The notes beneath the pieces are model-generated. The model saw nothing but the letters and a program-made list of their open reading frames with translations. It had not been told where the DNA came from and made no database searches. From IMG/VR virus record IMGVR_UViG_3300037324_000043, positions 2,660-66,659 of that record: a stretch of DNA of 64,000 nucleotides; one strand, written 5' to 3'. The first letter of the stretch is position 1; every line of letters starts with the position of its first letter. The DNA is from a virus. The translations under genes and the position numbers were made by a program. Shown here one piece after another: positions 1 to 64,000 of this stretch.

Positions 1-43
1 AAGAGGAAAAAGAAAAAAATAATAATCAATAATTAATAAACAA

Positions 44-2065
44 ATGGGAAACACGCAAATTCAATTACAATCTTTGCATTTAGTCTATTTTAAGGGCTGC
101 AAGGATTTTAAAATCAATTTTTTAAACGATATCACTACAGTTCGTGGTGATAATGGAACACGGAAAAGTACAATATTTGATTCCTTCTCATGGTTATTTT
201 TTGGAAAGGACAGTAATGATGCTAGTGATACAAAATTCAGTGTTAAGACGATCAACTTAGAAACAATGGAAATTATCCAAAGAGTTGACCATAGCGTTGA
301 AGGTGTCTTCCTGATGAATGGTGAAAAAACTACAGTTAAAAGACAATTACAAGAAAAGTGGACCAAGAAAAAAGGGGCTTTAGAGAAGGTCTATACTGGA
401 AATGTGACTAATTACTATTGGAATGAAGTTCCTCTTTCCCAAAGAGAATACCAAGACAAAATAAGCCAGTTCATAAGTGAGGACGTTTTTAAGCTTATAA
501 CCAACCCTTATTCGTTTAACTCACTACACTGGGAGAGACAAAGAGAAATACTTACAGAATTAGTTGGTGGTATTTCTGATCAATCTATTGTAAGAGGTAA
601 TGTTGGTTTTGCAGATCTACTTTCAAAACTAACCAATAAGACTTTTGACGAGTACAAGAAGCAAATGAAATTCACGCTTAAACGTCTTAAGGCTGATAAG
701 GACGGGATTCCTTCTCGTATTGATGAGCAATTAAGAGGTAAGCCAGATGCTTTAGATTTTAAATCTATTGAATCTGAAATTAAAAAAAATGAAAAAACTC
801 TAGAAACGATTGATGAAAACATTTCTCAAGTCAATAAATCTGCTGATGCTCTACATAAAAAGTATGATGGCTTTAGACAAGAAAAGTCTGACCTTAATTT
901 GAAGAACAGCGATATCTTTTTTCAAGTTCAAAAGCAAGTACAGGATGATTTGTCAAAACAAGTCAATCCTGCTGATGCTACCATTTTAGAAATAGATGAA
1001 AATAATCTGAATATTCAAAAATTCCAGAGAGTTATTCTAAAATTGGAAAACCAAATTGAATCAGACAAAGCTTCGATTAAAACAGTCATTGCGAAAAGAA
1101 AAGTCAAATCAAATGAATGGGATGAAGAAAACGCTTCAGAATTAAAGTTTGAAGATGGTGATTTTGCTTGCCCTACCTGTAAAAGACCTTTAGAGGTTGA
1201 AGACCAGGAAACCGAGAGAGAGAAAATGCACTTGGATTTCATTAAGGACAAGCAGAACGCTATCGCTTCTATCAATAGAGAGGGTTTAGCTCTTAAGAAT
1301 CATCAGGAAACTCTTCAAATTGACATAGATCAAACTGAAAAGAGAATTGTAGATGGCAAAAAAGCCTTGAAAAGCCTTAAAAACACTGCAACAAATCTTC
1401 AATCTGAATTAGAAAGACTTCAAAGTAACTCAACCCCTGCTCTAAAGAAAGACGAAGAAATTAAAAAGCTTATTGATGTTCATGCAGAATACAATGAGAA
1501 TCTAAAACTAATCGCCAAGCTAGATAAGTCACTATCAAATCAAAAAGGTGTTGACGTCTCATCTCACAAAATAACAAGAAATAATGTGCTAGAAACTATT
1601 AGCTACCTTAAAATAAGCCTTAGCCAAAGAGCTAAAATAGCAGAAATAGATAATCGTGTTGCAGAGCTAGAAAAAGAGGAGAAAGAAAATTCACAACTCA
1701 TTGCTGCAGCCGAAAAAGAACTTGACACTATTCAACAGTTTGAGGTTGCTAAAATGACACTTACCGAAGGTATAATAAACGACAAGTTTGAGAAAGTAAA
1801 ATTTAAAATGTTCACTGAATTGGTGGATGGAACAAAGGTCCCTTCTTGCTTATGCTTATTTGGAGGTGTTCCTTTTCATTCAGTAAACTCGGCAGGACAA
1901 ATTGAAGCTGGCCTTGATATCATAAATACATTATGTGATTACTACAATACTCAGTCCGTGATCTTCATTGATGGCGCTGAAAGCATTACAGAAATACCAA
2001 GTACAAAGAGTCAACAAATTCGCCTTCTCGTAGAGAAAGGCACTAAACCCTTAATAGTAGAATAA
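44..2065 (+). CDS. Rad50/SMC-like AAA ATPase with zinc hook
   Basis: Walker A-like GDNGTRKST, long coiled coil, central CPTC, C-terminal IFIDGAES Walker B-like; upstream of RecT. Confidence 0.85.
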   Translation: MGNTQIQLQSLHLVYFKGCKDFKINFLNDITTVRGDNGTRKSTIFDSFSWLFFGKDSNDASDTKFSVKTINLETMEIIQRVDHSVEGVFLMNGEKTTVKRQLQEKWTKKKGALEKVYTGNVTNYYWNEVPLSQREYQDKISQFISEDVFKLITNPYSFNSLHWERQREILTELVGGISDQSIVRGNVGFADLLSKLTNKTFDEYKKQMKFTLKRLKADKDGIPSRIDEQLRGKPDALDFKSIESEIKKNEKTLETIDENISQVNKSADALHKKYDGFRQEKSDLNLKNSDIFFQVQKQVQDDLSKQVNPADATILEIDENNLNIQKFQRVILKLENQIESDKASIKTVIAKRKVKSNEWDEENASELKFEDGDFACPTCKRPLEVEDQETEREKMHLDFIKDKQNAIASINREGLALKNHQETLQIDIDQTEKRIVDGKKALKSLKNTATNLQSELERLQSNSTPALKKDEEIKKLIDVHAEYNENLKLIAKLDKSLSNQKGVDVSSHKITRNNVLETISYLKISLSQRAKIAEIDNRVAELEKEEKENSQLIAAAEKELDTIQQFEVAKMTLTEGIINDKFEKVKFKMFTELVDGTKVPSCLCLFGGVPFHSVNSAGQIEAGLDIINTLCDYYNTQSVIFIDGAESITEIPSTKSQQIRLLVEKGTKPLIVE

Positions 2066-2430
2066 TGATGAACGAAATAATTAATGAATTGAGAGATTTC
2101 TGTTTTAGTGAGTCAAAAAAAGCTGGATGGCACACCAATTTGGAAACAGGAGAACTGTTAGACAGGAATAAAGGAGAAATGCTTTGCTTGATTCACAGTG
2201 AAATTTCAGAAGCAATGGAAGGTGAACGTAAAAACCTAATGGACGATCATTTGCCATATAGACCAATGGCAGAAGTGGAGCTTGCTGATGCAGTAATTCG
2301 CATCATGGATTATGCAGGTCGATTTAATTATGACATAGGAGGAGCCATAATAGATAAGATTGCTTATAACAGATTAAGACCTGATCACAAAATGGAAAAT
2401 CGATTAAAAGAAACTGGTAAGAAATTTTAA
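2065..2430 (+). CDS. MazG-like nucleotide pyrophosphohydrolase
   Basis: LIHSEISEAMEG...EVELADAVIRIMD (ExxE...ExxD). Confidence 0.8.
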   Translation: MMNEIINELRDFCFSESKKAGWHTNLETGELLDRNKGEMLCLIHSEISEAMEGERKNLMDDHLPYRPMAEVELADAVIRIMDYAGRFNYDIGGAIIDKIAYNRLRPDHKMENRLKETGKKF

Positions 2431-2439
2431 TAAAAAGAT

Positions 2440-2751
2440 ATGATAGCAATTAAATTTAGTCCACAATACGAAGATAGAGTCGGTATCTATCTTAAAAACT
2501 CAAACCTTAAATCTTTAGGTGTTAAGTGGAATTTTAAAGAAACACCAGGCATAGATGCTGAGCACCAATGTTTTTGGCTCATAGAGTACAAACACTCAAA
2601 ACTTGTAAATACAGTCTTATCAGAACTTAAGGAAATGAAGCAAATAATGGGTGTACTAGACCTTCAGTTTCAATACTGTTATTCCGAAAAAGAGTTTTAC
2701 ACTCAATATTCTACGACGGGTAATAGATGCATAAACTGGTTTGCAATATGA
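2440..2751 (+). CDS. hypothetical protein
   Basis: 103-aa ORF in tightly packed operon. Confidence 0.55.
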   Translation: MIAIKFSPQYEDRVGIYLKNSNLKSLGVKWNFKETPGIDAEHQCFWLIEYKHSKLVNTVLSELKEMKQIMGVLDLQFQYCYSEKEFYTQYSTTGNRCINWFAI

Positions 2752-2933
2752 CTTACGAAGATTTAATCACAGTAGAAGAAGAAACTAAAAGATTTCTCAA
2801 AAAACTAGATGCAGCGAAAACTCGTATAAAGGATGATCGCTTTGCATTGACCTCAGGAAGCAAAGAAACTGGAGCAGTCAAAAGGGCTGCGCTGGACTTA
2901 AAAATGGAATTAACAAAAATCACTAAATACTAA
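2748..2933 (+). CDS. hypothetical protein
   Basis: Probable start MTYEDL overlapping upstream stop (ATGA coupling). Confidence 0.6.
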   Translation: MTYEDLITVEEETKRFLKKLDAAKTRIKDDRFALTSGSKETGAVKRAALDLKMELTKITKY

Positions 2934-2939
2934 ATAATT

Positions 2940-3893
2940 ATGATTACAGCAAATCAAGAGAAAAAAACAAGTACAGAAGTTGTAAAGGCTTCGAAAAAAC
3001 AGTCTGAAATTACAAATATTGTGCTTAAGAGGGTTGAAGCTTTTCAAAGATCTGGGGAGTTAAGACTTCCTAAGAATTACAGCCCTGAGAATGCTTTAAA
3101 AGCTGCTCAGCTATTATTGGCGGAACAAAAGGATAGAAACGGTAAATCTGTTCTAGAATCTTGCACTCGAACGAGTATTGCAAGTGCTTTGTTAAAAACG
3201 GTAGTATGGGGGTTGGCTCCACACAAAGGGCAAGTTTACTACATTCCATACGGACCAAAACTAGAATGTAGTATCTCATATACTGGAAATATTGCGATTG
3301 CTAAGCGGTATGGTAATTTAAAGAGCATAAAGGCAAATTGCATTATGGAAGGTGACGACTTCGAATTTGAAATTGATAGCAAAACAGGCTTAAGAAAAAT
3401 AATTAAGCACTCGCAAACTTTGGAAAGTGTTGGATCTGGGTCTATAAAAGGAGCTTATGCAATTATTGAATTGAACGACGGAACTTTTGATGTTGAGATT
3501 ATGAGTTTTTCACAGATAGAAAAGTCTTGGCAACAAGGAGCCACAAAGGGAGATAGCCCAGCTCATAGAAAGTTTCCTGATCAAATGTCAATAAAAACAG
3601 TTTTGAATAGGGCTTGTAAACTTCTTATAAGAACAAGTGATGATCAAGTCTTATACGAGGATGATGATAATAAAGACTTGGACCGAACCAAAGAGGACGT
3701 CAATCAAGAAATTAATGACAATGCTAATCAAGAAATTATTGACGTTGATTTTGAAGAAGAGGAAGAGATAGAATCCATACCTGATCCTACTCAAACAAAA
3801 ACTCCTCCTAAGACTTCTAAAAAACCAGAACCTAAAGAAGAACCACAGCCTAAAGAATTTCCAAAAGCAGGAACTCAAGAAAAAGCATTTTAA
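2940..3893 (+). CDS. recT: RecT-family single-strand annealing protein
   Basis: GLAPHKGQVYYIPYG, GAYAIIEL, DQMSIKTVLNRACK; acidic/Pro-rich tail. Confidence 0.9.
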   Translation: MITANQEKKTSTEVVKASKKQSEITNIVLKRVEAFQRSGELRLPKNYSPENALKAAQLLLAEQKDRNGKSVLESCTRTSIASALLKTVVWGLAPHKGQVYYIPYGPKLECSISYTGNIAIAKRYGNLKSIKANCIMEGDDFEFEIDSKTGLRKIIKHSQTLESVGSGSIKGAYAIIELNDGTFDVEIMSFSQIEKSWQQGATKGDSPAHRKFPDQMSIKTVLNRACKLLIRTSDDQVLYEDDDNKDLDRTKEDVNQEINDNANQEIIDVDFEEEEEIESIPDPTQTKTPPKTSKKPEPKEEPQPKEFPKAGTQEKAF

Positions 3894-3896
3894 TCT

Positions 3897-4631
3897 ATGG
3901 AACTAAAAGTTATCGGCTCTGGAAGTCAAGGCAATTCCTACATCTTAACTAATGATACAAATGTATTGTTAATCGAACTTGGAGTGAATTTCAAACGCAT
4001 CAAAAAAGCATTAGATTTTAATATATCGAATGTAGATGGGGCCTTAGTGTCTCATATACATTCTGATCACTCTAAAGCTATCAAAGATGCGGTTGAATGT
4101 GGAATTGAAGTGTATTCTGGAGCTGAAACTATTGAAGCAACAGGCTTAAAAAATCATAGGCTAAAACCCATGAAGGCAAAAAAAGCATACATGATTGGAT
4201 CTTTCAAAGTGATGCCATTCGAATTGCGTCATGATGTTCCCTGCCTTGGATTTATAATTAAGCATGAGGACTGCGGTAACGTCGTTTTTATTACAGATAC
4301 TTATTATTCCCCATTTAGGTTTAAAGACGTGAACCAATGGATTATTGAGGCTAATTATAGCCAAAGCATATTAGATGGAAAAGATGGCTATGGTAATCAA
4401 AATGATTTTCTTAGAAATCGAGTAATGAGCAGCCATTTATCCATTGAAAATTGCTCAAGTTTATTAGCTGCAAACGATTTGAGCACCACAAATAATATCG
4501 TGCTTACTCACTTATCTGATAGAAATAGTAATGCTGCTGAGTTTAAGGAATCCATAGAAAATCAAACCGGTAAGACTGTAAATATTGCAGAAACCGGACT
4601 AACAATAAATTTTAAAAAACGCCCTTTTTAA
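3897..4631 (+). CDS. MBL-fold metallo-hydrolase (probable exonuclease partner of RecT)
   Basis: GSGSQGN, SHIHSDH, HD, TDT, EANY, HLS motifs. Confidence 0.9.
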   Translation: MELKVIGSGSQGNSYILTNDTNVLLIELGVNFKRIKKALDFNISNVDGALVSHIHSDHSKAIKDAVECGIEVYSGAETIEATGLKNHRLKPMKAKKAYMIGSFKVMPFELRHDVPCLGFIIKHEDCGNVVFITDTYYSPFRFKDVNQWIIEANYSQSILDGKDGYGNQNDFLRNRVMSSHLSIENCSSLLAANDLSTTNNIVLTHLSDRNSNAAEFKESIENQTGKTVNIAETGLTINFKKRPF

Positions 4632-4949
4632 ATGTTACAAATAAAAGCAAGCGATTTAGTCGAAATCGATGAAGAGTTTATAAATCGAGTTTCCAACCGA
4701 CTTAAGGAAATTCAAGATAAAAAAGAGTTAGAAAATCCTTACTACTCAACAAATGAAGTAGCCGAGCTTTTAAAAATCACAAGGCTTACAGTAGTTAGAT
4801 ACATAAATTCTTATTTATACCCTAACAAATACCCACTTACACAAAGATTAAAGGCTGTAAAAGCTGGAAAGTCCTGGTTAATTAGAAAATCAGACTTAGA
4901 AATCTACCTTAAAAACCCTAAAAACCCTAATTATGATGAACAAAAATAG
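4632..4949 (+). CDS. excisionase-like HTH DNA-binding protein
   Basis: YSTNEVAELLKITRLTV...LKAVKAGKSWLIRKSDL. Confidence 0.8.
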   Translation: MLQIKASDLVEIDEEFINRVSNRLKEIQDKKELENPYYSTNEVAELLKITRLTVVRYINSYLYPNKYPLTQRLKAVKAGKSWLIRKSDLEIYLKNPKNPNYDEQK

Positions 4950-5700
4950 ATTTCACACAACTGGTGAACTGAGTACTGAAATAATTGATAAGCTAGAATC
5001 TTTAGGATTTAGTAAACTTCCAAATTGCATGAGCAAGCCTTATGCAGATCTGAAAAAAACTATAATTGACAAAGAGACTAAAACGTTCTGGTGCCTTGAC
5101 GATGTTTGTTTTGAAAACTCAATAGTTACTATAAGTAATCAATTTCAAGAAATTATATTAGAATTTAATATTGATGATTTGGTCTTTAATGAAGCAAAGG
5201 AGCTGGATTTATCGAATGAAACTTTAGAATCTATACCTAATCTTGTTACAGACTTTTATTCAGACCAGACTTTGTTTACACCTGCTCAAGAGAAAATTAC
5301 GAGGCTTTTATTGAAAAATTCGTCTTTACCAAAAAAACCTCATAAAGCTATAGGGAGTGACTTTAAAGATTACTTAAAAAACGCTAGGATTGATTTTTGT
5401 AAAAAAGCTCATAAATATTATGTTGAAGATTATTTAGATTTAAGAACATCAATTGATAGTTTTCTAATTGCTTACGATCAAGCTTGCCATAAGTTATATG
5501 ATAGTAAAAAACCTCAAAAAGCTATAGAAACTCAAGAAATCACTTTGCTGGATTACTTCGCGGCTAAAGCCATGCAAGGGGAGCTATCTAGTCAAGATGA
5601 AAACACTTCGTTTAGAACTTCAGGTGTATCTCAAAGAGCTTATCAGATAGCTCGTGAAATGATGGAAATTAGAAAGATCAATACGGATAGTGTTAAATAA
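4933..5700 (+). CDS. hypothetical phage protein with C-terminal TLLDYFAAKAMQG motif
   Basis: 255-aa ORF; C-terminal motif common in phage proteins. Confidence 0.65.
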   Translation: MMNKNRFHTTGELSTEIIDKLESLGFSKLPNCMSKPYADLKKTIIDKETKTFWCLDDVCFENSIVTISNQFQEIILEFNIDDLVFNEAKELDLSNETLESIPNLVTDFYSDQTLFTPAQEKITRLLLKNSSLPKKPHKAIGSDFKDYLKNARIDFCKKAHKYYVEDYLDLRTSIDSFLIAYDQACHKLYDSKKPQKAIETQEITLLDYFAAKAMQGELSSQDENTSFRTSGVSQRAYQIAREMMEIRKINTDSVK

Positions 5701-5706
5701 AAAATC

Positions 5707-6084
5707 ATGGAAATAAAAGGAACATTAAAAGTAGTAGGCGATACGAAAACCTACGGAGGAAATGGATTTCAAAAACGTGAAATCGTAGTCACTACTGATG
5801 AAAAATTTCCCCAAGACATTTTGGTAGAATTCGTCAAGGATAAATGCCAAATCTTAGACAATTATGCTGAAGGTCAAGAAGTTCTTGTTGGCATTAATTT
5901 ACGTGGGAGAGAGTGGGAAAGTCCTCAGGGAGAGGTTAAGTATTTCAACAGCATTGTTGGCTGGAGGATAGGATTACAGGAAGGCGAACAAAAACCTACG
6001 CCACAGCCCTATAAAGAGCCAGAGTACCCTAACGAACCTGATTTACCAATAGATGATGAAGAGGAAGATGATCTTCCCTTTTAA
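5707..6084 (+). CDS. DUF3127 single-stranded DNA-binding protein
   Basis: FQKREIVV...INLRGREW...YFNSIVGWRI; acidic DDLPF tail. Confidence 0.85.
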   Translation: MEIKGTLKVVGDTKTYGGNGFQKREIVVTTDEKFPQDILVEFVKDKCQILDNYAEGQEVLVGINLRGREWESPQGEVKYFNSIVGWRIGLQEGEQKPTPQPYKEPEYPNEPDLPIDDEEEDDLPF

Positions 6085-6135
6085 AATGGTGTAACAATAG
6101 TATAATTAAACTAATAATTTTGAAAAGGCAATGAG

Positions 6136-6333
6136 ATGGATTATAAATGGAAAGAAGACCCTTTTTTTATGATAGTACCACATCTTTCGATTCCTAATGT
6201 GCATTTTGTGTTTAGGAAGCTAAGCCCTACGGCATATTTAGAGATAGAATTTGAAATTAAAAATCGATTGATATACCCTGATAGCAGGTTAACGGATTCT
6301 GAAAATGAATTTATTTCAAAAAATTTGATTTAA
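6136..6333 (+). CDS. hypothetical protein
   Basis: 65-aa ORF behind TAATTTTG promoter at 6115-6122. Confidence 0.5.
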   Translation: MDYKWKEDPFFMIVPHLSIPNVHFVFRKLSPTAYLEIEFEIKNRLIYPDSRLTDSENEFISKNLI

Positions 6334-6371
6334 TTATTATACTAAAGTTATACTATATTATATTTTATTTA

Positions 6372-6379
6372 TATATTTG
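6372..6379 (+). promoter_or_regulatory. Bacteroidota -7 promoter element
   Basis: TATATTTG matches TAnnTTTG; TATACTA copies just upstream. Confidence 0.6.
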
Positions 6380-6383
6380 ACAC

Positions 6384-6486
6384 GGGAAGAAATTAACATA
6401 AAATATTTATCAGGGATAAAACCCGAATAATTGCCCGTACTCTCCTCTTGATTTCTTCCCAGATTCAAAAAGTACGGGCTTTTTTG
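6384..6486 (+). ncRNA. candidate small RNA or attenuated leader
   Basis: Promoter upstream; GCCCGTACT/AGTACGGGC stem plus U-tract; loop ATTTCTTCCC complementary to 5' GGGAAGAAAT. Confidence 0.4.
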
Positions 6487-6540
6487 ATTTTGAATATTAA
6501 CGGAACCTCGCGATACTAGGTTAATCGCTAATATAAAATT

Positions 6541-6975
6541 ATGGCACAATTCAAAATCGGAGAACTTTACGATGATTCGTTTAGAAAACTCACTCCACAA
6601 GAAAGAAAAGATAACCTGCAAGGGGTTATGTACGAGGGAAAGGAAAAAAGCTACACTAAAAATCTTACAGAAGATGAATTACTTGACCGCAAGGAAGAGT
6701 ATGCAGAAGTTGGCTTGAAGCTTTCTGAAATTGCTGACGAGAAAAAGAACTTTCTTGATAATTTAAAGCTACAAACAAAGCCTGTAACAGAGAGATCTTC
6801 AATCCTCTTAACTGCTATCAAATTTAGATCAGAGCAGAGATACGGGATTATTTACAGTGTAGACGACCAGGAAGAAGGTATGATGTACTTCTTTGACGAG
6901 AACGCTTATTGCGTAGACGCTAGACCTCTAACTAGAGAGGAAAGACAGATTAAATTAAAAAAACTTAATTCCTAA
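6541..6975 (+). CDS. hypothetical phage protein
   Basis: 144-aa ORF with A-rich Bacteroidota-type start context. Confidence 0.7.
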   Translation: MAQFKIGELYDDSFRKLTPQERKDNLQGVMYEGKEKSYTKNLTEDELLDRKEEYAEVGLKLSEIADEKKNFLDNLKLQTKPVTERSSILLTAIKFRSEQRYGIIYSVDDQEEGMMYFFDENAYCVDARPLTREERQIKLKKLNS

Positions 6976-6980
6976 TTATC

Positions 6981-7700
6981 ATGGAAGTAGACAAATTGGC
7001 TTTAGAAGCCTTAAAAAAAGACCAAGGAAGTATTGTCGTATTAACTGGAAAAGCTCCAGAACAGCATAATCCTCAGCCTGTAAATATATCAGGAAATATA
7101 GACGCTCCATCTAGATTTATAGAAGGTAGGAAAATTGATTTTGAAAGATCTCAACGTCACTGTAAAGTTTCAAAAACCGATGGAACTATCGTATTGATTC
7201 TTAATGAACAATCTGTTGTTGATAAATATACGGTTTCAGGAAAAATTGAAGTTGGTAAAAAGTTCCAAAAGCTTGGGATCAACAAGGATAATGTTAACTA
7301 CAAGCCTGAAGAATTAGCGAACAAATTGAAGCTCTTACGAGCGATGTTTACAAGCAATTTAGAACACGCTACAATTTGCAGTACTCTTCGCAATATAAAG
7401 GCTACCATCAACAAGCAAATAGACAGCCTTGATGATAGAAAAGGTAATGTGACCGATAATTTTCAACAAACTGTTGCAAGCAACATGCCAGACGCTATTA
7501 TTTTAAAGCTTCCTCTACTTGAAGGCGAAGATCCTGTAGAAATATCGGTTAACGTAGTTCTGGAAGCTGACTCCTCCAGTCAAATCAAATGCTATTTAGA
7601 AAGCGTTGATGCAGCCGAACTAATTGAAGAGCTCTTTGAAAAAAGAGTCAACGAGGAAATCGAAAAAATAAAAGATTTCGTAACCATTATTGAACATTAA
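6981..7700 (+). CDS. hypothetical phage protein (possibly DUF2303-like)
   Basis: 239 aa; MPDAIILKLPLLEG-type C-terminal half; family call tentative. Confidence 0.6.
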   Translation: MEVDKLALEALKKDQGSIVVLTGKAPEQHNPQPVNISGNIDAPSRFIEGRKIDFERSQRHCKVSKTDGTIVLILNEQSVVDKYTVSGKIEVGKKFQKLGINKDNVNYKPEELANKLKLLRAMFTSNLEHATICSTLRNIKATINKQIDSLDDRKGNVTDNFQQTVASNMPDAIILKLPLLEGEDPVEISVNVVLEADSSSQIKCYLESVDAAELIEELFEKRVNEEIEKIKDFVTIIEH

Positions 7701-7707
7701 TTTATGA

Positions 7708-7746
7708 AGCCCTATGCAACTCTAAGTTTCGTATAGGGCTTTTTTT
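7708..7746 (+). terminator. intrinsic terminator
   Basis: AAGCCCTATG...TATAGGGCTT followed by T-tract. Confidence 0.75.
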
Positions 7747-7904
7747 AAAAAAAAAATAGCGTGAAAACTAACGTAGTAATGAAGAGGGAAAAGTAAAACC
7801 AAGTTTCCTTGTTTCTACAATTAAGGCTACATAAAGACCTTTAATCAACTCCAAGAACAACTTAGAGTTTTATACAGAAATAAGTATAATAAAATATCAG
7901 CATA

Positions 7905-8783
7905 ATGAGCAAAGATCCAGCAATATTATTTTACTACAAAGATTTCGATAGCGACACGGCAGATTGGGAAGCGGATGCTGTTGGTTGGTATATGAGACTT
8001 CTCATTTTTCAATCTGGAAATGGATATGTTCCTTCAGATATTGAAAGTTTAGCGCAAGTAGCGCGTGTAAGATTTTCAGATTATCAATTATTCTGTGATC
8101 GCTGGGCGAGACGCTTAGCGTGCAAATTTGAAGCGCATAGCGAAGGCAAACTATATAATAGATTCTTGGCAGAAGTACAACTAAAACGTAAATCAGGAGC
8201 CATAAAAAAATCAGTTTTGGCAGTCTTCGGAAACTTTATAAAGTCAACAGAGTTAAGCCTTAAGGAAGAAAAAGAATTAAAAATTTTATTTCATAAAGAT
8301 ACTTCGTTTTATGATGTTTTAGATGCTGAAAAAAGAAAAGAAAATATCACTTTATTTCTAAATAACTCACTTATAAAAATCAAACAGCGTATCGCTAAGC
8401 GTACGCAACAGGGAAATGAAATTGGAAATGTAAATGAAGATGAAGATATAATAGAAAATACAATAATAACTGTATGGCCAGACTTTGAAGATTTTTGGGA
8501 TGAGTACGATAAGAAAATCGGATCTAAATCTAAAATCGAACCCAAGTGGACAGAACTATCTCAAAAAACTAAAGAGGAGATAATGGTCTACATACCCAAT
8601 TATAAAATTTCACAACCTGAAAAGAAATTCAGAAAGAATCCAGAAACATTTTTTAACAACGAGTCTTGGAAAGACGAAATAATCAGCAGCAATGGAAACA
8701 AGAGTCAGAATAACGGACAGTCAAATGAAACAGATTTCAACAAAGTCCTCTCAGGAATTGATGCAATGTATGGCGGCAAATGA
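7905..8783 (+). CDS. phage replication initiator (DUF1376/YdaU-like N-terminus)
   Basis: KDPAILFYYKDF...GWYMRLL wHTH; C-terminal FEDFWDEYDKK...PETFFNNESW. Confidence 0.75.
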   Translation: MSKDPAILFYYKDFDSDTADWEADAVGWYMRLLIFQSGNGYVPSDIESLAQVARVRFSDYQLFCDRWARRLACKFEAHSEGKLYNRFLAEVQLKRKSGAIKKSVLAVFGNFIKSTELSLKEEKELKILFHKDTSFYDVLDAEKRKENITLFLNNSLIKIKQRIAKRTQQGNEIGNVNEDEDIIENTIITVWPDFEDFWDEYDKKIGSKSKIEPKWTELSQKTKEEIMVYIPNYKISQPEKKFRKNPETFFNNESWKDEIISSNGNKSQNNGQSNETDFNKVLSGIDAMYGGK

Positions 8784-9480
8784 TTACTACTCATTCGTTT
8801 CGCTAGAAAGGGAAACAACGGTTGCAATCGCAATGGGAGGTGTTCAGTTGAGAAAATTAAAGGATCAAGTTACAAAGGTCAACGTAATTAAATCTCTTTC
8901 TTTTTTAATTGCAAATTTCAATAACAATTTTAATGCAAGAGGGAAACTTAACGAACAGCAAATTATCGTTTTGGCAGGAGATCTTTTTGACAGATTTAGT
9001 TTTGAATCTCTTGAAGACGTGATGCTGATGTTTAAATACGCTCGTCAAGGCAAAATTGGAGACGGAAAGGATTTCAAGCTCGATAGCCAGACGATATTTC
9101 ATAAATGGGTGCCAGAATACCTTGAGCTTAAAGCAAACGAAAGAGAACTTAAACACAACAAGAAAAAAGGGGAATTATCGGGAATGGCAAACTTCAATTG
9201 GGATAAAGAAAACTTAGACAAGTTTGAAGTTTCTGAAAAAGAACAGTTAGCTGGGAAAAACTTTGGAAGCCGGGTAAAAGAAATATTTACTACTGAGCAC
9301 CTTGAAAAACCAAAATTGGATCAAGTTCTTAAGCCTGATTTTTACGAAAGAGCCAAGGCTGATGTTGTAAATCACAGCACCGAAAACTTACAAGTTTATC
9401 TAAATGCTGAAAAGAAATCGGTAGTACCGGATGAATCAATGATTAAAATTGTTGAAACAGAATTGAAATCTAGAAAATGA
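8692..9480 (+). CDS. replication-associated protein (possible helicase loader)
   Basis: Overlaps initiator as in O/P-type pairs; LEDVMLMFKYARQGKIG. Confidence 0.55.
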   Translation: METRVRITDSQMKQISTKSSQELMQCMAANDYYSFVSLERETTVAIAMGGVQLRKLKDQVTKVNVIKSLSFLIANFNNNFNARGKLNEQQIIVLAGDLFDRFSFESLEDVMLMFKYARQGKIGDGKDFKLDSQTIFHKWVPEYLELKANERELKHNKKKGELSGMANFNWDKENLDKFEVSEKEQLAGKNFGSRVKEIFTTEHLEKPKLDQVLKPDFYERAKADVVNHSTENLQVYLNAEKKSVVPDESMIKIVETELKSRK

Positions 9481-9574
9481 AAAAAATGAAAAAACTATTT
9501 AAAATATTGTATAAAGAATTACAAAAATGGGGAGAGGCAGCTGCCTGGGCTAAAAGAAATTAAAGCAAATAATT

Positions 9575-10762
9575 ATGAATCAAGGTAGTTTATTTTCTGG
9601 TATTGGAGGATTTGATTTAGCATCTGAATGGATGGGATGGAACAACTCTTTTCATTGCGAATGGAACGAATTTGGACAACGCATATTAAAATATTACTGG
9701 CCTAAAGCTATATCTTATGAAGACATCACAAAAACAGATTTCACTATTTGGCGAGGAAAAATTGACGTCCTCACAGGAGGATTCCCTTGTCAACCATACA
9801 GCCATGCAGGGAAAAGACTTGGTAAAGACGATGATAGACACCTCTGGCCAGAAATGCTTAGAGCAATTCGGGAGATTGCCCCAGAGTACGTTGTGGCGGA
9901 GAACGTTCTTGGAATCGTTAGTTGGAATGACGGACTGGTATTCAACGAAGTGCAAGCTGACTTGGAAGCTGAAGGGTACGAAGTACAACCGTGTGTACTT
10001 CCAGCTGCAGGTGTCGGCGCTCCCCATAGAAGAGATAGAGTCTGGTTTATTGCCCACCGTTCAAACTCAGGGATTAAAAGTATGCGAGAATCGAAGAAGC
10101 AAGTCAATAAACTTGAAAATGCTACCGACTCCAACAGGAATGATGAACGATTGTTATGCAGACAACAGCCCAAACAGCCATTTAAGGCACTCCCCTTCAT
10201 TAGCAACACTAGCCGACAGATCACTCCTACCAACCCCAAAAACTTTCGATGCCAAAAAACAAAGAACTCTAAACGAGAATGGAGAAAATATGAGTCATAC
10301 AACAGGCGTGAAATACGGGGTTCATTTAACACAATTAGCAAGCGCAGGACTAATTCCAACACCAAGAGCCAATCAGGTAAACGGATGCAATCTGAACAGC
10401 GAAAAATTAGCCAACAGGAACAGGGGGAATTTAGAGGAAACAATAGCAAATTGGAATCAAAAGGGAATGATACCAACACCCAATGCAAGCGACAACAGGA
10501 ACAGGGGAAACCCACAAGATCCATGCGTAATGAAGAGAAAAGAGAATGGAAAGCAAGTTGGGCTTACCATGATGGTAGATGGCCAACTCAATCCCCGATT
10601 TGTAGCGGAAATGATGAGCTTTCCAGTAGACTGGACGGAATTACCTTTCCTAAATGGAGAAACGAAAGCATAAAAGGATTTGGAAATGCAATAGTTCCTG
10701 AGGTTGCTTTGCAGATTTTTAAAGCAATCATGGAAACTAAAAATTCACTTAAAACTGAATAA
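9575..10762 (+). CDS. DNA (cytosine-5) methyltransferase, catalytic (alpha) polypeptide lacking motif IX
   Basis: Motif I LFSGIGG, IV GFPCQ, VI ENV, VIII HRRDRVW, X GNAIVP; variable region low-complexity. Confidence 0.92.
   Translation: MNQGSLFSGIGGFDLASEWMGWNNSFHCEWNEFGQRILKYYWPKAISYEDITKTDFTIWRGKIDVLTGGFPCQPYSHAGKRLGKDDDRHLWPEMLRAIREIAPEYVVAENVLGIVSWNDGLVFNEVQADLEAEGYEVQPCVLPAAGVGAPHRRDRVWFIAHRSNSGIKSMRESKKQVNKLENATDSNRNDERLLCRQQPKQPFKALPFISNTSRQITPTNPKNFRCQKTKNSKREWRKYESYNRREIRGSFNTISKRRTNSNTKSQSGKRMQSEQRKISQQEQGEFRGNNSKLESKGNDTNTQCKRQQEQGKPTRSMRNEEKREWKASWAYHDGRWPTQSPICSGNDELSSRLDGITFPKWRNESIKGFGNAIVPEVALQIFKAIMETKNSLKTE
9717..10673 (+). CDS. overprinted +1-frame (beta) polypeptide of the C5-MTase: five LPT(P) modules plus motif IX
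   Basis: 318 codons open inside the MTase gene; ends QLNPRFVAEMMSFPVDWT (motif IX-like). Confidence 0.8.
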   Translation: MKTSQKQISLFGEEKLTSSQEDSLVNHTAMQGKDLVKTMIDTSGQKCLEQFGRLPQSTLWRRTFLESLVGMTDWYSTKCKLTWKLKGTKYNRVYFQLQVSALPIEEIESGLLPTVQTQGLKVCENRRSKSINLKMLPTPTGMMNDCYADNSPNSHLRHSPSLATLADRSLLPTPKTFDAKKQRTLNENGENMSHTTGVKYGVHLTQLASAGLIPTPRANQVNGCNLNSEKLANRNRGNLEETIANWNQKGMIPTPNASDNRNRGNPQDPCVMKRKENGKQVGLTMMVDGQLNPRFVAEMMSFPVDWTELPFLNGETKA

Positions 10763-10820
10763 ACCAAAAAAGGGAAGGGGAAAACTTTATAGAGTACTCA
10801 AAAATATTAAAATTACAATT

Positions 10821-11111
10821 ATGAACAAGCAAGAGTTTTTTGAAATAAACGATAAAGTCTTTTTACCATTAGGATTCACAAAAGACGAAGAAGATCCGCT
10901 TTTTTATTACAGTATAAATTTAGCTTCTGAAGAAGCAATTGAAGAGAATGAATTAGAAGATCAAGATATTCCTAAGCTACTCTACGGCTCTACTGGAATC
11001 AATAGCGGGTTTTGCATTTACACAGGAATGCATTTCGTGTGGCTGAATATTGGTGAAGCTAGTGAAGCCTTGGAATTTTCTAAAAAGATATCAGCCTTTG
11101 AAGCTGTTTAA
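10821..11111 (+). CDS. hypothetical protein
   Basis: Probable start MNKQEFF within ORF 10704..11111. Confidence 0.6.
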   Translation: MNKQEFFEINDKVFLPLGFTKDEEDPLFYYSINLASEEAIEENELEDQDIPKLLYGSTGINSGFCIYTGMHFVWLNIGEASEALEFSKKISAFEAV

Positions 11112-11136
11112 ATTATAAATCAACTTAAACCAGAAA

Positions 11137-11280
11137 ATGACCAAGCAACAGATTATAAATTATATCGATAAAAACTTTAAGCCATTAGCAATAGGCTTTA
11201 TAGTGGCGATGATTTTAAATGTTCTATTTGATTTAATAGAAAACATTGTACTAAAAATAGCATTGATAATTGCAGGCTAA
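11137..11280 (+). CDS. small membrane protein (47 aa)
   Basis: Hand-translated MTKQQIINYIDKNFKPLAIGFIVAMILNVLFDL... Confidence 0.45.
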   Translation: MTKQQIINYIDKNFKPLAIGFIVAMILNVLFDLIENIVLKIALIIAG

Positions 11281-11337
11281 AATATAGAAACTAAACCCAC
11301 AGAGGGACATTGATGCCCCTCTGTTAGAACTAAAATC

Positions 11338-11706
11338 ATGACAGAAAAACTACAACTTATCAAAACTCTTCTATTGCAAGGAGAGATGCTTGATGATATA
11401 AGAATAAAAGCCAAAACCTCTTGGAGAATGATTTACAGAGTTATAGAGGAACACGGAATGCAAGAATTCCGACAAGAGGTAACAAGAAGGCATAAAAGCA
11501 AAAGTTCAAAGAAATTTAAAACTCCTAGCATTGCTAAAAAAACAAATACAAGTATAAATAGACTAAACCGACAATTGCTGGGCAACCAAGTAAAAAAACA
11601 ATCTATACTTGATGAGAAAGTACAGGCGCTTAATTATAAAAATTGTAGCGATTATATCTCACAGCATGGAGCCGCAAGTTTTAAGGCTAATATTTTAAAG
11701 AATTAA
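11338..11706 (+). CDS. hypothetical basic protein, possible HTH
   Basis: 122-aa ORF in operon. Confidence 0.55.
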   Translation: MTEKLQLIKTLLLQGEMLDDIRIKAKTSWRMIYRVIEEHGMQEFRQEVTRRHKSKSSKKFKTPSIAKKTNTSINRLNRQLLGNQVKKQSILDEKVQALNYKNCSDYISQHGAASFKANILKN

Positions 11707-11718
11707 TAACTGCAAACT

Positions 11719-12087
11719 ATGAGCTACGAAGACGAAACATTAATAAGACTTAGACGACAATATTCAAAAGATGAAACAGTCGCAGCGCTAAGCAAAAAGC
11801 TATCAGAAGCAGGCGTAAAAAATGGAATGTTACAAAGCGAGATAGACGAACTTAAGTATTTACTGCAAGAGTCCGACAACTTACTTAAGCTAAGCAATAA
11901 AGAAAATAAGAAGCTTAAAAACAAGATAGATGAGGCAGGCGAAAGCTTTGAAGAGACTTTGTTATGTAAATTACAAAAAGGTAAGATTAAAAATTATGAA
12001 GAAAATTTTGAACGTAAAAAGATTGAAAACAAAAAGCTACGTAGAAAAATAACTGACTTAAATTCAGAAATACTAACTTTAAAATAG
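11719..12087 (+). CDS. hypothetical coiled-coil protein
   Basis: 122-aa ORF, last gene of + strand module. Confidence 0.6.
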   Translation: MSYEDETLIRLRRQYSKDETVAALSKKLSEAGVKNGMLQSEIDELKYLLQESDNLLKLSNKENKKLKNKIDEAGESFEETLLCKLQKGKIKNYEENFERKKIENKKLRRKITDLNSEILTLK

Positions 12088-12102
12088 AAGCTATTGAATG
12101 GT

Positions 12103-15100
12103 TTATTTATCTTTCTTCATCTTATCCATAAGCTCAGTATATTCCTCAATAGTTTCATCGTCAAAAATATTCATTTTTAGCATTTGATCGAACACCTTAT
12201 CATTTTTAGCTGATCCGTCAAAAACATTACCGTAATATTGAACAATTTTTAAAGCACGGGCCTCACGATCATTCTCAAAGGCAAGTCCAATAACGTAGCG
12301 GTCAATATCTTTGTATTTAGCAATATTTTTTATTTTGCTCTCAACCCTCTCAAGCTCTTTTGGAGCATATCCTTTTAAAGCTTCTATAAATGCAGGAACA
12401 GAAATTTCGTCATTATAGAAGCTACTTGCTAACGCCTCTACGTCAATTTCTCGATAGGCGTTTTTTATTTTTATATTTTTAAGATCACCTTGTATTGGTC
12501 TTAATCTATTTACTTGTCTGTTAAATCCACTTGTATGGCTTATGAGTCGTTTATTAAAAGATTTTAGTAAATCGTTTCCTAAGTCAGATCCAATTTTACT
12601 AATGTCTTTATCATCAGTTGCAACGGCATCTGCTCCAGCATATAATACCCCAATAAAAGGATTTGTGCTTGGCGTAGTAATTAAGCTTTCAATAGATCCT
12701 TTTAACCTGGAAGGAGATAAATGAGTACTACGCCCTATCTGTTTGTAAAAACCATCTATGTTTTTATCTTTCGCACCTTCCATTTCTGGTATGTCTTGGT
12801 TTTGATCGAAAGTTAAAGGTTGATTTCTATAAAAATCATATCCAGTAGTATAAGTCAATGCGGCTTTTGCGGTAGGTATTTTAGCAAGGTTAGCAGTTAA
12901 AGAAGTTATATCAATTGGTATAATATTGTTTTGAATTGCGGTCCATGCTTCAGCATAATTTACTTTAGAATCCTTACGTTCTTTACCAACAATTTGATTT
13001 ATTAATTGCGTGTAAACATTATCAGCAATATTAAGAATAGGAGCTAATTGCTGATTTTTTGCAATTTTCCAGATACGGTATTCGCCATCTTCATTTTTTG
13101 TACCATCTACAATATTAAAATACTGAATACGTTGATACCTACTTACCCCTTCCATAGCCTCAAGCCATATCTCAATAGGAGATTTATCTTTATCTTCTTC
13201 GTCTTTATTTTTAGCAATTAAAGCTAGAGATCCAACTACGGCTGATCCACTTAAAATAACTCCAGCTTGTAGAATTTTTGAAGTAATTTTTTGAGGATTT
13301 TTCTTAAAAGCATCAACAGCTACACGGCTACCTTGTGTAGCTGTATTTATATAAGGAACGAAAGCTTCTAAGTCTTTTGTTACAGCACCGCCCTGATTAA
13401 AGTCTAATAAACTACGGGCTTCTGCTACTGCTCGCATATAAATTGCATCTTTTTCTTCTTGGCTTTTAACTTCTGAAATAGACTTTAATCCTTTTAAGTC
13501 TAACTGGTTTTTTATAGTTCTTTTGAATAATGCCATTCTAAACATTATTTCACTGTAATTCGAAAGCTTCCTTAAAGTCACAGCTTTGAAAAGAGAGCCA
13601 CCAATAGCCTTAACTCTTGGAGTGATAAGTCTATCTAAGGTCTTAGCAAGCACGGTATCTTTTTTTAATCGACCTTGAGTACTTAAAAAAGCCATATCTC
13701 CACCATAATAAATATAGTTATCAAGCATATTAGAACTGTCCATATTATAATTTCCCTTAGACTTTCTGATTTCATTTATGGCTATGAAAGTATCTTTAGA
13801 AACTTGAAACATTGCTTTAAAAACATTTGAAGAGTATTGATCACTAAATACAACATTAAAGATAAAGTCACGAGGTATGTTTACTAATGCAAACGCTGGG
13901 TTGTTTCCAGTTGCAATGCCCTTTAATAAAGCTGAACCACTTACATAACTAAAACCTTCTTTTGATCTTGAATTTAAAAAGCCAGATAAATTATCAAACC
14001 AACTATTATGTAATTCTTCTTCAATAAAAAACTCATTACGAATACCATCTACATAGTAATATGCTTTTTTAAAATTAGAAGGTGTTTTTTTAAATTTTCG
14101 CTCGTAAATAAATTCAGGAACCATTCCATCAATTACAGTTTGCTCTGTGTTTTCCTTCTTCTTAATTATAGGATTGTCTTTAATTTTTCTATTAAGCTCT
14201 ATAAAATACTCATAAAAACGCTCATCTTCTACAGTCCATTCTTTGCGGTTAGAAAGATTTTTCTTAAGAGCATCAAAACGTTTTTTAGCAGCAGGAAATT
14301 CTTTAGTCATAAATACCTTATTAACAGTATTCATAGCCATAGCTCTTTGTCTTGATACAATTGAAGTAGACAATAACCATTCTGAATTACGAACTAAGTT
14401 ACCGGAACTCCCTTCATTTAGATTCTTAATTTGATTTTGAGACAAACCACCAGTATCACTTTTTTCAGTTTGCGCGGCACCTAATGAAACATTGCCTTCA
14501 AAGTCTGTAATGTGCTGAAGAAATAAACGAGGTTGATAATCTAATCCACTTAAATCATCATATACTTTTTGGCTTATTAATCCATTATTACGCATTTCAT
14601 CAAGCAAACTTTTATACGTATCAAAATAAATTTTAGCACGGTTTTCTAAATCCTTATATTTTTTAGTACCTATCTTCTGTTCTGCTGAATTAAGATATTT
14701 TTGAGCTATTATTCCATTCACAAATCCAGGATGCTTAACGGTAGGAAGTCCTTTAGCTGATCTATTTTTATCAATAGCAATAAATCGCTTAAGTTGTATA
14801 ATTTTATCAAGCAATACGCGATCTGCATTACTCATGGGTCTAAATTCAACTTCAAAACCTCCTTTTACTTTGATTTTAATTCTGTCTGTGTAAATATCAG
14901 AATAAGCTTTATCAAAAATACGCCTAGCCTTCCCTGAAGCACCATGGCTATTTACCATAGCGTCTTTGGTTTGCTGAGCGCCAGCCTCGTCAACTAATTT
15001 TTTTGAAAGAAACTGACGATCAGTTATTTTTTCTATGAGCTTTCTGACTATCTTTCTCCTTACTGCTTTACGAGGTTGTTTGTTTTCAAAAGCTGCATCA

Positions 15101-18100
15101 GCTTCGTCAAAGTTATTTTCCACAAAATCAAAAGCCTCTTCATCTGTCATTGAAGCTTCTGCGACTGCTTTTTTAATAGTGTCCGTAGTGATTTCTCTCT
15201 GCTCTTTTTTAGTTAGAGATTTATACCAATCTGTAGATTTAATGTAATTAAGACCTTCCTCTAGGGCTAAAGCTGCTTTTTTCCCTGCCTTATATGCTGC
15301 TTTGACTGCTTTTATAGCTCCAAGAGCCACTACGACGGGTAAATTAATACCAATTGTTCCGTCTCCAAAATCTTTTAATTGCTTTTCGGCATCTTCTAAT
15401 CCTTTAAGGAAAGCGTCATCGCTATTACCTTCTTGAATAGTATCATCTACGTCTTGGTCTTGCGCTCCTTCACGTTCTTGAATGCTTGTATTGCTGCTTT
15501 CTGATTCTCCGTCAATTGATCTTTGCCTATCGATTTCAAATTGGGCTTTTTCTTCTGTGGTTCCGAATTGTTCTTCATAATATTGTACTTTTTGGGCATA
15601 TGTAAGCTCTTCTAAGTAAGAGTCTTCTGCCATTTGTGATTCAACTAAAGATAAATCTTGTTCTGATAGAGAACTTAAAAAACTAGACAATTCCTCCTCG
15701 TCTTGGTTTGCATCAATTTGCTCTTGTAAAGATACAATTTGGCTTTGTATGTCAGAAATGCTTTGATTTTCAAGCAATATTTGAATAATAGCGTCACGAA
15801 CTACTGTTTGATCAAGACCTAAATTTGAATTTTCTGTAATTCCTTCTGAAGCTTTTTCAACACTAGGAAGTTTAGATTTATTTTTAAACCCAGAAGCCCA
15901 TCTTAATTCTTTTTTAGATGCTCCTGTTTCTTTAGAAGCGGAATCCAAATCAATATTACCTCCATTGGCAAAATATTCTAAAGCTGCTTCGTATTCATTT
16001 GTTGGCGTGTAACTGTCAAGAGCCTCAAATAACCTTTTCTTGTCAGCTTCTCTTATTTGATTCTCAGTCTTTTTTCCTAAAGCTTCGTTTTCAATTCTAG
16101 AATAGTTGGCATTTTTGGCTAATGTTTTTTCACCCGTTTTCTTACCAGTCTTTTCATAGAATTTAGAAATCAATCTTCCGTCTTTTGCACTCTTGATGCT
16201 TACAACATTATTATCTGAGTCAATTTCCACATCAAACTCACCTTTTACGCCTTTAGGTGAAACTCTTTTCGTGGTTGTTGGCTTAGAATCTAAAACATTT
16301 ACTTTTTTTACTTTAGCTTTTCCTTCACTTGGCTTAGGCTTAGCGGAGGGCTGTACTGAAGTATCTTTCTCTTTTGCTGCATCTTTACCATCTGTAGGTC
16401 GAACGTCTGCATCAGTAGCAGTATCTCCTTCCGTTTGTGCTTCATCCTTAAGTTTCTTAATTAACTTATCTCTTGAAATTACTTTTTTATTGGACACGGC
16501 AGCATCATCTAGTACAATTATTTGAGCATCGTCTAGGTTTTTGTTTGCTACAATTACATTATAACCAGCATCCCTTATTTTTTGTATAGCTTCAGATGGA
16601 AGATAACCTTGTGTTTGAATTTCCTCTCCTATTATTTTCTTTGCCTTTTCAGATTCTAACCAAATTGCATTTTCTAAACTTAAATTACCCTCAATATAGG
16701 TATCAAAGTCAGGCATTCTAGCTCCCATACCCCCATCCCAAGTAGCATGTAGTATATCCGCTCTTGATACAAAAACCCCTTCATCTGAGATATTATCCGA
16801 AGTACTAAAGAATGCATCCTTCCTATTTTTGTCTGTTATAAAACCATCTTTAATTATTAAGTCTGCCCTATTTTTAGTAGTACCGTGTTTTATCTTTATA
16901 GATTTCTCACTTTCTTTTACTTTGCTTAATTCATTAGCCTTTCTTTTAGCTAGTGAAATATCCTTATCTTCGAGGTCAACCTGTTCAAAATCCTTTTCAA
17001 GTAAATCTATCTCCCGACTGGTCTGACCTGTCTTAAGTGCCTCTTTAAATTCCTCAGGTGAAAAAAGTGGTTTAATATACCCTATAGAAGCATTATCTCG
17101 ACTGGCTTCTACTTTTTTTGTACCTTCCTCTAATACATCTTCTTGGTTGGCATCTTCTTCTTCTTCGGCGTTGATTTCTTCATCATTGGCTTCTTGGCTA
17201 CTTTCTTCATTTGATTCTTCATTGTTTTGTGGGTTTTGATTTGATTTATTATTTAAAGCTGTTATTTTATCTCTAGCATCTTGACTTATTTTATTTCTAG
17301 CCTCTCTATTTATAACTTTTAAACCTCTTTTTTTAACATCGTCTTTTACTTCTTTATTTATTCTTTTTTCTATTACTTCTATTTTATTAAGTATATCATC
17401 TCTTTCTATTCCACTCGCTGTTTCATTAAATTTTTCTGTTAACCTTATAACTTCTTTATCTTTATCTAATTTATTTATTTGTTCTGTTTTTATACCATCT
17501 AAAGAAATAGTACTGTCTAATTCTTCTTGTTTTTCTTTATTAATTTTTTCAATCTCAGATTGAGTATTAGATAATTGAGCTTTGACTGGTTTTTTAGGGT
17601 CTGGATTATCCCCTTCTTGTCTTTCAAAAATAGATATAGCACGTTCAGTAATCTCTTGATTGGTTATTTGGAAGTCCTTAACCCCGTCAGCTTCGTACTC
17701 AGCAATTATCTCGTTTTGAGCTTCATCTTTTAGCTTTAATGATTCTTCCTCTGTTAGAAGGTCTAAAAAGCTCTCCTTTTTTTCATCGACAACTATTTGC
17801 TTGCCTTCTAATATTTCATTTCTGTCTTTTTCCAAAACATTAAATTCATCCAAAAGGTCTTTTAGTATTTCAGTTCTTTGTTCCTGAGATAAAGATTTGT
17901 CTTCATTAATTAATTTTGCCTGCACCTGAAGGAAAGCTTGATTTTTTGTAATGCCATTAACTTTATTGTAGACTGCTTCGCTTAAATTTGAAGTGGAGCT
18001 TTGAGCTTTCTGAATTAATTTATCATTACTGGCATTGGCTTCTTTTATCTTACCTTCTAAAATGTTTCTTGTGGATTGATTTCCTGCGTTATTAAATGCC

Positions 18101-19998
18101 TTCTGAAGCTTAATGACTTTTAAATAGCCGTTCTTTATTTCTTCAATTTGACTCTTAGGCATAAAAGGCTTAATCAATTCTCCTGTTATTTTGCCACCAC
18201 CAATAATCAAAGGACTGCTTGCAAGAGTGGAGAATGTAGTTTTATCCAGGTTGTCTGTCAGCAAAACATCTTTTTTATCTAAAGCAAATCTATCTAATAA
18301 GTTTTGAGAAAAAGTTGTGGCGTTTTCGGTAAGAACTTCTACACCGTTGTCTTTAAAAAATTGCTTAGTAAATCCTAAAGCTCCTTTGTTCATTAATGCT
18401 CTATTTGCACTAGAACTAACGGATCGTCTTAGTATTCGAGAAGTAGGTAGTGCGCCCAAAACACTCTCAGCAGCACCGTAACCAAAGGGTATTGATATCT
18501 CCTGTAATAAAGAATAATTTGCAGGATTAATACCTGATTCTTCAGACTTCATTTCTGAAAACTTACTACCTCCTGTTGATATTCCAAGAGCTGTTATACC
18601 TGCGGTAGCTGAAAAGGGATTCATTATAGCTGCTAATATTGGAGCTTGTGTGACTGTCTCCTGAGCTATAAAATAACCAACGTCTTGAAGTCCTGTTATG
18701 TTATCGTATTCCATTCTAGGACGAAAGTTTTGTGCAACTTCCTGAGTCATTTTTTTAGTCTCCTCAGCAGACATAGCCATTTCATCAGACGCTATTTGAT
18801 CGGATTCGTTACCTGTAATAGCTGCCTTTATGTTTAAGGCGTAAGCAAATGCTCCTTGAGATCCAGCAACTACCAAATCTCCTGTTGACATAGCTATCTG
18901 AGCTTTCATGTTGTCTACAAAGCCGTAATTACGTTTTATTAAATCTATAGCCTCGGTAGTTTCTATTTTTTTATCTTGGTTTTGTTCCAACTTTTCTTCA
19001 AACTTTTTATACTTATCATCAAGAGTAGTGACAATCTGATTTCTTAATTGAAAGTTTTGTGCATACGTTTCTTTAAAACCTTCAGGCAATTCCTTGCCCT
19101 CTTTATTCATTTGCCTAATAAAATCTTCATTGGAATTTACTCTACTAGCCACTCTTGTTAATTTCTCAAAATCAATTTCAAGATCAATAACAGCAGCTTT
19201 TTCTTCCATTTCAACTGTTTTATAGTTGAATACCTGGTTGACATTTAGCTCTTCCCTGTCTTGTTCAGGAAGAGCTCCAATATAATCTATAGTTCTTCTC
19301 TCCCTAAGAGCATCTGTTTCATCTTTGATGGTGATTTGCTTTATTGCTGAACTTATATTTTCGGGAGTTTGCTCCTTGTTTTCTTTCTCTAAAAACTTAA
19401 TAGCCTTCTCTTGCTTTCTTTCCTTGTAAGATGGGAATTTAATATCCGGACCTAATCCAAGCGTGGCTACTGCTCCAATTTTACTTAAAACATTTACAGC
19501 TCCTTGTGTGAATTTTTCGAAAGTAGAACCGTCTAGTTTTTCTTGAGCATCCCTTTCAATTTGTTGTGCATCTTCAGGCCTTACAGACGTAGCTCTTTCA
19601 TAGTTGTCTATGTTAGCAAAGATTGTATCTCTATCAGCTAAATTATCTTGTAACTGACTTAATTCAGCCTCTTTAAAATCAAGGTTTGATACTCTTTCAT
19701 CTTGTGTAGGTTTTGGATTTTGTGCGTTAGGTGCGGAAGTAGCCAATGAACCATCCTGAGTCGGAGGTATTGGGGTTTCTTGTTCCAAATCCGAAGCAGT
19801 TTGTGAAGAAATAGAATCGCCTTTTTTTTTTAATGATTTGAAAAATGAAGAGTACTCATTTTTATCAGTAAACGAGCCTTTAGGAATTATATCATAAAGT
19901 TCGTCAATTCCATTTTCATCTACATAAGATTTTAATTGGTCTTTGTCTTTAAATGAGCCTTGTGGTAAAACGCCTAATAAATCATCTAATTCGTCCAT
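12103..19998 (-). CDS. large polyvalent ejection (internal virion) protein with ART-like and LPD38-like regions
   Basis: 2631 aa at end of tail module; IKHGTT...GF...EGVFVS; C-terminal LDFNQGG..FVPYINTATQG and TGYDFYRNQPL. Confidence 0.7.
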   Translation of the reverse strand: MDELDDLLGVLPQGSFKDKDQLKSYVDENGIDELYDIIPKGSFTDKNEYSSFFKSLKKKGDSISSQTASDLEQETPIPPTQDGSLATSAPNAQNPKPTQDERVSNLDFKEAELSQLQDNLADRDTIFANIDNYERATSVRPEDAQQIERDAQEKLDGSTFEKFTQGAVNVLSKIGAVATLGLGPDIKFPSYKERKQEKAIKFLEKENKEQTPENISSAIKQITIKDETDALRERRTIDYIGALPEQDREELNVNQVFNYKTVEMEEKAAVIDLEIDFEKLTRVASRVNSNEDFIRQMNKEGKELPEGFKETYAQNFQLRNQIVTTLDDKYKKFEEKLEQNQDKKIETTEAIDLIKRNYGFVDNMKAQIAMSTGDLVVAGSQGAFAYALNIKAAITGNESDQIASDEMAMSAEETKKMTQEVAQNFRPRMEYDNITGLQDVGYFIAQETVTQAPILAAIMNPFSATAGITALGISTGGSKFSEMKSEESGINPANYSLLQEISIPFGYGAAESVLGALPTSRILRRSVSSSANRALMNKGALGFTKQFFKDNGVEVLTENATTFSQNLLDRFALDKKDVLLTDNLDKTTFSTLASSPLIIGGGKITGELIKPFMPKSQIEEIKNGYLKVIKLQKAFNNAGNQSTRNILEGKIKEANASNDKLIQKAQSSTSNLSEAVYNKVNGITKNQAFLQVQAKLINEDKSLSQEQRTEILKDLLDEFNVLEKDRNEILEGKQIVVDEKKESFLDLLTEEESLKLKDEAQNEIIAEYEADGVKDFQITNQEITERAISIFERQEGDNPDPKKPVKAQLSNTQSEIEKINKEKQEELDSTISLDGIKTEQINKLDKDKEVIRLTEKFNETASGIERDDILNKIEVIEKRINKEVKDDVKKRGLKVINREARNKISQDARDKITALNNKSNQNPQNNEESNEESSQEANDEEINAEEEEDANQEDVLEEGTKKVEASRDNASIGYIKPLFSPEEFKEALKTGQTSREIDLLEKDFEQVDLEDKDISLAKRKANELSKVKESEKSIKIKHGTTKNRADLIIKDGFITDKNRKDAFFSTSDNISDEGVFVSRADILHATWDGGMGARMPDFDTYIEGNLSLENAIWLESEKAKKIIGEEIQTQGYLPSEAIQKIRDAGYNVIVANKNLDDAQIIVLDDAAVSNKKVISRDKLIKKLKDEAQTEGDTATDADVRPTDGKDAAKEKDTSVQPSAKPKPSEGKAKVKKVNVLDSKPTTTKRVSPKGVKGEFDVEIDSDNNVVSIKSAKDGRLISKFYEKTGKKTGEKTLAKNANYSRIENEALGKKTENQIREADKKRLFEALDSYTPTNEYEAALEYFANGGNIDLDSASKETGASKKELRWASGFKNKSKLPSVEKASEGITENSNLGLDQTVVRDAIIQILLENQSISDIQSQIVSLQEQIDANQDEEELSSFLSSLSEQDLSLVESQMAEDSYLEELTYAQKVQYYEEQFGTTEEKAQFEIDRQRSIDGESESSNTSIQEREGAQDQDVDDTIQEGNSDDAFLKGLEDAEKQLKDFGDGTIGINLPVVVALGAIKAVKAAYKAGKKAALALEEGLNYIKSTDWYKSLTKKEQREITTDTIKKAVAEASMTDEEAFDFVENNFDEADAAFENKQPRKAVRRKIVRKLIEKITDRQFLSKKLVDEAGAQQTKDAMVNSHGASGKARRIFDKAYSDIYTDRIKIKVKGGFEVEFRPMSNADRVLLDKIIQLKRFIAIDKNRSAKGLPTVKHPGFVNGIIAQKYLNSAEQKIGTKKYKDLENRAKIYFDTYKSLLDEMRNNGLISQKVYDDLSGLDYQPRLFLQHITDFEGNVSLGAAQTEKSDTGGLSQNQIKNLNEGSSGNLVRNSEWLLSTSIVSRQRAMAMNTVNKVFMTKEFPAAKKRFDALKKNLSNRKEWTVEDERFYEYFIELNRKIKDNPIIKKKENTEQTVIDGMVPEFIYERKFKKTPSNFKKAYYYVDGIRNEFFIEEELHNSWFDNLSGFLNSRSKEGFSYVSGSALLKGIATGNNPAFALVNIPRDFIFNVVFSDQYSSNVFKAMFQVSKDTFIAINEIRKSKGNYNMDSSNMLDNYIYYGGDMAFLSTQGRLKKDTVLAKTLDRLITPRVKAIGGSLFKAVTLRKLSNYSEIMFRMALFKRTIKNQLDLKGLKSISEVKSQEEKDAIYMRAVAEARSLLDFNQGGAVTKDLEAFVPYINTATQGSRVAVDAFKKNPQKITSKILQAGVILSGSAVVGSLALIAKNKDEEDKDKSPIEIWLEAMEGVSRYQRIQYFNIVDGTKNEDGEYRIWKIAKNQQLAPILNIADNVYTQLINQIVGKERKDSKVNYAEAWTAIQNNIIPIDITSLTANLAKIPTAKAALTYTTGYDFYRNQPLTFDQNQDIPEMEGAKDKNIDGFYKQIGRSTHLSPSRLKGSIESLITTPSTNPFIGVLYAGADAVATDDKDISKIGSDLGNDLLKSFNKRLISHTSGFNRQVNRLRPIQGDLKNIKIKNAYREIDVEALASSFYNDEISVPAFIEALKGYAPKELERVESKIKNIAKYKDIDRYVIGLAFENDREARALKIVQYYGNVFDGSAKNDKVFDQMLKMNIFDDETIEEYTELMDKMKKDK

Positions 19999-20000
19999 TG

Positions 20001-21572
20001 TTATCTAGGGTATTGTGAAATTGGTGTGTTTGGATTTGCTTTTCTCCATTCTGGCAAAGTTAATTTTACTTCGGGTTCGATTTCTTCTTTCTCTGGTCTT
20101 CCGTCTGGGAATATTCTCTTCTCTAATTCTTCTATACCGCCAAAATAACTACCAACCTCAGATTGATCTTCTATCGGTATTGTAAGTACTTTTCTCTTAT
20201 TTTGAGCACCAGTAGAAAGTCTGTCAAGTTGTAGGTTAAACTTTTTAATATCAGCATCCATCTTGTTGTTGATAGTTTTATCAGTAGTAGCTTCTTTAAT
20301 TTCTCTAGATTTTATTATCTTCTCCAACAAGCTTTCTTCTTCAGCTTTAAATGTTGAGCTCTTCACATCTTGATAAGAAATATCAATTATCAAATTATCA
20401 TCGCTATCGTAAGTGGCATTTTTTACCGTAGCATTTGTGATAACTTCATCCCCATCACGAACTGCATCAAGGACAACTCCTGACCCTTGGAAACCAACAC
20501 TCTTAGCTCCTAGAGCAATATTTTCAAAAAGGCTTCCATAAACTTGTTTAGAAGGTTTTACCGCCTCAGTGAATTTTACAGTGCTTCCACCTTCTCCTGA
20601 AAGTCTTGCTTCTTTATTTCTAGAGTTTATACCAGAATTGTCTATTGTATTTTTCTCAGTAGAGTCGCTTCTTAAATTTACATCTTGAATAAAGGCGTTT
20701 TTTACTTTTAGCAAATCATCTTCGGTTGCTCTCTGTACAGATATTCCTGATTCCACAAAAGCACTTATAGCGTAGGGGCTAAACTTTCCTTCGCCATCAA
20801 CTGTAAACATTCTATCCGCTGCCGATGTTACAAATTCCTTTTTTATACCTATGGTTTCTTGTGTACCAAAACCAAATTGAGTAATTTTTTCCTGTTCTAT
20901 TGTGCCTGCGTCTGCCGCTACAGTTTTGGCGATAGTTTCAAAATTGTATCTTTTAACGGGAGTAAAACTTGCTTGGCCACTTTGGTATTGATCATAAGAA
21001 ACAACGTCTAAAAAACTATCATCATCTATATCAGTAAAAGCACCAACTGGATTAAATTGATCATCTAGCCCAAGCTTAATACCTTTCCAACCATCTTTAT
21101 AACGCTTTTCATATTCTACGTCTCTCCAAACATCTTCTTTTTTTGAAGCAGCTAAGTAAGCATTGTATTCTTGGGTTCCTCGCTGTGTAAAAGCTAACAA
21201 TTTCTCAGGAAGTTGTTGCAAGTTGTCTAGTCCTAGTTTAGCTTTAATGTAAGCTTCGCTAGAAGGATCTGAACTTTCAAGAGTTTGTAATAAAGGTAAG
21301 TATTGATCTGTTGCTTTTGCAAGCAACCTTGCGTTCGCTTCGTTCAAAGATGAAGAACCGGTATCGTAATTATTTAAAGGCTTAATGTTTTTGTCGTAGA
21401 AATCTCGCTTAGCTTTTTTGGCAGTTTGATCACGCTCAAATTGCATCTGATCATTAATACGATCTTCCTGTCTTCGATTAGCCGCGTCATTGTTCCAGAA
21501 TTGTATATCACGAGAAAGCCTTTGAGTTGGCTGTAAGTTCTGGAATGCTGCGTAATTACCTTTCTTTGCCAT
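20001..21572 (-). CDS. internal virion/ejection protein
   Basis: 523 aa directly upstream of giant ejection protein; promoter TAAATTTG at 21601-21608 (-). Confidence 0.6.
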   Translation of the reverse strand: MAKKGNYAAFQNLQPTQRLSRDIQFWNNDAANRRQEDRINDQMQFERDQTAKKAKRDFYDKNIKPLNNYDTGSSSLNEANARLLAKATDQYLPLLQTLESSDPSSEAYIKAKLGLDNLQQLPEKLLAFTQRGTQEYNAYLAASKKEDVWRDVEYEKRYKDGWKGIKLGLDDQFNPVGAFTDIDDDSFLDVVSYDQYQSGQASFTPVKRYNFETIAKTVAADAGTIEQEKITQFGFGTQETIGIKKEFVTSAADRMFTVDGEGKFSPYAISAFVESGISVQRATEDDLLKVKNAFIQDVNLRSDSTEKNTIDNSGINSRNKEARLSGEGGSTVKFTEAVKPSKQVYGSLFENIALGAKSVGFQGSGVVLDAVRDGDEVITNATVKNATYDSDDNLIIDISYQDVKSSTFKAEEESLLEKIIKSREIKEATTDKTINNKMDADIKKFNLQLDRLSTGAQNKRKVLTIPIEDQSEVGSYFGGIEELEKRIFPDGRPEKEEIEPEVKLTLPEWRKANPNTPISQYPR

Positions 21573-21683
21573 TTTCTATAATAAAAATCTATAATAAATA
21601 CAAATTTAATAGAAAAATAGTATCATAATAATTATATCTAGTATAATTTAAAGAAAATAATTTATTATATGGGTATTGTATGT

Positions 21684-21971
21684 TTAATTCACTCTAACTC
21701 GCACGTCAACATCTCTTTGACCTCGATTCATTTTAACAAGCTTATTGTCATAAAAGTAGTAGAACATGACGTTTTGAGCGCTGGCTCCGTAAAAAACTCT
21801 GTAGATAGTCCATCCACTATCCATACTGACAAGCTCTTGATACTTAGCCTCATTAATAAATTCATTTACAGTCATGCCAGTCCATATCTGTGGAGCTTTT
21901 ATAGCAACGCATGAGCTAAAAAGCATTAAAGTTAAAGATAACACAACCAATTTTTGTAGTAAATTTTTCAT
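21684..21971 (-). CDS. lipoprotein (moron-like)
   Basis: Basic N-terminus, hydrophobic stretch, lipobox-like FSSC. Confidence 0.7.
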   Translation of the reverse strand: MKNLLQKLVVLSLTLMLFSSCVAIKAPQIWTGMTVNEFINEAKYQELVSMDSGWTIYRVFYGASAQNVMFYYFYDNKLVKMNRGQRDVDVRVRVN

Positions 21972-22018
21972 AGTTCCCGACGTTTTTAGTTTTTACGCTA
22001 AGTTAAGTTAAAAATAAA

Positions 22019-22744
22019 TTACACTCCAAATTGTTTAGGAGCAGCATCATCGTATAGTCTTCGTTCCTCTTGTTGTCTAAAAAAGTCAGCTAAAGAATTG
22101 CTTCCTACCGTACCCATGCCAGGCATCATTGATCCCATTGGAGCCATCATAGGATTCATCATTGCTCTAGGCTGTTGATTTAACGTACCAACACCAACGC
22201 TTTGAGTCTGCGGAGTTTCACCACCTCCAGTCATTCCAGTAAAACCAGAACCTATTAATCCAGCACTATTAAAAGCACCGCTTATACCAGATTGTTGGTT
22301 CTGCTGACCTACCGACATGAGTTGTCCTATTCCTGCTAAGTCCTGATTATCCCTATTTTCTTGAATTCCTTGAATTCTTCCCTCATCTCCTGCGATTGCA
22401 AAATTACGTCTCATGATTTGGTCGTCTACGTCCAATTGATTTACTCTTGCAGCTTGGTTACTTGAAGCTTGTATTCTTGGCAACGCTCCAAAAACACCTC
22501 TTATCCCAGATCCTCTTGCTGCCTCTGTTAAATTTGCAGTAGCTTGACTTGCGTCTTCTCTCCTTAGATTAGAACCCAATAAAGAAATTGGCATATCGCT
22601 GTAAACATTTTCAAGGTCTTGTCTTTCAAAATCGTTTAAGGCAGAATTAGCTTCCCTTTCTTGTCTCATTCCTTGGGCTATCTGTAAACCTGATCCTGCT
22701 AAGGCAACCCCACCCATTATTGCAGCCGTCGTTCCTATTGCCAT
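22019..22744 (-). CDS. ejection/pilot protein
   Basis: Gly/Ala-rich hydrophobic N-terminus MAIGTTAAIMGGVALAG, Gln-rich coiled coil. Confidence 0.65.
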   Translation of the reverse strand: MAIGTTAAIMGGVALAGSGLQIAQGMRQEREANSALNDFERQDLENVYSDMPISLLGSNLRREDASQATANLTEAARGSGIRGVFGALPRIQASSNQAARVNQLDVDDQIMRRNFAIAGDEGRIQGIQENRDNQDLAGIGQLMSVGQQNQQSGISGAFNSAGLIGSGFTGMTGGGETPQTQSVGVGTLNQQPRAMMNPMMAPMGSMMPGMGTVGSNSLADFFRQQEERRLYDDAAPKQFGV

Positions 22745-22867
22745 TTTTATTAGTTTAAAATTATACTTAATGCAAATTTAGTATAATAAAAACAGAATGA
22801 AACACTGGTTTATATATAAAAAAGATATATTTTTGAGTGAAATAGTATTAATCTAAATTTTTATTTA

Positions 22868-23254
22868 ATGAAAAAAGTAATGGTTCTCTTTATGTTGCTG
22901 TTCAGTATGAACATCTTCGCAAGCGGTTTTTACCCCGACTTGGAGAAAAAAGAAAAGGTAGAAGTCAGTCAAGATGTGGATTTTGACATTGTAGATGTTG
23001 TAAATATTCTAGAGGTAGTAGATGTTGGCAAAAATCAACTATGTGATATCTCTGATTTTGATTTGAAAGAAAATTTTAGTGATGAAATCCTGTTATCTCC
23101 TGAAGGAGTTTCTGAAAATCGAAGTAAACAATTTAAGGAAACAATAAATAAACGACTTCAAGAAAATAGAGAGCTATTCACTAAACAATATAAAGCTAAA
23201 ATAAATAGTTTTCACTTGCAGGCCTATCGAATTGATGGCTATGTTGGTTGGTAA
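22868..23254 (+). CDS. secreted protein (moron, opposite strand)
   Basis: Signal peptide MKKVMVLFMLLFSMNIFA; own promoter TATTTTTG 22828-22835 and terminator. Confidence 0.65.
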   Translation: MKKVMVLFMLLFSMNIFASGFYPDLEKKEKVEVSQDVDFDIVDVVNILEVVDVGKNQLCDISDFDLKENFSDEILLSPEGVSENRSKQFKETINKRLQENRELFTKQYKAKINSFHLQAYRIDGYVGW

Positions 23255-23275
23255 AGAAATCATATTGATACATTA

Positions 23276-23308
23276 AAAAGCCTCAAGTTAATCCTTGAGG
23301 CTTTTTTC
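23276..23308. terminator. bidirectional intrinsic terminator
   Basis: AAAAAGCCTCAAG-TTAATC-CTTGAGGCTTTTTT between convergent genes. Confidence 0.8.
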
Positions 23309-23331
23309 ATTTAAACAAACAACAAACAAAC

Positions 23332-23745
23332 TTAAAGCGTTTTTACCATTTCGCAGGTACCTGTACTTCCTGTAATAAAACCGCAATCTTCAAAGCGATT
23401 CTTTAATGAAGGATTTTTAAGGCTTGTAAATAAAAAGGTTTTACCCATGCCTTTACAAACTTCCGAAATTGTATTTATTAAAAGATTTAAAGATTCCTTT
23501 CTTAATTCTCTATCTTTAATATCAAAATTAGCTACAATATATTCGACCATGGCCCCTTTGGGAACAGTCGTGTTTATAATAAATCCAGCACATATTTCTT
23601 TATCACCATCTTGTATCATTACACCTTGAAGCTCACCGTTAACCTGTGGCAAGTAGTCAAGCCCTGGAGGGGGAAATCTGCTATCCTTCCACCACTTTAC
23701 AAGAGTAGGATAATTGTCATTTTTTAATAGTCTAGCTTGTATCAT
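23332..23745 (-). CDS. GNAT-like protein of podovirus tail module
   Basis: Position between nozzle and ejection genes; EICAGFI...FEDCGF pattern. Confidence 0.55.
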   Translation of the reverse strand: MIQARLLKNDNYPTLVKWWKDSRFPPPGLDYLPQVNGELQGVMIQDGDKEICAGFIINTTVPKGAMVEYIVANFDIKDRELRKESLNLLINTISEVCKGMGKTFLFTSLKNPSLKNRFEDCGFITGSTGTCEMVKTL

Positions 23746-24473
23746 ACGCCTGTTTTTATTGCATTAGTACTGATTGCAAAAAGCTCAGCCTGACCAGTAG
23801 ATTCCAATTCAAGAGTTACCTCCATGTAGTAACCGTTTATTTCGGCTCCTTCAATTCTTGAAACCTTTTTTATAAAGCAAAAAGATCCTTGTTGTAGAGT
23901 TAAATCTTCTGCAATAGAATTTAAGGTTATGGTAGTTTTTGTGTGACTATTAATAATTCCTATAAATTCAGATTGATTATTAACTACTTGAAATAAAGCA
24001 TCACCATTGTTTGTGTTATCTGGTACCTTACCTACTGTTATAATCAAATTATTTACAGTATTAATATTCCCTACACCTTGCGTATCACCTCCTTGGGTAA
24101 TTTCGGTAGACTCTTCTTGTCTTAGAAAAGCAAACTCCTTACTTCCTTGAGTCACAAATTCTGAGGTTCTAACTGTGGTTTTGACAAAGTTAGTTTCTAC
24201 TGTAGATTTCCACTTCCCATCACCTTCTAAAATTAAGTTCTTAAAAATCTTATCGCTATCAGGAACATCATTAAATACCGTCTTTATTCTTGCGGTAAAT
24301 TGCTCCCCATAGAAATTACATTTAACATCATTATCCTTGTCATTATGTAAATAAAGCTGACCATTTTTCAAGGTGAAAAACCTATTATTTAAGCTTGTAA
24401 TTCCCCCAGGAGTAAACGGAGATTCCCCCGTCCATCCTTTGTTTTTTTCAGAAAAATTTAATGTCTGTGCCAT
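23742..24473 (-). CDS. tail muzzle/nozzle C-terminal part encoded as separate gene
   Basis: TLNFSEKNKGWT...NFYG...VFND...KIFKNL...GYYMEVTL...ELFAI. Confidence 0.6.
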   Translation of the reverse strand: MAQTLNFSEKNKGWTGESPFTPGGITSLNNRFFTLKNGQLYLHNDKDNDVKCNFYGEQFTARIKTVFNDVPDSDKIFKNLILEGDGKWKSTVETNFVKTTVRTSEFVTQGSKEFAFLRQEESTEITQGGDTQGVGNINTVNNLIITVGKVPDNTNNGDALFQVVNNQSEFIGIINSHTKTTITLNSIAEDLTLQQGSFCFIKKVSRIEGAEINGYYMEVTLELESTGQAELFAISTNAIKTGV

Positions 24474-24478
24474 TTTAG

Positions 24479-27400
24479 TTATTGTGCTTGTGTTCCTTGA
24501 TTTATACTGTATTGTCGTGTTACATCTCCTGTTGAGAATGTAAGTGTGGTGTTTCTACGAAGTCCACTATTGTTTTGTGAAACTAAAACTGTTACTGTTC
24601 CGTTACCAGACCCAGAAAGAGGAGTAGGAGTTACCCATGTGACTTGCTTATCTACAATCCAATTAGTATTAGAGTTTACAGTAATTGTGAAGGATTGTTG
24701 ATCTCTGCTTAATACACTGCTGTCTGGAGTTATTGTTAGTCTTTCCTCAATTTCTTCACCCTCTTCCGTAATGTTTATTGTAACCCTAGCGTTTTCGCTT
24801 TGAACTACACCATTAGATAGTCTGTAGAAAAAAGAATCAGAATCCAAGCTTTTCAAAGTGTGTGTATATTTTATTGTATTATCATCATTTACTTCTATAT
24901 GACCAAGTTGAGGCTGAGACATAATTAAAACCTCAATAGTTTGAGGGTCAACACCTATATCATTTGCAAGAACGTTTAGATTTCTTACTGCTTTAGAAGT
25001 AACATCGAAAATATCATTATTAGCAATTAGTGGTGGGTTTTTGTCTTGATAATCCCATATAAGATATAGGTCCTGAGTTCTATTTACACGGGTAAAATCA
25101 AAACTTATTTGATCTATAAAACTATTGATAGAAACTTGGGTTCGTGTTGTTTCGGGAAATGTTGCATCAGTTAAAATATTATCTATATTAGCTTCATTAT
25201 ACGCTTGGGAGCTTACTAAATAGCCTAGCCTGTTTAGTTTGTTAGCGCTAAAAATTCCCGTAGTACTGGAATCTTTAAAAGCCTGTATGTTTACAGACCT
25301 TCCTCTTTCTGGAAATCTTGAATTCCCCTCTAATCCTTCTTGAACTTCAAATTTGCTAACAAGAAATTCTTCAAACAAGTGATCTTCACTAAAGAAAGAT
25401 CCAGCTCCCCATTTATATCTATTTATTATTGTCGTGCCTATATCGCTTTGATCGGCTAAAACTATACTTATTACTTTCATTGGAATACCAAGAGGACAAA
25501 CATTAGTAACTTGAATTGTTGCCGTATCGCTTACTGGTGTAATTGTAACCTGAATTGTATTTTTAGTTAAATCGGTTCTGGGAATTTCTAAACTAGAGGA
25601 CTCTGTTACGCCATTATCGCTGTAAATAACTCCGTCGTAAACAGCAGAAATATTAACTTCTCCATTAGTTACCTCAGTATTTAGAACTGTTTCTCCCAAA
25701 AGAAAATTTATGTTTAGTACAAATGTGAATGCTTCGGTGATTGTTTTCTGAATAACATTTCCACAAAAAGCATTAAGATTTTCAGATATTTCATCTTCTA
25801 TACTAATCACGTACTTTTTAAAATAAGCATCATACCCCCCTATCTTTCTGGAAGTAGGATTTTCTATAAAAAGATTTCTAAAATGAGAAGACATTCCGTA
25901 ATTAATTTCAGTAACCCCATCTGCGGATAGCCTCATTGGAACTCCCCTTCTAGCATTTATCCAGTTTACTCTATTTCCGTCCACCGCTAAGCTTTCTGGA
26001 TTTTTACCTATTCCGTTATTTCCTGCGTATGGAATATATTTTCCAAGTATTTCAGGTATTGTTGCTAATACGCCTTGACCATTAGCCATTGATAATAAAT
26101 CCTTTCCAAAGAGGACGTAGCCAGTCTTTTCTTCTTGAAGCACTAAAAGATTGCCTTCTCTAGATAAAGTCCTCTGTATGCTTCCGTGCTGCTTATCTAT
26201 CTCTTTAAAATTAGCATTACTTAGGTTAAATTCATTTAATCCGTTTATGTTGGTGCTTTCTATGTAAGGTTTTCCGTAAGTGTGATCCGCAAATCTTCTT
26301 ATCTCTCGATACTCTTCTACACTAGTTGATGAAGGCCTTGTATCAATGCTTAAATAATTCGTGTTGAATTCATCTCTTATTCTAAAGCTTTCAATACCGT
26401 TTCCTTGCGTGTAACAATTAAAAAAGTCCATCTCAACTATTGCATCATCAACACCTTCAGAAAAATCTTGATTTTGAACGTTACCTTTATGCTGACCATC
26501 TACCACATCAAAGCACTGTTCTGTTTCAAAAAATATATCTGAATCAGCTTGTTTTGGAAGTGTTTCAAAAACATAAACACCACTACCTATACGTACAATA
26601 ATTTTAGCTTGTATTCGTCCTTTTCTTACCCTATTTGAAACAATTCTATCTTCTGTGCTTCCAGAAAGTAGACCTATGACCCTTAAGTATAACTTTTGGT
26701 TAGAAGAATCTCCAAAAGGGCCAGTGCCTCTTACAAGTTCAATATTAGGTAAGTAGTCAAAGTTAAACTCTTCTGAGCCGTCGTCAGCTAAGAGCGTTGT
26801 TCTGCTTAATATGACCTCTCTAAACCATTCCTCAATACTATCGTATTGTCTTTGTGCAAAAAATTGAGTATCATAAGTGACGTTTTTAAATCCATCATCA
26901 TAGTTTCTTGAACTGTTTAAAAATAAAGTTATTGAGGTTCCTGAAGGTATTTCAAGTTCTGAATCTTCAAGCTCTGAATCTTCAGGTTCAATTTTGGTAA
27001 ACAAATCAAGGTAAGTTACTGGAAAAGTAAATGGACTATAACCCTCTGGAGCTTCACTTGCTTTTACATCAAAATCGCCTCTATTCATAGAGAATCCTTT
27101 CGGCATTATTTTCATGTACACCCCTCTTCTTTCTATTATGTCATTTTCGTCTTCATCTTGATTATTTAAGATAAAATCCTCTTCCTTAACTTCAATTTCC
27201 AGAACCTTAATTTTAATAGGATTGGTCATTACTATTTGTCCAGCCTTTTTAATAATTAAAAAATCACCTACTGAAATCTTGTCTTTATTGTTGCCTTCAA
27301 GTTTACAAAATGTATAAAAATCTTCTGAATAAAATTCAGTAACATAAAGTGTTTGGTAGGCAAGTGGATTCGATTTTACTACAAGCTTATATCGATCAGC

Positions 27401-29113
27401 CCAATATGGAGCAGGACCAGTAATTGTTGCGACTAATTTGTTCTGAAAAGAAGAGAAAGCTTGAGGAATAAATATAGTATTGCTCTTGGAAGTTAGGACA
27501 CTACTTCTTCTTCCGTATTTATCCATATAAACTTTTCCAACTTCATAATTTCTATTCGTCTTAGTTGTACCAGAGTTAATATCATTGGTAATCGAAAAAC
27601 TAGTTCCTGCGGTAAATGTTATTGGAACTGTTACTGTAGAATTATCACTAACGTTTTTAAAAACTAGAGAATCGATAGCTAATGCAGAATCACCCCCAGA
27701 GGTGCTTTTAAATATTCTTGGAGGATCTTGAAGCACTAGGTTAGAAGGTGGACTGTAGCTATTTTGTTGATTATAGTTTTGTTGAAAATCTGAATTTATA
27801 ATATCTATAAATACCCCAAAAGATGAGCTTCCAAATAAGCTAGTTAAGTTTGCATAATCAGAATCAAGAGTATGGAAAAAAGTATTGCCATAACCAGGAG
27901 CACCATTAATATCAGTCTCTATACTTATAACCATGATTAAACCCTCTTGCAATGGATATGCGTTAGGATTTGTTATTAAAATTCTTTGTGGATCTGCAAA
28001 AGAAATATCCAATATATTACCACTTTCTAAGGCTTGTGTTTTTACAGAAATAGTATAATCAATATTGATTGGAACACCTTCGCTATCCTCTATATTATAA
28101 CCTTCAACATAATTACTAAAAACTGGAATGTTTTCTAATAAGGATAAAGCCTTAGCAAGTCTGGGAACATTATCAAAAGACCTAAATAGCTGATCACTAG
28201 GTAAAGGAGTGATAGTTTTGTTGTTGGAAAACAAAAAGCTCTTTGTTTGATTGTCTCCCCATCCGCTTTTACTTTTACTAAAAGTTTCAATGATCATCAA
28301 AGAATTACTCAAAGTTTCTTTTACTAAGAGTTGGATTTCTGTGACTTGTTTTTCTCCAGTATTAAATTCAATTTTGGCAGCATTAAAAGAATTGATCATT
28401 CCTAAATTATCTAAAGTAAAATAATCTAAGTCAAAGGGTTGTGGAGTAAAGTTGTAATTACTAAAATCGGAAGGTGCGCTATATTCGCCATCAAGATATC
28501 TAAATCTAGAGGCAAATAGAAAAAATCTTTCTTCATTATTATTGCCTCCGTCCAAGGTGTAGGTCGGTGTTATTTTTGGAGCTTTTCTTGGCGGTTTTTT
28601 TATAAGCAAGATATCCTCTTCTACAAACCCATTTACCCCATAGGTTTTAGCTCTCTCGATGTTTATGCATATTGGTTGCATATTATCATCAGTAAACAAA
28701 AGGAGGTCGCTCTTGACCTGTTGAGTGTTGACTTTAACAATTCCTGTAATAAGATGATCTTTGTGAAGAGAAAAAACACGGGAGCCTTCTTCTCTAGTAT
28801 CTCCTAAAACCAATGATTGTACTTTATTGAGATCATCCCATTCGAATAAAAAACTTCCTAAATCAGAAAGAACCAACCAGTATATTTTTTTTCGAAATTC
28901 ATCTGAAAAATTACCCATGTCTAGAGGATTTTCTCCCACGTCATAGCTAGTCAACTTTTTATTGGAAAGCATGACTTCTATGGCCCCCATATCATCCCCT
29001 TCGCTATTGATAACTTCAACCCCAAAAGCATCTCTATACTCTCCTTTTGGCATCAATCTTATGTCTGCATCTTTATTAAGACGGCCTTTTACAAAGTTTT
29101 GCTTAAATATCAT
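24479..29113 (-). CDS. tail muzzle/stabilisation protein with C-terminal Ig-like and BACON domains
   Basis: N-terminal FVKGRLNKDAD...GEYRDA; GIGKNPES; ANND..LNVLAND; ITVNSNTNW..W..PLSGSGNGTV..R BACON pattern. Confidence 0.75.
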   Translation of the reverse strand: MIFKQNFVKGRLNKDADIRLMPKGEYRDAFGVEVINSEGDDMGAIEVMLSNKKLTSYDVGENPLDMGNFSDEFRKKIYWLVLSDLGSFLFEWDDLNKVQSLVLGDTREEGSRVFSLHKDHLITGIVKVNTQQVKSDLLLFTDDNMQPICINIERAKTYGVNGFVEEDILLIKKPPRKAPKITPTYTLDGGNNNEERFFLFASRFRYLDGEYSAPSDFSNYNFTPQPFDLDYFTLDNLGMINSFNAAKIEFNTGEKQVTEIQLLVKETLSNSLMIIETFSKSKSGWGDNQTKSFLFSNNKTITPLPSDQLFRSFDNVPRLAKALSLLENIPVFSNYVEGYNIEDSEGVPINIDYTISVKTQALESGNILDISFADPQRILITNPNAYPLQEGLIMVISIETDINGAPGYGNTFFHTLDSDYANLTSLFGSSSFGVFIDIINSDFQQNYNQQNSYSPPSNLVLQDPPRIFKSTSGGDSALAIDSLVFKNVSDNSTVTVPITFTAGTSFSITNDINSGTTKTNRNYEVGKVYMDKYGRRSSVLTSKSNTIFIPQAFSSFQNKLVATITGPAPYWADRYKLVVKSNPLAYQTLYVTEFYSEDFYTFCKLEGNNKDKISVGDFLIIKKAGQIVMTNPIKIKVLEIEVKEEDFILNNQDEDENDIIERRGVYMKIMPKGFSMNRGDFDVKASEAPEGYSPFTFPVTYLDLFTKIEPEDSELEDSELEIPSGTSITLFLNSSRNYDDGFKNVTYDTQFFAQRQYDSIEEWFREVILSRTTLLADDGSEEFNFDYLPNIELVRGTGPFGDSSNQKLYLRVIGLLSGSTEDRIVSNRVRKGRIQAKIIVRIGSGVYVFETLPKQADSDIFFETEQCFDVVDGQHKGNVQNQDFSEGVDDAIVEMDFFNCYTQGNGIESFRIRDEFNTNYLSIDTRPSSTSVEEYREIRRFADHTYGKPYIESTNINGLNEFNLSNANFKEIDKQHGSIQRTLSREGNLLVLQEEKTGYVLFGKDLLSMANGQGVLATIPEILGKYIPYAGNNGIGKNPESLAVDGNRVNWINARRGVPMRLSADGVTEINYGMSSHFRNLFIENPTSRKIGGYDAYFKKYVISIEDEISENLNAFCGNVIQKTITEAFTFVLNINFLLGETVLNTEVTNGEVNISAVYDGVIYSDNGVTESSSLEIPRTDLTKNTIQVTITPVSDTATIQVTNVCPLGIPMKVISIVLADQSDIGTTIINRYKWGAGSFFSEDHLFEEFLVSKFEVQEGLEGNSRFPERGRSVNIQAFKDSSTTGIFSANKLNRLGYLVSSQAYNEANIDNILTDATFPETTRTQVSINSFIDQISFDFTRVNRTQDLYLIWDYQDKNPPLIANNDIFDVTSKAVRNLNVLANDIGVDPQTIEVLIMSQPQLGHIEVNDDNTIKYTHTLKSLDSDSFFYRLSNGVVQSENARVTINITEEGEEIEERLTITPDSSVLSRDQQSFTITVNSNTNWIVDKQVTWVTPTPLSGSGNGTVTVLVSQNNSGLRRNTTLTFSTGDVTRQYSINQGTQAQ

Positions 29114-29925
29114 TTTGGCATAGAATTAATTTCACGACCTATTGTTAAAAAATCGAAATTTAGAGAAGCAATTAAGGCTTTGTGTCTTTCGGTGTTGTAC
29201 CTATTTCTAGCTGAGGACTTATCGTACTGATTTGCATTCCTTCTTGTTGATATAATTTCAGAAATCGCAAACCACCTTACAGCGTCTTGCAGGTCTTTGT
29301 GAACTTTTATTTCCTCTTCTCTTATATTTTCAAGATCCAACCCGTCTGATAAATATTCAATAACAACATCTTGATCTTCAAGGTTACTGCTAAAATGAAT
29401 AGTACCTCTTTCCTCGTTTACTTTAAACTCTCCATGTTTAGACAAAAGAGAAGTGTCTTGTGTAGACTCAAAAGTGTGTCTAATATGTGGTGTTTGGTAA
29501 GCATTAGCCATATCTGTTGTTAGCAGCTCTCCTTCGTGATTAAAAAGGATTTCATGCTTATAATTTTGAAGATATCCGGATGCTGTATTTATTTTGTTGT
29601 TGATATTCAAAGGTTGTAAACGTCCTTCTTCATTTATCACAGAAACCCTAATCCAATTAACATAGTTCTGGGGCAGGGCAAAATACAAGTTAGGACCCAC
29701 CGTTAATTGAGCCACATTAAACATTTTTTGAGTAGCATTATTTACTACTCGAATACCTTTTTTTAATTTTCTTACAATTTGGCTTCTTTTTGTATTAGCC
29801 AAAAAACTATCTGTATCGGTTGTGTCGGCAAGCATATCATCTACTAAATCCTTAAGAGTGATATATTGGTATTTGCCCCAATTTTTCTTATCAGCATAGT
29901 AGTCTGAAGGTTTTTGTATAGCCAT
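29110..29925 (-). CDS. tail ring/adaptor protein
   Basis: LPQNYVNWIRVS; position between ring protein and muzzle. Confidence 0.6.
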   Translation of the reverse strand: MAIQKPSDYYADKKNWGKYQYITLKDLVDDMLADTTDTDSFLANTKRSQIVRKLKKGIRVVNNATQKMFNVAQLTVGPNLYFALPQNYVNWIRVSVINEEGRLQPLNINNKINTASGYLQNYKHEILFNHEGELLTTDMANAYQTPHIRHTFESTQDTSLLSKHGEFKVNEERGTIHFSSNLEDQDVVIEYLSDGLDLENIREEEIKVHKDLQDAVRWFAISEIISTRRNANQYDKSSARNRYNTERHKALIASLNFDFLTIGREINSMPK

Positions 29926-29927
29926 AA

Positions 29928-30617
29928 TTAAGAAGCGTTATCTTGGTTAAAATCTATACTCTCTTGCTGCATAGTGTATGATAATAAATCAGTCTCTTTA
30001 AGATTTACACCAAACGCCATAAGAACCCTTCTTACCATTTCATTTTCTTCGCTAGAGTGGATATCCGCATCTTGGAAGTTAGCATCATCAGGGTTAAATA
30101 ACTCTACATCATTTACACTTGTATAAGTCCATTTTGGATATTTTATGTTTCTCAAATACGATATCCTTACTTTGCTACCGTCTTGAATTGGAGCAATCAA
30201 TATATTTTTTCCAATAATTGTATAGACTGGATATTGAGTAGTGGCTAAGCTTTTTTGAATATTAAATTCCCTTCTGTTTCTGCAAAACTCTAGAGTTCCA
30301 CCTTCTACTATTTCAGACTCATCTAGATATCTCCAATCGGAAGGAAGTTCTATGCGACTGCCTTCTACAGTAATTGGCTCGGATTCTTCAAGGTAGTGTA
30401 ATATCTTTTCGCTGTAAGTATCTGGTATGTTAGCAATTCCTCCGCTAATTACACCTCTATTTTCTCTTACAATTAATCGATTTAAGTCATAAAAGTATTC
30501 TTCATTACGAGACTGTATGGAATCATGAAGAGCAAGCTCAAATTTTCCTGGGGTAAAGTTCCCTCTCATCTGAGTGTTTATAAAGAATTCTACCTTCTTT
30601 TTAATTTGATCTATCAT
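29928..30617 (-). CDS. tail ring/gatekeeper protein
   Basis: GNFTPGKF...YPVY...YLRNIKYPKWTY; position in structural module. Confidence 0.6.
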   Translation of the reverse strand: MIDQIKKKVEFFINTQMRGNFTPGKFELALHDSIQSRNEEYFYDLNRLIVRENRGVISGGIANIPDTYSEKILHYLEESEPITVEGSRIELPSDWRYLDESEIVEGGTLEFCRNRREFNIQKSLATTQYPVYTIIGKNILIAPIQDGSKVRISYLRNIKYPKWTYTSVNDVELFNPDDANFQDADIHSSEENEMVRRVLMAFGVNLKETDLLSYTMQQESIDFNQDNAS

Positions 30618-30715
30618 TTTGCTATAAGTAAAATTTATATCTAATACAAAAATAATAGATTTAAAGTGTTATTTTAGTATAAATATTATATAAATCAAAT
30701 ATATATTTACAGCCA

Positions 30716-30922
30716 TTGGATGATCTAGAAAAAAAAGTACTCAAAGAGGTTTCGGACTACCACGATAAAACAAACGGGAAGTGTGGTATAAGCGCTATGC
30801 TAATTGCAGAAAAACTCAACATAAGCTTTTCAGAATTAAGGGAAACACTAAACAATCTCAATGACAAAAAAGCCTTCACCATTAAAAAAGGAATTAACAG
30901 CATACTAATATTTAAAAAATGA
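30716..30922 (+). CDS. small winged-helix DNA-binding protein
   Basis: ISAMLIAEKLNISFSELRETLNNL. Confidence 0.55.
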   Translation: MDDLEKKVLKEVSDYHDKTNGKCGISAMLIAEKLNISFSELRETLNNLNDKKAFTIKKGINSILIFKK

Positions 30923-31131
30923 TATCACAAGAAAAATTACAAGAAAGCATACATTTTAATTCTCTGGATCATATCCAAAAACAAATGATATTGAAAAAGG
31001 ACAATAGAGAAAAGATTTCTCTAGGATTAATAATGAGTGAACTAAGGGGCTTTGATTTTTGGCTTGAAAAATGCCAACCCTCGGATCGCCTTAAAACAAT
31101 AGTACAAGAATTAATTGATAACAAATTATGA
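30919..31131 (+). CDS. hypothetical protein
   Basis: ATGA-coupled 70-aa ORF. Confidence 0.55.
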   Translation: MISQEKLQESIHFNSLDHIQKQMILKKDNREKISLGLIMSELRGFDFWLEKCQPSDRLKTIVQELIDNKL

Positions 31132-31451
31132 GTAAAGAAAAAAACAACCAAAAAGTAACTGACAATGATTGTTATACATTGTTAAGTGCTGGCGAAAAAG
31201 AGAGACTACTTAAAAACTTCTTACTAGACCAATTTGATTTCAAGGAGTTAAAAAAGGTTGGTTTTTATAATAAGGATATAAAAAATAATGACTACCAAAA
31301 ACAAGCAGAAAGGATTTGTAAATATTTTGGATATGAAACAGTCTACGAATATAACTTTAAAACTACTTACGCACATATAAGTTACGTTAAAGGACACGAA
31401 CCCCAAAACCAGACTTTTTTAACGGAGTTTAAGGCTTGGCACGAAAGTTAG
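31128..31451 (+). CDS. hypothetical protein, cassette-like
   Basis: 107 aa; bracketed by TGTTAAGTGC / GCACTTAACA inverted pair. Confidence 0.65.
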   Translation: MSKEKNNQKVTDNDCYTLLSAGEKERLLKNFLLDQFDFKELKKVGFYNKDIKNNDYQKQAERICKYFGYETVYEYNFKTTYAHISYVKGHEPQNQTFLTEFKAWHES

Positions 31452-31496
31452 CTTGCACTTAACACATGAATAACACAACTTAATAAATATAAAATT

Positions 31497-31757
31497 ATGA
31501 ATATAAATATAGTAATAGCAATTTTAGGAACATTAATAGCAGATTGGTTATTTGCATTTTTATTTAATTTCAACAAAAAGAAACAACTAAAGCGTGATGA
31601 AGATTTATTTATATTTAAGTTGGAACAGATACTTAAAGATAAAAATACAACGGGTAAAGATAGAAAAGCTAACGCATTAGAACTATGTCGAATGACAGAG
31701 GGTAAAATTTCAGCTGGTGCTTATTTTGCATTGTGTGATGTAGAACTAAAAGACTAA
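31497..31757 (+). CDS. hypothetical membrane-anchored protein
   Basis: N-terminal hydrophobic helix. Confidence 0.6.
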   Translation: MNINIVIAILGTLIADWLFAFLFNFNKKKQLKRDEDLFIFKLEQILKDKNTTGKDRKANALELCRMTEGKISAGAYFALCDVELKD

Positions 31758-31803
31758 ATAGCTTGTAACAAACTAATAACACAACTTATTTAAAAACTAA
31801 AAA

Positions 31804-31977
31804 ATGGGAGGATTAGCGAGAATTTGTAAGATGTACGGCTCCATGGAAGTGACTGACGCAAATGGAAAAAAGGTAACTTGGGTTTGGGATTATGTGAATG
31901 ATAAAGCAAGGGTGAAAACTGAAATGACTTTAAGTGAGCGAACGGCAAGCGAGAAAGCGAAATGGTTAGGGAAATAA
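31804..31977 (+). CDS. hypothetical protein (57 aa, below ORF-track cutoff)
   Basis: Hand-translated MGGLARICKMYGSMEVTDANGKKVTWVWDYVNDK...; TAATG coupling to next gene. Confidence 0.6.
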   Translation: MGGLARICKMYGSMEVTDANGKKVTWVWDYVNDKARVKTEMTLSERTASEKAKWLGK

Positions 31978-32219
31978 TGGAAAAAATAGAAAATAAGATT
32001 GATTGGAGTAAGATTAATTTCAAATCTTGGAAACCAAATTTGATACAAAGACTTCTTATAAAGCTAGGAATTATTAAAGATAAGAGATTTAATGCTTCAC
32101 AACTTGACTGGCAATTACTAGATGAAGCAGCTCATTTTGACTTTGGTATTATGAATAAAAATAAATCTTTGAACTTATGTACGTACCTGATAAAGAAAAC
32201 CCATCAAGCAAAAGAGTAG
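31977..32219 (+). CDS. hypothetical protein
   Basis: Start MEKIENK coupled to upstream stop; contains LDWQLLDEAAHF. Confidence 0.55.
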   Translation: MEKIENKIDWSKINFKSWKPNLIQRLLIKLGIIKDKRFNASQLDWQLLDEAAHFDFGIMNKNKSLNLCTYLIKKTHQAKE

Positions 32220-32482
32220 TGGTTATTGGTGGTCGTAGTAGCTGTAAAGAATTTTTAAGATCACTTGCTATAAAAGCTAGTTATGTAACTCCAACATGCG
32301 CTTCAGTTGACAGAGGAATTTTAATTAATAATACAGATGATTATTCTTATAAAATAAAAGCAAGACCTTATTTTGAAGAACCTTGGGTTGATCCAAACGA
32401 GCCTGTAATTAACTACAGAAAGCAAGAAGAAAGTTTTGCCAAAAATAGAAGAGCTAGAAAAAAAAGGAATCGTAAAAAGTAA
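32177..32482 (+). CDS. hypothetical protein with basic C-terminus
   Basis: 101-aa ORF. Confidence 0.5.
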   Translation: MYVPDKENPSSKRVVVIGGRSSCKEFLRSLAIKASYVTPTCASVDRGILINNTDDYSYKIKARPYFEEPWVDPNEPVINYRKQEESFAKNRRARKKRNRKK

Positions 32483-32486
32483 GTAG

Positions 32487-33323
32487 ATGAAAACAGTAAA
32501 TAGTTTGAGTGGTGGTAAAACAAGTAGTTATTTAGCTATGCACTATCCAGCGGATTATAATTTGTATGCCTTAGTGTGTAATGACGATAAAGAATGTGCG
32601 CACCCGGATAAAAAAGTAATGCAATTAGTGAATGATAAACTTCAAAAATACAGCTCAAGATTTGGAGAATGTATTGGAACTCCTGAAAATTATTTAAACC
32701 TAAATGTTATTTTAGATTTAGAACAAAAATTAGGTAAAGAAATAATTTGGTTGCGTGATGAAAGTTTTGATTGGTGGATTAATTACAAAAAAGGATTACC
32801 AAAACACGACCAGAGATGGTGTACTGAATTAATGAAGTTAAAGCCAATATTTGAATGGTGCTATTTATATACCGATTTGCCTGTAAAAATGAGAATTGGA
32901 TATAGACTTGATGAAGCAGAACGAAAAGATAGATTAACAACTAAATACGAACTTCCAATAAGTTGCAATATTTATGGGCAAAAAAGACAAAATTGGCATA
33001 GAGATGTTGAGTGGCGTGTTGGTGATTTTCCTCTTATTGATGATAAAATATTGCACTATCACATATATTTATGGGCATTAAAGAGTGGATTAGTATTTCC
33101 TAAAGATAGCAATTGCCAGATGTGCTTTAATAAACAACCACAGCAATTGAGAAAAAACTTTGAAGATGCACCAAAAGTTATGAATTGGGCTAAGATCAAA
33201 GAAAAAGAAACCAATAAGAGATTTAAGACAAATTTAAAAATGGAAAAAATAGAAAAAATAGGATTACAAAAAGACTTTGTTTTTGGTACTGGTAGTGGTT
33301 GTAGTTCTGAATGTAGCGATTAA
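32487..33323 (+). CDS. PAPS-reductase-family (PP-loop) protein
   Basis: SLSGGKTS PP-loop, RWCTELMKLKP, IGYRLDE, SNCQMCF, C-terminal CSSEC. Confidence 0.8.
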   Translation: MKTVNSLSGGKTSSYLAMHYPADYNLYALVCNDDKECAHPDKKVMQLVNDKLQKYSSRFGECIGTPENYLNLNVILDLEQKLGKEIIWLRDESFDWWINYKKGLPKHDQRWCTELMKLKPIFEWCYLYTDLPVKMRIGYRLDEAERKDRLTTKYELPISCNIYGQKRQNWHRDVEWRVGDFPLIDDKILHYHIYLWALKSGLVFPKDSNCQMCFNKQPQQLRKNFEDAPKVMNWAKIKEKETNKRFKTNLKMEKIEKIGLQKDFVFGTGSGCSSECSD

Positions 33324-33339
33324 TATAAAAAGTAAGTAG

Positions 33340-33534
33340 ATGAAAAGAAATTTCACAACAAAATACGAAGGATTATCATTAATCAATCGGTGGAAACAAA
33401 AGAAATACTCTAGGAATTGTGATTGGGTAATATTCGGAATACAAGAATGGTATTCAAGCCCTCATAGTTATTGTATTAAACTATGCTTTTTTGGAATAGA
33501 CTTGCATATTTGGTTTGAGAAGAGTTTTAAATAG
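33340..33534 (+). CDS. hypothetical protein
   Basis: 64 aa; start context identical to that of the PAPS-reductase gene. Confidence 0.55.
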   Translation: MKRNFTTKYEGLSLINRWKQKKYSRNCDWVIFGIQEWYSSPHSYCIKLCFFGIDLHIWFEKSFK

Positions 33535-33544
33535 AACCTATACC

Positions 33545-33577
33545 AAAAAAGAGGACCCTTTATTGCTAAAGGGTCCT
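33545..33577 (-). terminator. intrinsic terminator for capsid-region transcript
   Basis: AGGACCCTTT/AAAGGGTCCT stem with A6 on the left (U-tract on - strand). Confidence 0.7.
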
Positions 33578-33622
33578 AGCGTCGGGAAACGCACAACCAG
33601 CAGAACTGGAAAGTATTGTTAG

Positions 33623-34582
33623 TTAGTCAGCTTTAGGGCCTTCTGCTATTTTTTCTTTTATCCATTCCAAATCGTTTTTCTTGTTGATTGGAACTGGCTT
33701 ATTAAAATCATCTTCGTACTCTTCACGAGCTTCTTTTAAGTCAAGATCATCGCCTTCTTTAGACTTGTGCGAATCTACACTATCCTCGTCTTTATTTGCA
33801 AGTATGCTTTGGATTTCTTCACTAGCTGTGTAGTCTTTTTTGAACTCGTAACTTCTAGTTATTTTCTCTCCAATTTCTTGAAGAGTAAGCTTTGCACTTT
33901 CATCCTTACCAGATAAGAATTGACCTAATTTGCTGATAGGATCTTGGCCTGCAGCAATGCTTATCAAGGATCTACCTGTATCGGCCCAACTAATTTGAGT
34001 ATTGGTAGGGTTTATTAATAGAACGCCTCTTAGAACAGCTAAAGCAGCTACAGTCTTTGGTGCGTAATCTGGTTGCTTCATTTCTTCCAATACCTTCTCA
34101 GGATCGTCCATAGCGAATTGCTTGAGTTGACTTTCAATAAGCTTGTCACTTTGAGAAATCACATAAGCTCCTAATAATACAAAAGCACGAGCTTTCATTT
34201 CCTCAGAATCCTTGCTACTTACAGCCTCATAAGCTTTAAATCTTAGCTCCATCAAATCAATATTCTTACTAGCAGTTACGTCATGATCAACCTTATTAAA
34301 ATGAATTCTATTCCATGGGTGCTTTGTTAGGATTTCGACTAAAACTTTGTTAGCGCTATCAACTTGTAAAGCTCCGTCTTCAAACCAAACCCCTGGGGGT
34401 TCTTGATCGCCTTGATGATCTTCTTTAAAAATACTTACTTCACCGGGTATGTATTCTATATTCCTTAATCCAAGTGATTTTTTACCATCAAACTTTTCAA
34501 GCATGATGTTTTTAATAGGAAGCTGCCATGATGCAGGCCTTCTATTTTTTGTTAATTCATAATTTAATTTTGTTTTTGCCAT
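33623..34582 (-). CDS. conserved structural protein downstream of MCP
   Basis: YIPGEVSIF...FEDGALQV...HPWN; synteny with crAss-like head module. Confidence 0.55.
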   Translation of the reverse strand: MAKTKLNYELTKNRRPASWQLPIKNIMLEKFDGKKSLGLRNIEYIPGEVSIFKEDHQGDQEPPGVWFEDGALQVDSANKVLVEILTKHPWNRIHFNKVDHDVTASKNIDLMELRFKAYEAVSSKDSEEMKARAFVLLGAYVISQSDKLIESQLKQFAMDDPEKVLEEMKQPDYAPKTVAALAVLRGVLLINPTNTQISWADTGRSLISIAAGQDPISKLGQFLSGKDESAKLTLQEIGEKITRSYEFKKDYTASEEIQSILANKDEDSVDSHKSKEGDDLDLKEAREEYEDDFNKPVPINKKNDLEWIKEKIAEGPKAD

Positions 34583-34606
34583 TTCCGCTTGCTTTTTTAT
34601 TGTTAT

Positions 34607-34641
34607 TAAAAAAAAAGGGGCTGATATTTCAACCCCCTTTT
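34607..34641 (-). terminator. intrinsic terminator after MCP
   Basis: A-tract-GGGG-CTGATATTTCAA-CCCCC-T-tract. Confidence 0.65.
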
Positions 34642-34653
34642 AGTTTATTATAC

Positions 34654-35985
34654 TTAATATACAGCAGACCCCCTTCCTACTAAGAAGTTGTTAGCTCCTG
34701 CTACTTGATTCAAACACTCACTTGTGTAGTGAGCACTTTGAGCATCCTTTACTTGTGGAGTACCATTTGGGCCAAACAATTTAAGCTCACGCTTTCTATT
34801 GTAAGACTCGTCTCCTCTGTATCGTACACTTAAAAATGGTGTAGACACTGTGTTTCCATTGTCGTAAATACTTGTATTACCGTTAGGTATCATCAAGTAA
34901 GCAAGACCAGTTGCACGGAATTTTGTACTACCCATCAATGAAGGGTTATCTAAAATTTCCAAAGGCTGGAAAAAGAAAGTAACACCATCAATAGACACAT
35001 CATTAAAGCCAAGCGCCATAGACATATCACGGCTATTATTAAATGCTCCATAATTTCCACCACCTACATAATGAGAGTTAACACCTGAAAGCATTCTTCG
35101 GAAAAAAGCTCCTTGTTTGTGATCATGCCACACGTTGTAAGAGTTACAACCACCACCTTGCTGCTTAAGTCTTCTCACTATATCAGAAAGCTCCTCAATA
35201 GTTTCGATATACTCGTTAGCAATGTTTCCTCTTTCTTCAATTTGAGGAATAACACCTTTCATTCCTCTATTCTCGCCACTAGCTTTACGCTCATGAAAAA
35301 GATGGGTAAACTCTACCTTGTTATCAAATAACGTAGAAGTCCTCATCATCTCATAGTTGTGCCACTTAGGGCCTTCGGGAGTTTGAATCCATGTCTTATG
35401 AATCATATCCGAAGCATTGATTTCGTAATACTCTTTTACAATGTGGGTAAAGTTGTCATAAATGGTTGGGTCCCATCTACGAGATGTTGTAAAGTTTACA
35501 TCTCCTTTAGCCCAAGAGTTAGTAAAATCGATAAGAATATCAACACTAGCTGCAAAGTCAAACGCTTCACCTCTTGTTACTGCTGTAAAAACTTTAGTAG
35601 AAGTAATTGCTGTAACTTCTGCTTGCCATTCAGCAACACCATCGGTAATTAGTATAATATCTTTAATACGCGCATTGTGCGGAGTTGGAGACGTAAATAC
35701 ATTTCCTGAAGTGGTTACATTTTTTACTGCATTATGCAGTCTTCCTTCTTCTGAGTGTGATATCTTATCGGCAGCATAAGTGCTTTCGTTTCCAACAAGC
35801 TCAGTTAACTTAAGGATTTTTCCTTTTCCGTACGCGCTGTGAAGCTGTGGAATAAGCTCAGGGGCAAATTTCTGAGCATAGGTGTAGTCGTCTATGAAGT
35901 TTTCAGCGGTGGCATTTACACCTCCTGGAGCTGCAATTACCGCTGGGCCTCCTGACAAGTTAGCGTCTAATAAATCAAAAGCCAT
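34654..35985 (-). CDS. major capsid protein
   Basis: 443 aa after scaffold and portal; HSEEGRLH, GMKGVIPQIEERGN, LGFNDVS; terminator downstream. Confidence 0.8.
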   Translation of the reverse strand: MAFDLLDANLSGGPAVIAAPGGVNATAENFIDDYTYAQKFAPELIPQLHSAYGKGKILKLTELVGNESTYAADKISHSEEGRLHNAVKNVTTSGNVFTSPTPHNARIKDIILITDGVAEWQAEVTAITSTKVFTAVTRGEAFDFAASVDILIDFTNSWAKGDVNFTTSRRWDPTIYDNFTHIVKEYYEINASDMIHKTWIQTPEGPKWHNYEMMRTSTLFDNKVEFTHLFHERKASGENRGMKGVIPQIEERGNIANEYIETIEELSDIVRRLKQQGGGCNSYNVWHDHKQGAFFRRMLSGVNSHYVGGGNYGAFNNSRDMSMALGFNDVSIDGVTFFFQPLEILDNPSLMGSTKFRATGLAYLMIPNGNTSIYDNGNTVSTPFLSVRYRGDESYNRKRELKLFGPNGTPQVKDAQSAHYTSECLNQVAGANNFLVGRGSAVY

Positions 35986-36003
35986 TTTTTTATGTTTTAA
36001 AAG

Positions 36004-37182
36004 TTAAAATTGTTCTGGAGTAAGTCCTCCCAATCCCTTTCCTTTTTTCTGTCCTGTTGCAGCTCTCCAATTCATAATTGAGTCTTTAGATCCTGAGTTT
36101 CCACTTCCAGGTATAGACTTAACTTTTGGAGCTGCGTTATGCTCAATAGCTGAAAAATCTTCCGCTTGTTGAGCTAACGCCTTGTGTACAATTGCGGTTA
36201 TAGCTTTTTCCCTTTTTGCTGGATTAGCCCAATGGAGGCCTTCTTGAAGTTTACCATAGTCTAATCCCTTATCGCCACCAAAAGCTTTTTGATAAAAACC
36301 GTCTATATCGAGTGCAGAGGAAGCCATATCACGCACTTCTTCTTTTGTGTACTCATAGCCGACGTTCATCACTTTTTCGGTACCGTTATCATCAATTTTG
36401 ATATCATAAGCAGAAACCTTGATTTTATCCGAGGAGTCTTGAATGCTTTGTTGATACACTTTTTGTTGATCATATAATTTGTCATATTTTACTTTGGACA
36501 TTTGCTCTCCATTTTCGAGAGTGACCATTTCAACATCGCCTTTTCTTTCGGCAGGTTTTTTGTATTTCTCTTGAAGTTCTTTTTGAGACTTTAAATAATC
36601 AGCTCCATAGTTTTTCAACTTCATTTTTTCGATTGGAGACAATCTTTCAAAATCAGAAACATCTAATTTTAATTCGTCTTCTAAATAATCATCTACGTTA
36701 GAGCTGTCTAAATAACCATCGCTCATTGCGATAGCTTTTTCTCTTGCTAGTTCGGCAGGGTTTGTCTTACTATAATCTCTATTGAGTTCTTTAAATTGAT
36801 CATACTCTCGATTAGTTTCCTTATTGTACTTTAAAAATTGTAAGGCCTCTTCAGATAAACCCTCAAAAGGATCTGTTGCAGGCTCAGGATCTTTAAAGAA
36901 ATCATCAAGGCTTGCAAACTCTTTACCTCTTTTTTCTTTAAAGTATTTTAAAACAGCTTCATCGTTAATTTCGTTTACCGCTGGCTCCGGGTCAACTGGC
37001 TTTGGATCGACTGGATCTACTGGGTCAATTGGTTTAGGTTCTGGGTCTACTGGTTCAATAACTGGATCAATGGGTTCTATCGGTTTAGCATTTGGATCAA
37101 CTGGATCAACAACTGTAGCAGCTGGCTTTGGAGCAGCTGGTTTCTCACTAAATGCATTTAAAAAACTTTTCCCGATAGCCAT
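36004..37182 (-). CDS. capsid scaffolding protein
   Basis: Acidic, P/D/V-repeat N-terminus, between portal and MCP; probable start MAIGKSF behind promoter at 37210-37217. Confidence 0.65.
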   Translation of the reverse strand: MAIGKSFLNAFSEKPAAPKPAATVVDPVDPNAKPIEPIDPVIEPVDPEPKPIDPVDPVDPKPVDPEPAVNEINDEAVLKYFKEKRGKEFASLDDFFKDPEPATDPFEGLSEEALQFLKYNKETNREYDQFKELNRDYSKTNPAELAREKAIAMSDGYLDSSNVDDYLEDELKLDVSDFERLSPIEKMKLKNYGADYLKSQKELQEKYKKPAERKGDVEMVTLENGEQMSKVKYDKLYDQQKVYQQSIQDSSDKIKVSAYDIKIDDNGTEKVMNVGYEYTKEEVRDMASSALDIDGFYQKAFGGDKGLDYGKLQEGLHWANPAKREKAITAIVHKALAQQAEDFSAIEHNAAPKVKSIPGSGNSGSKDSIMNWRAATGQKKGKGLGGLTPEQF

Positions 37183-37311
37183 AGTATTTGTTTTATCTAT
37201 TATATAATACAAAAGTATAAAATATAATGATACAAATACAAATATGTTTATACTAAATCTATACTTTACTTATACTAAATTTTAATGAATACACTTAAAA
37301 CAGTGGTAAAA

Positions 37312-37349
37312 CAAAAATCCCACTCACAATAATTTGCGAATGGGATTTT
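37312..37349 (-). terminator. probable terminator after portal
   Basis: AAAAATCCCA...TGGGATTTT inverted repeat. Confidence 0.55.
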
Positions 37350-37372
37350 GAATTTAAAAATAGAATCAGATA

Positions 37373-39790
37373 CTATCCAACTCCTAAAAGCTCATTTAAA
37401 TTAAAATCTGGTTTAGTGAAGTCGAAAGATCCTGTGTCTTTTAATCTTTGATCGATTAATACACTTTGCTGACTACTCTTAACGTCCTGTCTATCGTCTT
37501 TAGCCTTCTCTTTCATTTCATCACGCTTCAAGATTGTCAACCCTTTGGTTTGTTCCAAATAAACATCTTGTTCGAATTTTGACTGTCTTAATGGTTCTTC
37601 AATTTGCATCTTAGCTTGTAATTCCTTCAAAACTAATGTGCTTTTTTGAGCTTCATATTTAAGGTCAATCATCTTCTTTTGTTCGTACAATGAAACTTCT
37701 TCTTCTTGTTTTGCTCTTGCTGAATCCATGTTATTTTTAGCTTGAGTTTTATTATTAAATTCAGTCTCCTTCATTCTTTGCTTAATATTTTTACCCCTAA
37801 CAAAGTGCATGTACTGTCTAGCTTGCTTCATGTTATTTCTAGCAATAGCCAATATCTCAGATTTATCAGAAACATCTATATTTCCTTCTTTTAAGGATAT
37901 ACCTAAGTCCTCTCTAAGTTCGTCCAATTCTTCTTTAGCCGGTACCATTTCGAGTGTAAAACCAAACTCATGAAGGCTTCTATTTTCTAAGCCTTTAATT
38001 GCTTCAATGTTTTCACGTCCAACCGCATCCGAAAGTGTTTTTCTTAAATGCTTAAGTCTTTCGAATTTAAAAATCCCTTTGGTTCTTGCGCTTATGGTTT
38101 CGCATACACGCTTATCAAACATTACCGAAGCATCGACAATATGTTTAGTGGCCGTGTTGTTGGATAATTGAATCATTTGATTTGTGCCAACAAGAGATTG
38201 TGCTCCAACTGGATCTAATCCTGTAATGTCTTCAATCTGCTTGTAGTAGAAACTCCAAGAATTTAATAGAGCACCCAAAGCACTACCTTGTTGATTTGGC
38301 ATTGGTCTGGCGGCATTTCCATCCTTCATGCCATCTTCGCCCATGTTCACCCTTTTTTTAAGAACAATACCTTTTACGTTTAGATAAGAAAGAGCTTTTT
38401 TAATATTTTCTTCTGGGTTTCCTTTAGCGTCACTTATAAGCTCGGCCACTTGGTCCATGTCAATTTCAATGAGATCTGGTTTTAGCTCAGCCACTAAATG
38501 CTGTATCTTTAAGTGAATCCTTTGAAGCTGTTTACATAACGGAATTATGTTTTTAAGAAAACTCCTAAGTCTGTTTCTGTAAATGCTAGTAGCTTGTACT
38601 ACAAAGGGAGGAAAAACCTTGTTCATCTCGTCCTTTGCTAAAATTTCACTTTCTTGATAATTATAAACAAATTCATCGCTACCAATTATATAGCTTCCCT
38701 CATACCAAGTGTCAAAACTTTTGGATAAACGGCTACTTTCGGAACCTTCAGGAACAACATAATTGTTATCTCTTAATGATACTTTTTTAGTTTTATTGTT
38801 TTTATCAAAATATCTTTTGAACACAATTTTTTTATCGCTTTGGAATGTAAACCTTAATATCTGAATTTTAATATCTAAAATGGTTTGCATAGGCGCATGA
38901 GAAAAGTCAAAAGTTGTCTCATTAAATTTGTTTTGGCCAGCGTAAAGTTTTGCTATTTTACGGCACTTAACATCATTATATCCGCTTTCTCTTCTTAACT
39001 CATTTATGGTTATAGTATCAACATAGCCAAAATAGAAAGCATCACTAAAATCTTCCATTTCAGAAAAACTGTGAATGAATGTTCCTGGATCAACGTACTC
39101 AGGAACAACTCCATTGTTTTCATCTGTATAGATTCTAGAAACTTGAAGGCCAGTAATAACCGAATCTTTATCAGTTTTCTTTTTAGTTTGCTCCCACCTG
39201 TTTGTTTTTTTCGCAAAATTAATAAGTATCTCTTCTGAGATTTCCTGCAATGGTCTTTCTTTAATTTGACTGTAAAGATCAAGCTCTGCAACGTCTTGAG
39301 GAACAAATCCTTTTTCTGATAAATCTGGAAGGCCAAGAGCTGCTGCCTTTTTAAGCATTGGGTTGGCGGCCATGTTAGTTTTATGCCTATCGTATTTTTT
39401 CTTTTTTTCAAGAGAAGAGAATCGATCTATTGACCTAACATCTACTCTATAAAACTCACTACCCATGCCGTTAGCAACCTTATTTACAAATTTTTCAGCA
39501 TAGTTTATAGGTGTAAAGTCTAGGTTGTGCAAAGTTAAATCGTCAGGCTGTCTTGCTGTGTGGTTTTTATCTTCTTCTAAATCTTGCTCACCACGAACAT
39601 AGAGTCTTAGTTCATCAATCTCTATGTGTCTTTGGGTAAATAAGCATTGATTATTAATCATGCCACCACCAAACCATTCGGCTTGCATAGCAATAGCCCA
39701 CTTTAAACCATAAGCAGGATCTTTCTTTTCTCCTTCTGAAGCTAATGGATCTGGTATTCCTATTACTTTTTTAGATTTTAAATCACTCAT
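37373..39790 (-). CDS. portal protein
   Basis: 805 aa directly after TerL; NLDFTPINYAEKFV, ITINELR, IEDITGL. Confidence 0.8.
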   Translation of the reverse strand: MSDLKSKKVIGIPDPLASEGEKKDPAYGLKWAIAMQAEWFGGGMINNQCLFTQRHIEIDELRLYVRGEQDLEEDKNHTARQPDDLTLHNLDFTPINYAEKFVNKVANGMGSEFYRVDVRSIDRFSSLEKKKKYDRHKTNMAANPMLKKAAALGLPDLSEKGFVPQDVAELDLYSQIKERPLQEISEEILINFAKKTNRWEQTKKKTDKDSVITGLQVSRIYTDENNGVVPEYVDPGTFIHSFSEMEDFSDAFYFGYVDTITINELRRESGYNDVKCRKIAKLYAGQNKFNETTFDFSHAPMQTILDIKIQILRFTFQSDKKIVFKRYFDKNNKTKKVSLRDNNYVVPEGSESSRLSKSFDTWYEGSYIIGSDEFVYNYQESEILAKDEMNKVFPPFVVQATSIYRNRLRSFLKNIIPLCKQLQRIHLKIQHLVAELKPDLIEIDMDQVAELISDAKGNPEENIKKALSYLNVKGIVLKKRVNMGEDGMKDGNAARPMPNQQGSALGALLNSWSFYYKQIEDITGLDPVGAQSLVGTNQMIQLSNNTATKHIVDASVMFDKRVCETISARTKGIFKFERLKHLRKTLSDAVGRENIEAIKGLENRSLHEFGFTLEMVPAKEELDELREDLGISLKEGNIDVSDKSEILAIARNNMKQARQYMHFVRGKNIKQRMKETEFNNKTQAKNNMDSARAKQEEEVSLYEQKKMIDLKYEAQKSTLVLKELQAKMQIEEPLRQSKFEQDVYLEQTKGLTILKRDEMKEKAKDDRQDVKSSQQSVLIDQRLKDTGSFDFTKPDFNLNELLGVG

Positions 39791-42123
39791 TACATGGCTA
39801 TTTTAGAAACGGAACCGCTATTGTTATACACAGTAAAAGGAACGGTCATTCGTTTTTGTTCAACATATTTTTTTATTGTCCGTCTTTGGTTCCCGACGTC
39901 AGCTAAACTAGCTCCAATATATGCATCAAATTTAGTTCTATTACTCGTATCAACTTCTTTATACTGATATAAAGTTCGTGTAAATGGCATATCTCCCATT
40001 TCACCCATTAATCGATAAGAATTATCTCTAGCAACACCCACATGATCTTCTATGTAAGCTTCTGTAGCGTAAAACTGCGCTTCTCCAATTTTGGTATCTT
40101 GTTGTGGTGCTCCACCAAACTCCTGCTCAGTAGGGGATAAATTAATCCATCCTTTTTTAAACGGATTATTCATACTAAAATGACGAAAGCCCCATTCTTT
40201 TATATTAGCTAAAAATCTTTCGTTTGATAGTTCTGATAAAAAAGGCATGCTGTAATAAATAGAAGCCATAATTACATCTTCAAAAAACTGTTCAACTTTT
40301 TTAGGTCTGTCTATGTATTCTAAAATTTGAGTATTATTTGGTAAACTCTCGCACGTATGGGTTTTAGTTTTTAAAATGATAGCTCCATTTGAGCCTCTTC
40401 CGTCTGCATTTTTACTCCTGTTATAAGGGTCAACTCCAAGTGTTCCAATGTGTCCTGCCAGTGGTGAATTAGCTAGTATTCCTCCATTTTTACGAACCAT
40501 CTCATATTTATTCCTAAACTCTTTTGGAGGATGGCAACCTAGCTTGATAAAGAAACGCCCTTTTTCTGGGTCTGGATTCCATCTAACTGTTCCAAACCGA
40601 ATACCGTCCACCCAAGAAAGATTACCCCTCTCTACGCCTGCATTACCTTTCCAAGTTCCGCTTTCGCTGTTATAAGTATCTTCAAGCTCCCATTTGTTAT
40701 GCTCAATCTGTTCATCTATTTTAATCTCATTAAACTCGCAATCACCACTTTCATTTCTAAATGCATCCTGTACAGTATCAGGATTTTGACGCATAAATTC
40801 GTTTAAATCTTCTGGGTCGTTTTTAAGCGCTTCAATTGAGTTTGCTAAAAAGCTTATGGCGCCAGTTTCTACATAAACGCCTTCATCTGTTTTTATGGGT
40901 TTTTTAGGGTCTTCTAGTATTGAAAATCCATACTCATCAAACATACCCTCAAGGCAATATTTTGAAGGAACAAATATTCGATAAAGTCCTGATTTTGTTT
41001 GTCCGTTAAGATCGCGCTCCCTGCAATCGCTTTGATCCCATATTTTTTTATACTCAGAACCTCCTTTTTTAAGTGAGTTTACAGTAGAGACAACCATAGA
41101 TTTACCAGTGATTATAACTCCTTTTCTGTGTGAAGTTTTTACAATAGGCCAATATTTAGAAAAAGGAACATCTTTTGGATATTTTCCAGATTCATCAAGA
41201 AGTGATCTAAAAATAGCATCACCGTCCATTGCATTAATATCGGTGTTGTGCCATTCAACCATTGTTCCAAGTCCGTTACCCATTGAGACTGAAGCTCCAA
41301 CAGATTTACGTTTTGTAGTCTCTTCAAGGTTTAGTTTTTTCTTAGGCGTATTAGTTCCATCCCATACAGGCCTAAAGAAAGAAGGAAGTCTTTTAAAAGC
41401 TGTAATGTAACGTCTAAATATTTTACTAGCATCATCTCCTTTTTTAGAGATCATTCCAAGCAATTTATCTTCATGCAAAGTAGCTGCTTCTAGCATTTCA
41501 AATATCGCTAAAAGGGAAGCTCCCATACGTCTATTTTTCACATACTGCATTCCAAAACATCTACGGTCAGCCTTGCAAGCTTCCCAGAATATCATAAGCT
41601 CACTTTGGATAACTCTAAAATTAGGGTGCTCAGCTATCTCCCTTACCCATTGAATACCAAACCAATAAGTACCGGTCATATAAATAGGCAATCCTTTGAG
41701 GTATATCCAAACGCCTTGCTCTCTATTTTTGTATTGCTCATCAATATAAGATTGATGCTTTTTAAATAACTTCTCTAAATAGGAGTCAATTTGATCTTGT
41801 TTTTTTTGAGCTGTTCCCGTAAATTTTGAGGTTATAGCATCTATGCTATTGTACTCTAATTCAGCAGGTTTTTTTTCACGATAAAACTTTTGCTGAGAAT
41901 CAATTTTTTCATGATTAACTATATACTTTTTATTAGGCATTTCAGGAAGTCCAATCTTTAAGCCTTCGATTTCATAGACTTCGCCAAGCGTACCATCTTT
42001 GGAAATAATTACAACATCGTGTTCTTTGTTGTAACCATAACTCCAAGACTTAAGCTTATTTAAAATCTTTTTATCTTTGGCTGTGATCTTTAGCTCTACC
42101 TTATGTCCTAAGTAATGTATCAT
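39790..42123 (-). CDS. terL: terminase large subunit
   Basis: YVKNRRMGAS (Walker A-like), LLDESGK (Walker B), GVDPY nuclease motif, KFDAYI. Confidence 0.9.
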   Translation of the reverse strand: MIHYLGHKVELKITAKDKKILNKLKSWSYGYNKEHDVVIISKDGTLGEVYEIEGLKIGLPEMPNKKYIVNHEKIDSQQKFYREKKPAELEYNSIDAITSKFTGTAQKKQDQIDSYLEKLFKKHQSYIDEQYKNREQGVWIYLKGLPIYMTGTYWFGIQWVREIAEHPNFRVIQSELMIFWEACKADRRCFGMQYVKNRRMGASLLAIFEMLEAATLHEDKLLGMISKKGDDASKIFRRYITAFKRLPSFFRPVWDGTNTPKKKLNLEETTKRKSVGASVSMGNGLGTMVEWHNTDINAMDGDAIFRSLLDESGKYPKDVPFSKYWPIVKTSHRKGVIITGKSMVVSTVNSLKKGGSEYKKIWDQSDCRERDLNGQTKSGLYRIFVPSKYCLEGMFDEYGFSILEDPKKPIKTDEGVYVETGAISFLANSIEALKNDPEDLNEFMRQNPDTVQDAFRNESGDCEFNEIKIDEQIEHNKWELEDTYNSESGTWKGNAGVERGNLSWVDGIRFGTVRWNPDPEKGRFFIKLGCHPPKEFRNKYEMVRKNGGILANSPLAGHIGTLGVDPYNRSKNADGRGSNGAIILKTKTHTCESLPNNTQILEYIDRPKKVEQFFEDVIMASIYYSMPFLSELSNERFLANIKEWGFRHFSMNNPFKKGWINLSPTEQEFGGAPQQDTKIGEAQFYATEAYIEDHVGVARDNSYRLMGEMGDMPFTRTLYQYKEVDTSNRTKFDAYIGASLADVGNQRRTIKKYVEQKRMTVPFTVYNNSGSVSKIAM

Positions 42124-42465
42124 TTAGTTTCTGGCTCTTTTTTTAGTTGGGTGTAGATATCCTTCTTTTTCTTCTTTTTTTTCTTCAGTAGTATTGTCTT
42201 TTTGAGATTCCTGAGATTCCTTTACATGGTGCTCAAGGCTTTCTATTTTGGTTAGAAAAAGATCAACTTGATCCAAGGCAACACTTCTCTTTTTTATTTT
42301 CTCAAGCTTCTTTTGTTCAGTTTCTTCTTTATCATCTTCGCTAATATATTCCTGCTTGTTTTCATCAAAGATTTTAAACACATCGTCAATTAATGATTTG
42401 TATTTTTCAATCAAATTCAATGTTTTTTCCTTTCGATATTCTTTTACGTCAGCATCGTTTTTCAT
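42124..42465 (-). CDS. possible terminase small subunit
   Basis: Helical charged 113-aa ORF directly upstream of TerL; positional inference only. Confidence 0.4.
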   Translation of the reverse strand: MKNDADVKEYRKEKTLNLIEKYKSLIDDVFKIFDENKQEYISEDDKEETEQKKLEKIKKRSVALDQVDLFLTKIESLEHHVKESQESQKDNTTEEKKEEKEGYLHPTKKRARN

Positions 42466-43088
42466 ACGGCTTCTTTTAAAGGCTTACCTAAAGCATGATG
42501 ATTCTTAATCCACATAAATTTCTGATCACGAATTGTAATATCAATAGCGGTAAATTCTTGATTATAAATTAAATCACCTTCATTAATTCCTTGACTTCTT
42601 GACTCTTTATTCGATATCATCACTCTAAGAAGAGGAGTTTGATCGGTATTTTTTCTACTCATATCTGGAATAAATATGGAGCCTATCTTTTCTATTTTCT
42701 CCTCTTTCTCTTTTGGCTCATATTTTTCGCAAATAAGATTATCTCCAAACGCTTTAAATTCAGTTCCTTCTTCCATAGAGTAGCAAATAATTAATCGAGG
42801 ATCAACTTTGTAGTGTTTTTTTTCTCGATTAACAAGGTTTTGATTTTGCTCTTCGCCATGTTTCTGGAAGGTTTGGTTATGCACAACAATAGGATCTACC
42901 AAAACTCTAAAGCCTGGCTTTATATTTCCTTTATAATCCATAGGAACATTAATAACTTCAAAAACATTATTAGCAAGATCCTTGCCCGAAAAGTTTTTGT
43001 CAAGTTTTATTTCGACACCACTTTTAGTTTTAACACCTCCCTTGTAACGCTCTGGTATATGTACTATGAAATCTTTGTGTGCTTGCAT
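42462..43088 (-). CDS. tandem GroES-like protein
   Basis: Two GroES-like halves (KTKSGVEI...IKPGFRV; KIGSIFIPD...GINEGDLI). Confidence 0.55.
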   Translation of the reverse strand: MQAHKDFIVHIPERYKGGVKTKSGVEIKLDKNFSGKDLANNVFEVINVPMDYKGNIKPGFRVLVDPIVVHNQTFQKHGEEQNQNLVNREKKHYKVDPRLIICYSMEEGTEFKAFGDNLICEKYEPKEKEEKIEKIGSIFIPDMSRKNTDQTPLLRVMISNKESRSQGINEGDLIYNQEFTAIDITIRDQKFMWIKNHHALGKPLKEAV

Positions 43089-43125
43089 TGCTTTATGATT
43101 AGTTTGTAGTAGTTATTATTTTATA

Positions 43126-43629
43126 TTAACGTTTTTTCTCATTGTCAGAACTTCCAAAAAAGAAACCAAATATTGATAAAGCTACACCTTCAACTATTCC
43201 AATAAGATGTATGAATATTTCCTTGTTTGATGAAGGAATGTCTAAAAAGACGATTGAATACACAACAAAGGCAAAAACACCTAAGCCAATAAATCCAGAT
43301 ACGTTGTACAATATGTCTGGATTTCCAGATTTAGAAATTTCAATTTGTCTTTTTCTTGCTGAATCTCTATCAGCAGCTTCGGCTTCGTATTGTTGAATGT
43401 CTAATTTTGCTTGAAAATTAAGCATCTTTTTATCTTCTTCAGATATGTCTGGCGAATCATTTATTTGATTTACCAAATCGCCTAAACCCTTGATACCTGT
43501 AAAGCTTCCAGCAAGCTGCAAAAGCTCTGGAGCAACTTTAGTTCCCTTTTCAACTAACCAACGAATGCTATCACCAACTCTTGAAGTGCCGTTTTTATCT
43601 TTGTAAGATTGTTTTTTTGGATCTACCAT
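43126..43629 (-). CDS. holin-like membrane protein
   Basis: Two C-terminal TM helices ending IFGFFFGSS; lysis cluster. Confidence 0.55.
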   Translation of the reverse strand: MVDPKKQSYKDKNGTSRVGDSIRWLVEKGTKVAPELLQLAGSFTGIKGLGDLVNQINDSPDISEEDKKMLNFQAKLDIQQYEAEAADRDSARKRQIEISKSGNPDILYNVSGFIGLGVFAFVVYSIVFLDIPSSNKEIFIHLIGIVEGVALSIFGFFFGSSDNEKKR

Positions 43630-44069
43630 GTTCTGTTTCTGGATATATCGATGTGAATAAAATTTTTGGACAAGTAATGCTTATATCCACCAATCCAAGT
43701 GTTTTTCAATAAATTGGATAAGTAGGTCATTTTGCCTTCATCCTCAGTGGTTATATCATTACCCTCAGACAAATGAGTACTGTCACCGCTTCGCCCTTTG
43801 CTTAACTCATGTCTTAGCGTACGTTTACCGCAGGTAATAAAGAAAGGGAAACCACACTCAGTTCTGTAAGGCTGCATAGCCCAAAGAATAGATAAGTTTT
43901 GTTGTTGCTCCGCTGTGCTTTGCTCTTCGAACTCAGCTAAAATTAGTTCCCTATCTGAATTAGTAACTACTGAGTAATCTCCGTAATTAAGATATTCGCG
44001 TACCGTAAAATTCTCAGGAGTTAATAGCTTATCTTCTAATGCTTGTAATCTTTCATCAATGGATTTCAT
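43623..44069 (-). CDS. endolysin, peptidase M15 family
   Basis: ITCGKR...STH....GNDI...FIHIDI zinc-peptidase pattern. Confidence 0.75.
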   Translation of the reverse strand: MKSIDERLQALEDKLLTPENFTVREYLNYGDYSVVTNSDRELILAEFEEQSTAEQQQNLSILWAMQPYRTECGFPFFITCGKRTLRHELSKGRSGDSTHLSEGNDITTEDEGKMTYLSNLLKNTWIGGYKHYLSKNFIHIDISRNRTW

Positions 44070-44611
44070 AATTTAAATAATTTTTGAAGCTTGTTTGTTA
44101 TTCCCTTTTCGATTGTTTTTGAAATATTATCGAATAAAGTAAAGTACTTAGGTTTTTCTTTATAGATAGTCTCTAAATTCCTTCCTATGCTTCCAAACTC
44201 ATATAAGCAAATCATTATATTAATGGCAACCGTGAGGTATAAAAAAAGTTTATATAAATCGTTTAGGTTTAGAGCAATAAATAAAAAGCAGAATATTGTT
44301 AAACAAAGCATTAAGATAATTACACAAAAAAACTTCCAAAAACTCTTGCAAAGTTTATCTCCTGTAATGGGTATATTGTTTTTTCTTGAAGCTGATATTC
44401 CGAGTATAAAATCAACAGCGTATAAAATAAAGAAGGCGAAGATTCCAAAAGCGACTACCACTAATGGCATGATAAGCTCTTTATTTTCTACACCTTTAAA
44501 AATAATGTTGAACAGCTTGGTTATTCCCCAGCTTGGAGCTAAAGCCATTACCAACAACGCTCCATTATGAAAATCTAAGATTTTTTCTAAGTAATTATTG
44601 GAGCTGTTCAT
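44066..44611 (-). CDS. holin
   Basis: Several TM helices; DFILGI...YEFGSIGRNL pattern; upstream of endolysin. Confidence 0.7.
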   Translation of the reverse strand: MNSSNNYLEKILDFHNGALLVMALAPSWGITKLFNIIFKGVENKELIMPLVVVAFGIFAFFILYAVDFILGISASRKNNIPITGDKLCKSFWKFFCVIILMLCLTIFCFLFIALNLNDLYKLFLYLTVAINIMICLYEFGSIGRNLETIYKEKPKYFTLFDNISKTIEKGITNKLQKLFKL

Positions 44612-44614
44612 TCT

Positions 44615-44752
44615 TTATTTTTTTAACATTTTTTTAATCTTGTTGTTCTCTGTTCTGGCAAATGTTGCCTTAGAAGTTTCCATTGAAGGAATTGATGTAC
44701 CGTAATACTTTTTTCCTCCATAAGTCCAGCTTACTCTTGTACCTTTTTTCAT
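44615..44752 (-). CDS. small basic protein (45 aa)
   Basis: Hand-translated MKKGTRVSWTYGGKKYYGT...; ATGA-coupled. Confidence 0.55.
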   Translation of the reverse strand: MKKGTRVSWTYGGKKYYGTSIPSMETSKATFARTENNKIKKMLKK

Positions 44753-44961
44753 ATTTCATTATCATTATTCCAATTATTTGGTAGACTCTCTACCAAGATC
44801 ATGTTACTCTCGTAACTATCATGCTTCAAAATTGCAAAGCCTTGACCATTTTTATTTCTTATAACGTTCTCCCATCTAACAGTATAAGATTTGTATTTTT
44901 CTCCAAGTGTTACTTGGTAGTTATAGGCTAGACAAGCCGTTTTAGTTCCTATGTAGTACAT
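44749..44961 (-). CDS. small fibre-associated protein
   Basis: 70 aa following lectin gene; ends VESLPNNW. Confidence 0.55.
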   Translation of the reverse strand: MYYIGTKTACLAYNYQVTLGEKYKSYTVRWENVIRNKNGQGFAILKHDSYESNMILVESLPNNWNNDNEI

Positions 44962-44962
44962 A

Positions 44963-45847
44963 TTAAGTTATTTGATTTTGTTGTATTTCAACAATATCAT
45001 CGTCTAAATTATCAGCCACATAAATTTCTGAGATTTGACCGTGCCATAGTGCAGCAGCCACATTATTACTCAAAACACATCCGATTGTTACATCTGCGCT
45101 TGAATCAAATAGCGAATTTGGAGGCCCTGCACCTATATTACTTCCTTGCATAACAGAACCGTTAACATATATAACTACAGTTCCCGCATCAAAAGTAAAT
45201 CCTATACTTTGTAAATTTTCTGGATCTATTGAATTATCAGAAATCCAAGCACCTCCAAACCTTCCATTTTCAGGATTTCCAAAATTAATTTGTAATTTTT
45301 TGTCATTTCCTATTAAAATAGCCCAAGACCTTTCGTCTTGTCCTGAGCCGTATTGGCCCATGATATACTGATTACTTCCAATATTAGATTCAGAATTTTG
45401 AGCTACTACAGAAACCTGTAATTTATTCGTTGGCGTACAAAAATCAACAGCAGCTCGGCGTAAATGGTTATTTGTTCCGTTATAGGAAAATGTCGGCTTT
45501 CCATTGGCAAGTATAACAGAACCATTAGTAACTATTTTTGGCTGTGAAGCTGCTGAACTTTGTGAAAAGTCTCTACCGTTTCCTGTTTGATCCTTAAAAT
45601 CTACACTGAACCCGTCACCACTACCCGTAAAGCTTAATAATGAAGTTTGGTCAAGTTCGTTATCTGCAAAGCCTATTCCTAACTGGTCTGAATTATCATT
45701 CCTGACTACTGTAGAATCATCTGCATAATTTGCCTTAAGCTTTCTATGCGATGCAGCAAATGAGCCGTTAGGAAATAAATCTAACATTCCTTGAAAGCCA
45801 GATCCTAAAAATCTATTCTTATTCAAACCCATTCCTATTCCTAGCAT
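44963..45847 (-). CDS. LamG/ConA-like fibre or receptor-binding protein
   Basis: DQTGNGRD.SQ; IGFTFD..TVVIYVNG; VTIG; WHGQISEIYV. Confidence 0.7.
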   Translation of the reverse strand: MLGIGMGLNKNRFLGSGFQGMLDLFPNGSFAASHRKLKANYADDSTVVRNDNSDQLGIGFADNELDQTSLLSFTGSGDGFSVDFKDQTGNGRDFSQSSAASQPKIVTNGSVILANGKPTFSYNGTNNHLRRAAVDFCTPTNKLQVSVVAQNSESNIGSNQYIMGQYGSGQDERSWAILIGNDKKLQINFGNPENGRFGGAWISDNSIDPENLQSIGFTFDAGTVVIYVNGSVMQGSNIGAGPPNSLFDSSADVTIGCVLSNNVAAALWHGQISEIYVADNLDDDIVEIQQNQIT

Positions 45848-45853
45848 AGCAAT

Positions 45854-46141
45854 TTATTTTGTAGGGTAACAAGCCAAGATGCCGACTACCTGTGTGATTT
45901 TATAAAAAGGACCAGATATAACATCGCCTTTGTCTAAATTCCAAGTAAACTCTTCGTCATACTTTCCCCTTAGCTTACAAGCAAAAGAGCTATTGTTTTT
46001 TCCAGATTTAATAAAGGCAAAATCAACTTTATCTCCAGGTACTTTGTCGGCACTTTTTTCTCCTGTTAAAAGCTTAACAATTCCGTATTGGCCTGTTGTC
46101 GCTTGATGAAATACGTCTGGACTTGCTATAGCATTTGACAT
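45854..46141 (-). CDS. fibre adaptor-like protein, paralog of N-terminus of 46426..47553
   Basis: MSNAIASPDVFHQATTGQYGIVKLLTG shared. Confidence 0.7.
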   Translation of the reverse strand: MSNAIASPDVFHQATTGQYGIVKLLTGEKSADKVPGDKVDFAFIKSGKNNSSFACKLRGKYDEEFTWNLDKGDVISGPFYKITQVVGILACYPTK

Positions 46142-46211
46142 GGTGTTTTTATTTAATTGTTGTTTATAATTCTAAATCTTTGAACCAATCTTTTGGAATT
46201 TTATTCCATTT

Positions 46212-46415
46212 CTATTCTGTTAATTCTTGTTCAACATATTCGCCCCCGTTTTCTTCAATAAAAGCTATCCAATCTTCTTTTTCAGAAAAGGTATGTATTG
46301 TCATTTTTGAACTTACACCGGAATTTTCTGTTATCTCGCTATAAATTAATACAGAATTATTTTCTTTTTTTGCTACCCAAAAAGGTTTGGTAAAATCATT
46401 ATGTGTATTTATCAT
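46212..46415 (-). CDS. small fibre-associated protein
   Basis: 67 aa directly after DUF285 gene. Confidence 0.55.
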   Translation of the reverse strand: MINTHNDFTKPFWVAKKENNSVLIYSEITENSGVSSKMTIHTFSEKEDWIAFIEENGGEYVEQELTE

Positions 46416-46425
46416 ATCCTAAATA

Positions 46426-47553
46426 TTATACTAATCCACCATCCGTTAAAACGCCGTTGTATGTATTAATCCATATATCTCTTCCTTCTGTTGCACTACT
46501 ATTATATTTAATAGTTCCTGCTGAAAATGTTACGTTTTGTTGTAATGTTAATTGTGGCCAATTTTCGTAAATAGCTGTTAGATTTTCTGTTGATAGGTTA
46601 GAATCTCTAAACATATCATTCATATTTGTTGCATTAGCAACATTCCAAGTGTTTAAAGGCTGATTAAATAGATTTGCACCTCTAAACATTTCTGACATAT
46701 CAATGACATTACTAACATTCCAAGTGTTAATCGCTTGGTTAAATGAAGTAGCAACATAAAACATTCTATTCATATCAGTAACTTGACTAACATCCCAATT
46801 TGAGACATTTGGGTTTGCTAAATCTGTATCGAAAAACAAAAGTACCATAGATGTAACACTACCAACATTCCAGTAATAAACATCTGGATTTGCTACTTTT
46901 GCACTACGAAACATTTGATTCATATCAGTAACATTGCCAACATTCCAATTAGATAGTGGTTGGTCAAAAGATCTTGCCTCTCTAAACATACTTCTCATAT
47001 TAGTAACATTACTTACATCCCAAGTGTTAATTGCTTGATTAAAAGTATTAGCATCACGAAATAAACTGCTCATGTCAGTAACTAATGTAGTGCATACGCT
47101 AGTATAATCAAAAGTGTTAACATTCAACGCTCTTAGTTGTGCTTCGTCTACAGCCGTATAAATTTTACCACTATTATCACCATCTACCTTACCGCTTGAA
47201 CCTGCTGGAAAATTATCTTTCAAAATTACAGTCACCCCATTTTCAGCTAGGTAAAATGGGTTTTTTTTGATACTGCTTTTAGATTTTAAAGGGTAACAGT
47301 CAAGTACGCCAACTACGTCTCTAATATTATAAAAAGGACCTAAAATAGAATCACCTTTATCTAAATTCCAAGTAAATGTTTGATCGTATTTACCTCCAAG
47401 ATCAGCCTTAAAAGAGCTGTTTTTTTCACCAGATTTGATAGAAAAGAAATTAACTCCTAAATCACTTAGCTGTCCAGTTAAAAGCTTAACAATCCCATAC
47501 TGGCCTGTTGTTGCTTGATGATATACGTCTGGACTTGCTATGGCATTTGACAT
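46426..47553 (-). CDS. DUF285/BspA-like repeat protein with fibre-adaptor N-terminus
   Basis: About six 25-aa repeats W[DN]VS.VT.M..MF...FNQ. Confidence 0.85.
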   Translation of the reverse strand: MSNAIASPDVYHQATTGQYGIVKLLTGQLSDLGVNFFSIKSGEKNSSFKADLGGKYDQTFTWNLDKGDSILGPFYNIRDVVGVLDCYPLKSKSSIKKNPFYLAENGVTVILKDNFPAGSSGKVDGDNSGKIYTAVDEAQLRALNVNTFDYTSVCTTLVTDMSSLFRDANTFNQAINTWDVSNVTNMRSMFREARSFDQPLSNWNVGNVTDMNQMFRSAKVANPDVYYWNVGSVTSMVLLFFDTDLANPNVSNWDVSQVTDMNRMFYVATSFNQAINTWNVSNVIDMSEMFRGANLFNQPLNTWNVANATNMNDMFRDSNLSTENLTAIYENWPQLTLQQNVTFSAGTIKYNSSATEGRDIWINTYNGVLTDGGLV

Positions 47554-47577
47554 GGTGTTTTTATTTAATTGTTATTG

Positions 47578-48555
47578 TTAAGCTGATTTTAAATCACCTC
47601 TTACTGCTACTTCATTAACGCCTATAACTTCCAGTTCAACCCAACTGTATCGACTAGCTATTGATAATAACTTGCCTTCTGGAAATCTTAAAATAACTGG
47701 ATTTTCTACGTTATCATTATCTTCATCTTGCCCTCTAAAAGAAACTTCTCCCGTACCCCATCGAGCAAATAAAAACTTTGTACCTATTGGAGTATTGGAT
47801 TTTACAACACAAGATATTGCTGAGTTTGAAGTAAAAAGTGGTGCTATATTTTTATTGCTTTCTTCAAATAAATAAGTGGTTACTGTTGTTTTTTGCTTAG
47901 CAACAAAGCCTGAATCATCGTATTCATTTGGTAATAATTCTAGATTATCTTCTGTTATGTTTGTACCGTTTAATGAATAATCTCCCTCTGATCCTTTGTA
48001 TAAAAAATGAACAACTTCCCCTCTTATTAAAACCTGAAATACTGTAGAAATTACACCTGAATCATCAATAATAATACTTTCAGATAAAGAGTTTATATGA
48101 TCAATTAAAGATGTACTACCTATATCTTGAAAATTATAGATCACTGTGTTTTCGTCTTGTAAAACACTGTTCACACTTACTCCACTCATGTAGATTAGAA
48201 GTAAATTTTCTTTTTTTATTTCTAGCCCTCCATTACCGTAAATTCCTATTGTTAGTTGACTTCTATTGGTTTTAGTTATTAGCTTGTATATTTTTGTTCT
48301 TTGGGGAACCCCTCTTTCGATTATTCTGAAAAGAGAGTTTGAAGGATTTAGTATTTCAAAGGGATTCTGCGTGTTAATTGCCTGCGTTACATCATTATTT
48401 TCACGTTGAATAAAAGTAAATATCTCAGAATTTGAAGATAATATTTCAAATATTTTACTGGCGCTAAATAGTGCGTCTTCTTTATCTTTATCAAATCCAT
48501 AAAAATAAGATTCTGATTTTAATTCTTTTATTGGAGCTTCATTAGATAAAGGCAT
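47578..48555 (-). CDS. putative fibre/structural protein
   Basis: C-terminal GTKF...GTGEVSF...RGDL pattern; first gene of fibre cluster behind promoter 48593-48600. Confidence 0.55.
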   Translation of the reverse strand: MPLSNEAPIKELKSESYFYGFDKDKEDALFSASKIFEILSSNSEIFTFIQRENNDVTQAINTQNPFEILNPSNSLFRIIERGVPQRTKIYKLITKTNRSQLTIGIYGNGGLEIKKENLLLIYMSGVSVNSVLQDENTVIYNFQDIGSTSLIDHINSLSESIIIDDSGVISTVFQVLIRGEVVHFLYKGSEGDYSLNGTNITEDNLELLPNEYDDSGFVAKQKTTVTTYLFEESNKNIAPLFTSNSAISCVVKSNTPIGTKFLFARWGTGEVSFRGQDEDNDNVENPVILRFPEGKLLSIASRYSWVELEVIGVNEVAVRGDLKSA

Positions 48556-48658
48556 AACTATATTTTTAATAGTTTAAAACTATATTATACTACAAAAATA
48601 TAAATTAAATCTATACTAAATGAACATTAAACTTATATTTGGTATAAATTTTTACTTT

Positions 48659-49279
48659 ATGAAGAAGACAAAATCAAAAATAGTTGGTGTAGCCAAACAA
48701 GTTTTAAGCGAGAAAACAATTTCCGTAGTAAAAGAGCATAAAGCTGATATAAAACTTTCAGGCACAAACGAATACGCTAAGGCTAAATACTCTAGTAAAA
48801 ACGAAAAACAAAAATTAATCTTTACTTCTGGAAAAGATCTTCTTCAGTACAGCATTGTAGTTCGGCCATACATACTCCGAAAGCACAGAATAAAAAATAA
48901 TTTTGAGCTTGATATTTTGCTCTATCTTTTTCCAATACAGTATTTTTCAAGACGTGATTTTAAAGTTTTACCTACGATAAATGAAGGCTATCACTTGACT
49001 ACTTTAATTGATTTAAATTATATTGAAGTAGTGGTACATCACCATAAGGGAGCAAATAGTAACCTTTATGGATTAACTGAACGTGCTAAAAAGATAGTAA
49101 AAGACTATTATGAATATTTATCTGGAGAAAAAACAGTAAATCCCTCAAGTTACACAAACCCCTTTGCAGATAGTGACGCTAGTAAAGTTGATGGTCTTCG
49201 CCAAAAATTACTAAACAAACTTACCAGGCAAACTAAAACACAACCTAGCTTATTCAGAAAAAGCCTTTACGATTTCTAA
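48659..49279 (+). CDS. winged-helix (MarR-like) regulator
   Basis: FELDILLYL...LIDLNYIE...YGLTERAKKIV; promoter TATATTTG 48634-48641; divergent from late genes. Confidence 0.55.
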   Translation: MKKTKSKIVGVAKQVLSEKTISVVKEHKADIKLSGTNEYAKAKYSSKNEKQKLIFTSGKDLLQYSIVVRPYILRKHRIKNNFELDILLYLFPIQYFSRRDFKVLPTINEGYHLTTLIDLNYIEVVVHHHKGANSNLYGLTERAKKIVKDYYEYLSGEKTVNPSSYTNPFADSDASKVDGLRQKLLNKLTRQTKTQPSLFRKSLYDF

Positions 49280-49281
49280 AT

Positions 49282-49314
49282 AAAAAAGCCCTTTACATTT
49301 CTGCAAAGGGCTTT
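49282..49314. terminator. intrinsic terminator between convergent genes
   Basis: AAAAAAGCCCTTT...AAAGGGCTTT. Confidence 0.7.
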
Positions 49315-49334
49315 ACCTGTCGGGTAATTAAACT

Positions 49335-49847
49335 TTAAATAGAGACTAATCTACGAGCAATAACTTTATTGTTTTCTTTAGTTTCTTGTATTTTAACAAG
49401 AGGTACAAATGTAACAGCTTCCGCTACTTGGTCATGTTGTTGTGTCGTAATTTGAACAACACACCCAACGCCTTCTATTTCCATTGCTTTTGTACTCTTC
49501 ATCCATCCTTCATCTTTAGATGATGCTTTTCCAATTAATTTAAAATTGTCACCGTTACCCCAAAAAACTATGTCTCTAACGTTTTTTTTTGCTCCGTTAC
49601 TGTCTGTGTTTCCTAATGATTTGCCCGTTTTTATTATTTCTTCTAAGTTATCCTCAAAATAAGCCTTCGCAACAAGCCATTGGTCTTCATGATTTTTTGG
49701 ATTTCTAGCAATCATATCGCCAAGCTTAGGAGATCCTGCTTTTAGGTCTGCATCGCTAATCGATACTTTGCTGTTTAGCATTTCGCCTTCTTCGTAATCC
49801 CTCATTTCACTTACACTTTTTCTTCTGTACTGTTTAAATTCACTCAT
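49335..49847 (-). CDS. two-domain hypothetical phage protein
   Basis: KQYRRK...GDMIARNPKNHEDQWLV then GWMKSTKAMEI..GCVVQ. Confidence 0.7.
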   Translation of the reverse strand: MSEFKQYRRKSVSEMRDYEEGEMLNSKVSISDADLKAGSPKLGDMIARNPKNHEDQWLVAKAYFEDNLEEIIKTGKSLGNTDSNGAKKNVRDIVFWGNGDNFKLIGKASSKDEGWMKSTKAMEIEGVGCVVQITTQQHDQVAEAVTFVPLVKIQETKENNKVIARRLVSI

Positions 49848-49860
49848 TTTAATTATGGTT

Positions 49861-50142
49861 TTAGATTTTCTGATACTCTCTTCTTTCTGAGATAAGCATT
49901 ATAATATCTTGATCTTCTCTTAGAAATACACACTCGCTTCCGCGAACAGTATCGTATTGAGCCGTATTGGAATTGTATTCAATAACTTGACCTATTTGAT
50001 AGTATTTTACTTTTGGGCCAACCAATACAATTTCTGCCCTATTTTTTTTCAAGTCAATTTTTTCTGACACTATTATTCCTGACTCAGTTTTTCTATCTGA
50101 AGGAATTATCTCAGCTAGTATTCGGTTTCCAATTAGTCTCAT
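49861..50142 (-). CDS. groES: co-chaperonin GroES-like protein
   Basis: MRLIGNRIL..KTESGII..AEIVLVGP..FLREDQDII. Confidence 0.8.
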   Translation of the reverse strand: MRLIGNRILAEIIPSDRKTESGIIVSEKIDLKKNRAEIVLVGPKVKYYQIGQVIEYNSNTAQYDTVRGSECVFLREDQDIIMLISERREYQKI

Positions 50143-50144
50143 GG

Positions 50145-50342
50145 TTAGTTTGTATGAATGATATTTACAAGCTCTACGCTTGTTTGTTCGTTTGAGTCTT
50201 TTAGAATAATCCCTTGCTTATTAATTAATTCTAAGCACTCTTTTAAAGTTGTAGTTGTTTTTGGAAGAACAGATATATCAATACGAAAAAACTGCATGGT
50301 TGAATATTGAAGTCCAAGAATGGGGTCGTAATAAAATATCAT
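50145..50342 (-). CDS. hypothetical protein
   Basis: 65-aa ORF in operon. Confidence 0.5.
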   Translation of the reverse strand: MIFYYDPILGLQYSTMQFFRIDISVLPKTTTTLKECLELINKQGIILKDSNEQTSVELVNIIHTN

Positions 50343-50348
50343 AAATAT

Positions 50349-50789
50349 CTACTTTGTTAGTTCTACTAAAGTAAGTTCTGTTCTAGGAACAAACCCGTAT
50401 ATCTTTTTACTTTTAACTTCGCATACTCTGGCATCGTCTGTAAAAACAATTCCATTCATAGCATCAAACAAACCTTTCATTAAATTATCCGTAAGGTCTG
50501 GCTTAGTTTCTTTATAAATTTGTTCTCCTGATTCCAAAAGAGCTATCTTTTTTTTACTCCATCTTTTTAAAGGGGCAAATACAAATAGGACTTCTACTCC
50601 AACAGCATTGTTGTAAGGAACGAATCCTAATGGTATTTGTGATTTAACATCAAACGCTATATTTCTTTCGTTATCTTTTACTGATTTTTTCTGATAAGAT
50701 TGAACAAATTGACTTGGACCTTTGCCAGCAATACGAAATCTAGCTGACTGTTTTGATTGTGGTGTTCCCAAAATTTTAAGCTTTATCAT
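50349..50789 (-). CDS. rusA: RusA-family Holliday junction resolvase
   Basis: TKPDLTDNLMKGLFDAMNGIVFTDDARV. Confidence 0.9.
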   Translation of the reverse strand: MIKLKILGTPQSKQSARFRIAGKGPSQFVQSYQKKSVKDNERNIAFDVKSQIPLGFVPYNNAVGVEVLFVFAPLKRWSKKKIALLESGEQIYKETKPDLTDNLMKGLFDAMNGIVFTDDARVCEVKSKKIYGFVPRTELTLVELTK

Positions 50790-51394
50790 TTCTCTGGCTT
50801 TATAAATTGAACTTCTTGGCTTCTAAATGATTTAGGATCTTCGAAATACTTTTCAGTAAACTTGGCAAAAAATGGATAGTCTTCTAAAGGTAACTTTGCG
50901 ACATTGCTAACCAGCTCCTCCATGACTCTCATCATGTTTTGAAGCATTACTGGGTCTACTTTGTAAAGATTATTAAAATGCCTCTCAGCGATTCTCATAG
51001 CTTGCTTGTTAGATTTGGCTAATAGGTTTCTAAAGTAACTATCTCCAATTTCTTCCGTATCTAAATCTTCATCTACCTCAATCAATAGCTCAGCTATCAT
51101 GACGTGCTTCAAAACTTTCTGGGTAACATTTAGTATGTGATCTGAATAAACGCTGTCCCACTTAGCTACCTCGTGCTCGTTTACCTGAAGCCACTCTCCG
51201 TCAACTAAACCTTGGCGAATGTTTTTTAAAGAAAAGCTATTCATCTTGTTCTTTTTGCTGACTAAAAAAACAAGGTCTTTACTTCTAGTGTTTTCTGTAA
51301 GTAAAAATATAGCACCGTTTTTATGCTTGATGTAATTGTCTACTCTGTCTCTTGCTGATTTTTCTTCAGTTATATTTTCCTTAGCTTTTTTCAT
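50786..51394 (-). CDS. hypothetical protein
   Basis: 202-aa ORF. Confidence 0.65.
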   Translation of the reverse strand: MKKAKENITEEKSARDRVDNYIKHKNGAIFLLTENTRSKDLVFLVSKKNKMNSFSLKNIRQGLVDGEWLQVNEHEVAKWDSVYSDHILNVTQKVLKHVMIAELLIEVDEDLDTEEIGDSYFRNLLAKSNKQAMRIAERHFNNLYKVDPVMLQNMMRVMEELVSNVAKLPLEDYPFFAKFTEKYFEDPKSFRSQEVQFIKPEK

Positions 51395-51397
51395 TAA

Positions 51398-52333
51398 TTA
51401 AATGTTATTTAAAAAGTTATGTAATGCTTTGTTCCATTTGGCATCATCCAAAGCATTGTGTTCGTTGGTTTTTTTTGGGTAATCGGGATGAACTTCTTTT
51501 ACCATTTTAACCCATTGTTTAGGCGTAAAGAAACTGCGTTCAGTATTTAAATATTCTGCTAATACGTCAAAATTTTGCTTTAAATCCCGACAATACCTTG
51601 GAAAACCATCTGGTAAATCATTCATCTTTCCGAAAAGCCAACAGAAGACAACCCAATCGTAATCCGCGTAGTAAGCGTAGAATTGTATATTAGGGTCGGT
51701 TATTTTTAAATTTGCTTGAGGATTTTTTGCATTTGTGTTTTCTATTTTGCAAAAGTTTTTTATGTCCTCAGCTATTTCTTTATTGGTTTTGCCGTATTTG
51801 TTAATGAGTGCTTTAAGGTTTTTGTAGGTAAAATCATTTCCGCAAACAGGAATACAATCTTTAGATACATTAAACAAAAATTGTCTTTCATAAGAGTCAA
51901 AAACTTCATTAGATTCTTTTAAAATAAGTTCCTCAAAAATTGGCTTCAAGACATTTTCCCGAATCCAGTAGACTTTCTTTTGATTTGGAAGGCAACCTAT
52001 TCTTGCGCCAACTTTATTATCAGGTTCTAGTTGATACCTATTCCAAGCTTCTTTAAGATTAAAGTCTTTGGATATTTCGTAGTATTCTCGTCCGTCTTCC
52101 GCAACAATTCCAATAGAAATTAAATCAATTGTGGGTTTGGTGTTTGCGTAATGAATCCCAAAAAATCTTCTTCGTTGTGAGCCTTCAATAAATTCGGTAT
52201 CTAAGTAGTACTTCATCTTAGTTTCTTTTATTTGATATGTTATGTAACAGGAATGACAAAAAAATAAATCACTCTCACCTAATCGAATGCCACCCTCTGA
52301 GTCAATAGTATTTTCGCAGTAGTGGCATTGCAT
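51398..52333 (-). CDS. DEDDh 3'-5' exonuclease (Rv2179c/DUF5051-like) with N-terminal CxxC-CxxC
   Basis: YLDTEF, LISIGIV, YADYDWV, HNALDDA. Confidence 0.85.
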   Translation of the reverse strand: MQCHYCENTIDSEGGIRLGESDLFFCHSCYITYQIKETKMKYYLDTEFIEGSQRRRFFGIHYANTKPTIDLISIGIVAEDGREYYEISKDFNLKEAWNRYQLEPDNKVGARIGCLPNQKKVYWIRENVLKPIFEELILKESNEVFDSYERQFLFNVSKDCIPVCGNDFTYKNLKALINKYGKTNKEIAEDIKNFCKIENTNAKNPQANLKITDPNIQFYAYYADYDWVVFCWLFGKMNDLPDGFPRYCRDLKQNFDVLAEYLNTERSFFTPKQWVKMVKEVHPDYPKKTNEHNALDDAKWNKALHNFLNNI

Positions 52334-52341
52334 TAATTTAT

Positions 52342-52581
52342 CTATTTAGTATTTACCGCCTTGCCTTCAACCGCTTTTCGAACATTGGCGTGGTAATATT
52401 TACCAACGCTTTCTGACGCCATCAATTCAGCATGAGTTTCTTTCTTTACCGGGTTGTAAGAATATACCTTCTCTCCATTTTTGAATTTGACATACAAAGT
52501 TTCTGAAGGACCGTCATAAGCAATCTCCTTTATCTGGGAACTCTTTACTGACTTGAATATTAGTTTAGGTGTTGTCTCCAT
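52342..52581 (-). CDS. KTSC domain protein
   Basis: VKSSQIKEIAYD...LYVKFKNG..YSY..V...LMASESVGKYY. Confidence 0.85.
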   Translation of the reverse strand: METTPKLIFKSVKSSQIKEIAYDGPSETLYVKFKNGEKVYSYNPVKKETHAELMASESVGKYYHANVRKAVEGKAVNTK

Positions 52582-53161
52582 GGTCCAATTGATTTATTTG
52601 GCTTGAATTAGATTCGTAATGAAAATTAGGAATGTGTTTTTCGAATTCTATCTTGTGATCTGTGTCAACTAAAAAAAACTCCTTCTCAGAGTTGGAAGAA
52701 AAATTCCTTAGCACGTCAATGTTTATTTTCAATGCAAGAACAATATTGGATAGCTCATTATAGCTAGAGTTGTCTTGATGCATTTTAATAAGCTTATCGA
52801 TGTTTAGAAATATAGCCTGAGTAGTATTGATTTTGTTTCTACTCGGCTCAATCACTGACTTTATATAAACAAAGCTAGAGCAAAGATTCTCCCATAAGTC
52901 CTCTACTGTAATACTCCTAGAGCTGTTTTCTTTTCCAAAGCCATCATCATACATAAAATGCCTAATAGACTCCTCAGCTTTCTTAATCTCTACAAATGTA
53001 GAAGCCATAACGCTTATCATGCAATCCACTAAACTTCCGTTGTTGTACATTGAATTCTCTTCTAATCCCAATACCTTAGCTAGTGATTTTGAATGAAGCT
53101 CATCATACTTGTATTGAGCTTCCAAAGCATTCATAATCTTAATAAAATTTTGTTTAGTCAT
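52565..53161 (-). CDS. hypothetical protein
   Basis: 198 aa behind promoter TAGATTTG 53214-53221 (-). Confidence 0.65.
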   Translation of the reverse strand: MTKQNFIKIMNALEAQYKYDELHSKSLAKVLGLEENSMYNNGSLVDCMISVMASTFVEIKKAEESIRHFMYDDGFGKENSSRSITVEDLWENLCSSFVYIKSVIEPSRNKINTTQAIFLNIDKLIKMHQDNSSYNELSNIVLALKINIDVLRNFSSNSEKEFFLVDTDHKIEFEKHIPNFHYESNSSQINQLDHGDNT

Positions 53162-53252
53162 GCGTATTTAAATTAAGTTATGTGTTCCCGTTTGATTAAG
53201 TATAAATCCAATACAAATCTAGTGTAAGTTTTTAAAAATACAGTATCAAAAC

Positions 53253-53675
53253 CTACTTTTTATTATCCGTCACATACTTAGGAGCTTTTAAACTGTAAAA
53301 TTTATTGACATACCTGGGATTTAAAATAAACCACCTAGAGTCTAAAGTAGCTACCAAATATCCCAATTCCACAAATTTTCTAATAGCCTCACAAAATACT
53401 GGCCTACTACATATCTCACCATACTCATTAGAAACTAAATGAACACACCCACTATTAAATACATTGTCACTTCGCTTTACCCTAGAAATAATTGCCACCA
53501 TCAACTTAACCTCACTACCACTGCACTCTAATACCAATCCCTCCATCAAAAGATTGCTCATCCCAAACTTACCAGCATTGCTACTATACTTGTAACGCCA
53601 CTTAATACCATCATACACCCTATGCCTTTTATCCAGAAAATAATTCTCTATCATATCCATGCATTTTTTTTTCAT
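53253..53675 (-). CDS. RepL-like winged-helix protein
   Basis: SRPVFCEAIRKFVELGYL....WFILNPRY; palindromic direct repeats upstream. Confidence 0.5.
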   Translation of the reverse strand: MKKKCMDMIENYFLDKRHRVYDGIKWRYKYSSNAGKFGMSNLLMEGLVLECSGSEVKLMVAIISRVKRSDNVFNSGCVHLVSNEYGEICSRPVFCEAIRKFVELGYLVATLDSRWFILNPRYVNKFYSLKAPKYVTDNKK

Positions 53676-53713
53676 AATCCAAATATTATACGTAAGCAAA
53701 ATCAGTTCCTAGA

Positions 53714-53776
53714 TGTAAATTAAATTGACAGTTAGTGCATTTCAATATTCATAAGTGTAAAATAAATTGACAGTTA
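53714..53776. repeat. two 21-bp direct repeats (20/21 identical), 42-bp period
   Basis: TGTAAATTAAATTGACAGTTA at 53714 and TGTAAAATAAATTGACAGTTA at 53756. Confidence 0.85.
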
Positions 53777-54514
53777 TGACTTTGGTTAACTGACTGTAAA
53801 TCAATTAATCACAATCTTTTTACTGGGCTGAGAAGCATTTCAATATATATTGTTACTATGAAGAGCTTGGTTTTATGCGTTTCTTATCCCCGTACAAAGA
53901 AAATATAAATATGTTACACTACCAAAATTTGTATATAAAGTGATTATACGGTAAAGTTGTGGGGATGGAATACTATATATGGCGAGTCGGGCGCGTGAAG
54001 GAAAACGGATATATTGGACCCACGGGGGTTGATCCTAGTATTGAAATTGTGAGATTTTCAGCTTTTTTATCCTAAACTATTTTTGAAATCGTGGCCCTAA
54101 CTACTGCCTAATCTCATAAGGGTAACAGATCAAACCTTGTGAACCCTTGCTAGTGCTATGAAAACATAAACTTTCAACCTAATTTTCCCGACATGCTCCC
54201 TGCATTATGTAAACCCCTGGTTAACGGTCGAGATCTCGCCAACATATAAAGAAGGAACTAAACTAATTTGAAAACCTTCTCCAGCTTAGAATTTTGAACT
54301 CCTTCACGAGGTCGCGCCCTTGGTTCAAACCCTATCCCTTTCCCCTCCTTCATCATAAAATTATTTAACCCCTTATATCTTAATATTTATATAATTATTA
54401 TATTTTCATTTAATTTTATAAAAATAACCCCTTGTAAACCCCTATAAACAGTACGTTATAAGAAAAACTTATAATTTAACTCTAAAAAGGTGCAAAATTC
54501 CAATGGATTATATT

Positions 54515-54545
54515 ATTGTTATACCTTTTATTATGTGTACATTTG
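54515..54545 (+). promoter_or_regulatory. early-operon promoter
   Basis: TACATTTG (-7) at 54538-54545 with TTG about 20 nt upstream. Confidence 0.65.
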
Positions 54546-54562
54546 TCCACATGATAGAAAGA

Positions 54563-54607
54563 ACCCTTTATATATAGGGTATGAGGTTAAAAGTTCATTG
54601 ACATATT
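54563..54607 (+). promoter_or_regulatory. hairpin plus boxA-like antitermination element
   Basis: ACCCT/AGGGT hairpin 54563-54580 then GTTCATTGACAT 54593-54604. Confidence 0.55.
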
Positions 54608-54766
54608 TATCAATTCTGAGTTAGGGCGGTCTTAAACTGTGATGTACTACGATACATTAATAAAACGGTTATAGGCTTAGACTTATAAAGAATTAGATAA
54701 GACTTAATAAAGCTTATAGAGCGTAGCGAATAACTCTATAAGCATCTAACTAAATAAATTATCATT

Positions 54767-54907
54767 ATGAATGAATTAGCTAAAAAGATTTGCGAGTACA
54801 ACGGTCAAAAAGGAACACCCAAGCAAGTAGAAAAATGTATTAAAACATTTTCGGGAAGTCTTGAAATTATGCAACAATTCGCAAAAGGTAGAATTAAAAA
54901 CGCCTAA
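54767..54907 (+). CDS. small early protein (46 aa)
   Basis: Hand-translated MNELAKKICEYNGQKGTPKQ...; between hairpins 1 and 2. Confidence 0.55.
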   Translation: MNELAKKICEYNGQKGTPKQVEKCIKTFSGSLEIMQQFAKGRIKNA

Positions 54908-54971
54908 ACAATTAAAACCGCTTTCTTTCATTGGCTTGAGGGAAAGCACCTAACTTAAAAACCCTTGAATA

Positions 54972-55136
54972 ATGTTTATAGTAAAAGACAAAAACATCTA
55001 CAGCACCAAAACAAAAAAAGTACGGTTTTTTATTGGTAAGAATAGGTTGAAACCTAATAACACCTTTAATAAAACTAAGGATATTATTTATGTTGAATTT
55101 TTAACGTTGTTTCTACTCCTAAGCTTAAAAAAGTAA
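54972..55136 (+). CDS. small early protein (54 aa)
   Basis: Hand-translated MFIVKDKNIYSTK...; between hairpins 2 and 3. Confidence 0.4.
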   Translation: MFIVKDKNIYSTKTKKVRFFIGKNRLKPNNTFNKTKDIIYVEFLTLFLLLSLKK

Positions 55137-55210
55137 ACACCCTCAAACGCTGTAAAGTATTGGTTTACTCTACAGTATCAAAAATTATAAACCCAAATAC
55201 ATCAAAAACT

Positions 55211-55468
55211 ATGGATAATTTAACAACGCCTTTAATAAATCTAAACGGTAACAGCAAAGAGCAAATAAATGAACAGAATTTAAATGTTTATAGGAGTTTG
55301 AGCGCTACAATTCAAGCAATGAGTAAAACCGAGTATGACAACGGGAGAAACTCAATAGACAAAAGCCATCATTTAAAAATGAGAGAAGAGAAGGCCGAAA
55401 TTATACAAGGCTTAAAAAAATATCAAAACTTATTTATGAAGCTTCAAGTAGAAATAAATAAAAAGTAA
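55211..55468 (+). CDS. hypothetical early protein
   Basis: Probable start MDNLTTPLINLNGNS after hairpin 3. Confidence 0.65.
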   Translation: MDNLTTPLINLNGNSKEQINEQNLNVYRSLSATIQAMSKTEYDNGRNSIDKSHHLKMREEKAEIIQGLKKYQNLFMKLQVEINKK

Positions 55469-55512
55469 GACCAACCAACGGGAAACAATACCAACCAAAT
55501 AAATTAAACACT

Positions 55513-55797
55513 ATGAAAACAGGACCCAACGCGCCATATGACCCTAAAATAATCATAACAGGCCCAAACGCATCAAATAAGAATTTCGTTAAAACTCCTT
55601 CAGGATATACCCACACGCCAACGGGCGCAACTCTTGAAATATACCTAAGCAAAGGAGAAGAGGACGACCAAGGAGAGATATTACAACATAATTTATACTA
55701 TGTTTTAGATTTTGACGGTGAGCAAATCTCATGCGATTATGACGACTATGAGCAAGGCAAACACGCAATTTTGGACCATTACGAAATTGAGGAGTAA
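55513..55797 (+). CDS. hypothetical early protein
   Basis: 94 aa, flanked by 20-bp direct repeat. Confidence 0.65.
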   Translation: MKTGPNAPYDPKIIITGPNASNKNFVKTPSGYTHTPTGATLEIYLSKGEEDDQGEILQHNLYYVLDFDGEQISCDYDDYEQGKHAILDHYEIEE

Positions 55798-55844
55798 AAG
55801 AGCAACACGGGAAACAATACCAACCATTTTAAAATTCAAAAATT

Positions 55845-56321
55845 ATGAATTATTTCAAGGACTGTAAAAAATTAGACGAAGCGAAGACACTATTTAGAAA
55901 ATTATGCCTGAAGCTTCACCCGGACACGGGAGGAACAAACGAAGACTTTATTTTCATGTTCAACCAATTCAAGAGCTTCAGACCCTTAGAAGGATTTGAA
56001 GAACCTTTCAACGCTGAAAAATTCTATAATAACGAAGTAAAGGCATTTGATATTTTGGACGACGTGAAGGTAAGCTTTGTTGGTTCTTTCATATGGTTAG
56101 AAGACAATGAAAAAGGAGCCACATACAGACAGAAAGACATAATTAATTCAATGGTTATCCAAGGCAAAAATAAGGCCCGCTTTGCCAAATTAAAGAAGGT
56201 TTGGTTTTTCTCCCCCGAAGGCTACAAACAGAAGGCAAAAAGTGGAAAGAGTTTGGCCCAAATTAAAAGCAAGTACGGAAGCAAGGAATACGCGACCAAA
56301 GGCAAACAGTTAGTATCCTAA
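55845..56321 (+). CDS. J-domain (DnaJ-like) protein
   Basis: KTLFRKLCLKLHPDTGG (HPD motif). Confidence 0.8.
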   Translation: MNYFKDCKKLDEAKTLFRKLCLKLHPDTGGTNEDFIFMFNQFKSFRPLEGFEEPFNAEKFYNNEVKAFDILDDVKVSFVGSFIWLEDNEKGATYRQKDIINSMVIQGKNKARFAKLKKVWFFSPEGYKQKAKSGKSLAQIKSKYGSKEYATKGKQLVS

Positions 56322-56399
56322 GTACATTTTTTATCTATTAAAAAAAGCTCGGTTCTATTGGTTTAGAACCGAGCAACTAATTTTAAAACCCTTTTCACA

Positions 56400-56657
56400 A
56401 TGTCAGATTTAATGAGCACTAAGCGTAATGTTTACACTTTGAAATTTAGAAGTAGCCACGAACTTTATTTTTTTTCAACTGATGAACAGTTAAACGAAAT
56501 TTTAAGGCTCCCGAACACTAAGCACGGAATCGAAAAAATTAAAGTTTACAACAATAAGGACCGATTTATAAGGGTATCAAAAACCGACTTTCAAAACTGG
56601 TTTAGTTTCAACACGGAAGCAATGGAGATACTAAGAAACATTAATTTTTTAAAATAA
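56400..56657 (+). CDS. hypothetical early protein
   Basis: 85 aa after hairpin 4. Confidence 0.6.
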   Translation: MSDLMSTKRNVYTLKFRSSHELYFFSTDEQLNEILRLPNTKHGIEKIKVYNNKDRFIRVSKTDFQNWFSFNTEAMEILRNINFLK

Positions 56658-56664
56658 AGTAATT

Positions 56665-56928
56665 ATGATTTATCTAAAAAAGTCAAACGTTCAAGAGATT
56701 GACAAACACATCAAAGACGCTTTTAAATCCAAGATAATTGAGGGCAAATTATTTGCCCTTTTAAAATTAGTTGAGACAAAAGGCGAGCCAATGCAGGCAG
56801 AGGACAACGAATATTTAAACGGCCTTAAAGTACTGGAATATAAAAAAGGCTTTTATATAGGATTTAAAAAGCAGGAATTTTTAAATGGATCCTTCAAGCT
56901 TAACACAGTAGCACTAAAAACCACTTAA
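56665..56928 (+). CDS. hypothetical early protein
   Basis: 87-aa ORF. Confidence 0.6.
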   Translation: MIYLKKSNVQEIDKHIKDAFKSKIIEGKLFALLKLVETKGEPMQAEDNEYLNGLKVLEYKKGFYIGFKKQEFLNGSFKLNTVALKTT

Positions 56929-56950
56929 CAACAATTCAAAATTTAACACG

Positions 56951-57862
56951 ATGGAAAATTTAAACAGTTACAAAAAATTTGCGCCTAATGTATTTGTCGC
57001 AAAATGCCACGAACAAAACGAGAAAGGCGAAACGGTAATTATTACAACCAAATACGGGCAGGAGCACGAAAACGAAATACACAATTATTTAGGCAAAACG
57101 GCAGATGATTTTTACTTGTATTCAATTACTAGGTGCGACGGGTTCAACAGTCAAGAGAGAGCCAAAAAGAAAGCGGAGAAATTAAGCGGTTACGCTTCGA
57201 ACGCTGAGAAGCGAAGCAATGAAGCATATAAAAAATCTGATATGAGCGAGAGCGCAACGGGTATTCCGTTTGGACAGCCCATTCTAGTAGGACACCACAG
57301 CGAGCGAAGACACCGCAAAACTTTAGAGAGAGCATCACGAGCAATGGACAAGACCGTTGAAGAGAGCAACAAGGCAGAAGATTATAAAAGCCGCGCGGAA
57401 TACTGGATAAATAAAGCTAGTAAAATCAATTTGTCAATGCCTGAAAGCTTGGAGTTTTACGAGTTCAAACTAGAGGAGGCAATCAAGAACCACAAATTTT
57501 TAAAGGACAACCCAAGCGAGAGGCGCCACGGTTATAGCCTGACATATGCAAATAAGACAGTAAAGGAGACTCGTAATAATTTAAATCTAGCGGTTAGGCT
57601 CTGGGGTTCTGATGAAGTTATAAAACAAATCGCAGACGAGAAAAAAGAGAAGGCAGAAGCCGAAGCAGGGAAAAGCAAGAAAAAAACGGATATAGTTTTA
57701 AAATACGGTGGGTTTTTCGCCTTCAATAACGATCAATTAAAAAGTGGTCACGCTAAAATTTTGGAAGCTGGACACATTGAAAAAGGGGAAAAAGTAAGCC
57801 ATTTAAAACATGGCTTATATATTCCATCTAAAAATGTAGATGCTTTTTTAAAGGAGCTATAA
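56951..57862 (+). CDS. DUF3560 domain protein
   Basis: IPFGQPILVGHHSERRHR signature. Confidence 0.85.
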   Translation: MENLNSYKKFAPNVFVAKCHEQNEKGETVIITTKYGQEHENEIHNYLGKTADDFYLYSITRCDGFNSQERAKKKAEKLSGYASNAEKRSNEAYKKSDMSESATGIPFGQPILVGHHSERRHRKTLERASRAMDKTVEESNKAEDYKSRAEYWINKASKINLSMPESLEFYEFKLEEAIKNHKFLKDNPSERRHGYSLTYANKTVKETRNNLNLAVRLWGSDEVIKQIADEKKEKAEAEAGKSKKKTDIVLKYGGFFAFNNDQLKSGHAKILEAGHIEKGEKVSHLKHGLYIPSKNVDAFLKEL

Positions 57863-57954
57863 ACTAACAACAGCCTGCAAGACGTAGCGAATATTCTTGC
57901 AGGTATCTAACAACAATTCAAACCAGATCCACGGATCACAAACCCCCAAAAATT

Positions 57955-59775
57955 ATGATTGAATACAGAGTTATCAACATAGATTATGATACTAATGATA
58001 TAAAAGGTTTACCCGTATCATTAGATATTAAAATACCTTTTGAAATAATGGAGGAGGGCGAAGAGTCTATTGACTATTTTATAAGTGACGAAATATCTAA
58101 TTTAACTGGATTTTGTCATTTTGGTTATAATAGATTAATTATAAATAATTAACCCCCAAGACATGACACCAAAAACCAAAACTTACACTTACTCAATCAG
58201 GAACAACAAAGTTGAGATTAAAAAGGTCCAAAGAACTAAAACACAATACGAGTATTTTTTAAAAATATTCATAGGCCAAAGTGACTATGAGTCTATTTTA
58301 ATTTATCAACGAATGTGGTTAACAAAGAAAAACGCACTAGCACACGCCAAAGACGCTATAATAGACGCCAAAAAGCCAAGACTAGAAAGAGTAATATAAC
58401 CCCTAACCGCTTCAGGCCATTGGTTTGGCTTGGAGCACCTAACTAATTTAAAACCCCCAAGACATGAAAAAACGACTATTAAATGGTGAAATGATTGACT
58501 TAACAAATGAAATTGATTCAGTTACAATTTGGTTTCAATCAAAAACAAATAATTTTTGTTTAATGTTAAATGCAAAAGTTGTAAAGGCAACTAAAACATG
58601 GAATCCTATTCAAGAAAAACTAGAAAATATTGGGAATCTAAAAGAAATGTAATGAATGAATTGACAAGTCAAATTATATTTCACGTTGCAATAGTTATGA
58701 AGACATTCTTTGTAATAGACATTATTATCTTTTTAATCAACAAGAGTAAAAATATTTAAAACCCCCCAAACATGGAAGCACACGAATACGACGCATTGCC
58801 AGAGGAAGTAAAAACCATTTTAAGTGCCTTTGATGATAACAAGGATTTATACAAAGAATGTGTAAAGATCGAAACCAAGTTAGCCGGCATAAATTATCAA
58901 TGTAACTACGGTTTAGCCGGTGTAATTTACGACGTTAAGCCCCTCATCAAATTTGCTAAATTCTTCGAGGTTAACGGATATTGGAAGGACGACAAAACAA
59001 GCTTCAGAAACGCTTTATTTTCTGTAGATGTTCCAGATATCGACGCTGAAAAAATCAGCGATACGACCCAAATAAATGGGGTAAATGACGAGGATATATC
59101 TTTTTATGGCCTTGACGAATCCGAAATTAAAAGACTAATAGAAGAGGGAGCCAAGAACGATCAACTGGATTTTGTGATCACTGCTTACAAGCCTTTTTTC
59201 CCTCAACTAAAAACCCAGAAATTATGAGTTTACAAACTTACAGCGACGAGACGCTTATGCGAAGGTTACAAAATTACGATGAAAAATACTTTTTAAACCA
59301 TTCAAAATCAGTAGACAAATTCTCTGATGTATTGGACCTTAAAATGAGAGACAAAGCGAAGGAGATAGCCCAAGAGCTAACAAATAGAGGTGTATTTTTT
59401 TCAGCAGTACACCTGAAAATTAATAATTACTAGAAACCGTTAGAGCGGTTAAAAATAGGTGTTAAGCTCTAAGCGTGGAGGGTTCGCCCTCCAGTCACAT
59501 TAATTTTAAAAGCACGGGAAATGCACACAAATTTAGGCGCAGACGCGTTAAACACAATGGAAGGGTACAAGGAGCTATGTACCGATGGAGAGTTTGAAAC
59601 CTTCGAAAACGGGATAATAGGTTTTGATATCGCACTTACTGGTTTTGGTTATCCAGCAATAGAAGCAAAACATAAGCTCATAAACATTAGGGATTTAGAT
59701 TTCGATGGTTTTACAGCCGTTATGTATGTTTATTTTGGAAAATTGCCAAGCGAATATTTAGACAAAGCACTATGA
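57955..59775 (+). CDS. cluster of small early hypothetical genes (57955-58152, 58163-58399, 58464-58652, 58772-59227, 59224-59433, 59521-59775)
   Basis: Tightly packed + strand ORFs; four share an AACCCCCAA-type leader. Confidence 0.6.
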
Positions 59776-59947
59776 AAAACTTCTTTCATAAACCAAGACG
59801 TTACATGGGTAAAAAAAGCCCAGAGAACGACAATTTAGGGAACCTGATGCATAACTATAATTTCAGTATTGCAATACAGGAGAATAGTTCACAGGTCAAG
59901 ATTCAAGGCTTTATTTTATGGATCAACTAATTTTAAAAAGTAAACCA

Positions 59948-60400
59948 ATGAAAACTTACAAAAAACAAATCAGCCAATATTCACTGAAGAAAAACAAAAC
60001 CGATATTAATTCTATCAAAATAACGTGCAGCAGAGACGCTCAGAAATACGCAAGGCAATTTTATTTTGATGATATAGATATTTTTGAGAGCTTTTTTGTA
60101 ATTATGCTCAATAATGCCAATAATACTATCGGTTATGTGAAAATAAGTCAAGGAGGTATCACGGGAACCATGGTTGATGTAAGAATAGTGGCGAAATATT
60201 GCGTTGATTCATTGGCTGTATCTTGTATTTTGGTCCATAATCACCCCAGCGGTATAATGAAGCCGAGTCAATCAGATAAGGATATGACCAATAAGCTAAA
60301 AAAAGGACTGGATTTATTAGATGTGAAAATCCTTGATCACATAATTTTGTCACCAGAAGAAAACGAATATTTCAGCTTCGGTGATGAAAATTTAATGTAA
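59948..60400 (+). CDS. radC: RadC-like JAB domain protein
   Basis: ESFFVIMLN, ISQGGITGTMVD, LVHNHPSG..PSQSD, ILDHIIL. Confidence 0.9.
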   Translation: MKTYKKQISQYSLKKNKTDINSIKITCSRDAQKYARQFYFDDIDIFESFFVIMLNNANNTIGYVKISQGGITGTMVDVRIVAKYCVDSLAVSCILVHNHPSGIMKPSQSDKDMTNKLKKGLDLLDVKILDHIILSPEENEYFSFGDENLM

Positions 60401-60440
60401 AACTATATATTTAATAATCAAAAATCAAAACTTAGAAAAC

Positions 60441-60725
60441 ATGAAAAAAGTTGAGACTACAAAAACTGAATTTATAAAGGGCGCTGCTTATACTGCTCAA
60501 AATCAACATCAATCAGTATTAAATGGAGATACTGATTATGATTCAGCAAGAAAAACAGTTCTTAAATTTATGAATTTTGGATTAAAAGAAGGGCAGTATT
60601 ATAATATGATGGAGTATTTTGACAGTAAAATATCTGGATCAGGTGATGTAATGAAAAACAAAGTATTGCTTGAGAGTAGCAAAAAAGAAGCTTGGGAAGC
60701 CTTAGAATATTTTGATTTAATCTAA
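60441..60725 (+). CDS. hypothetical protein
   Basis: 94-aa ORF. Confidence 0.6.
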   Translation: MKKVETTKTEFIKGAAYTAQNQHQSVLNGDTDYDSARKTVLKFMNFGLKEGQYYNMMEYFDSKISGSGDVMKNKVLLESSKKEAWEALEYFDLI

Positions 60726-60895
60726 TATTATTAACAACCAGCGGAAGCCTAAGAAGCCATGCGAGATCACGACTCGTTCCGCTACTAACTTTAAATTCAA
60801 AACCATGAAACCAGAAACTAAAAAAGATGCACTATATTGGAGCATTATTATAATGCTAGGAGCCGCAGTAATAATTTTACTATAAAAAAAGGGAA

Positions 60896-61144
60896 ATGTC
60901 AGAAACAGAATATTCGGAAATAGAAAAAAATGATACGGATCTCGTTCAAAAAGTAGCTGCTCTAATAAGAACAAGGCGCGAAGAACTAGGAATGGGTCAA
61001 GTCCTTCTCTCACAATTAAGTGGAGTAGAAAGAGCTAATATAAGCAGGCTAGAGAGAGGTAAGCGCCCAGGGCTTACATTTTTAATCGTAGTAAAATTAT
61101 TCACTGCTTTGAAAATTGACTTTGCTGAGATTGACAATTTGTAA
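60896..61144 (+). CDS. XRE-family HTH regulator
   Basis: IRTRREELGMGQ..LSQLSGVERANISRLERG. Confidence 0.85.
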   Translation: MSETEYSEIEKNDTDLVQKVAALIRTRREELGMGQVLLSQLSGVERANISRLERGKRPGLTFLIVVKLFTALKIDFAEIDNL

Positions 61145-61159
61145 AGTAAAAAATCTATT

Positions 61160-61197
61160 AAAAAAGGTCCTCCGATTATTCGGCAGGACCTTTTTTT
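61160..61197. terminator. bidirectional terminator
   Basis: AAAAAAGGTCCT-CCGATTATTCGG-CAGGACCTTTTTT between convergent regulators. Confidence 0.75.
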
Positions 61198-61583
61198 ATG
61201 TCTAATAATTTCTTGATCATGCCTTCAATTCGATTTAGCTGTTCAGGAATAACAGATATTTTATTGAAATCGATCAATGCAGGAGGAATTTCGGTTTTCG
61301 GCAAGGCAATATTCAATAAATTTGCTTGAGATTGAAGATCTCCGCCAGTCAAGAGCACCGGCAACTGTCCAAATTTTAGAAAATTCATATTTACCTGCGG
61401 AAAAGTATTGACGATACGCTCCTTTATTCCACGACTTAGGCTATTCCTACCCTTTAAAATGTGAGGAATGGTTGATGGTGAATTGTACTCTAACTTTGTA
61501 TTAAAACTATTTGGATTGTGGTCTAGTGCGTTTAAAACCTCTTCCAAAATTTGTGCGTCTGTTAATCCCGATTCTTTTTTCAT
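61176..61583 (-). CDS. repressor-like HTH protein
   Basis: SFNTKL..SPSTI.HILKGRN.LS...IVNTFPQVNMNFL.FG. Confidence 0.7.
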   Translation of the reverse strand: MKKESGLTDAQILEEVLNALDHNPNSFNTKLEYNSPSTIPHILKGRNSLSRGIKERIVNTFPQVNMNFLKFGQLPVLLTGGDLQSQANLLNIALPKTEIPPALIDFNKISVIPEQLNRIEGMIKKLLDIKKGPAE

Positions 61584-61601
61584 TATTTCTATTGTTTAGG
61601 T

Positions 61602-62888
61602 TTATTCATATTTAGTATTCCAATATTTCTTAAGCTCATCCGCTGACTCAGTTTTTGTTTTTTTGATGTAGTGCAGCATCATATCTTCTTTTGCCCATCC
61701 GCAAATATTCATCAGATCTCTATTGGAAATATGCCCAAATAAATTAGAAGCAAAACTTCGGCGACAAATATGAGAACTTACAAGCTTATATTTTTTGTGA
61801 AGGCCATAAACTTTTCGTTTTTCCTTGGTTTTTTCATCGACTACAATTACACCGCCCTTTATTTGCTGGTCAATTTCAGCAATCATACAAATAACTTTGA
61901 TTTGCTCGTTGAAATGTTTGTCGCTGGTTTTAACGGGGAGATTGCCATGTCTTTTTTTAATCACTTCCCTAACCTGGGGATGAAGTGGAATTGTCACCCA
62001 TGCCCCTGTTTTTTGAGTTTTGATTCTAATATAATCCCCATCAATGTTGCTAATGTCCAGATTTTTATTGAAATCGCTGATACGAAGCCCTGTCCATAGC
62101 CCAATAATAGCATTATCTCTGATGTTATCGAGACTCAGATCATTGCTTAGGTCTAAATTGTACACAGAATCTATTTCCTTTTCGTTAAGATAGGGGTGAT
62201 CGATTTCTTCTTGGTCCTTTTCGACAAAAACTCTATCCTGATAGGTAGGATCTGTTTTTATTCCTTCGGTTTTAGCTCTTGAGATAAAGAATTTAGCTCT
62301 TGCTATCTGTCTCTTGGTCGTGTTCGAAGCATAATCTTTGCTAGTCATAAACGTGGTGAATTTATCCAGTATTTCATTGCTTACATCTTGGATTTTATAC
62401 GCCTTTTGACCCTCAAAGGATTTCCAGATCTTCAAAAAGGATTGATATTGCATTATAACACGCTTAGAGAGCATTTTATTTTTATCAGTTTTCCATTTGG
62501 GAGCCTTATTTTCTATCCACCAAAGGGCAAAATCAGAATAATACACGTAATGTTTCTCAATTGAAAGACGTTTCTCTTGCTTAGGTCGGTTGAAATATGA
62601 ACTCACAGCGTTATTTAGCCAATTCTTATCTATTATATCGCCCATCATAAAAGAATCGTTGTACGCCTCTAAAATGCCTATCTTAAGCTTTTCAAATTTA
62701 GCCTGCTTTTTTACTCTGTCTGATATTGACGAGAGGTTTTTGTAATTGGATTTTTTACTATCCCATTGCGAAGGATCAACGCTTAAATTAGTTGAGCACG
62801 AAATATCGAAGCTCCTGCCGTTGATAAATCGAATGTATAATGTTGAAGGATTTTTAGTGCCTTTTACGATTAGTTTTATTGTTGCCAT
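61602..62888 (-). CDS. int: tyrosine recombinase / phage integrase (Bacteroidota type)
   Basis: TGLRISD, KTQKT, HICRRSFA, GW, HY catalytic set; N-terminal arm-binding and SAM-like regions. Confidence 0.92.
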   Translation of the reverse strand: MATIKLIVKGTKNPSTLYIRFINGRSFDISCSTNLSVDPSQWDSKKSNYKNLSSISDRVKKQAKFEKLKIGILEAYNDSFMMGDIIDKNWLNNAVSSYFNRPKQEKRLSIEKHYVYYSDFALWWIENKAPKWKTDKNKMLSKRVIMQYQSFLKIWKSFEGQKAYKIQDVSNEILDKFTTFMTSKDYASNTTKRQIARAKFFISRAKTEGIKTDPTYQDRVFVEKDQEEIDHPYLNEKEIDSVYNLDLSNDLSLDNIRDNAIIGLWTGLRISDFNKNLDISNIDGDYIRIKTQKTGAWVTIPLHPQVREVIKKRHGNLPVKTSDKHFNEQIKVICMIAEIDQQIKGGVIVVDEKTKEKRKVYGLHKKYKLVSSHICRRSFASNLFGHISNRDLMNICGWAKEDMMLHYIKKTKTESADELKKYWNTKYE

Positions 62889-63232
62889 TTTGCTGATATT
62901 TTTTTCATTACCAAAATAAAAGCATCTTCAGTCATTACGGGTATCTCTATTGATTTATCATCTTTAGGATCGTAGCCCTCAATAGTATCATCAGCGCATT
63001 CAGCAAACAATTGAATAAAATAATCCTCGTCTAAGACTTCTTTAAGCTCACTAAATTTGGATTCTTTATCGTCAAATACCTTTATTATTTTATCATAAAG
63101 AGTTTTACCTCCACATTTCGACCAGTGATCTGAAATACCAACTATACCCGAAGGTAGAACTTTTTTGCACGAAGGACATTCCCATGTACTAGGCTTAAAC
63201 TCTTGATTGAACCATTTTTGTAATTCTTCCAT
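62876..63232 (-). CDS. hypothetical protein with CxxC...HxxxC
   Basis: 118 aa overlapping integrase start. Confidence 0.6.
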   Translation of the reverse strand: MEELQKWFNQEFKPSTWECPSCKKVLPSGIVGISDHWSKCGGKTLYDKIIKVFDDKESKFSELKEVLDEDYFIQLFAECADDTIEGYDPKDDKSIEIPVMTEDAFILVMKKISAKWQQ

Positions 63233-63410
63233 TTTCCCCGACGGTTTTAAATTATTTACTTTTTAACTCAATTAGCCTATTTGCTTCCTTGAGATTATGT
63301 GAAATTATTTTAATGGCATCCAAGCCAATAATTATGCTTGCTTGATGAACATTAGTGATTCCTTTTCTGGTTTTATATTCTTCATAGGTTTCCTCTTTCA
63401 TCCTGTTTAT

Positions 63411-63707
63411 TTATTTGAGTTTTAAAAAATTATCAGCGTCTTTAATCCCATTTGCTAATGCTTCCAAAAAGGATTTTTGTTCCTGCAAGAACCATTCACT
63501 GTTCAATAGATCAGAATTTTTCCATAATTCGCCATCTTGACATTCACCACTTTCTGCGAATGCAATATCATTATCACTTGGTAATTGATAAAGAGCATAG
63601 CACCAATATCCGTTTTCATGAATAACTTGAACCAATATCTTTTTTTCTATTAATTCAAGTTGTTGAACAATTAGTCTTTTTGCTAATTCTATTTCTTGTA
63701 ATTCCAT
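63411..63707 (-). CDS. hypothetical protein
   Basis: 98-aa ORF. Confidence 0.55.
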   Translation of the reverse strand: MELQEIELAKRLIVQQLELIEKKILVQVIHENGYWCYALYQLPSDNDIAFAESGECQDGELWKNSDLLNSEWFLQEQKSFLEALANGIKDADNFLKLK

Positions 63708-63731
63708 GGCTTTAAATTCAGTTATTAATTT

Positions 63732-63986
63732 CTAAAAAATAGATAGTTGATCCTTAAGTCTTTGCTCTTCTGGGATTTGATCTTTCGCCAATTCGAACCA
63801 AGGCTCTCCATCAGCTCTCTTTAAATTCATATCAACTTTCCCTAAAATAATGACCTTGTAAACTTCTTTATGAAATGTATCAACTGCTCTGATTAAATCA
63901 TTAATATTCAAAATTTGATATTCTCTAGAAAAATTACAATAGTAGTATTTGCCTTCGGATTCTTTGACGAGTTTAGTTCTAAACAT
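63732..63986 (-). CDS. hypothetical protein
   Basis: 84-aa ORF. Confidence 0.5.
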   Translation of the reverse strand: MFRTKLVKESEGKYYYCNFSREYQILNINDLIRAVDTFHKEVYKVIILGKVDMNLKRADGEPWFELAKDQIPEEQRLKDQLSIF

Positions 63987-64000
63987 AATACGGTCAATTG

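Follow-up and report, generated by a model that had tools for sequence, protein, structure and literature searches.

The operon and its intercistronic hairpins

The stretch of DNA analysed here, a window of 64,000 bases from a marine Bacteroidota phage, carries on its plus strand a presumed early operon of small ORFs, the features of which are collected in Table 1. The leader of this operon comprises a promoter-like box, TACATTTG (54538-54545), of the Bacteroidota -7 type, for which we take the consensus to be TAnnTTTG, a small hairpin (54563-54580) and the boxA-like box GTTCATTGACATATT (54593-54607). An earlier note on this DNA had spoken of a boxA leader, and the box matches that conserved in Flavobacteriaceae rrn leaders at all 15 nt. 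The first element past this untranslated leader, at a distance of 105-121 nt from the box, is the class B hairpin at 54712, upstream of which there is no ORF for 636 nt; at the other hairpins the box is absent. According to PMC10250234, boxA alone is enough to recruit the rrn antitermination complex in E. coli, and the leader box suggests antiterminated transcription.

Table 1. Features of the operon in the 64,000-base window; scores refer to the covariance model of the hairpin's own class or, for the ribozyme, to Rfam
Feature	Position	Strand	Stem and loop	Description	Score	Next ATG
Operon leader	54538..54607	+		promoter-like box, small hairpin, boxA-like box		
Class B hairpin 1	54712..54750	+	54712-54743	stem 54712-54721 / 54734-54743, 12-nt loop CGTAGCGAATAA, tail ATCTAAC	57.5 bits	54767
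Class A hairpin	54920..54954	+	54920-54947	10-bp stem with two G·U pairs, loop ATTGGCTT, tail ACCTAAC	51.5 bits	54972
Class A hairpin	55149..55183	+	55149-55176	stem with one mismatch, loop ATTGGTTT, variant tail ATCAAAA	50.8 bits	55211
Class A hairpin	56347..56381	+	56347-56374	perfect stem, loop ATTGGTTT, tail AACTAAT	58.9 bits	56400
Class B hairpin 2	57873..57911	+	57873-57904	10-bp stem, loop CGTAGCGAATAT, tail ATCTAAC	61.7 bits	57955
Class A hairpin	58409..58443	+	58409-58436	two G·U pairs, loop ATTGGTTT, tail ACCTAAC	57.7 bits	58464
Pistol self-cleaving ribozyme	59435..59499	+		RF02679	59.4 bits (gathering score 34.5)	59521
Bidirectional terminator-like hairpin	61161..61195	.		closes the plus-strand operon; perfect 10-bp stem on both strands, then T-runs		

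All six hairpins listed in the earlier note are present in the sequence and lie between ORFs, the only overlapping frames being one with a GTG start on the minus strand (54776-54949) and the ORF at 55211 if it is extended to a TTG, neither of which has support. Two loop classes can be distinguished, ATTGGYTT (class A, 8 nt; AUUGGYUU as RNA) and CGTRGNGAAYAW (class B, 12 nt), the latter folding on, as at 57873, through a bulged C and another three pairs to an apical GNGAA pentaloop. The tail has the form A-N-C-U-A-A-Y, with A[ACT]CTAA[CT] in five of the six and ATCAAAA at 55149. Five of the six were also recovered without mismatch by a mechanical scan for 10-bp stems, and each is the minimum-free-energy fold of its own intercistronic stretch (dG -10.2 to -20.1 kcal/mol; z -1.6 to -5.5), the flanks being open. 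With its filters off, the class A covariance model was run across both strands of the whole 64,000 bases; it scored its four sites at 50.8-58.9 bits, those of class B at 19-20 bits and nothing else above 15.7 bits (E 0.09); the class B model returned its own two sites and weak cross-hits to the class A sites, and neither model disclosed a further member anywhere in the 64 kb window.

The earlier observation that G-U pairs occur only on the plus strand holds, and the conclusion that the hairpins are not ordinary terminators is supported; that of a missing U-tract holds for five of the six and fails at 56347, which is followed by AACTAATTTT. An A-run upstream makes this hairpin terminator-like for antisense transcription as well, and a consensus scan scores it as such on both strands.

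Apart from 54712, the hairpins begin 9-25 nt past the upstream stop codon (12 nt at 54920). The ATG follows 23-50 nt further on. Each unit consists of an A-rich, G-poor approach, a 10-bp helix, a conserved apex and a single-stranded tail, followed by about 15-20 further A/U-rich, unstructured nucleotides up to the next AUG. The Pistol ribozyme takes up an equivalent place between two cistrons of this operon, after a stop at 59433 and ending 21 nt ahead of an ATG.

A covarying RNA family in Bacteroidota phages

The six hairpins are members of an undescribed RNA motif family common to many related Bacteroidota phages; no Rfam family matches them even at E<=5, in agreement with the earlier note, which had not recognised the motif. 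The family occurs in other Bacteroidota phage contigs, and these uphold the picture of a covarying stem of fixed length: pairing stands at 97.8% across 55 distinct class A stems, each of the 10 pairs shows compensatory changes, and the covariation score was reached in none of 500 shuffles. The eight class B sequences are 98.1% paired and show double changes at nine of 13 pairs, among them A-U to G-C inside the loop. In the mRNA-sense reading G·U pairs far exceed A·C (102 against 16), so that it is the mRNA-sense strand which folds, and the signal is RNA as previously supposed. The class A stem opens with G in 52 of 55, an A follows it in 54 and a C two bases on in 54, and the tail bases A, C, U, A and A are kept in 54, 54, 53, 55 and 54 of the 55, a conservation that is partly by construction because members outside the window were partly retrieved by patterns fixing loop, stem ends and tail. 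The base preceding the stem is U in just two of 55, and pairing with the tail A therefore seldom lengthens the helix. Among 144 metagenome pattern matches 50 pair at 10 of 10 positions, the random hump lying at 3-8 pairs, and UAACUUUAAAAC recurs in the tail and leader of many members.

Most class A copies are closely fitted between cistrons, the stem starting 10-14 nt past a stop codon (35 of 67 cases) and ending 20-29 nt short of an ATG (43 of 59), with the ATG 50-58 nt off for the phi38:1 and 57873 hairpins; none of 48 loci has hairpins on both strands. The helix lies just out of reach of a ribosome halted at the upstream stop and ahead of the downstream initiation footprint, and can thus stay folded. 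Blocks of homology to the genomes G001, G005 and G004 begin or end at hairpin modules: the block shared with G001 opens exactly at 58409, and the ORF at 55845-56321 is common, exactly from ATG to stop, to the otherwise unrelated G004, in which its homologue comes after a hairpin like that at 58409. Because the blocks break at the modules, sequence comparison shows for them a second role, as portable linkers where recombination swaps ORF cassettes between phages.

The Pistol ribozyme is also found in G001 and G005, co-occurring with the hairpins only in the window's own clade; at 20 other array loci no Rfam family was found. In another phage, L146, a permuted tmRNA (Rfam, 6889-7122, 64 bits) begins 3 nt past a class B hairpin tail and a second class B hairpin stands 28 nt beyond the tag stop codon, the two bracketing the tmRNA, and phi38:1 has A-CUAAU after the tmRNA and two tRNA-Glu genes located on the same strand as the hairpin. 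Across about 185,000 species genomes the hairpin turned up in just three contigs, all of Bacteroidales MAGs. The closest named relatives, phi18:3 and phi19:3, possess the boxA-like box and lack the hairpins, which are therefore dispensable for such an operon.

Processing, binding and other readings

The hairpins probably mark where a long mRNA is cut or bound. Our best overall explanation, tentative and put at somewhat below even chance, is that they form a cis-acting family carried on the polycistronic transcripts of small-ORF operons that are presumed to be early, with a putative function in processing. The operon transcript would be antiterminated in the rrn manner, and a trans-acting factor, most likely a nuclease, would read the loop together with the base and tail at a fixed distance of 10 bp and cut within or beside the tail, yielding cistron-sized RNAs, each with a protective 3' hairpin and a short open leader. 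The Pistol slot, the bracketing of the tmRNA and the rrn-type leader box all favour such RNA punctuation or processing. RNase P or RNase Z, treating the helix as a tRNA-like minihelix, may be one candidate of several; for RNase III, ten base pairs make a short substrate. Against processing it may be observed that the loops resemble no T-loop and that the tail is not RCCA. Were a host enzyme to read the loops, the same loops would be expected in host RNAs, and the hairpin was not found in 101 genomes of the host family, Flavobacteriaceae, in which the top candidates per genome were scored. The small number of Bacteroidales contigs with the hairpin, the absence of a phage protein family that tracks it, the hairpin-less operons of phi18:3 and phi19:3 and the confinement of Pistol to one clade also weigh against this explanation. 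Overall, the interpretation put forward in the earlier note is partly supported.

A loop kept invariant while its stem varies freely is also the classic signature of a protein-binding hairpin, and the hairpins could be operators that are not cut, at which a phage or host protein bound to the loop switches translation of the downstream cistron on or off, as do T4 RegA and the MS2 coat protein, or loads onto RNA polymerase, as does lambda N on boxB. The class B apex, a GNGAA pentaloop with a covarying R-Y closing pair, resembles the GNRA-like pentaloop of the boxB fold, the hairpin stops 20-29 nt short of the ATG, on the border of the initiation footprint, and the boxA-like box belongs to the same leader. 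We nevertheless consider this rather doubtful, because among the operon proteins no RNA-binding or nuclease domain and no arginine-rich or other candidate RNA-binder was found, nor is any protein family specific to hairpin-bearing contigs (most of these being fragments), the boxA-like box is remote from the first hairpin and missing at the others, antitermination sites are normally not repeated ahead of each gene and one class B hairpin precedes a tmRNA rather than an ORF. The tmRNA, being non-coding, equally opposes an expression linker for translation without Shine-Dalgarno sequences, in which the hairpin would only shield an open A/U-rich landing pad from structure upstream and uncouple neighbouring cistrons while the ribosome or S1 touches loop and tail. 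The G-poor flanks, predicted to be open, the tight distances to stop codon and ATG, the joint movement of modules and ORF cassettes and the likeness of tail and leader to A/U-rich translational enhancers, such as the epsilon of T7 gene 10, all agree with this; it remains unlikely, since a mere insulator would not hold 8-12 loop bases invariant, the phi38:1 and 57873 hairpins stand 50-58 nt from their ATG, and no complement to the class A loop was found in 16S rRNA stretches from a sample of four Flavobacteriaceae genomes.

Much lower still stands a signal at the level of DNA, be it a hairpin promoter, a single-strand origin or priming site, or an attC-like recombination site. The modules do fall on cassette boundaries, a tyrosine recombinase gene (61602-62888, minus strand) adjoins the operon and the tail ATCTAAC fits the form RYYYAAC of the integron inverse core site. 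However, the wobble pairs are confined to the mRNA-sense strand, the hairpins keep a set distance from stop and start codons, the tail is not part of the stem and no complementary GTTRRRY partner is present, the loop is conserved as it is not in attC, and the same recombinase family occurs in the hairpin-less phi18:3 and phi19:3; for a promoter of the sigma-70 or Bacteroidota type the loop TTG and the tail TA are too close, their spacing differs between the two classes and real TAnnTTTG boxes exist elsewhere. We attach hardly any probability to weak or factor-dependent transcription terminators, or pause sites, by which expression would be graded from gene to gene: stable hairpins right after stop codons and the T-rich stretch after 56347 would suit them, but a U-tract is missing in five of six, other terminator-like hairpins of the phage have clear T-runs, the leader box suggests antiterminated transcription and the invariant loops are left unexplained. 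Just as improbable is a new class of small self-cleaving ribozyme, despite the slot equivalent to that of Pistol and the conserved unpaired bases in loop and tail, since a plain 10-bp hairpin has no obvious tertiary core, no ribozyme family matches and, by geometry, loop UUGG and tail CUAA could not pair within one unit, as two nucleotides cannot span a 10-bp helix.

Relation to known systems

In the T7 early operon the host nuclease RNase III cuts intercistronic hairpins (R0.3-R1.3), giving gene-sized mRNAs that end in a stabilising hairpin. The present hairpins are likewise intercistronic elements of a host-transcribed, presumably early polycistronic mRNA; but T7 sites have about 20 bp of dsRNA with an internal bubble and an apical loop that is not fixed, whereas here there are exactly 10 bp, two invariant loops, a fixed single-stranded tail and a putative cleavage.

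Self-cleaving ribozymes offer another form of punctuation, and a role for them in processing polycistronic phage transcripts has been suggested (PMC6765202); Pistol fills the equivalent slot in this very operon, although no ribozyme family matches the hairpins and a catalytic core is not evident in them. The comparison with a tRNA minihelix as cut by RNase P or RNase Z, drawn in the earlier note, fits in part, in that the stem opens with G and leads into an unpaired A and, two bases later, a C; that tRNAs and tmRNAs fill comparable places in operons of related phages and have the same CUAA trailer; and that the class A stack comes to 12 'pairs' once A-U and U·U are included. It breaks down in that there are 10 Watson-Crick or wobble pairs rather than 12, no T-loop and no 3' RCCA, which is the defining feature, and in a tail register shifted by one base from that of phage tRNAs.

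With the boxB-boxA arrangement of lambda nut sites and rrn leaders (background in PMC10250234), the phage shares a GNRA-like pentaloop hairpin at the class B apex and a leader box identical to the boxA-like box of host rrn leaders. The class B helix, however, has 13 pairs with a bulge and not five, the hairpins recur ahead of many genes and lie over 100 nt away from the box, class A has no counterpart and no N-like protein turned up. The PeSL (promoter-early stem-loop) modules of T4-type phages combine a terminator-like stem-loop with an early promoter, whereas the present hairpins have no promoter box, a stem that varies around a fixed loop and a signal that is strand-specific RNA; yet PeSLs, according to PMC4122927, are short conserved stem-loops between small variable ORFs, which mark where insertions, deletions and replacements end and mediate the shuffling of modules, and the same pattern is seen at the hairpin modules here.

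Structure and setting of the six hairpins

The source record, an IMG/VR virus entry of 66,659 bases of which the window covers 2660-66659, has an estimated completeness of 91% and encodes a large terminase 62% identical to those of the Cellulophaga podophages phi18:3, phi46:3, phi13:2 and phi19:3 (Pachyviridae, Baltivirus), and farther relatives infect Flavobacterium, Tenacibaculum and Maribacter. The portal, terminase and virion proteins are encoded by the minus strand, and the hairpins lie in a plus-strand operon of small ORFs that runs from about position 54550 to a bidirectional terminator-like hairpin, followed by a tyrosine recombinase gene on the opposite strand. The operon products include a weak DnaJ-like protein, a DUF3560 protein, a RadC-like JAB protein and a Cro-like HTH protein, a gene content by which we judge the operon to be probably early; DNA of this region gave no similarity match to named phages. 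A non-coding stretch of about 350 nt, lying between the divergent operons, is conserved in G001 and G005, two contigs of the window's own clade, and gave no tRNA, tmRNA or Rfam match.

All six hairpins are located between ORFs of this single operon, and the positions reported for them in the earlier note proved correct throughout. Five have ten of ten pairs, G·U counted, that at 55149 carries one mismatch, and every hairpin is the minimum-free-energy structure of its own spacer, with flanks predicted to be open. A class A covariance model applied unfiltered to the entire window gave 50.8-58.9 bits at the class A sites, 19-20 bits at the class B sites and at best 15.7 bits elsewhere, and the class B model scored its own two sites at 57.5 and 61.7 bits. 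Because of these scores, the pairing and the folds, the six sites are to be regarded as real, confined within the window to one operon, and all on the plus strand.

In class A the 10-bp helix is capped by the loop AUUGGYUU, to which the folding program adds an A-U closing pair, leaving a hexaloop. The loop on the 10-bp helix of class B, CGURGNGAAYAW, has by comparison an inner fold: a C bulges out, three pairs (G·U, U-A and R-Y) follow, and the apex is a GNGAA pentaloop. Of eight sequences, six have A-U and two have G-C at the R-Y position, and the 57873 hairpin, folded by itself, takes this form. Common to both classes are a stem that mostly starts with GC(U) and ends with (A)G(C/U), an unpaired A 3' of the stem followed by N-C-U-A-A-(C/U), and a helix of exactly 10 bp, or of 11-13 with the apical pairs. 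Read on the minus strand, 56347-56374 is followed by TTTTTTT and would be an intrinsic terminator for antisense transcription; the G001 orthologue of this hairpin has the same A-run upstream.

Coordinates of the hairpins and associated features (window positions unless another record is named)
Feature	Position	Strand	Remark
Class B hairpin	54712	+	first hairpin of the operon
Class A hairpin	54920	+	
Class A hairpin	55149	+	
Class A hairpin	56347	+	
Class B hairpin	57873	+	
Class A hairpin	58409	+	
Non-coding stretch	54000-54360		
Promoter-like box TACATTTG	54538-54545	+	upstream of boxA-like box
Small leader hairpin	54563-54580	+	upstream of boxA-like box
BoxA-like box GTTCATTGACATATT	54593-54607		
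CA-rich motif CAAC(AC)GGGAAACAATACCAACCA	55476-55497, 55803-55826	+	
AAAACCC-type box	e.g. 54957-54964, 56386-56392, 58452-58459, 58750-58758	+	
DnaJ-like ORF	55845-56321	+	158 aa
DnaJ-like ORF, contig G004	41577-42053		
Pistol ribozyme	59435-59499	+	
Pistol ribozyme, G001	L233 8545-8609		
Pistol ribozyme, G005	L239 13689-13753		
Terminator-like hairpin	61161-61195		bidirectional
Virion protein	12103-19998	minus	2631 aa
Class B-like hairpin, contig L146	6848-6886		
Permuted tmRNA, L146	6889-7122	+	
Second class B hairpin, L146	7151-7182		
One-piece tmRNA, phi38:1	NC_021796 26805-27164	minus	
Third hairpin type	G004 38840; L324 3947; L283		

Covariation, folded strand and distribution

Relatives were retrieved through a 303-aa protein and by pattern scans of viral, genome and metagenome contigs, which between them yielded many additional members; a class B pattern fixed to the loop and tail seen in the window occurred in no viral contig, and a relaxed pattern was used instead. 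Pairing among 144 pattern matches from metagenome loci is bimodal, 50 showing ten of ten pairs and the rest forming a random-looking hump at three to eight. In an alignment of 55 distinct class A hairpins (L077, a probable chance match, being kept in the count), 97.8% of the 550 cells are paired, G comes first in 52 stems and A stands 3' of the stem in 54, figures that, as regards percent paired and conservation at fixed positions, hold partly by construction, because rows were selected for at least nine of ten pairs and many came from patterns fixing the loop, the GC/GY stem ends and the tail. All ten pairs change on both sides, with 231 compensatory cells; the covariation score was reached in none of 500 shuffles, and pairing falls to 36-46% when the partner strand is shifted by 1-3 columns. 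Independent of the selection are the bimodality and the hairpins at the same loci that lie outside the patterns, with stems starting GG, GA, GT or AC and the same tail. Covariation in other Bacteroidota phage contigs, which the earlier note had proposed to check with a covariance model, is present. When counted on hairpins selected for Watson-Crick pairs alone (at least six of ten), G·U exceeds A·C by 102 to 16, and the folded strand is therefore the mRNA-sense strand. Other loop classes joined to this tail were sought, and only a minor third type came up, TTTAGGTGTG-ggRcaat-TACACCTAAA followed by GTCTAAC, in G004, L283 and L324; it has a 10-11 bp stem, a GGRCAAT/GACAA apex and 26 nt to the ATG.

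Members occur in the window's own clade, in unrelated or distantly related phage contigs (G002, G003, G004, L142, L146 and about 30 metagenome contigs) and in three Bacteroidales MAG contigs, one of them with a gene homologous to an ORF from the window; the Callevirus phages phi38:1, phi40:1 and Calle_1 each carry a single member, of class B. None was found in phi18:3, phi19:3, a Manatee Spring podovirus or Flavobacterium phage elemoE, and the distant relatives L006-L012, reached through the 303-aa protein, have no convincing member. When the top candidates of each of 101 sampled Flavobacteriaceae genomes were scored, the best reached 24-29 bits and were spurious on inspection. Within the genomes and contigs searched, the family is specific to phages.

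Intercistronic slot, cassette seams and operon leader

Over 87 distinct contexts the hairpins occupy a narrow slot. In 35 of 67 cases a class A hairpin starts 10-14 nt behind the preceding stop codon, and in 53 of 67 this distance is 5-24 nt; in 43 of 59 cases a class A hairpin ends 20-29 nt short of the following ATG. Seven of 11 class B hairpins have no ORF within 100 nt upstream, which fits a place as first element after the operon leader. The flanks are A-rich and nearly G-free, successive hairpins are spaced by 161-1526 nt, and none of 48 loci has hairpins on both strands. Known ribosome footprints would leave the helix narrowly clear of the ribosome that terminates and of the one that initiates, so that it could stay folded. 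About 8-12 nt before many operon start codons, with a hairpin or without, stands an AAAACCC-type box, which may be a Shine-Dalgarno-independent initiation signal.

The sole Rfam match in the window, a Pistol self-cleaving ribozyme (RF02679, 59.4 bits), is set in a slot like that of the hairpins, 2 bases downstream of a stop codon and with 21 nt left to the following ATG, and is kept in both G001 and G005. In the phage contig L146 a permuted two-piece tmRNA, called by both ARAGORN and Rfam (RF04321, 64 bits; tag ANIFAINNAPVRLAA*), starts 3 nt after the tail of a class B-like hairpin, and a second class B hairpin follows 28 nt after the tag stop; since these hairpins bracket a stable RNA, they are not explained by a purely translational role. 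The phage phi38:1 carries a tmRNA and two tRNA-Glu genes on the strand of its class B hairpin, all three with an A-CUAAU trailer that is near the hairpin tail with a one-base shift. A one-piece tmRNA of phi38:1 (RF00023, 87.6 bits) overlaps the annotated hypothetical gp041 and is absent from the record's feature table, and ARAGORN adds tRNAs to the annotated ones, bringing the RNA genes to 21. In the window, two long hairpin-less spacers of the operon carry a CA-rich motif, which is also present in G001 and G005.

The hairpins coincide with seams of homology. In the comparison with G001, the homologous stretch extends across the first hairpin as far as the ATG at 54771, leaves out three ORFs and two hairpins, resumes inside a 94-aa ORF and later spans the class B module to 57946. 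There a single unrelated ORF takes the place of two, and homology sets in again precisely at 58409, where the next hairpin has its first base. G004, an otherwise unrelated phage, has three ORFs in all in common with the window; the DnaJ-like ORF is 78% identical in nucleotide sequence exactly from ATG to stop, which looks like horizontal exchange at the level of the ORF. In G004 this ORF follows a hairpin module that shares 86% identity with the one at 58409; in the window, the 58409 module stands before another ORF. At homology seams the Pistol module behaves as the hairpin modules do.

Five Flavobacteriaceae rrn leaders have in common a TAnnTTTG-type promoter box and, downstream, a conserved box AAGTTCATTGACATATTG, to which the operon leader of the window has a counterpart without mismatch over 15 nt, the only such site in the window. 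From its position and its resemblance to boxA of E. coli and B. subtilis, we take this box to be the rrn boxA equivalent. Boxes of the promoter consensus TAnnTTTG lie upstream of the operon both here and in G004. The boxA leader proposed from the sequence alone is correct, and the accompanying description of the system as rrn-mimicking is fair for the leader and not yet for the hairpins. As the box is found in several other hairpin-bearing loci, in G001, in G005, in several metagenome loci and also in the hairpin-less phi18:3 and phi19:3, it is a wider trait of these phages, independent of the hairpins. Its sequence suggests that flavobacterial phages borrow the host rRNA-type antitermination machinery; in E. 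coli, according to PMC10250234, recruitment of the rrn antitermination complex requires boxA, and boxA is enough to bring it about.

Interpretation and comparison with known elements

The hairpins form an RNA-sense, fixed-length, two-class family in a tight intercistronic slot; they sit at recombination seams and occur together with an rrn-type leader box and a self-cleaving ribozyme. A trans-acting factor would read the loop and the base with its tail across the 10 bp, and the most likely outcome, which we put forward tentatively, is cleavage near the tail, leaving the hairpin as a protective end. The earlier note had named RNase III, P or Z for this step. A T7-type RNase III site is likewise intercistronic in a polycistronic mRNA (early, here, by gene content), but needs about two helical turns of double-stranded RNA, whereas the hairpins have 10 bp (11-13 with apical pairs) and open flanks. 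The G at +1 and the unpaired discriminator base resemble an RNase P/Z minihelix, but the 3' RCCA, the T-loop and the 12-bp coaxial helix are lacking: the helix reaches 12 only when A-U and U·U are counted, and neither AUUGGYUU nor GNGAA is a T-loop. That the hairpins are instead operators for a protein that does not cut seems to us less likely; a GNRA-like pentaloop with a covarying closing pair recalls the boxB of lambda-type nut and rrn sites in class B only, and the adjacent boxA of such sites is missing, the leader box lying 105 nt upstream of the first hairpin only. Among 19 operon ORFs scanned there was no N-like arginine-rich Pfam match, which small novel proteins could escape; no nuclease or RNA-binding domain was found in the operon proteins, and no protein family is specific to hairpin-bearing contigs. 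A role as translation linkers, to which the position between stop and start codons would be suited, appears improbable given the hairpins around the L146 tmRNA.

DNA-level, terminator and ribozyme readings are unlikely. A consensus scan for intrinsic terminators flags one of the six (56347), where the T-run begins 6 nt after the stem, whereas the other terminator-like hairpins of the window have T-runs at the stem. Integron attC sites contain paired R''/R' (RYYYAAC/GTTRRRY) and L''/L' boxes inside the folded site and a variable, unconserved apex; here the RYYYAAC-like tail is outside the stem and has no GTTRRRY partner, and the apex is the most conserved part. The spacing and the two loop lengths speak against a promoter reading, which was rejected. 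The 2631-aa virion protein was rejected as a virion RNA polymerase using hairpin promoters; it gave no sequence match to solved structures, and PHROG names it only 'virion structural protein'. PMC5335546 describes phi38:1 as having no RNA polymerase of its own, and a preprint on the crAss-like phi14:2 reports early transcripts without a common motif, which is not relevant to this phage. Pairing of the loop with the downstream AAACC box was dismissed since the box is missing in many members, and pairing with its own tail is sterically impossible; the class A loop has no complement in the 16S rRNA stretches of four sampled Flavobacteriaceae genomes, and its complementarity to the CA-rich motif extends over 6 nt only.

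A broader scheme, which as a joint claim we consider possible though rather unlikely, is rRNA-operon-like expression, in which a copied rrn box would make the polymerase processive and the transcript would be punctuated by ruler-length hairpins serving as linkers too. The hairpins would be read by a nuclease that measures loop and tail, or as tRNA-like minihelices by RNase P/Z, would be exchangeable, in the slots they occupy, for the self-cleaving ribozyme, for tRNAs and for tmRNA, and would also be the recombination linkers through which unrelated Bacteroidota phages shuffle their early-gene cassettes.

How Bacteroidota and their phages express their genes is poorly understood: translation initiation does without Shine-Dalgarno pairing, promoters are unusual and few RNA-binding proteins are known. 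A compact element before many small phage genes, of fixed length, with loops of two types and represented by about 60 independent stems, offers a direct handle for finding the nuclease or binding protein that reads it; the hairpins could be ready-made insulating or processing linkers for multi-gene constructs in Bacteroidota, and modules at the seams of cassette exchange between unrelated phages bear on the evolution of accessory regions.

The expectation that the hairpins match no described family is borne out in Rfam 15, with no overlap at gathering scores in the whole window or at E<=5 in 53700-59600, and no Rfam family was found at 20 other array loci. A literature search, outside whose scope lay a phi38:1 non-coding RNA table possibly covering the class B site, gave no account of the motif, and the flavophage genome paper PMC8776804 contains none of the terms 'hairpin', 'stem-loop' and 'intergenic'. 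The motif itself, defined by an exact ruler length, a fixed tail and loops of two classes, appears new, and its functional category has precedents in intercistronic processing or stabilising hairpins and in shuffling linkers. The PeSL modules of T4-type phages (PMC4122927) are likewise found at the boundaries of swapped small ORFs, but carry an early promoter in the module, whereas the hairpins have no TAnnTTTG box in or after the tail. If the transcript is indeed punctuated as proposed, the system would parallel, in a bacterial virus, the tRNA punctuation of mitochondria.
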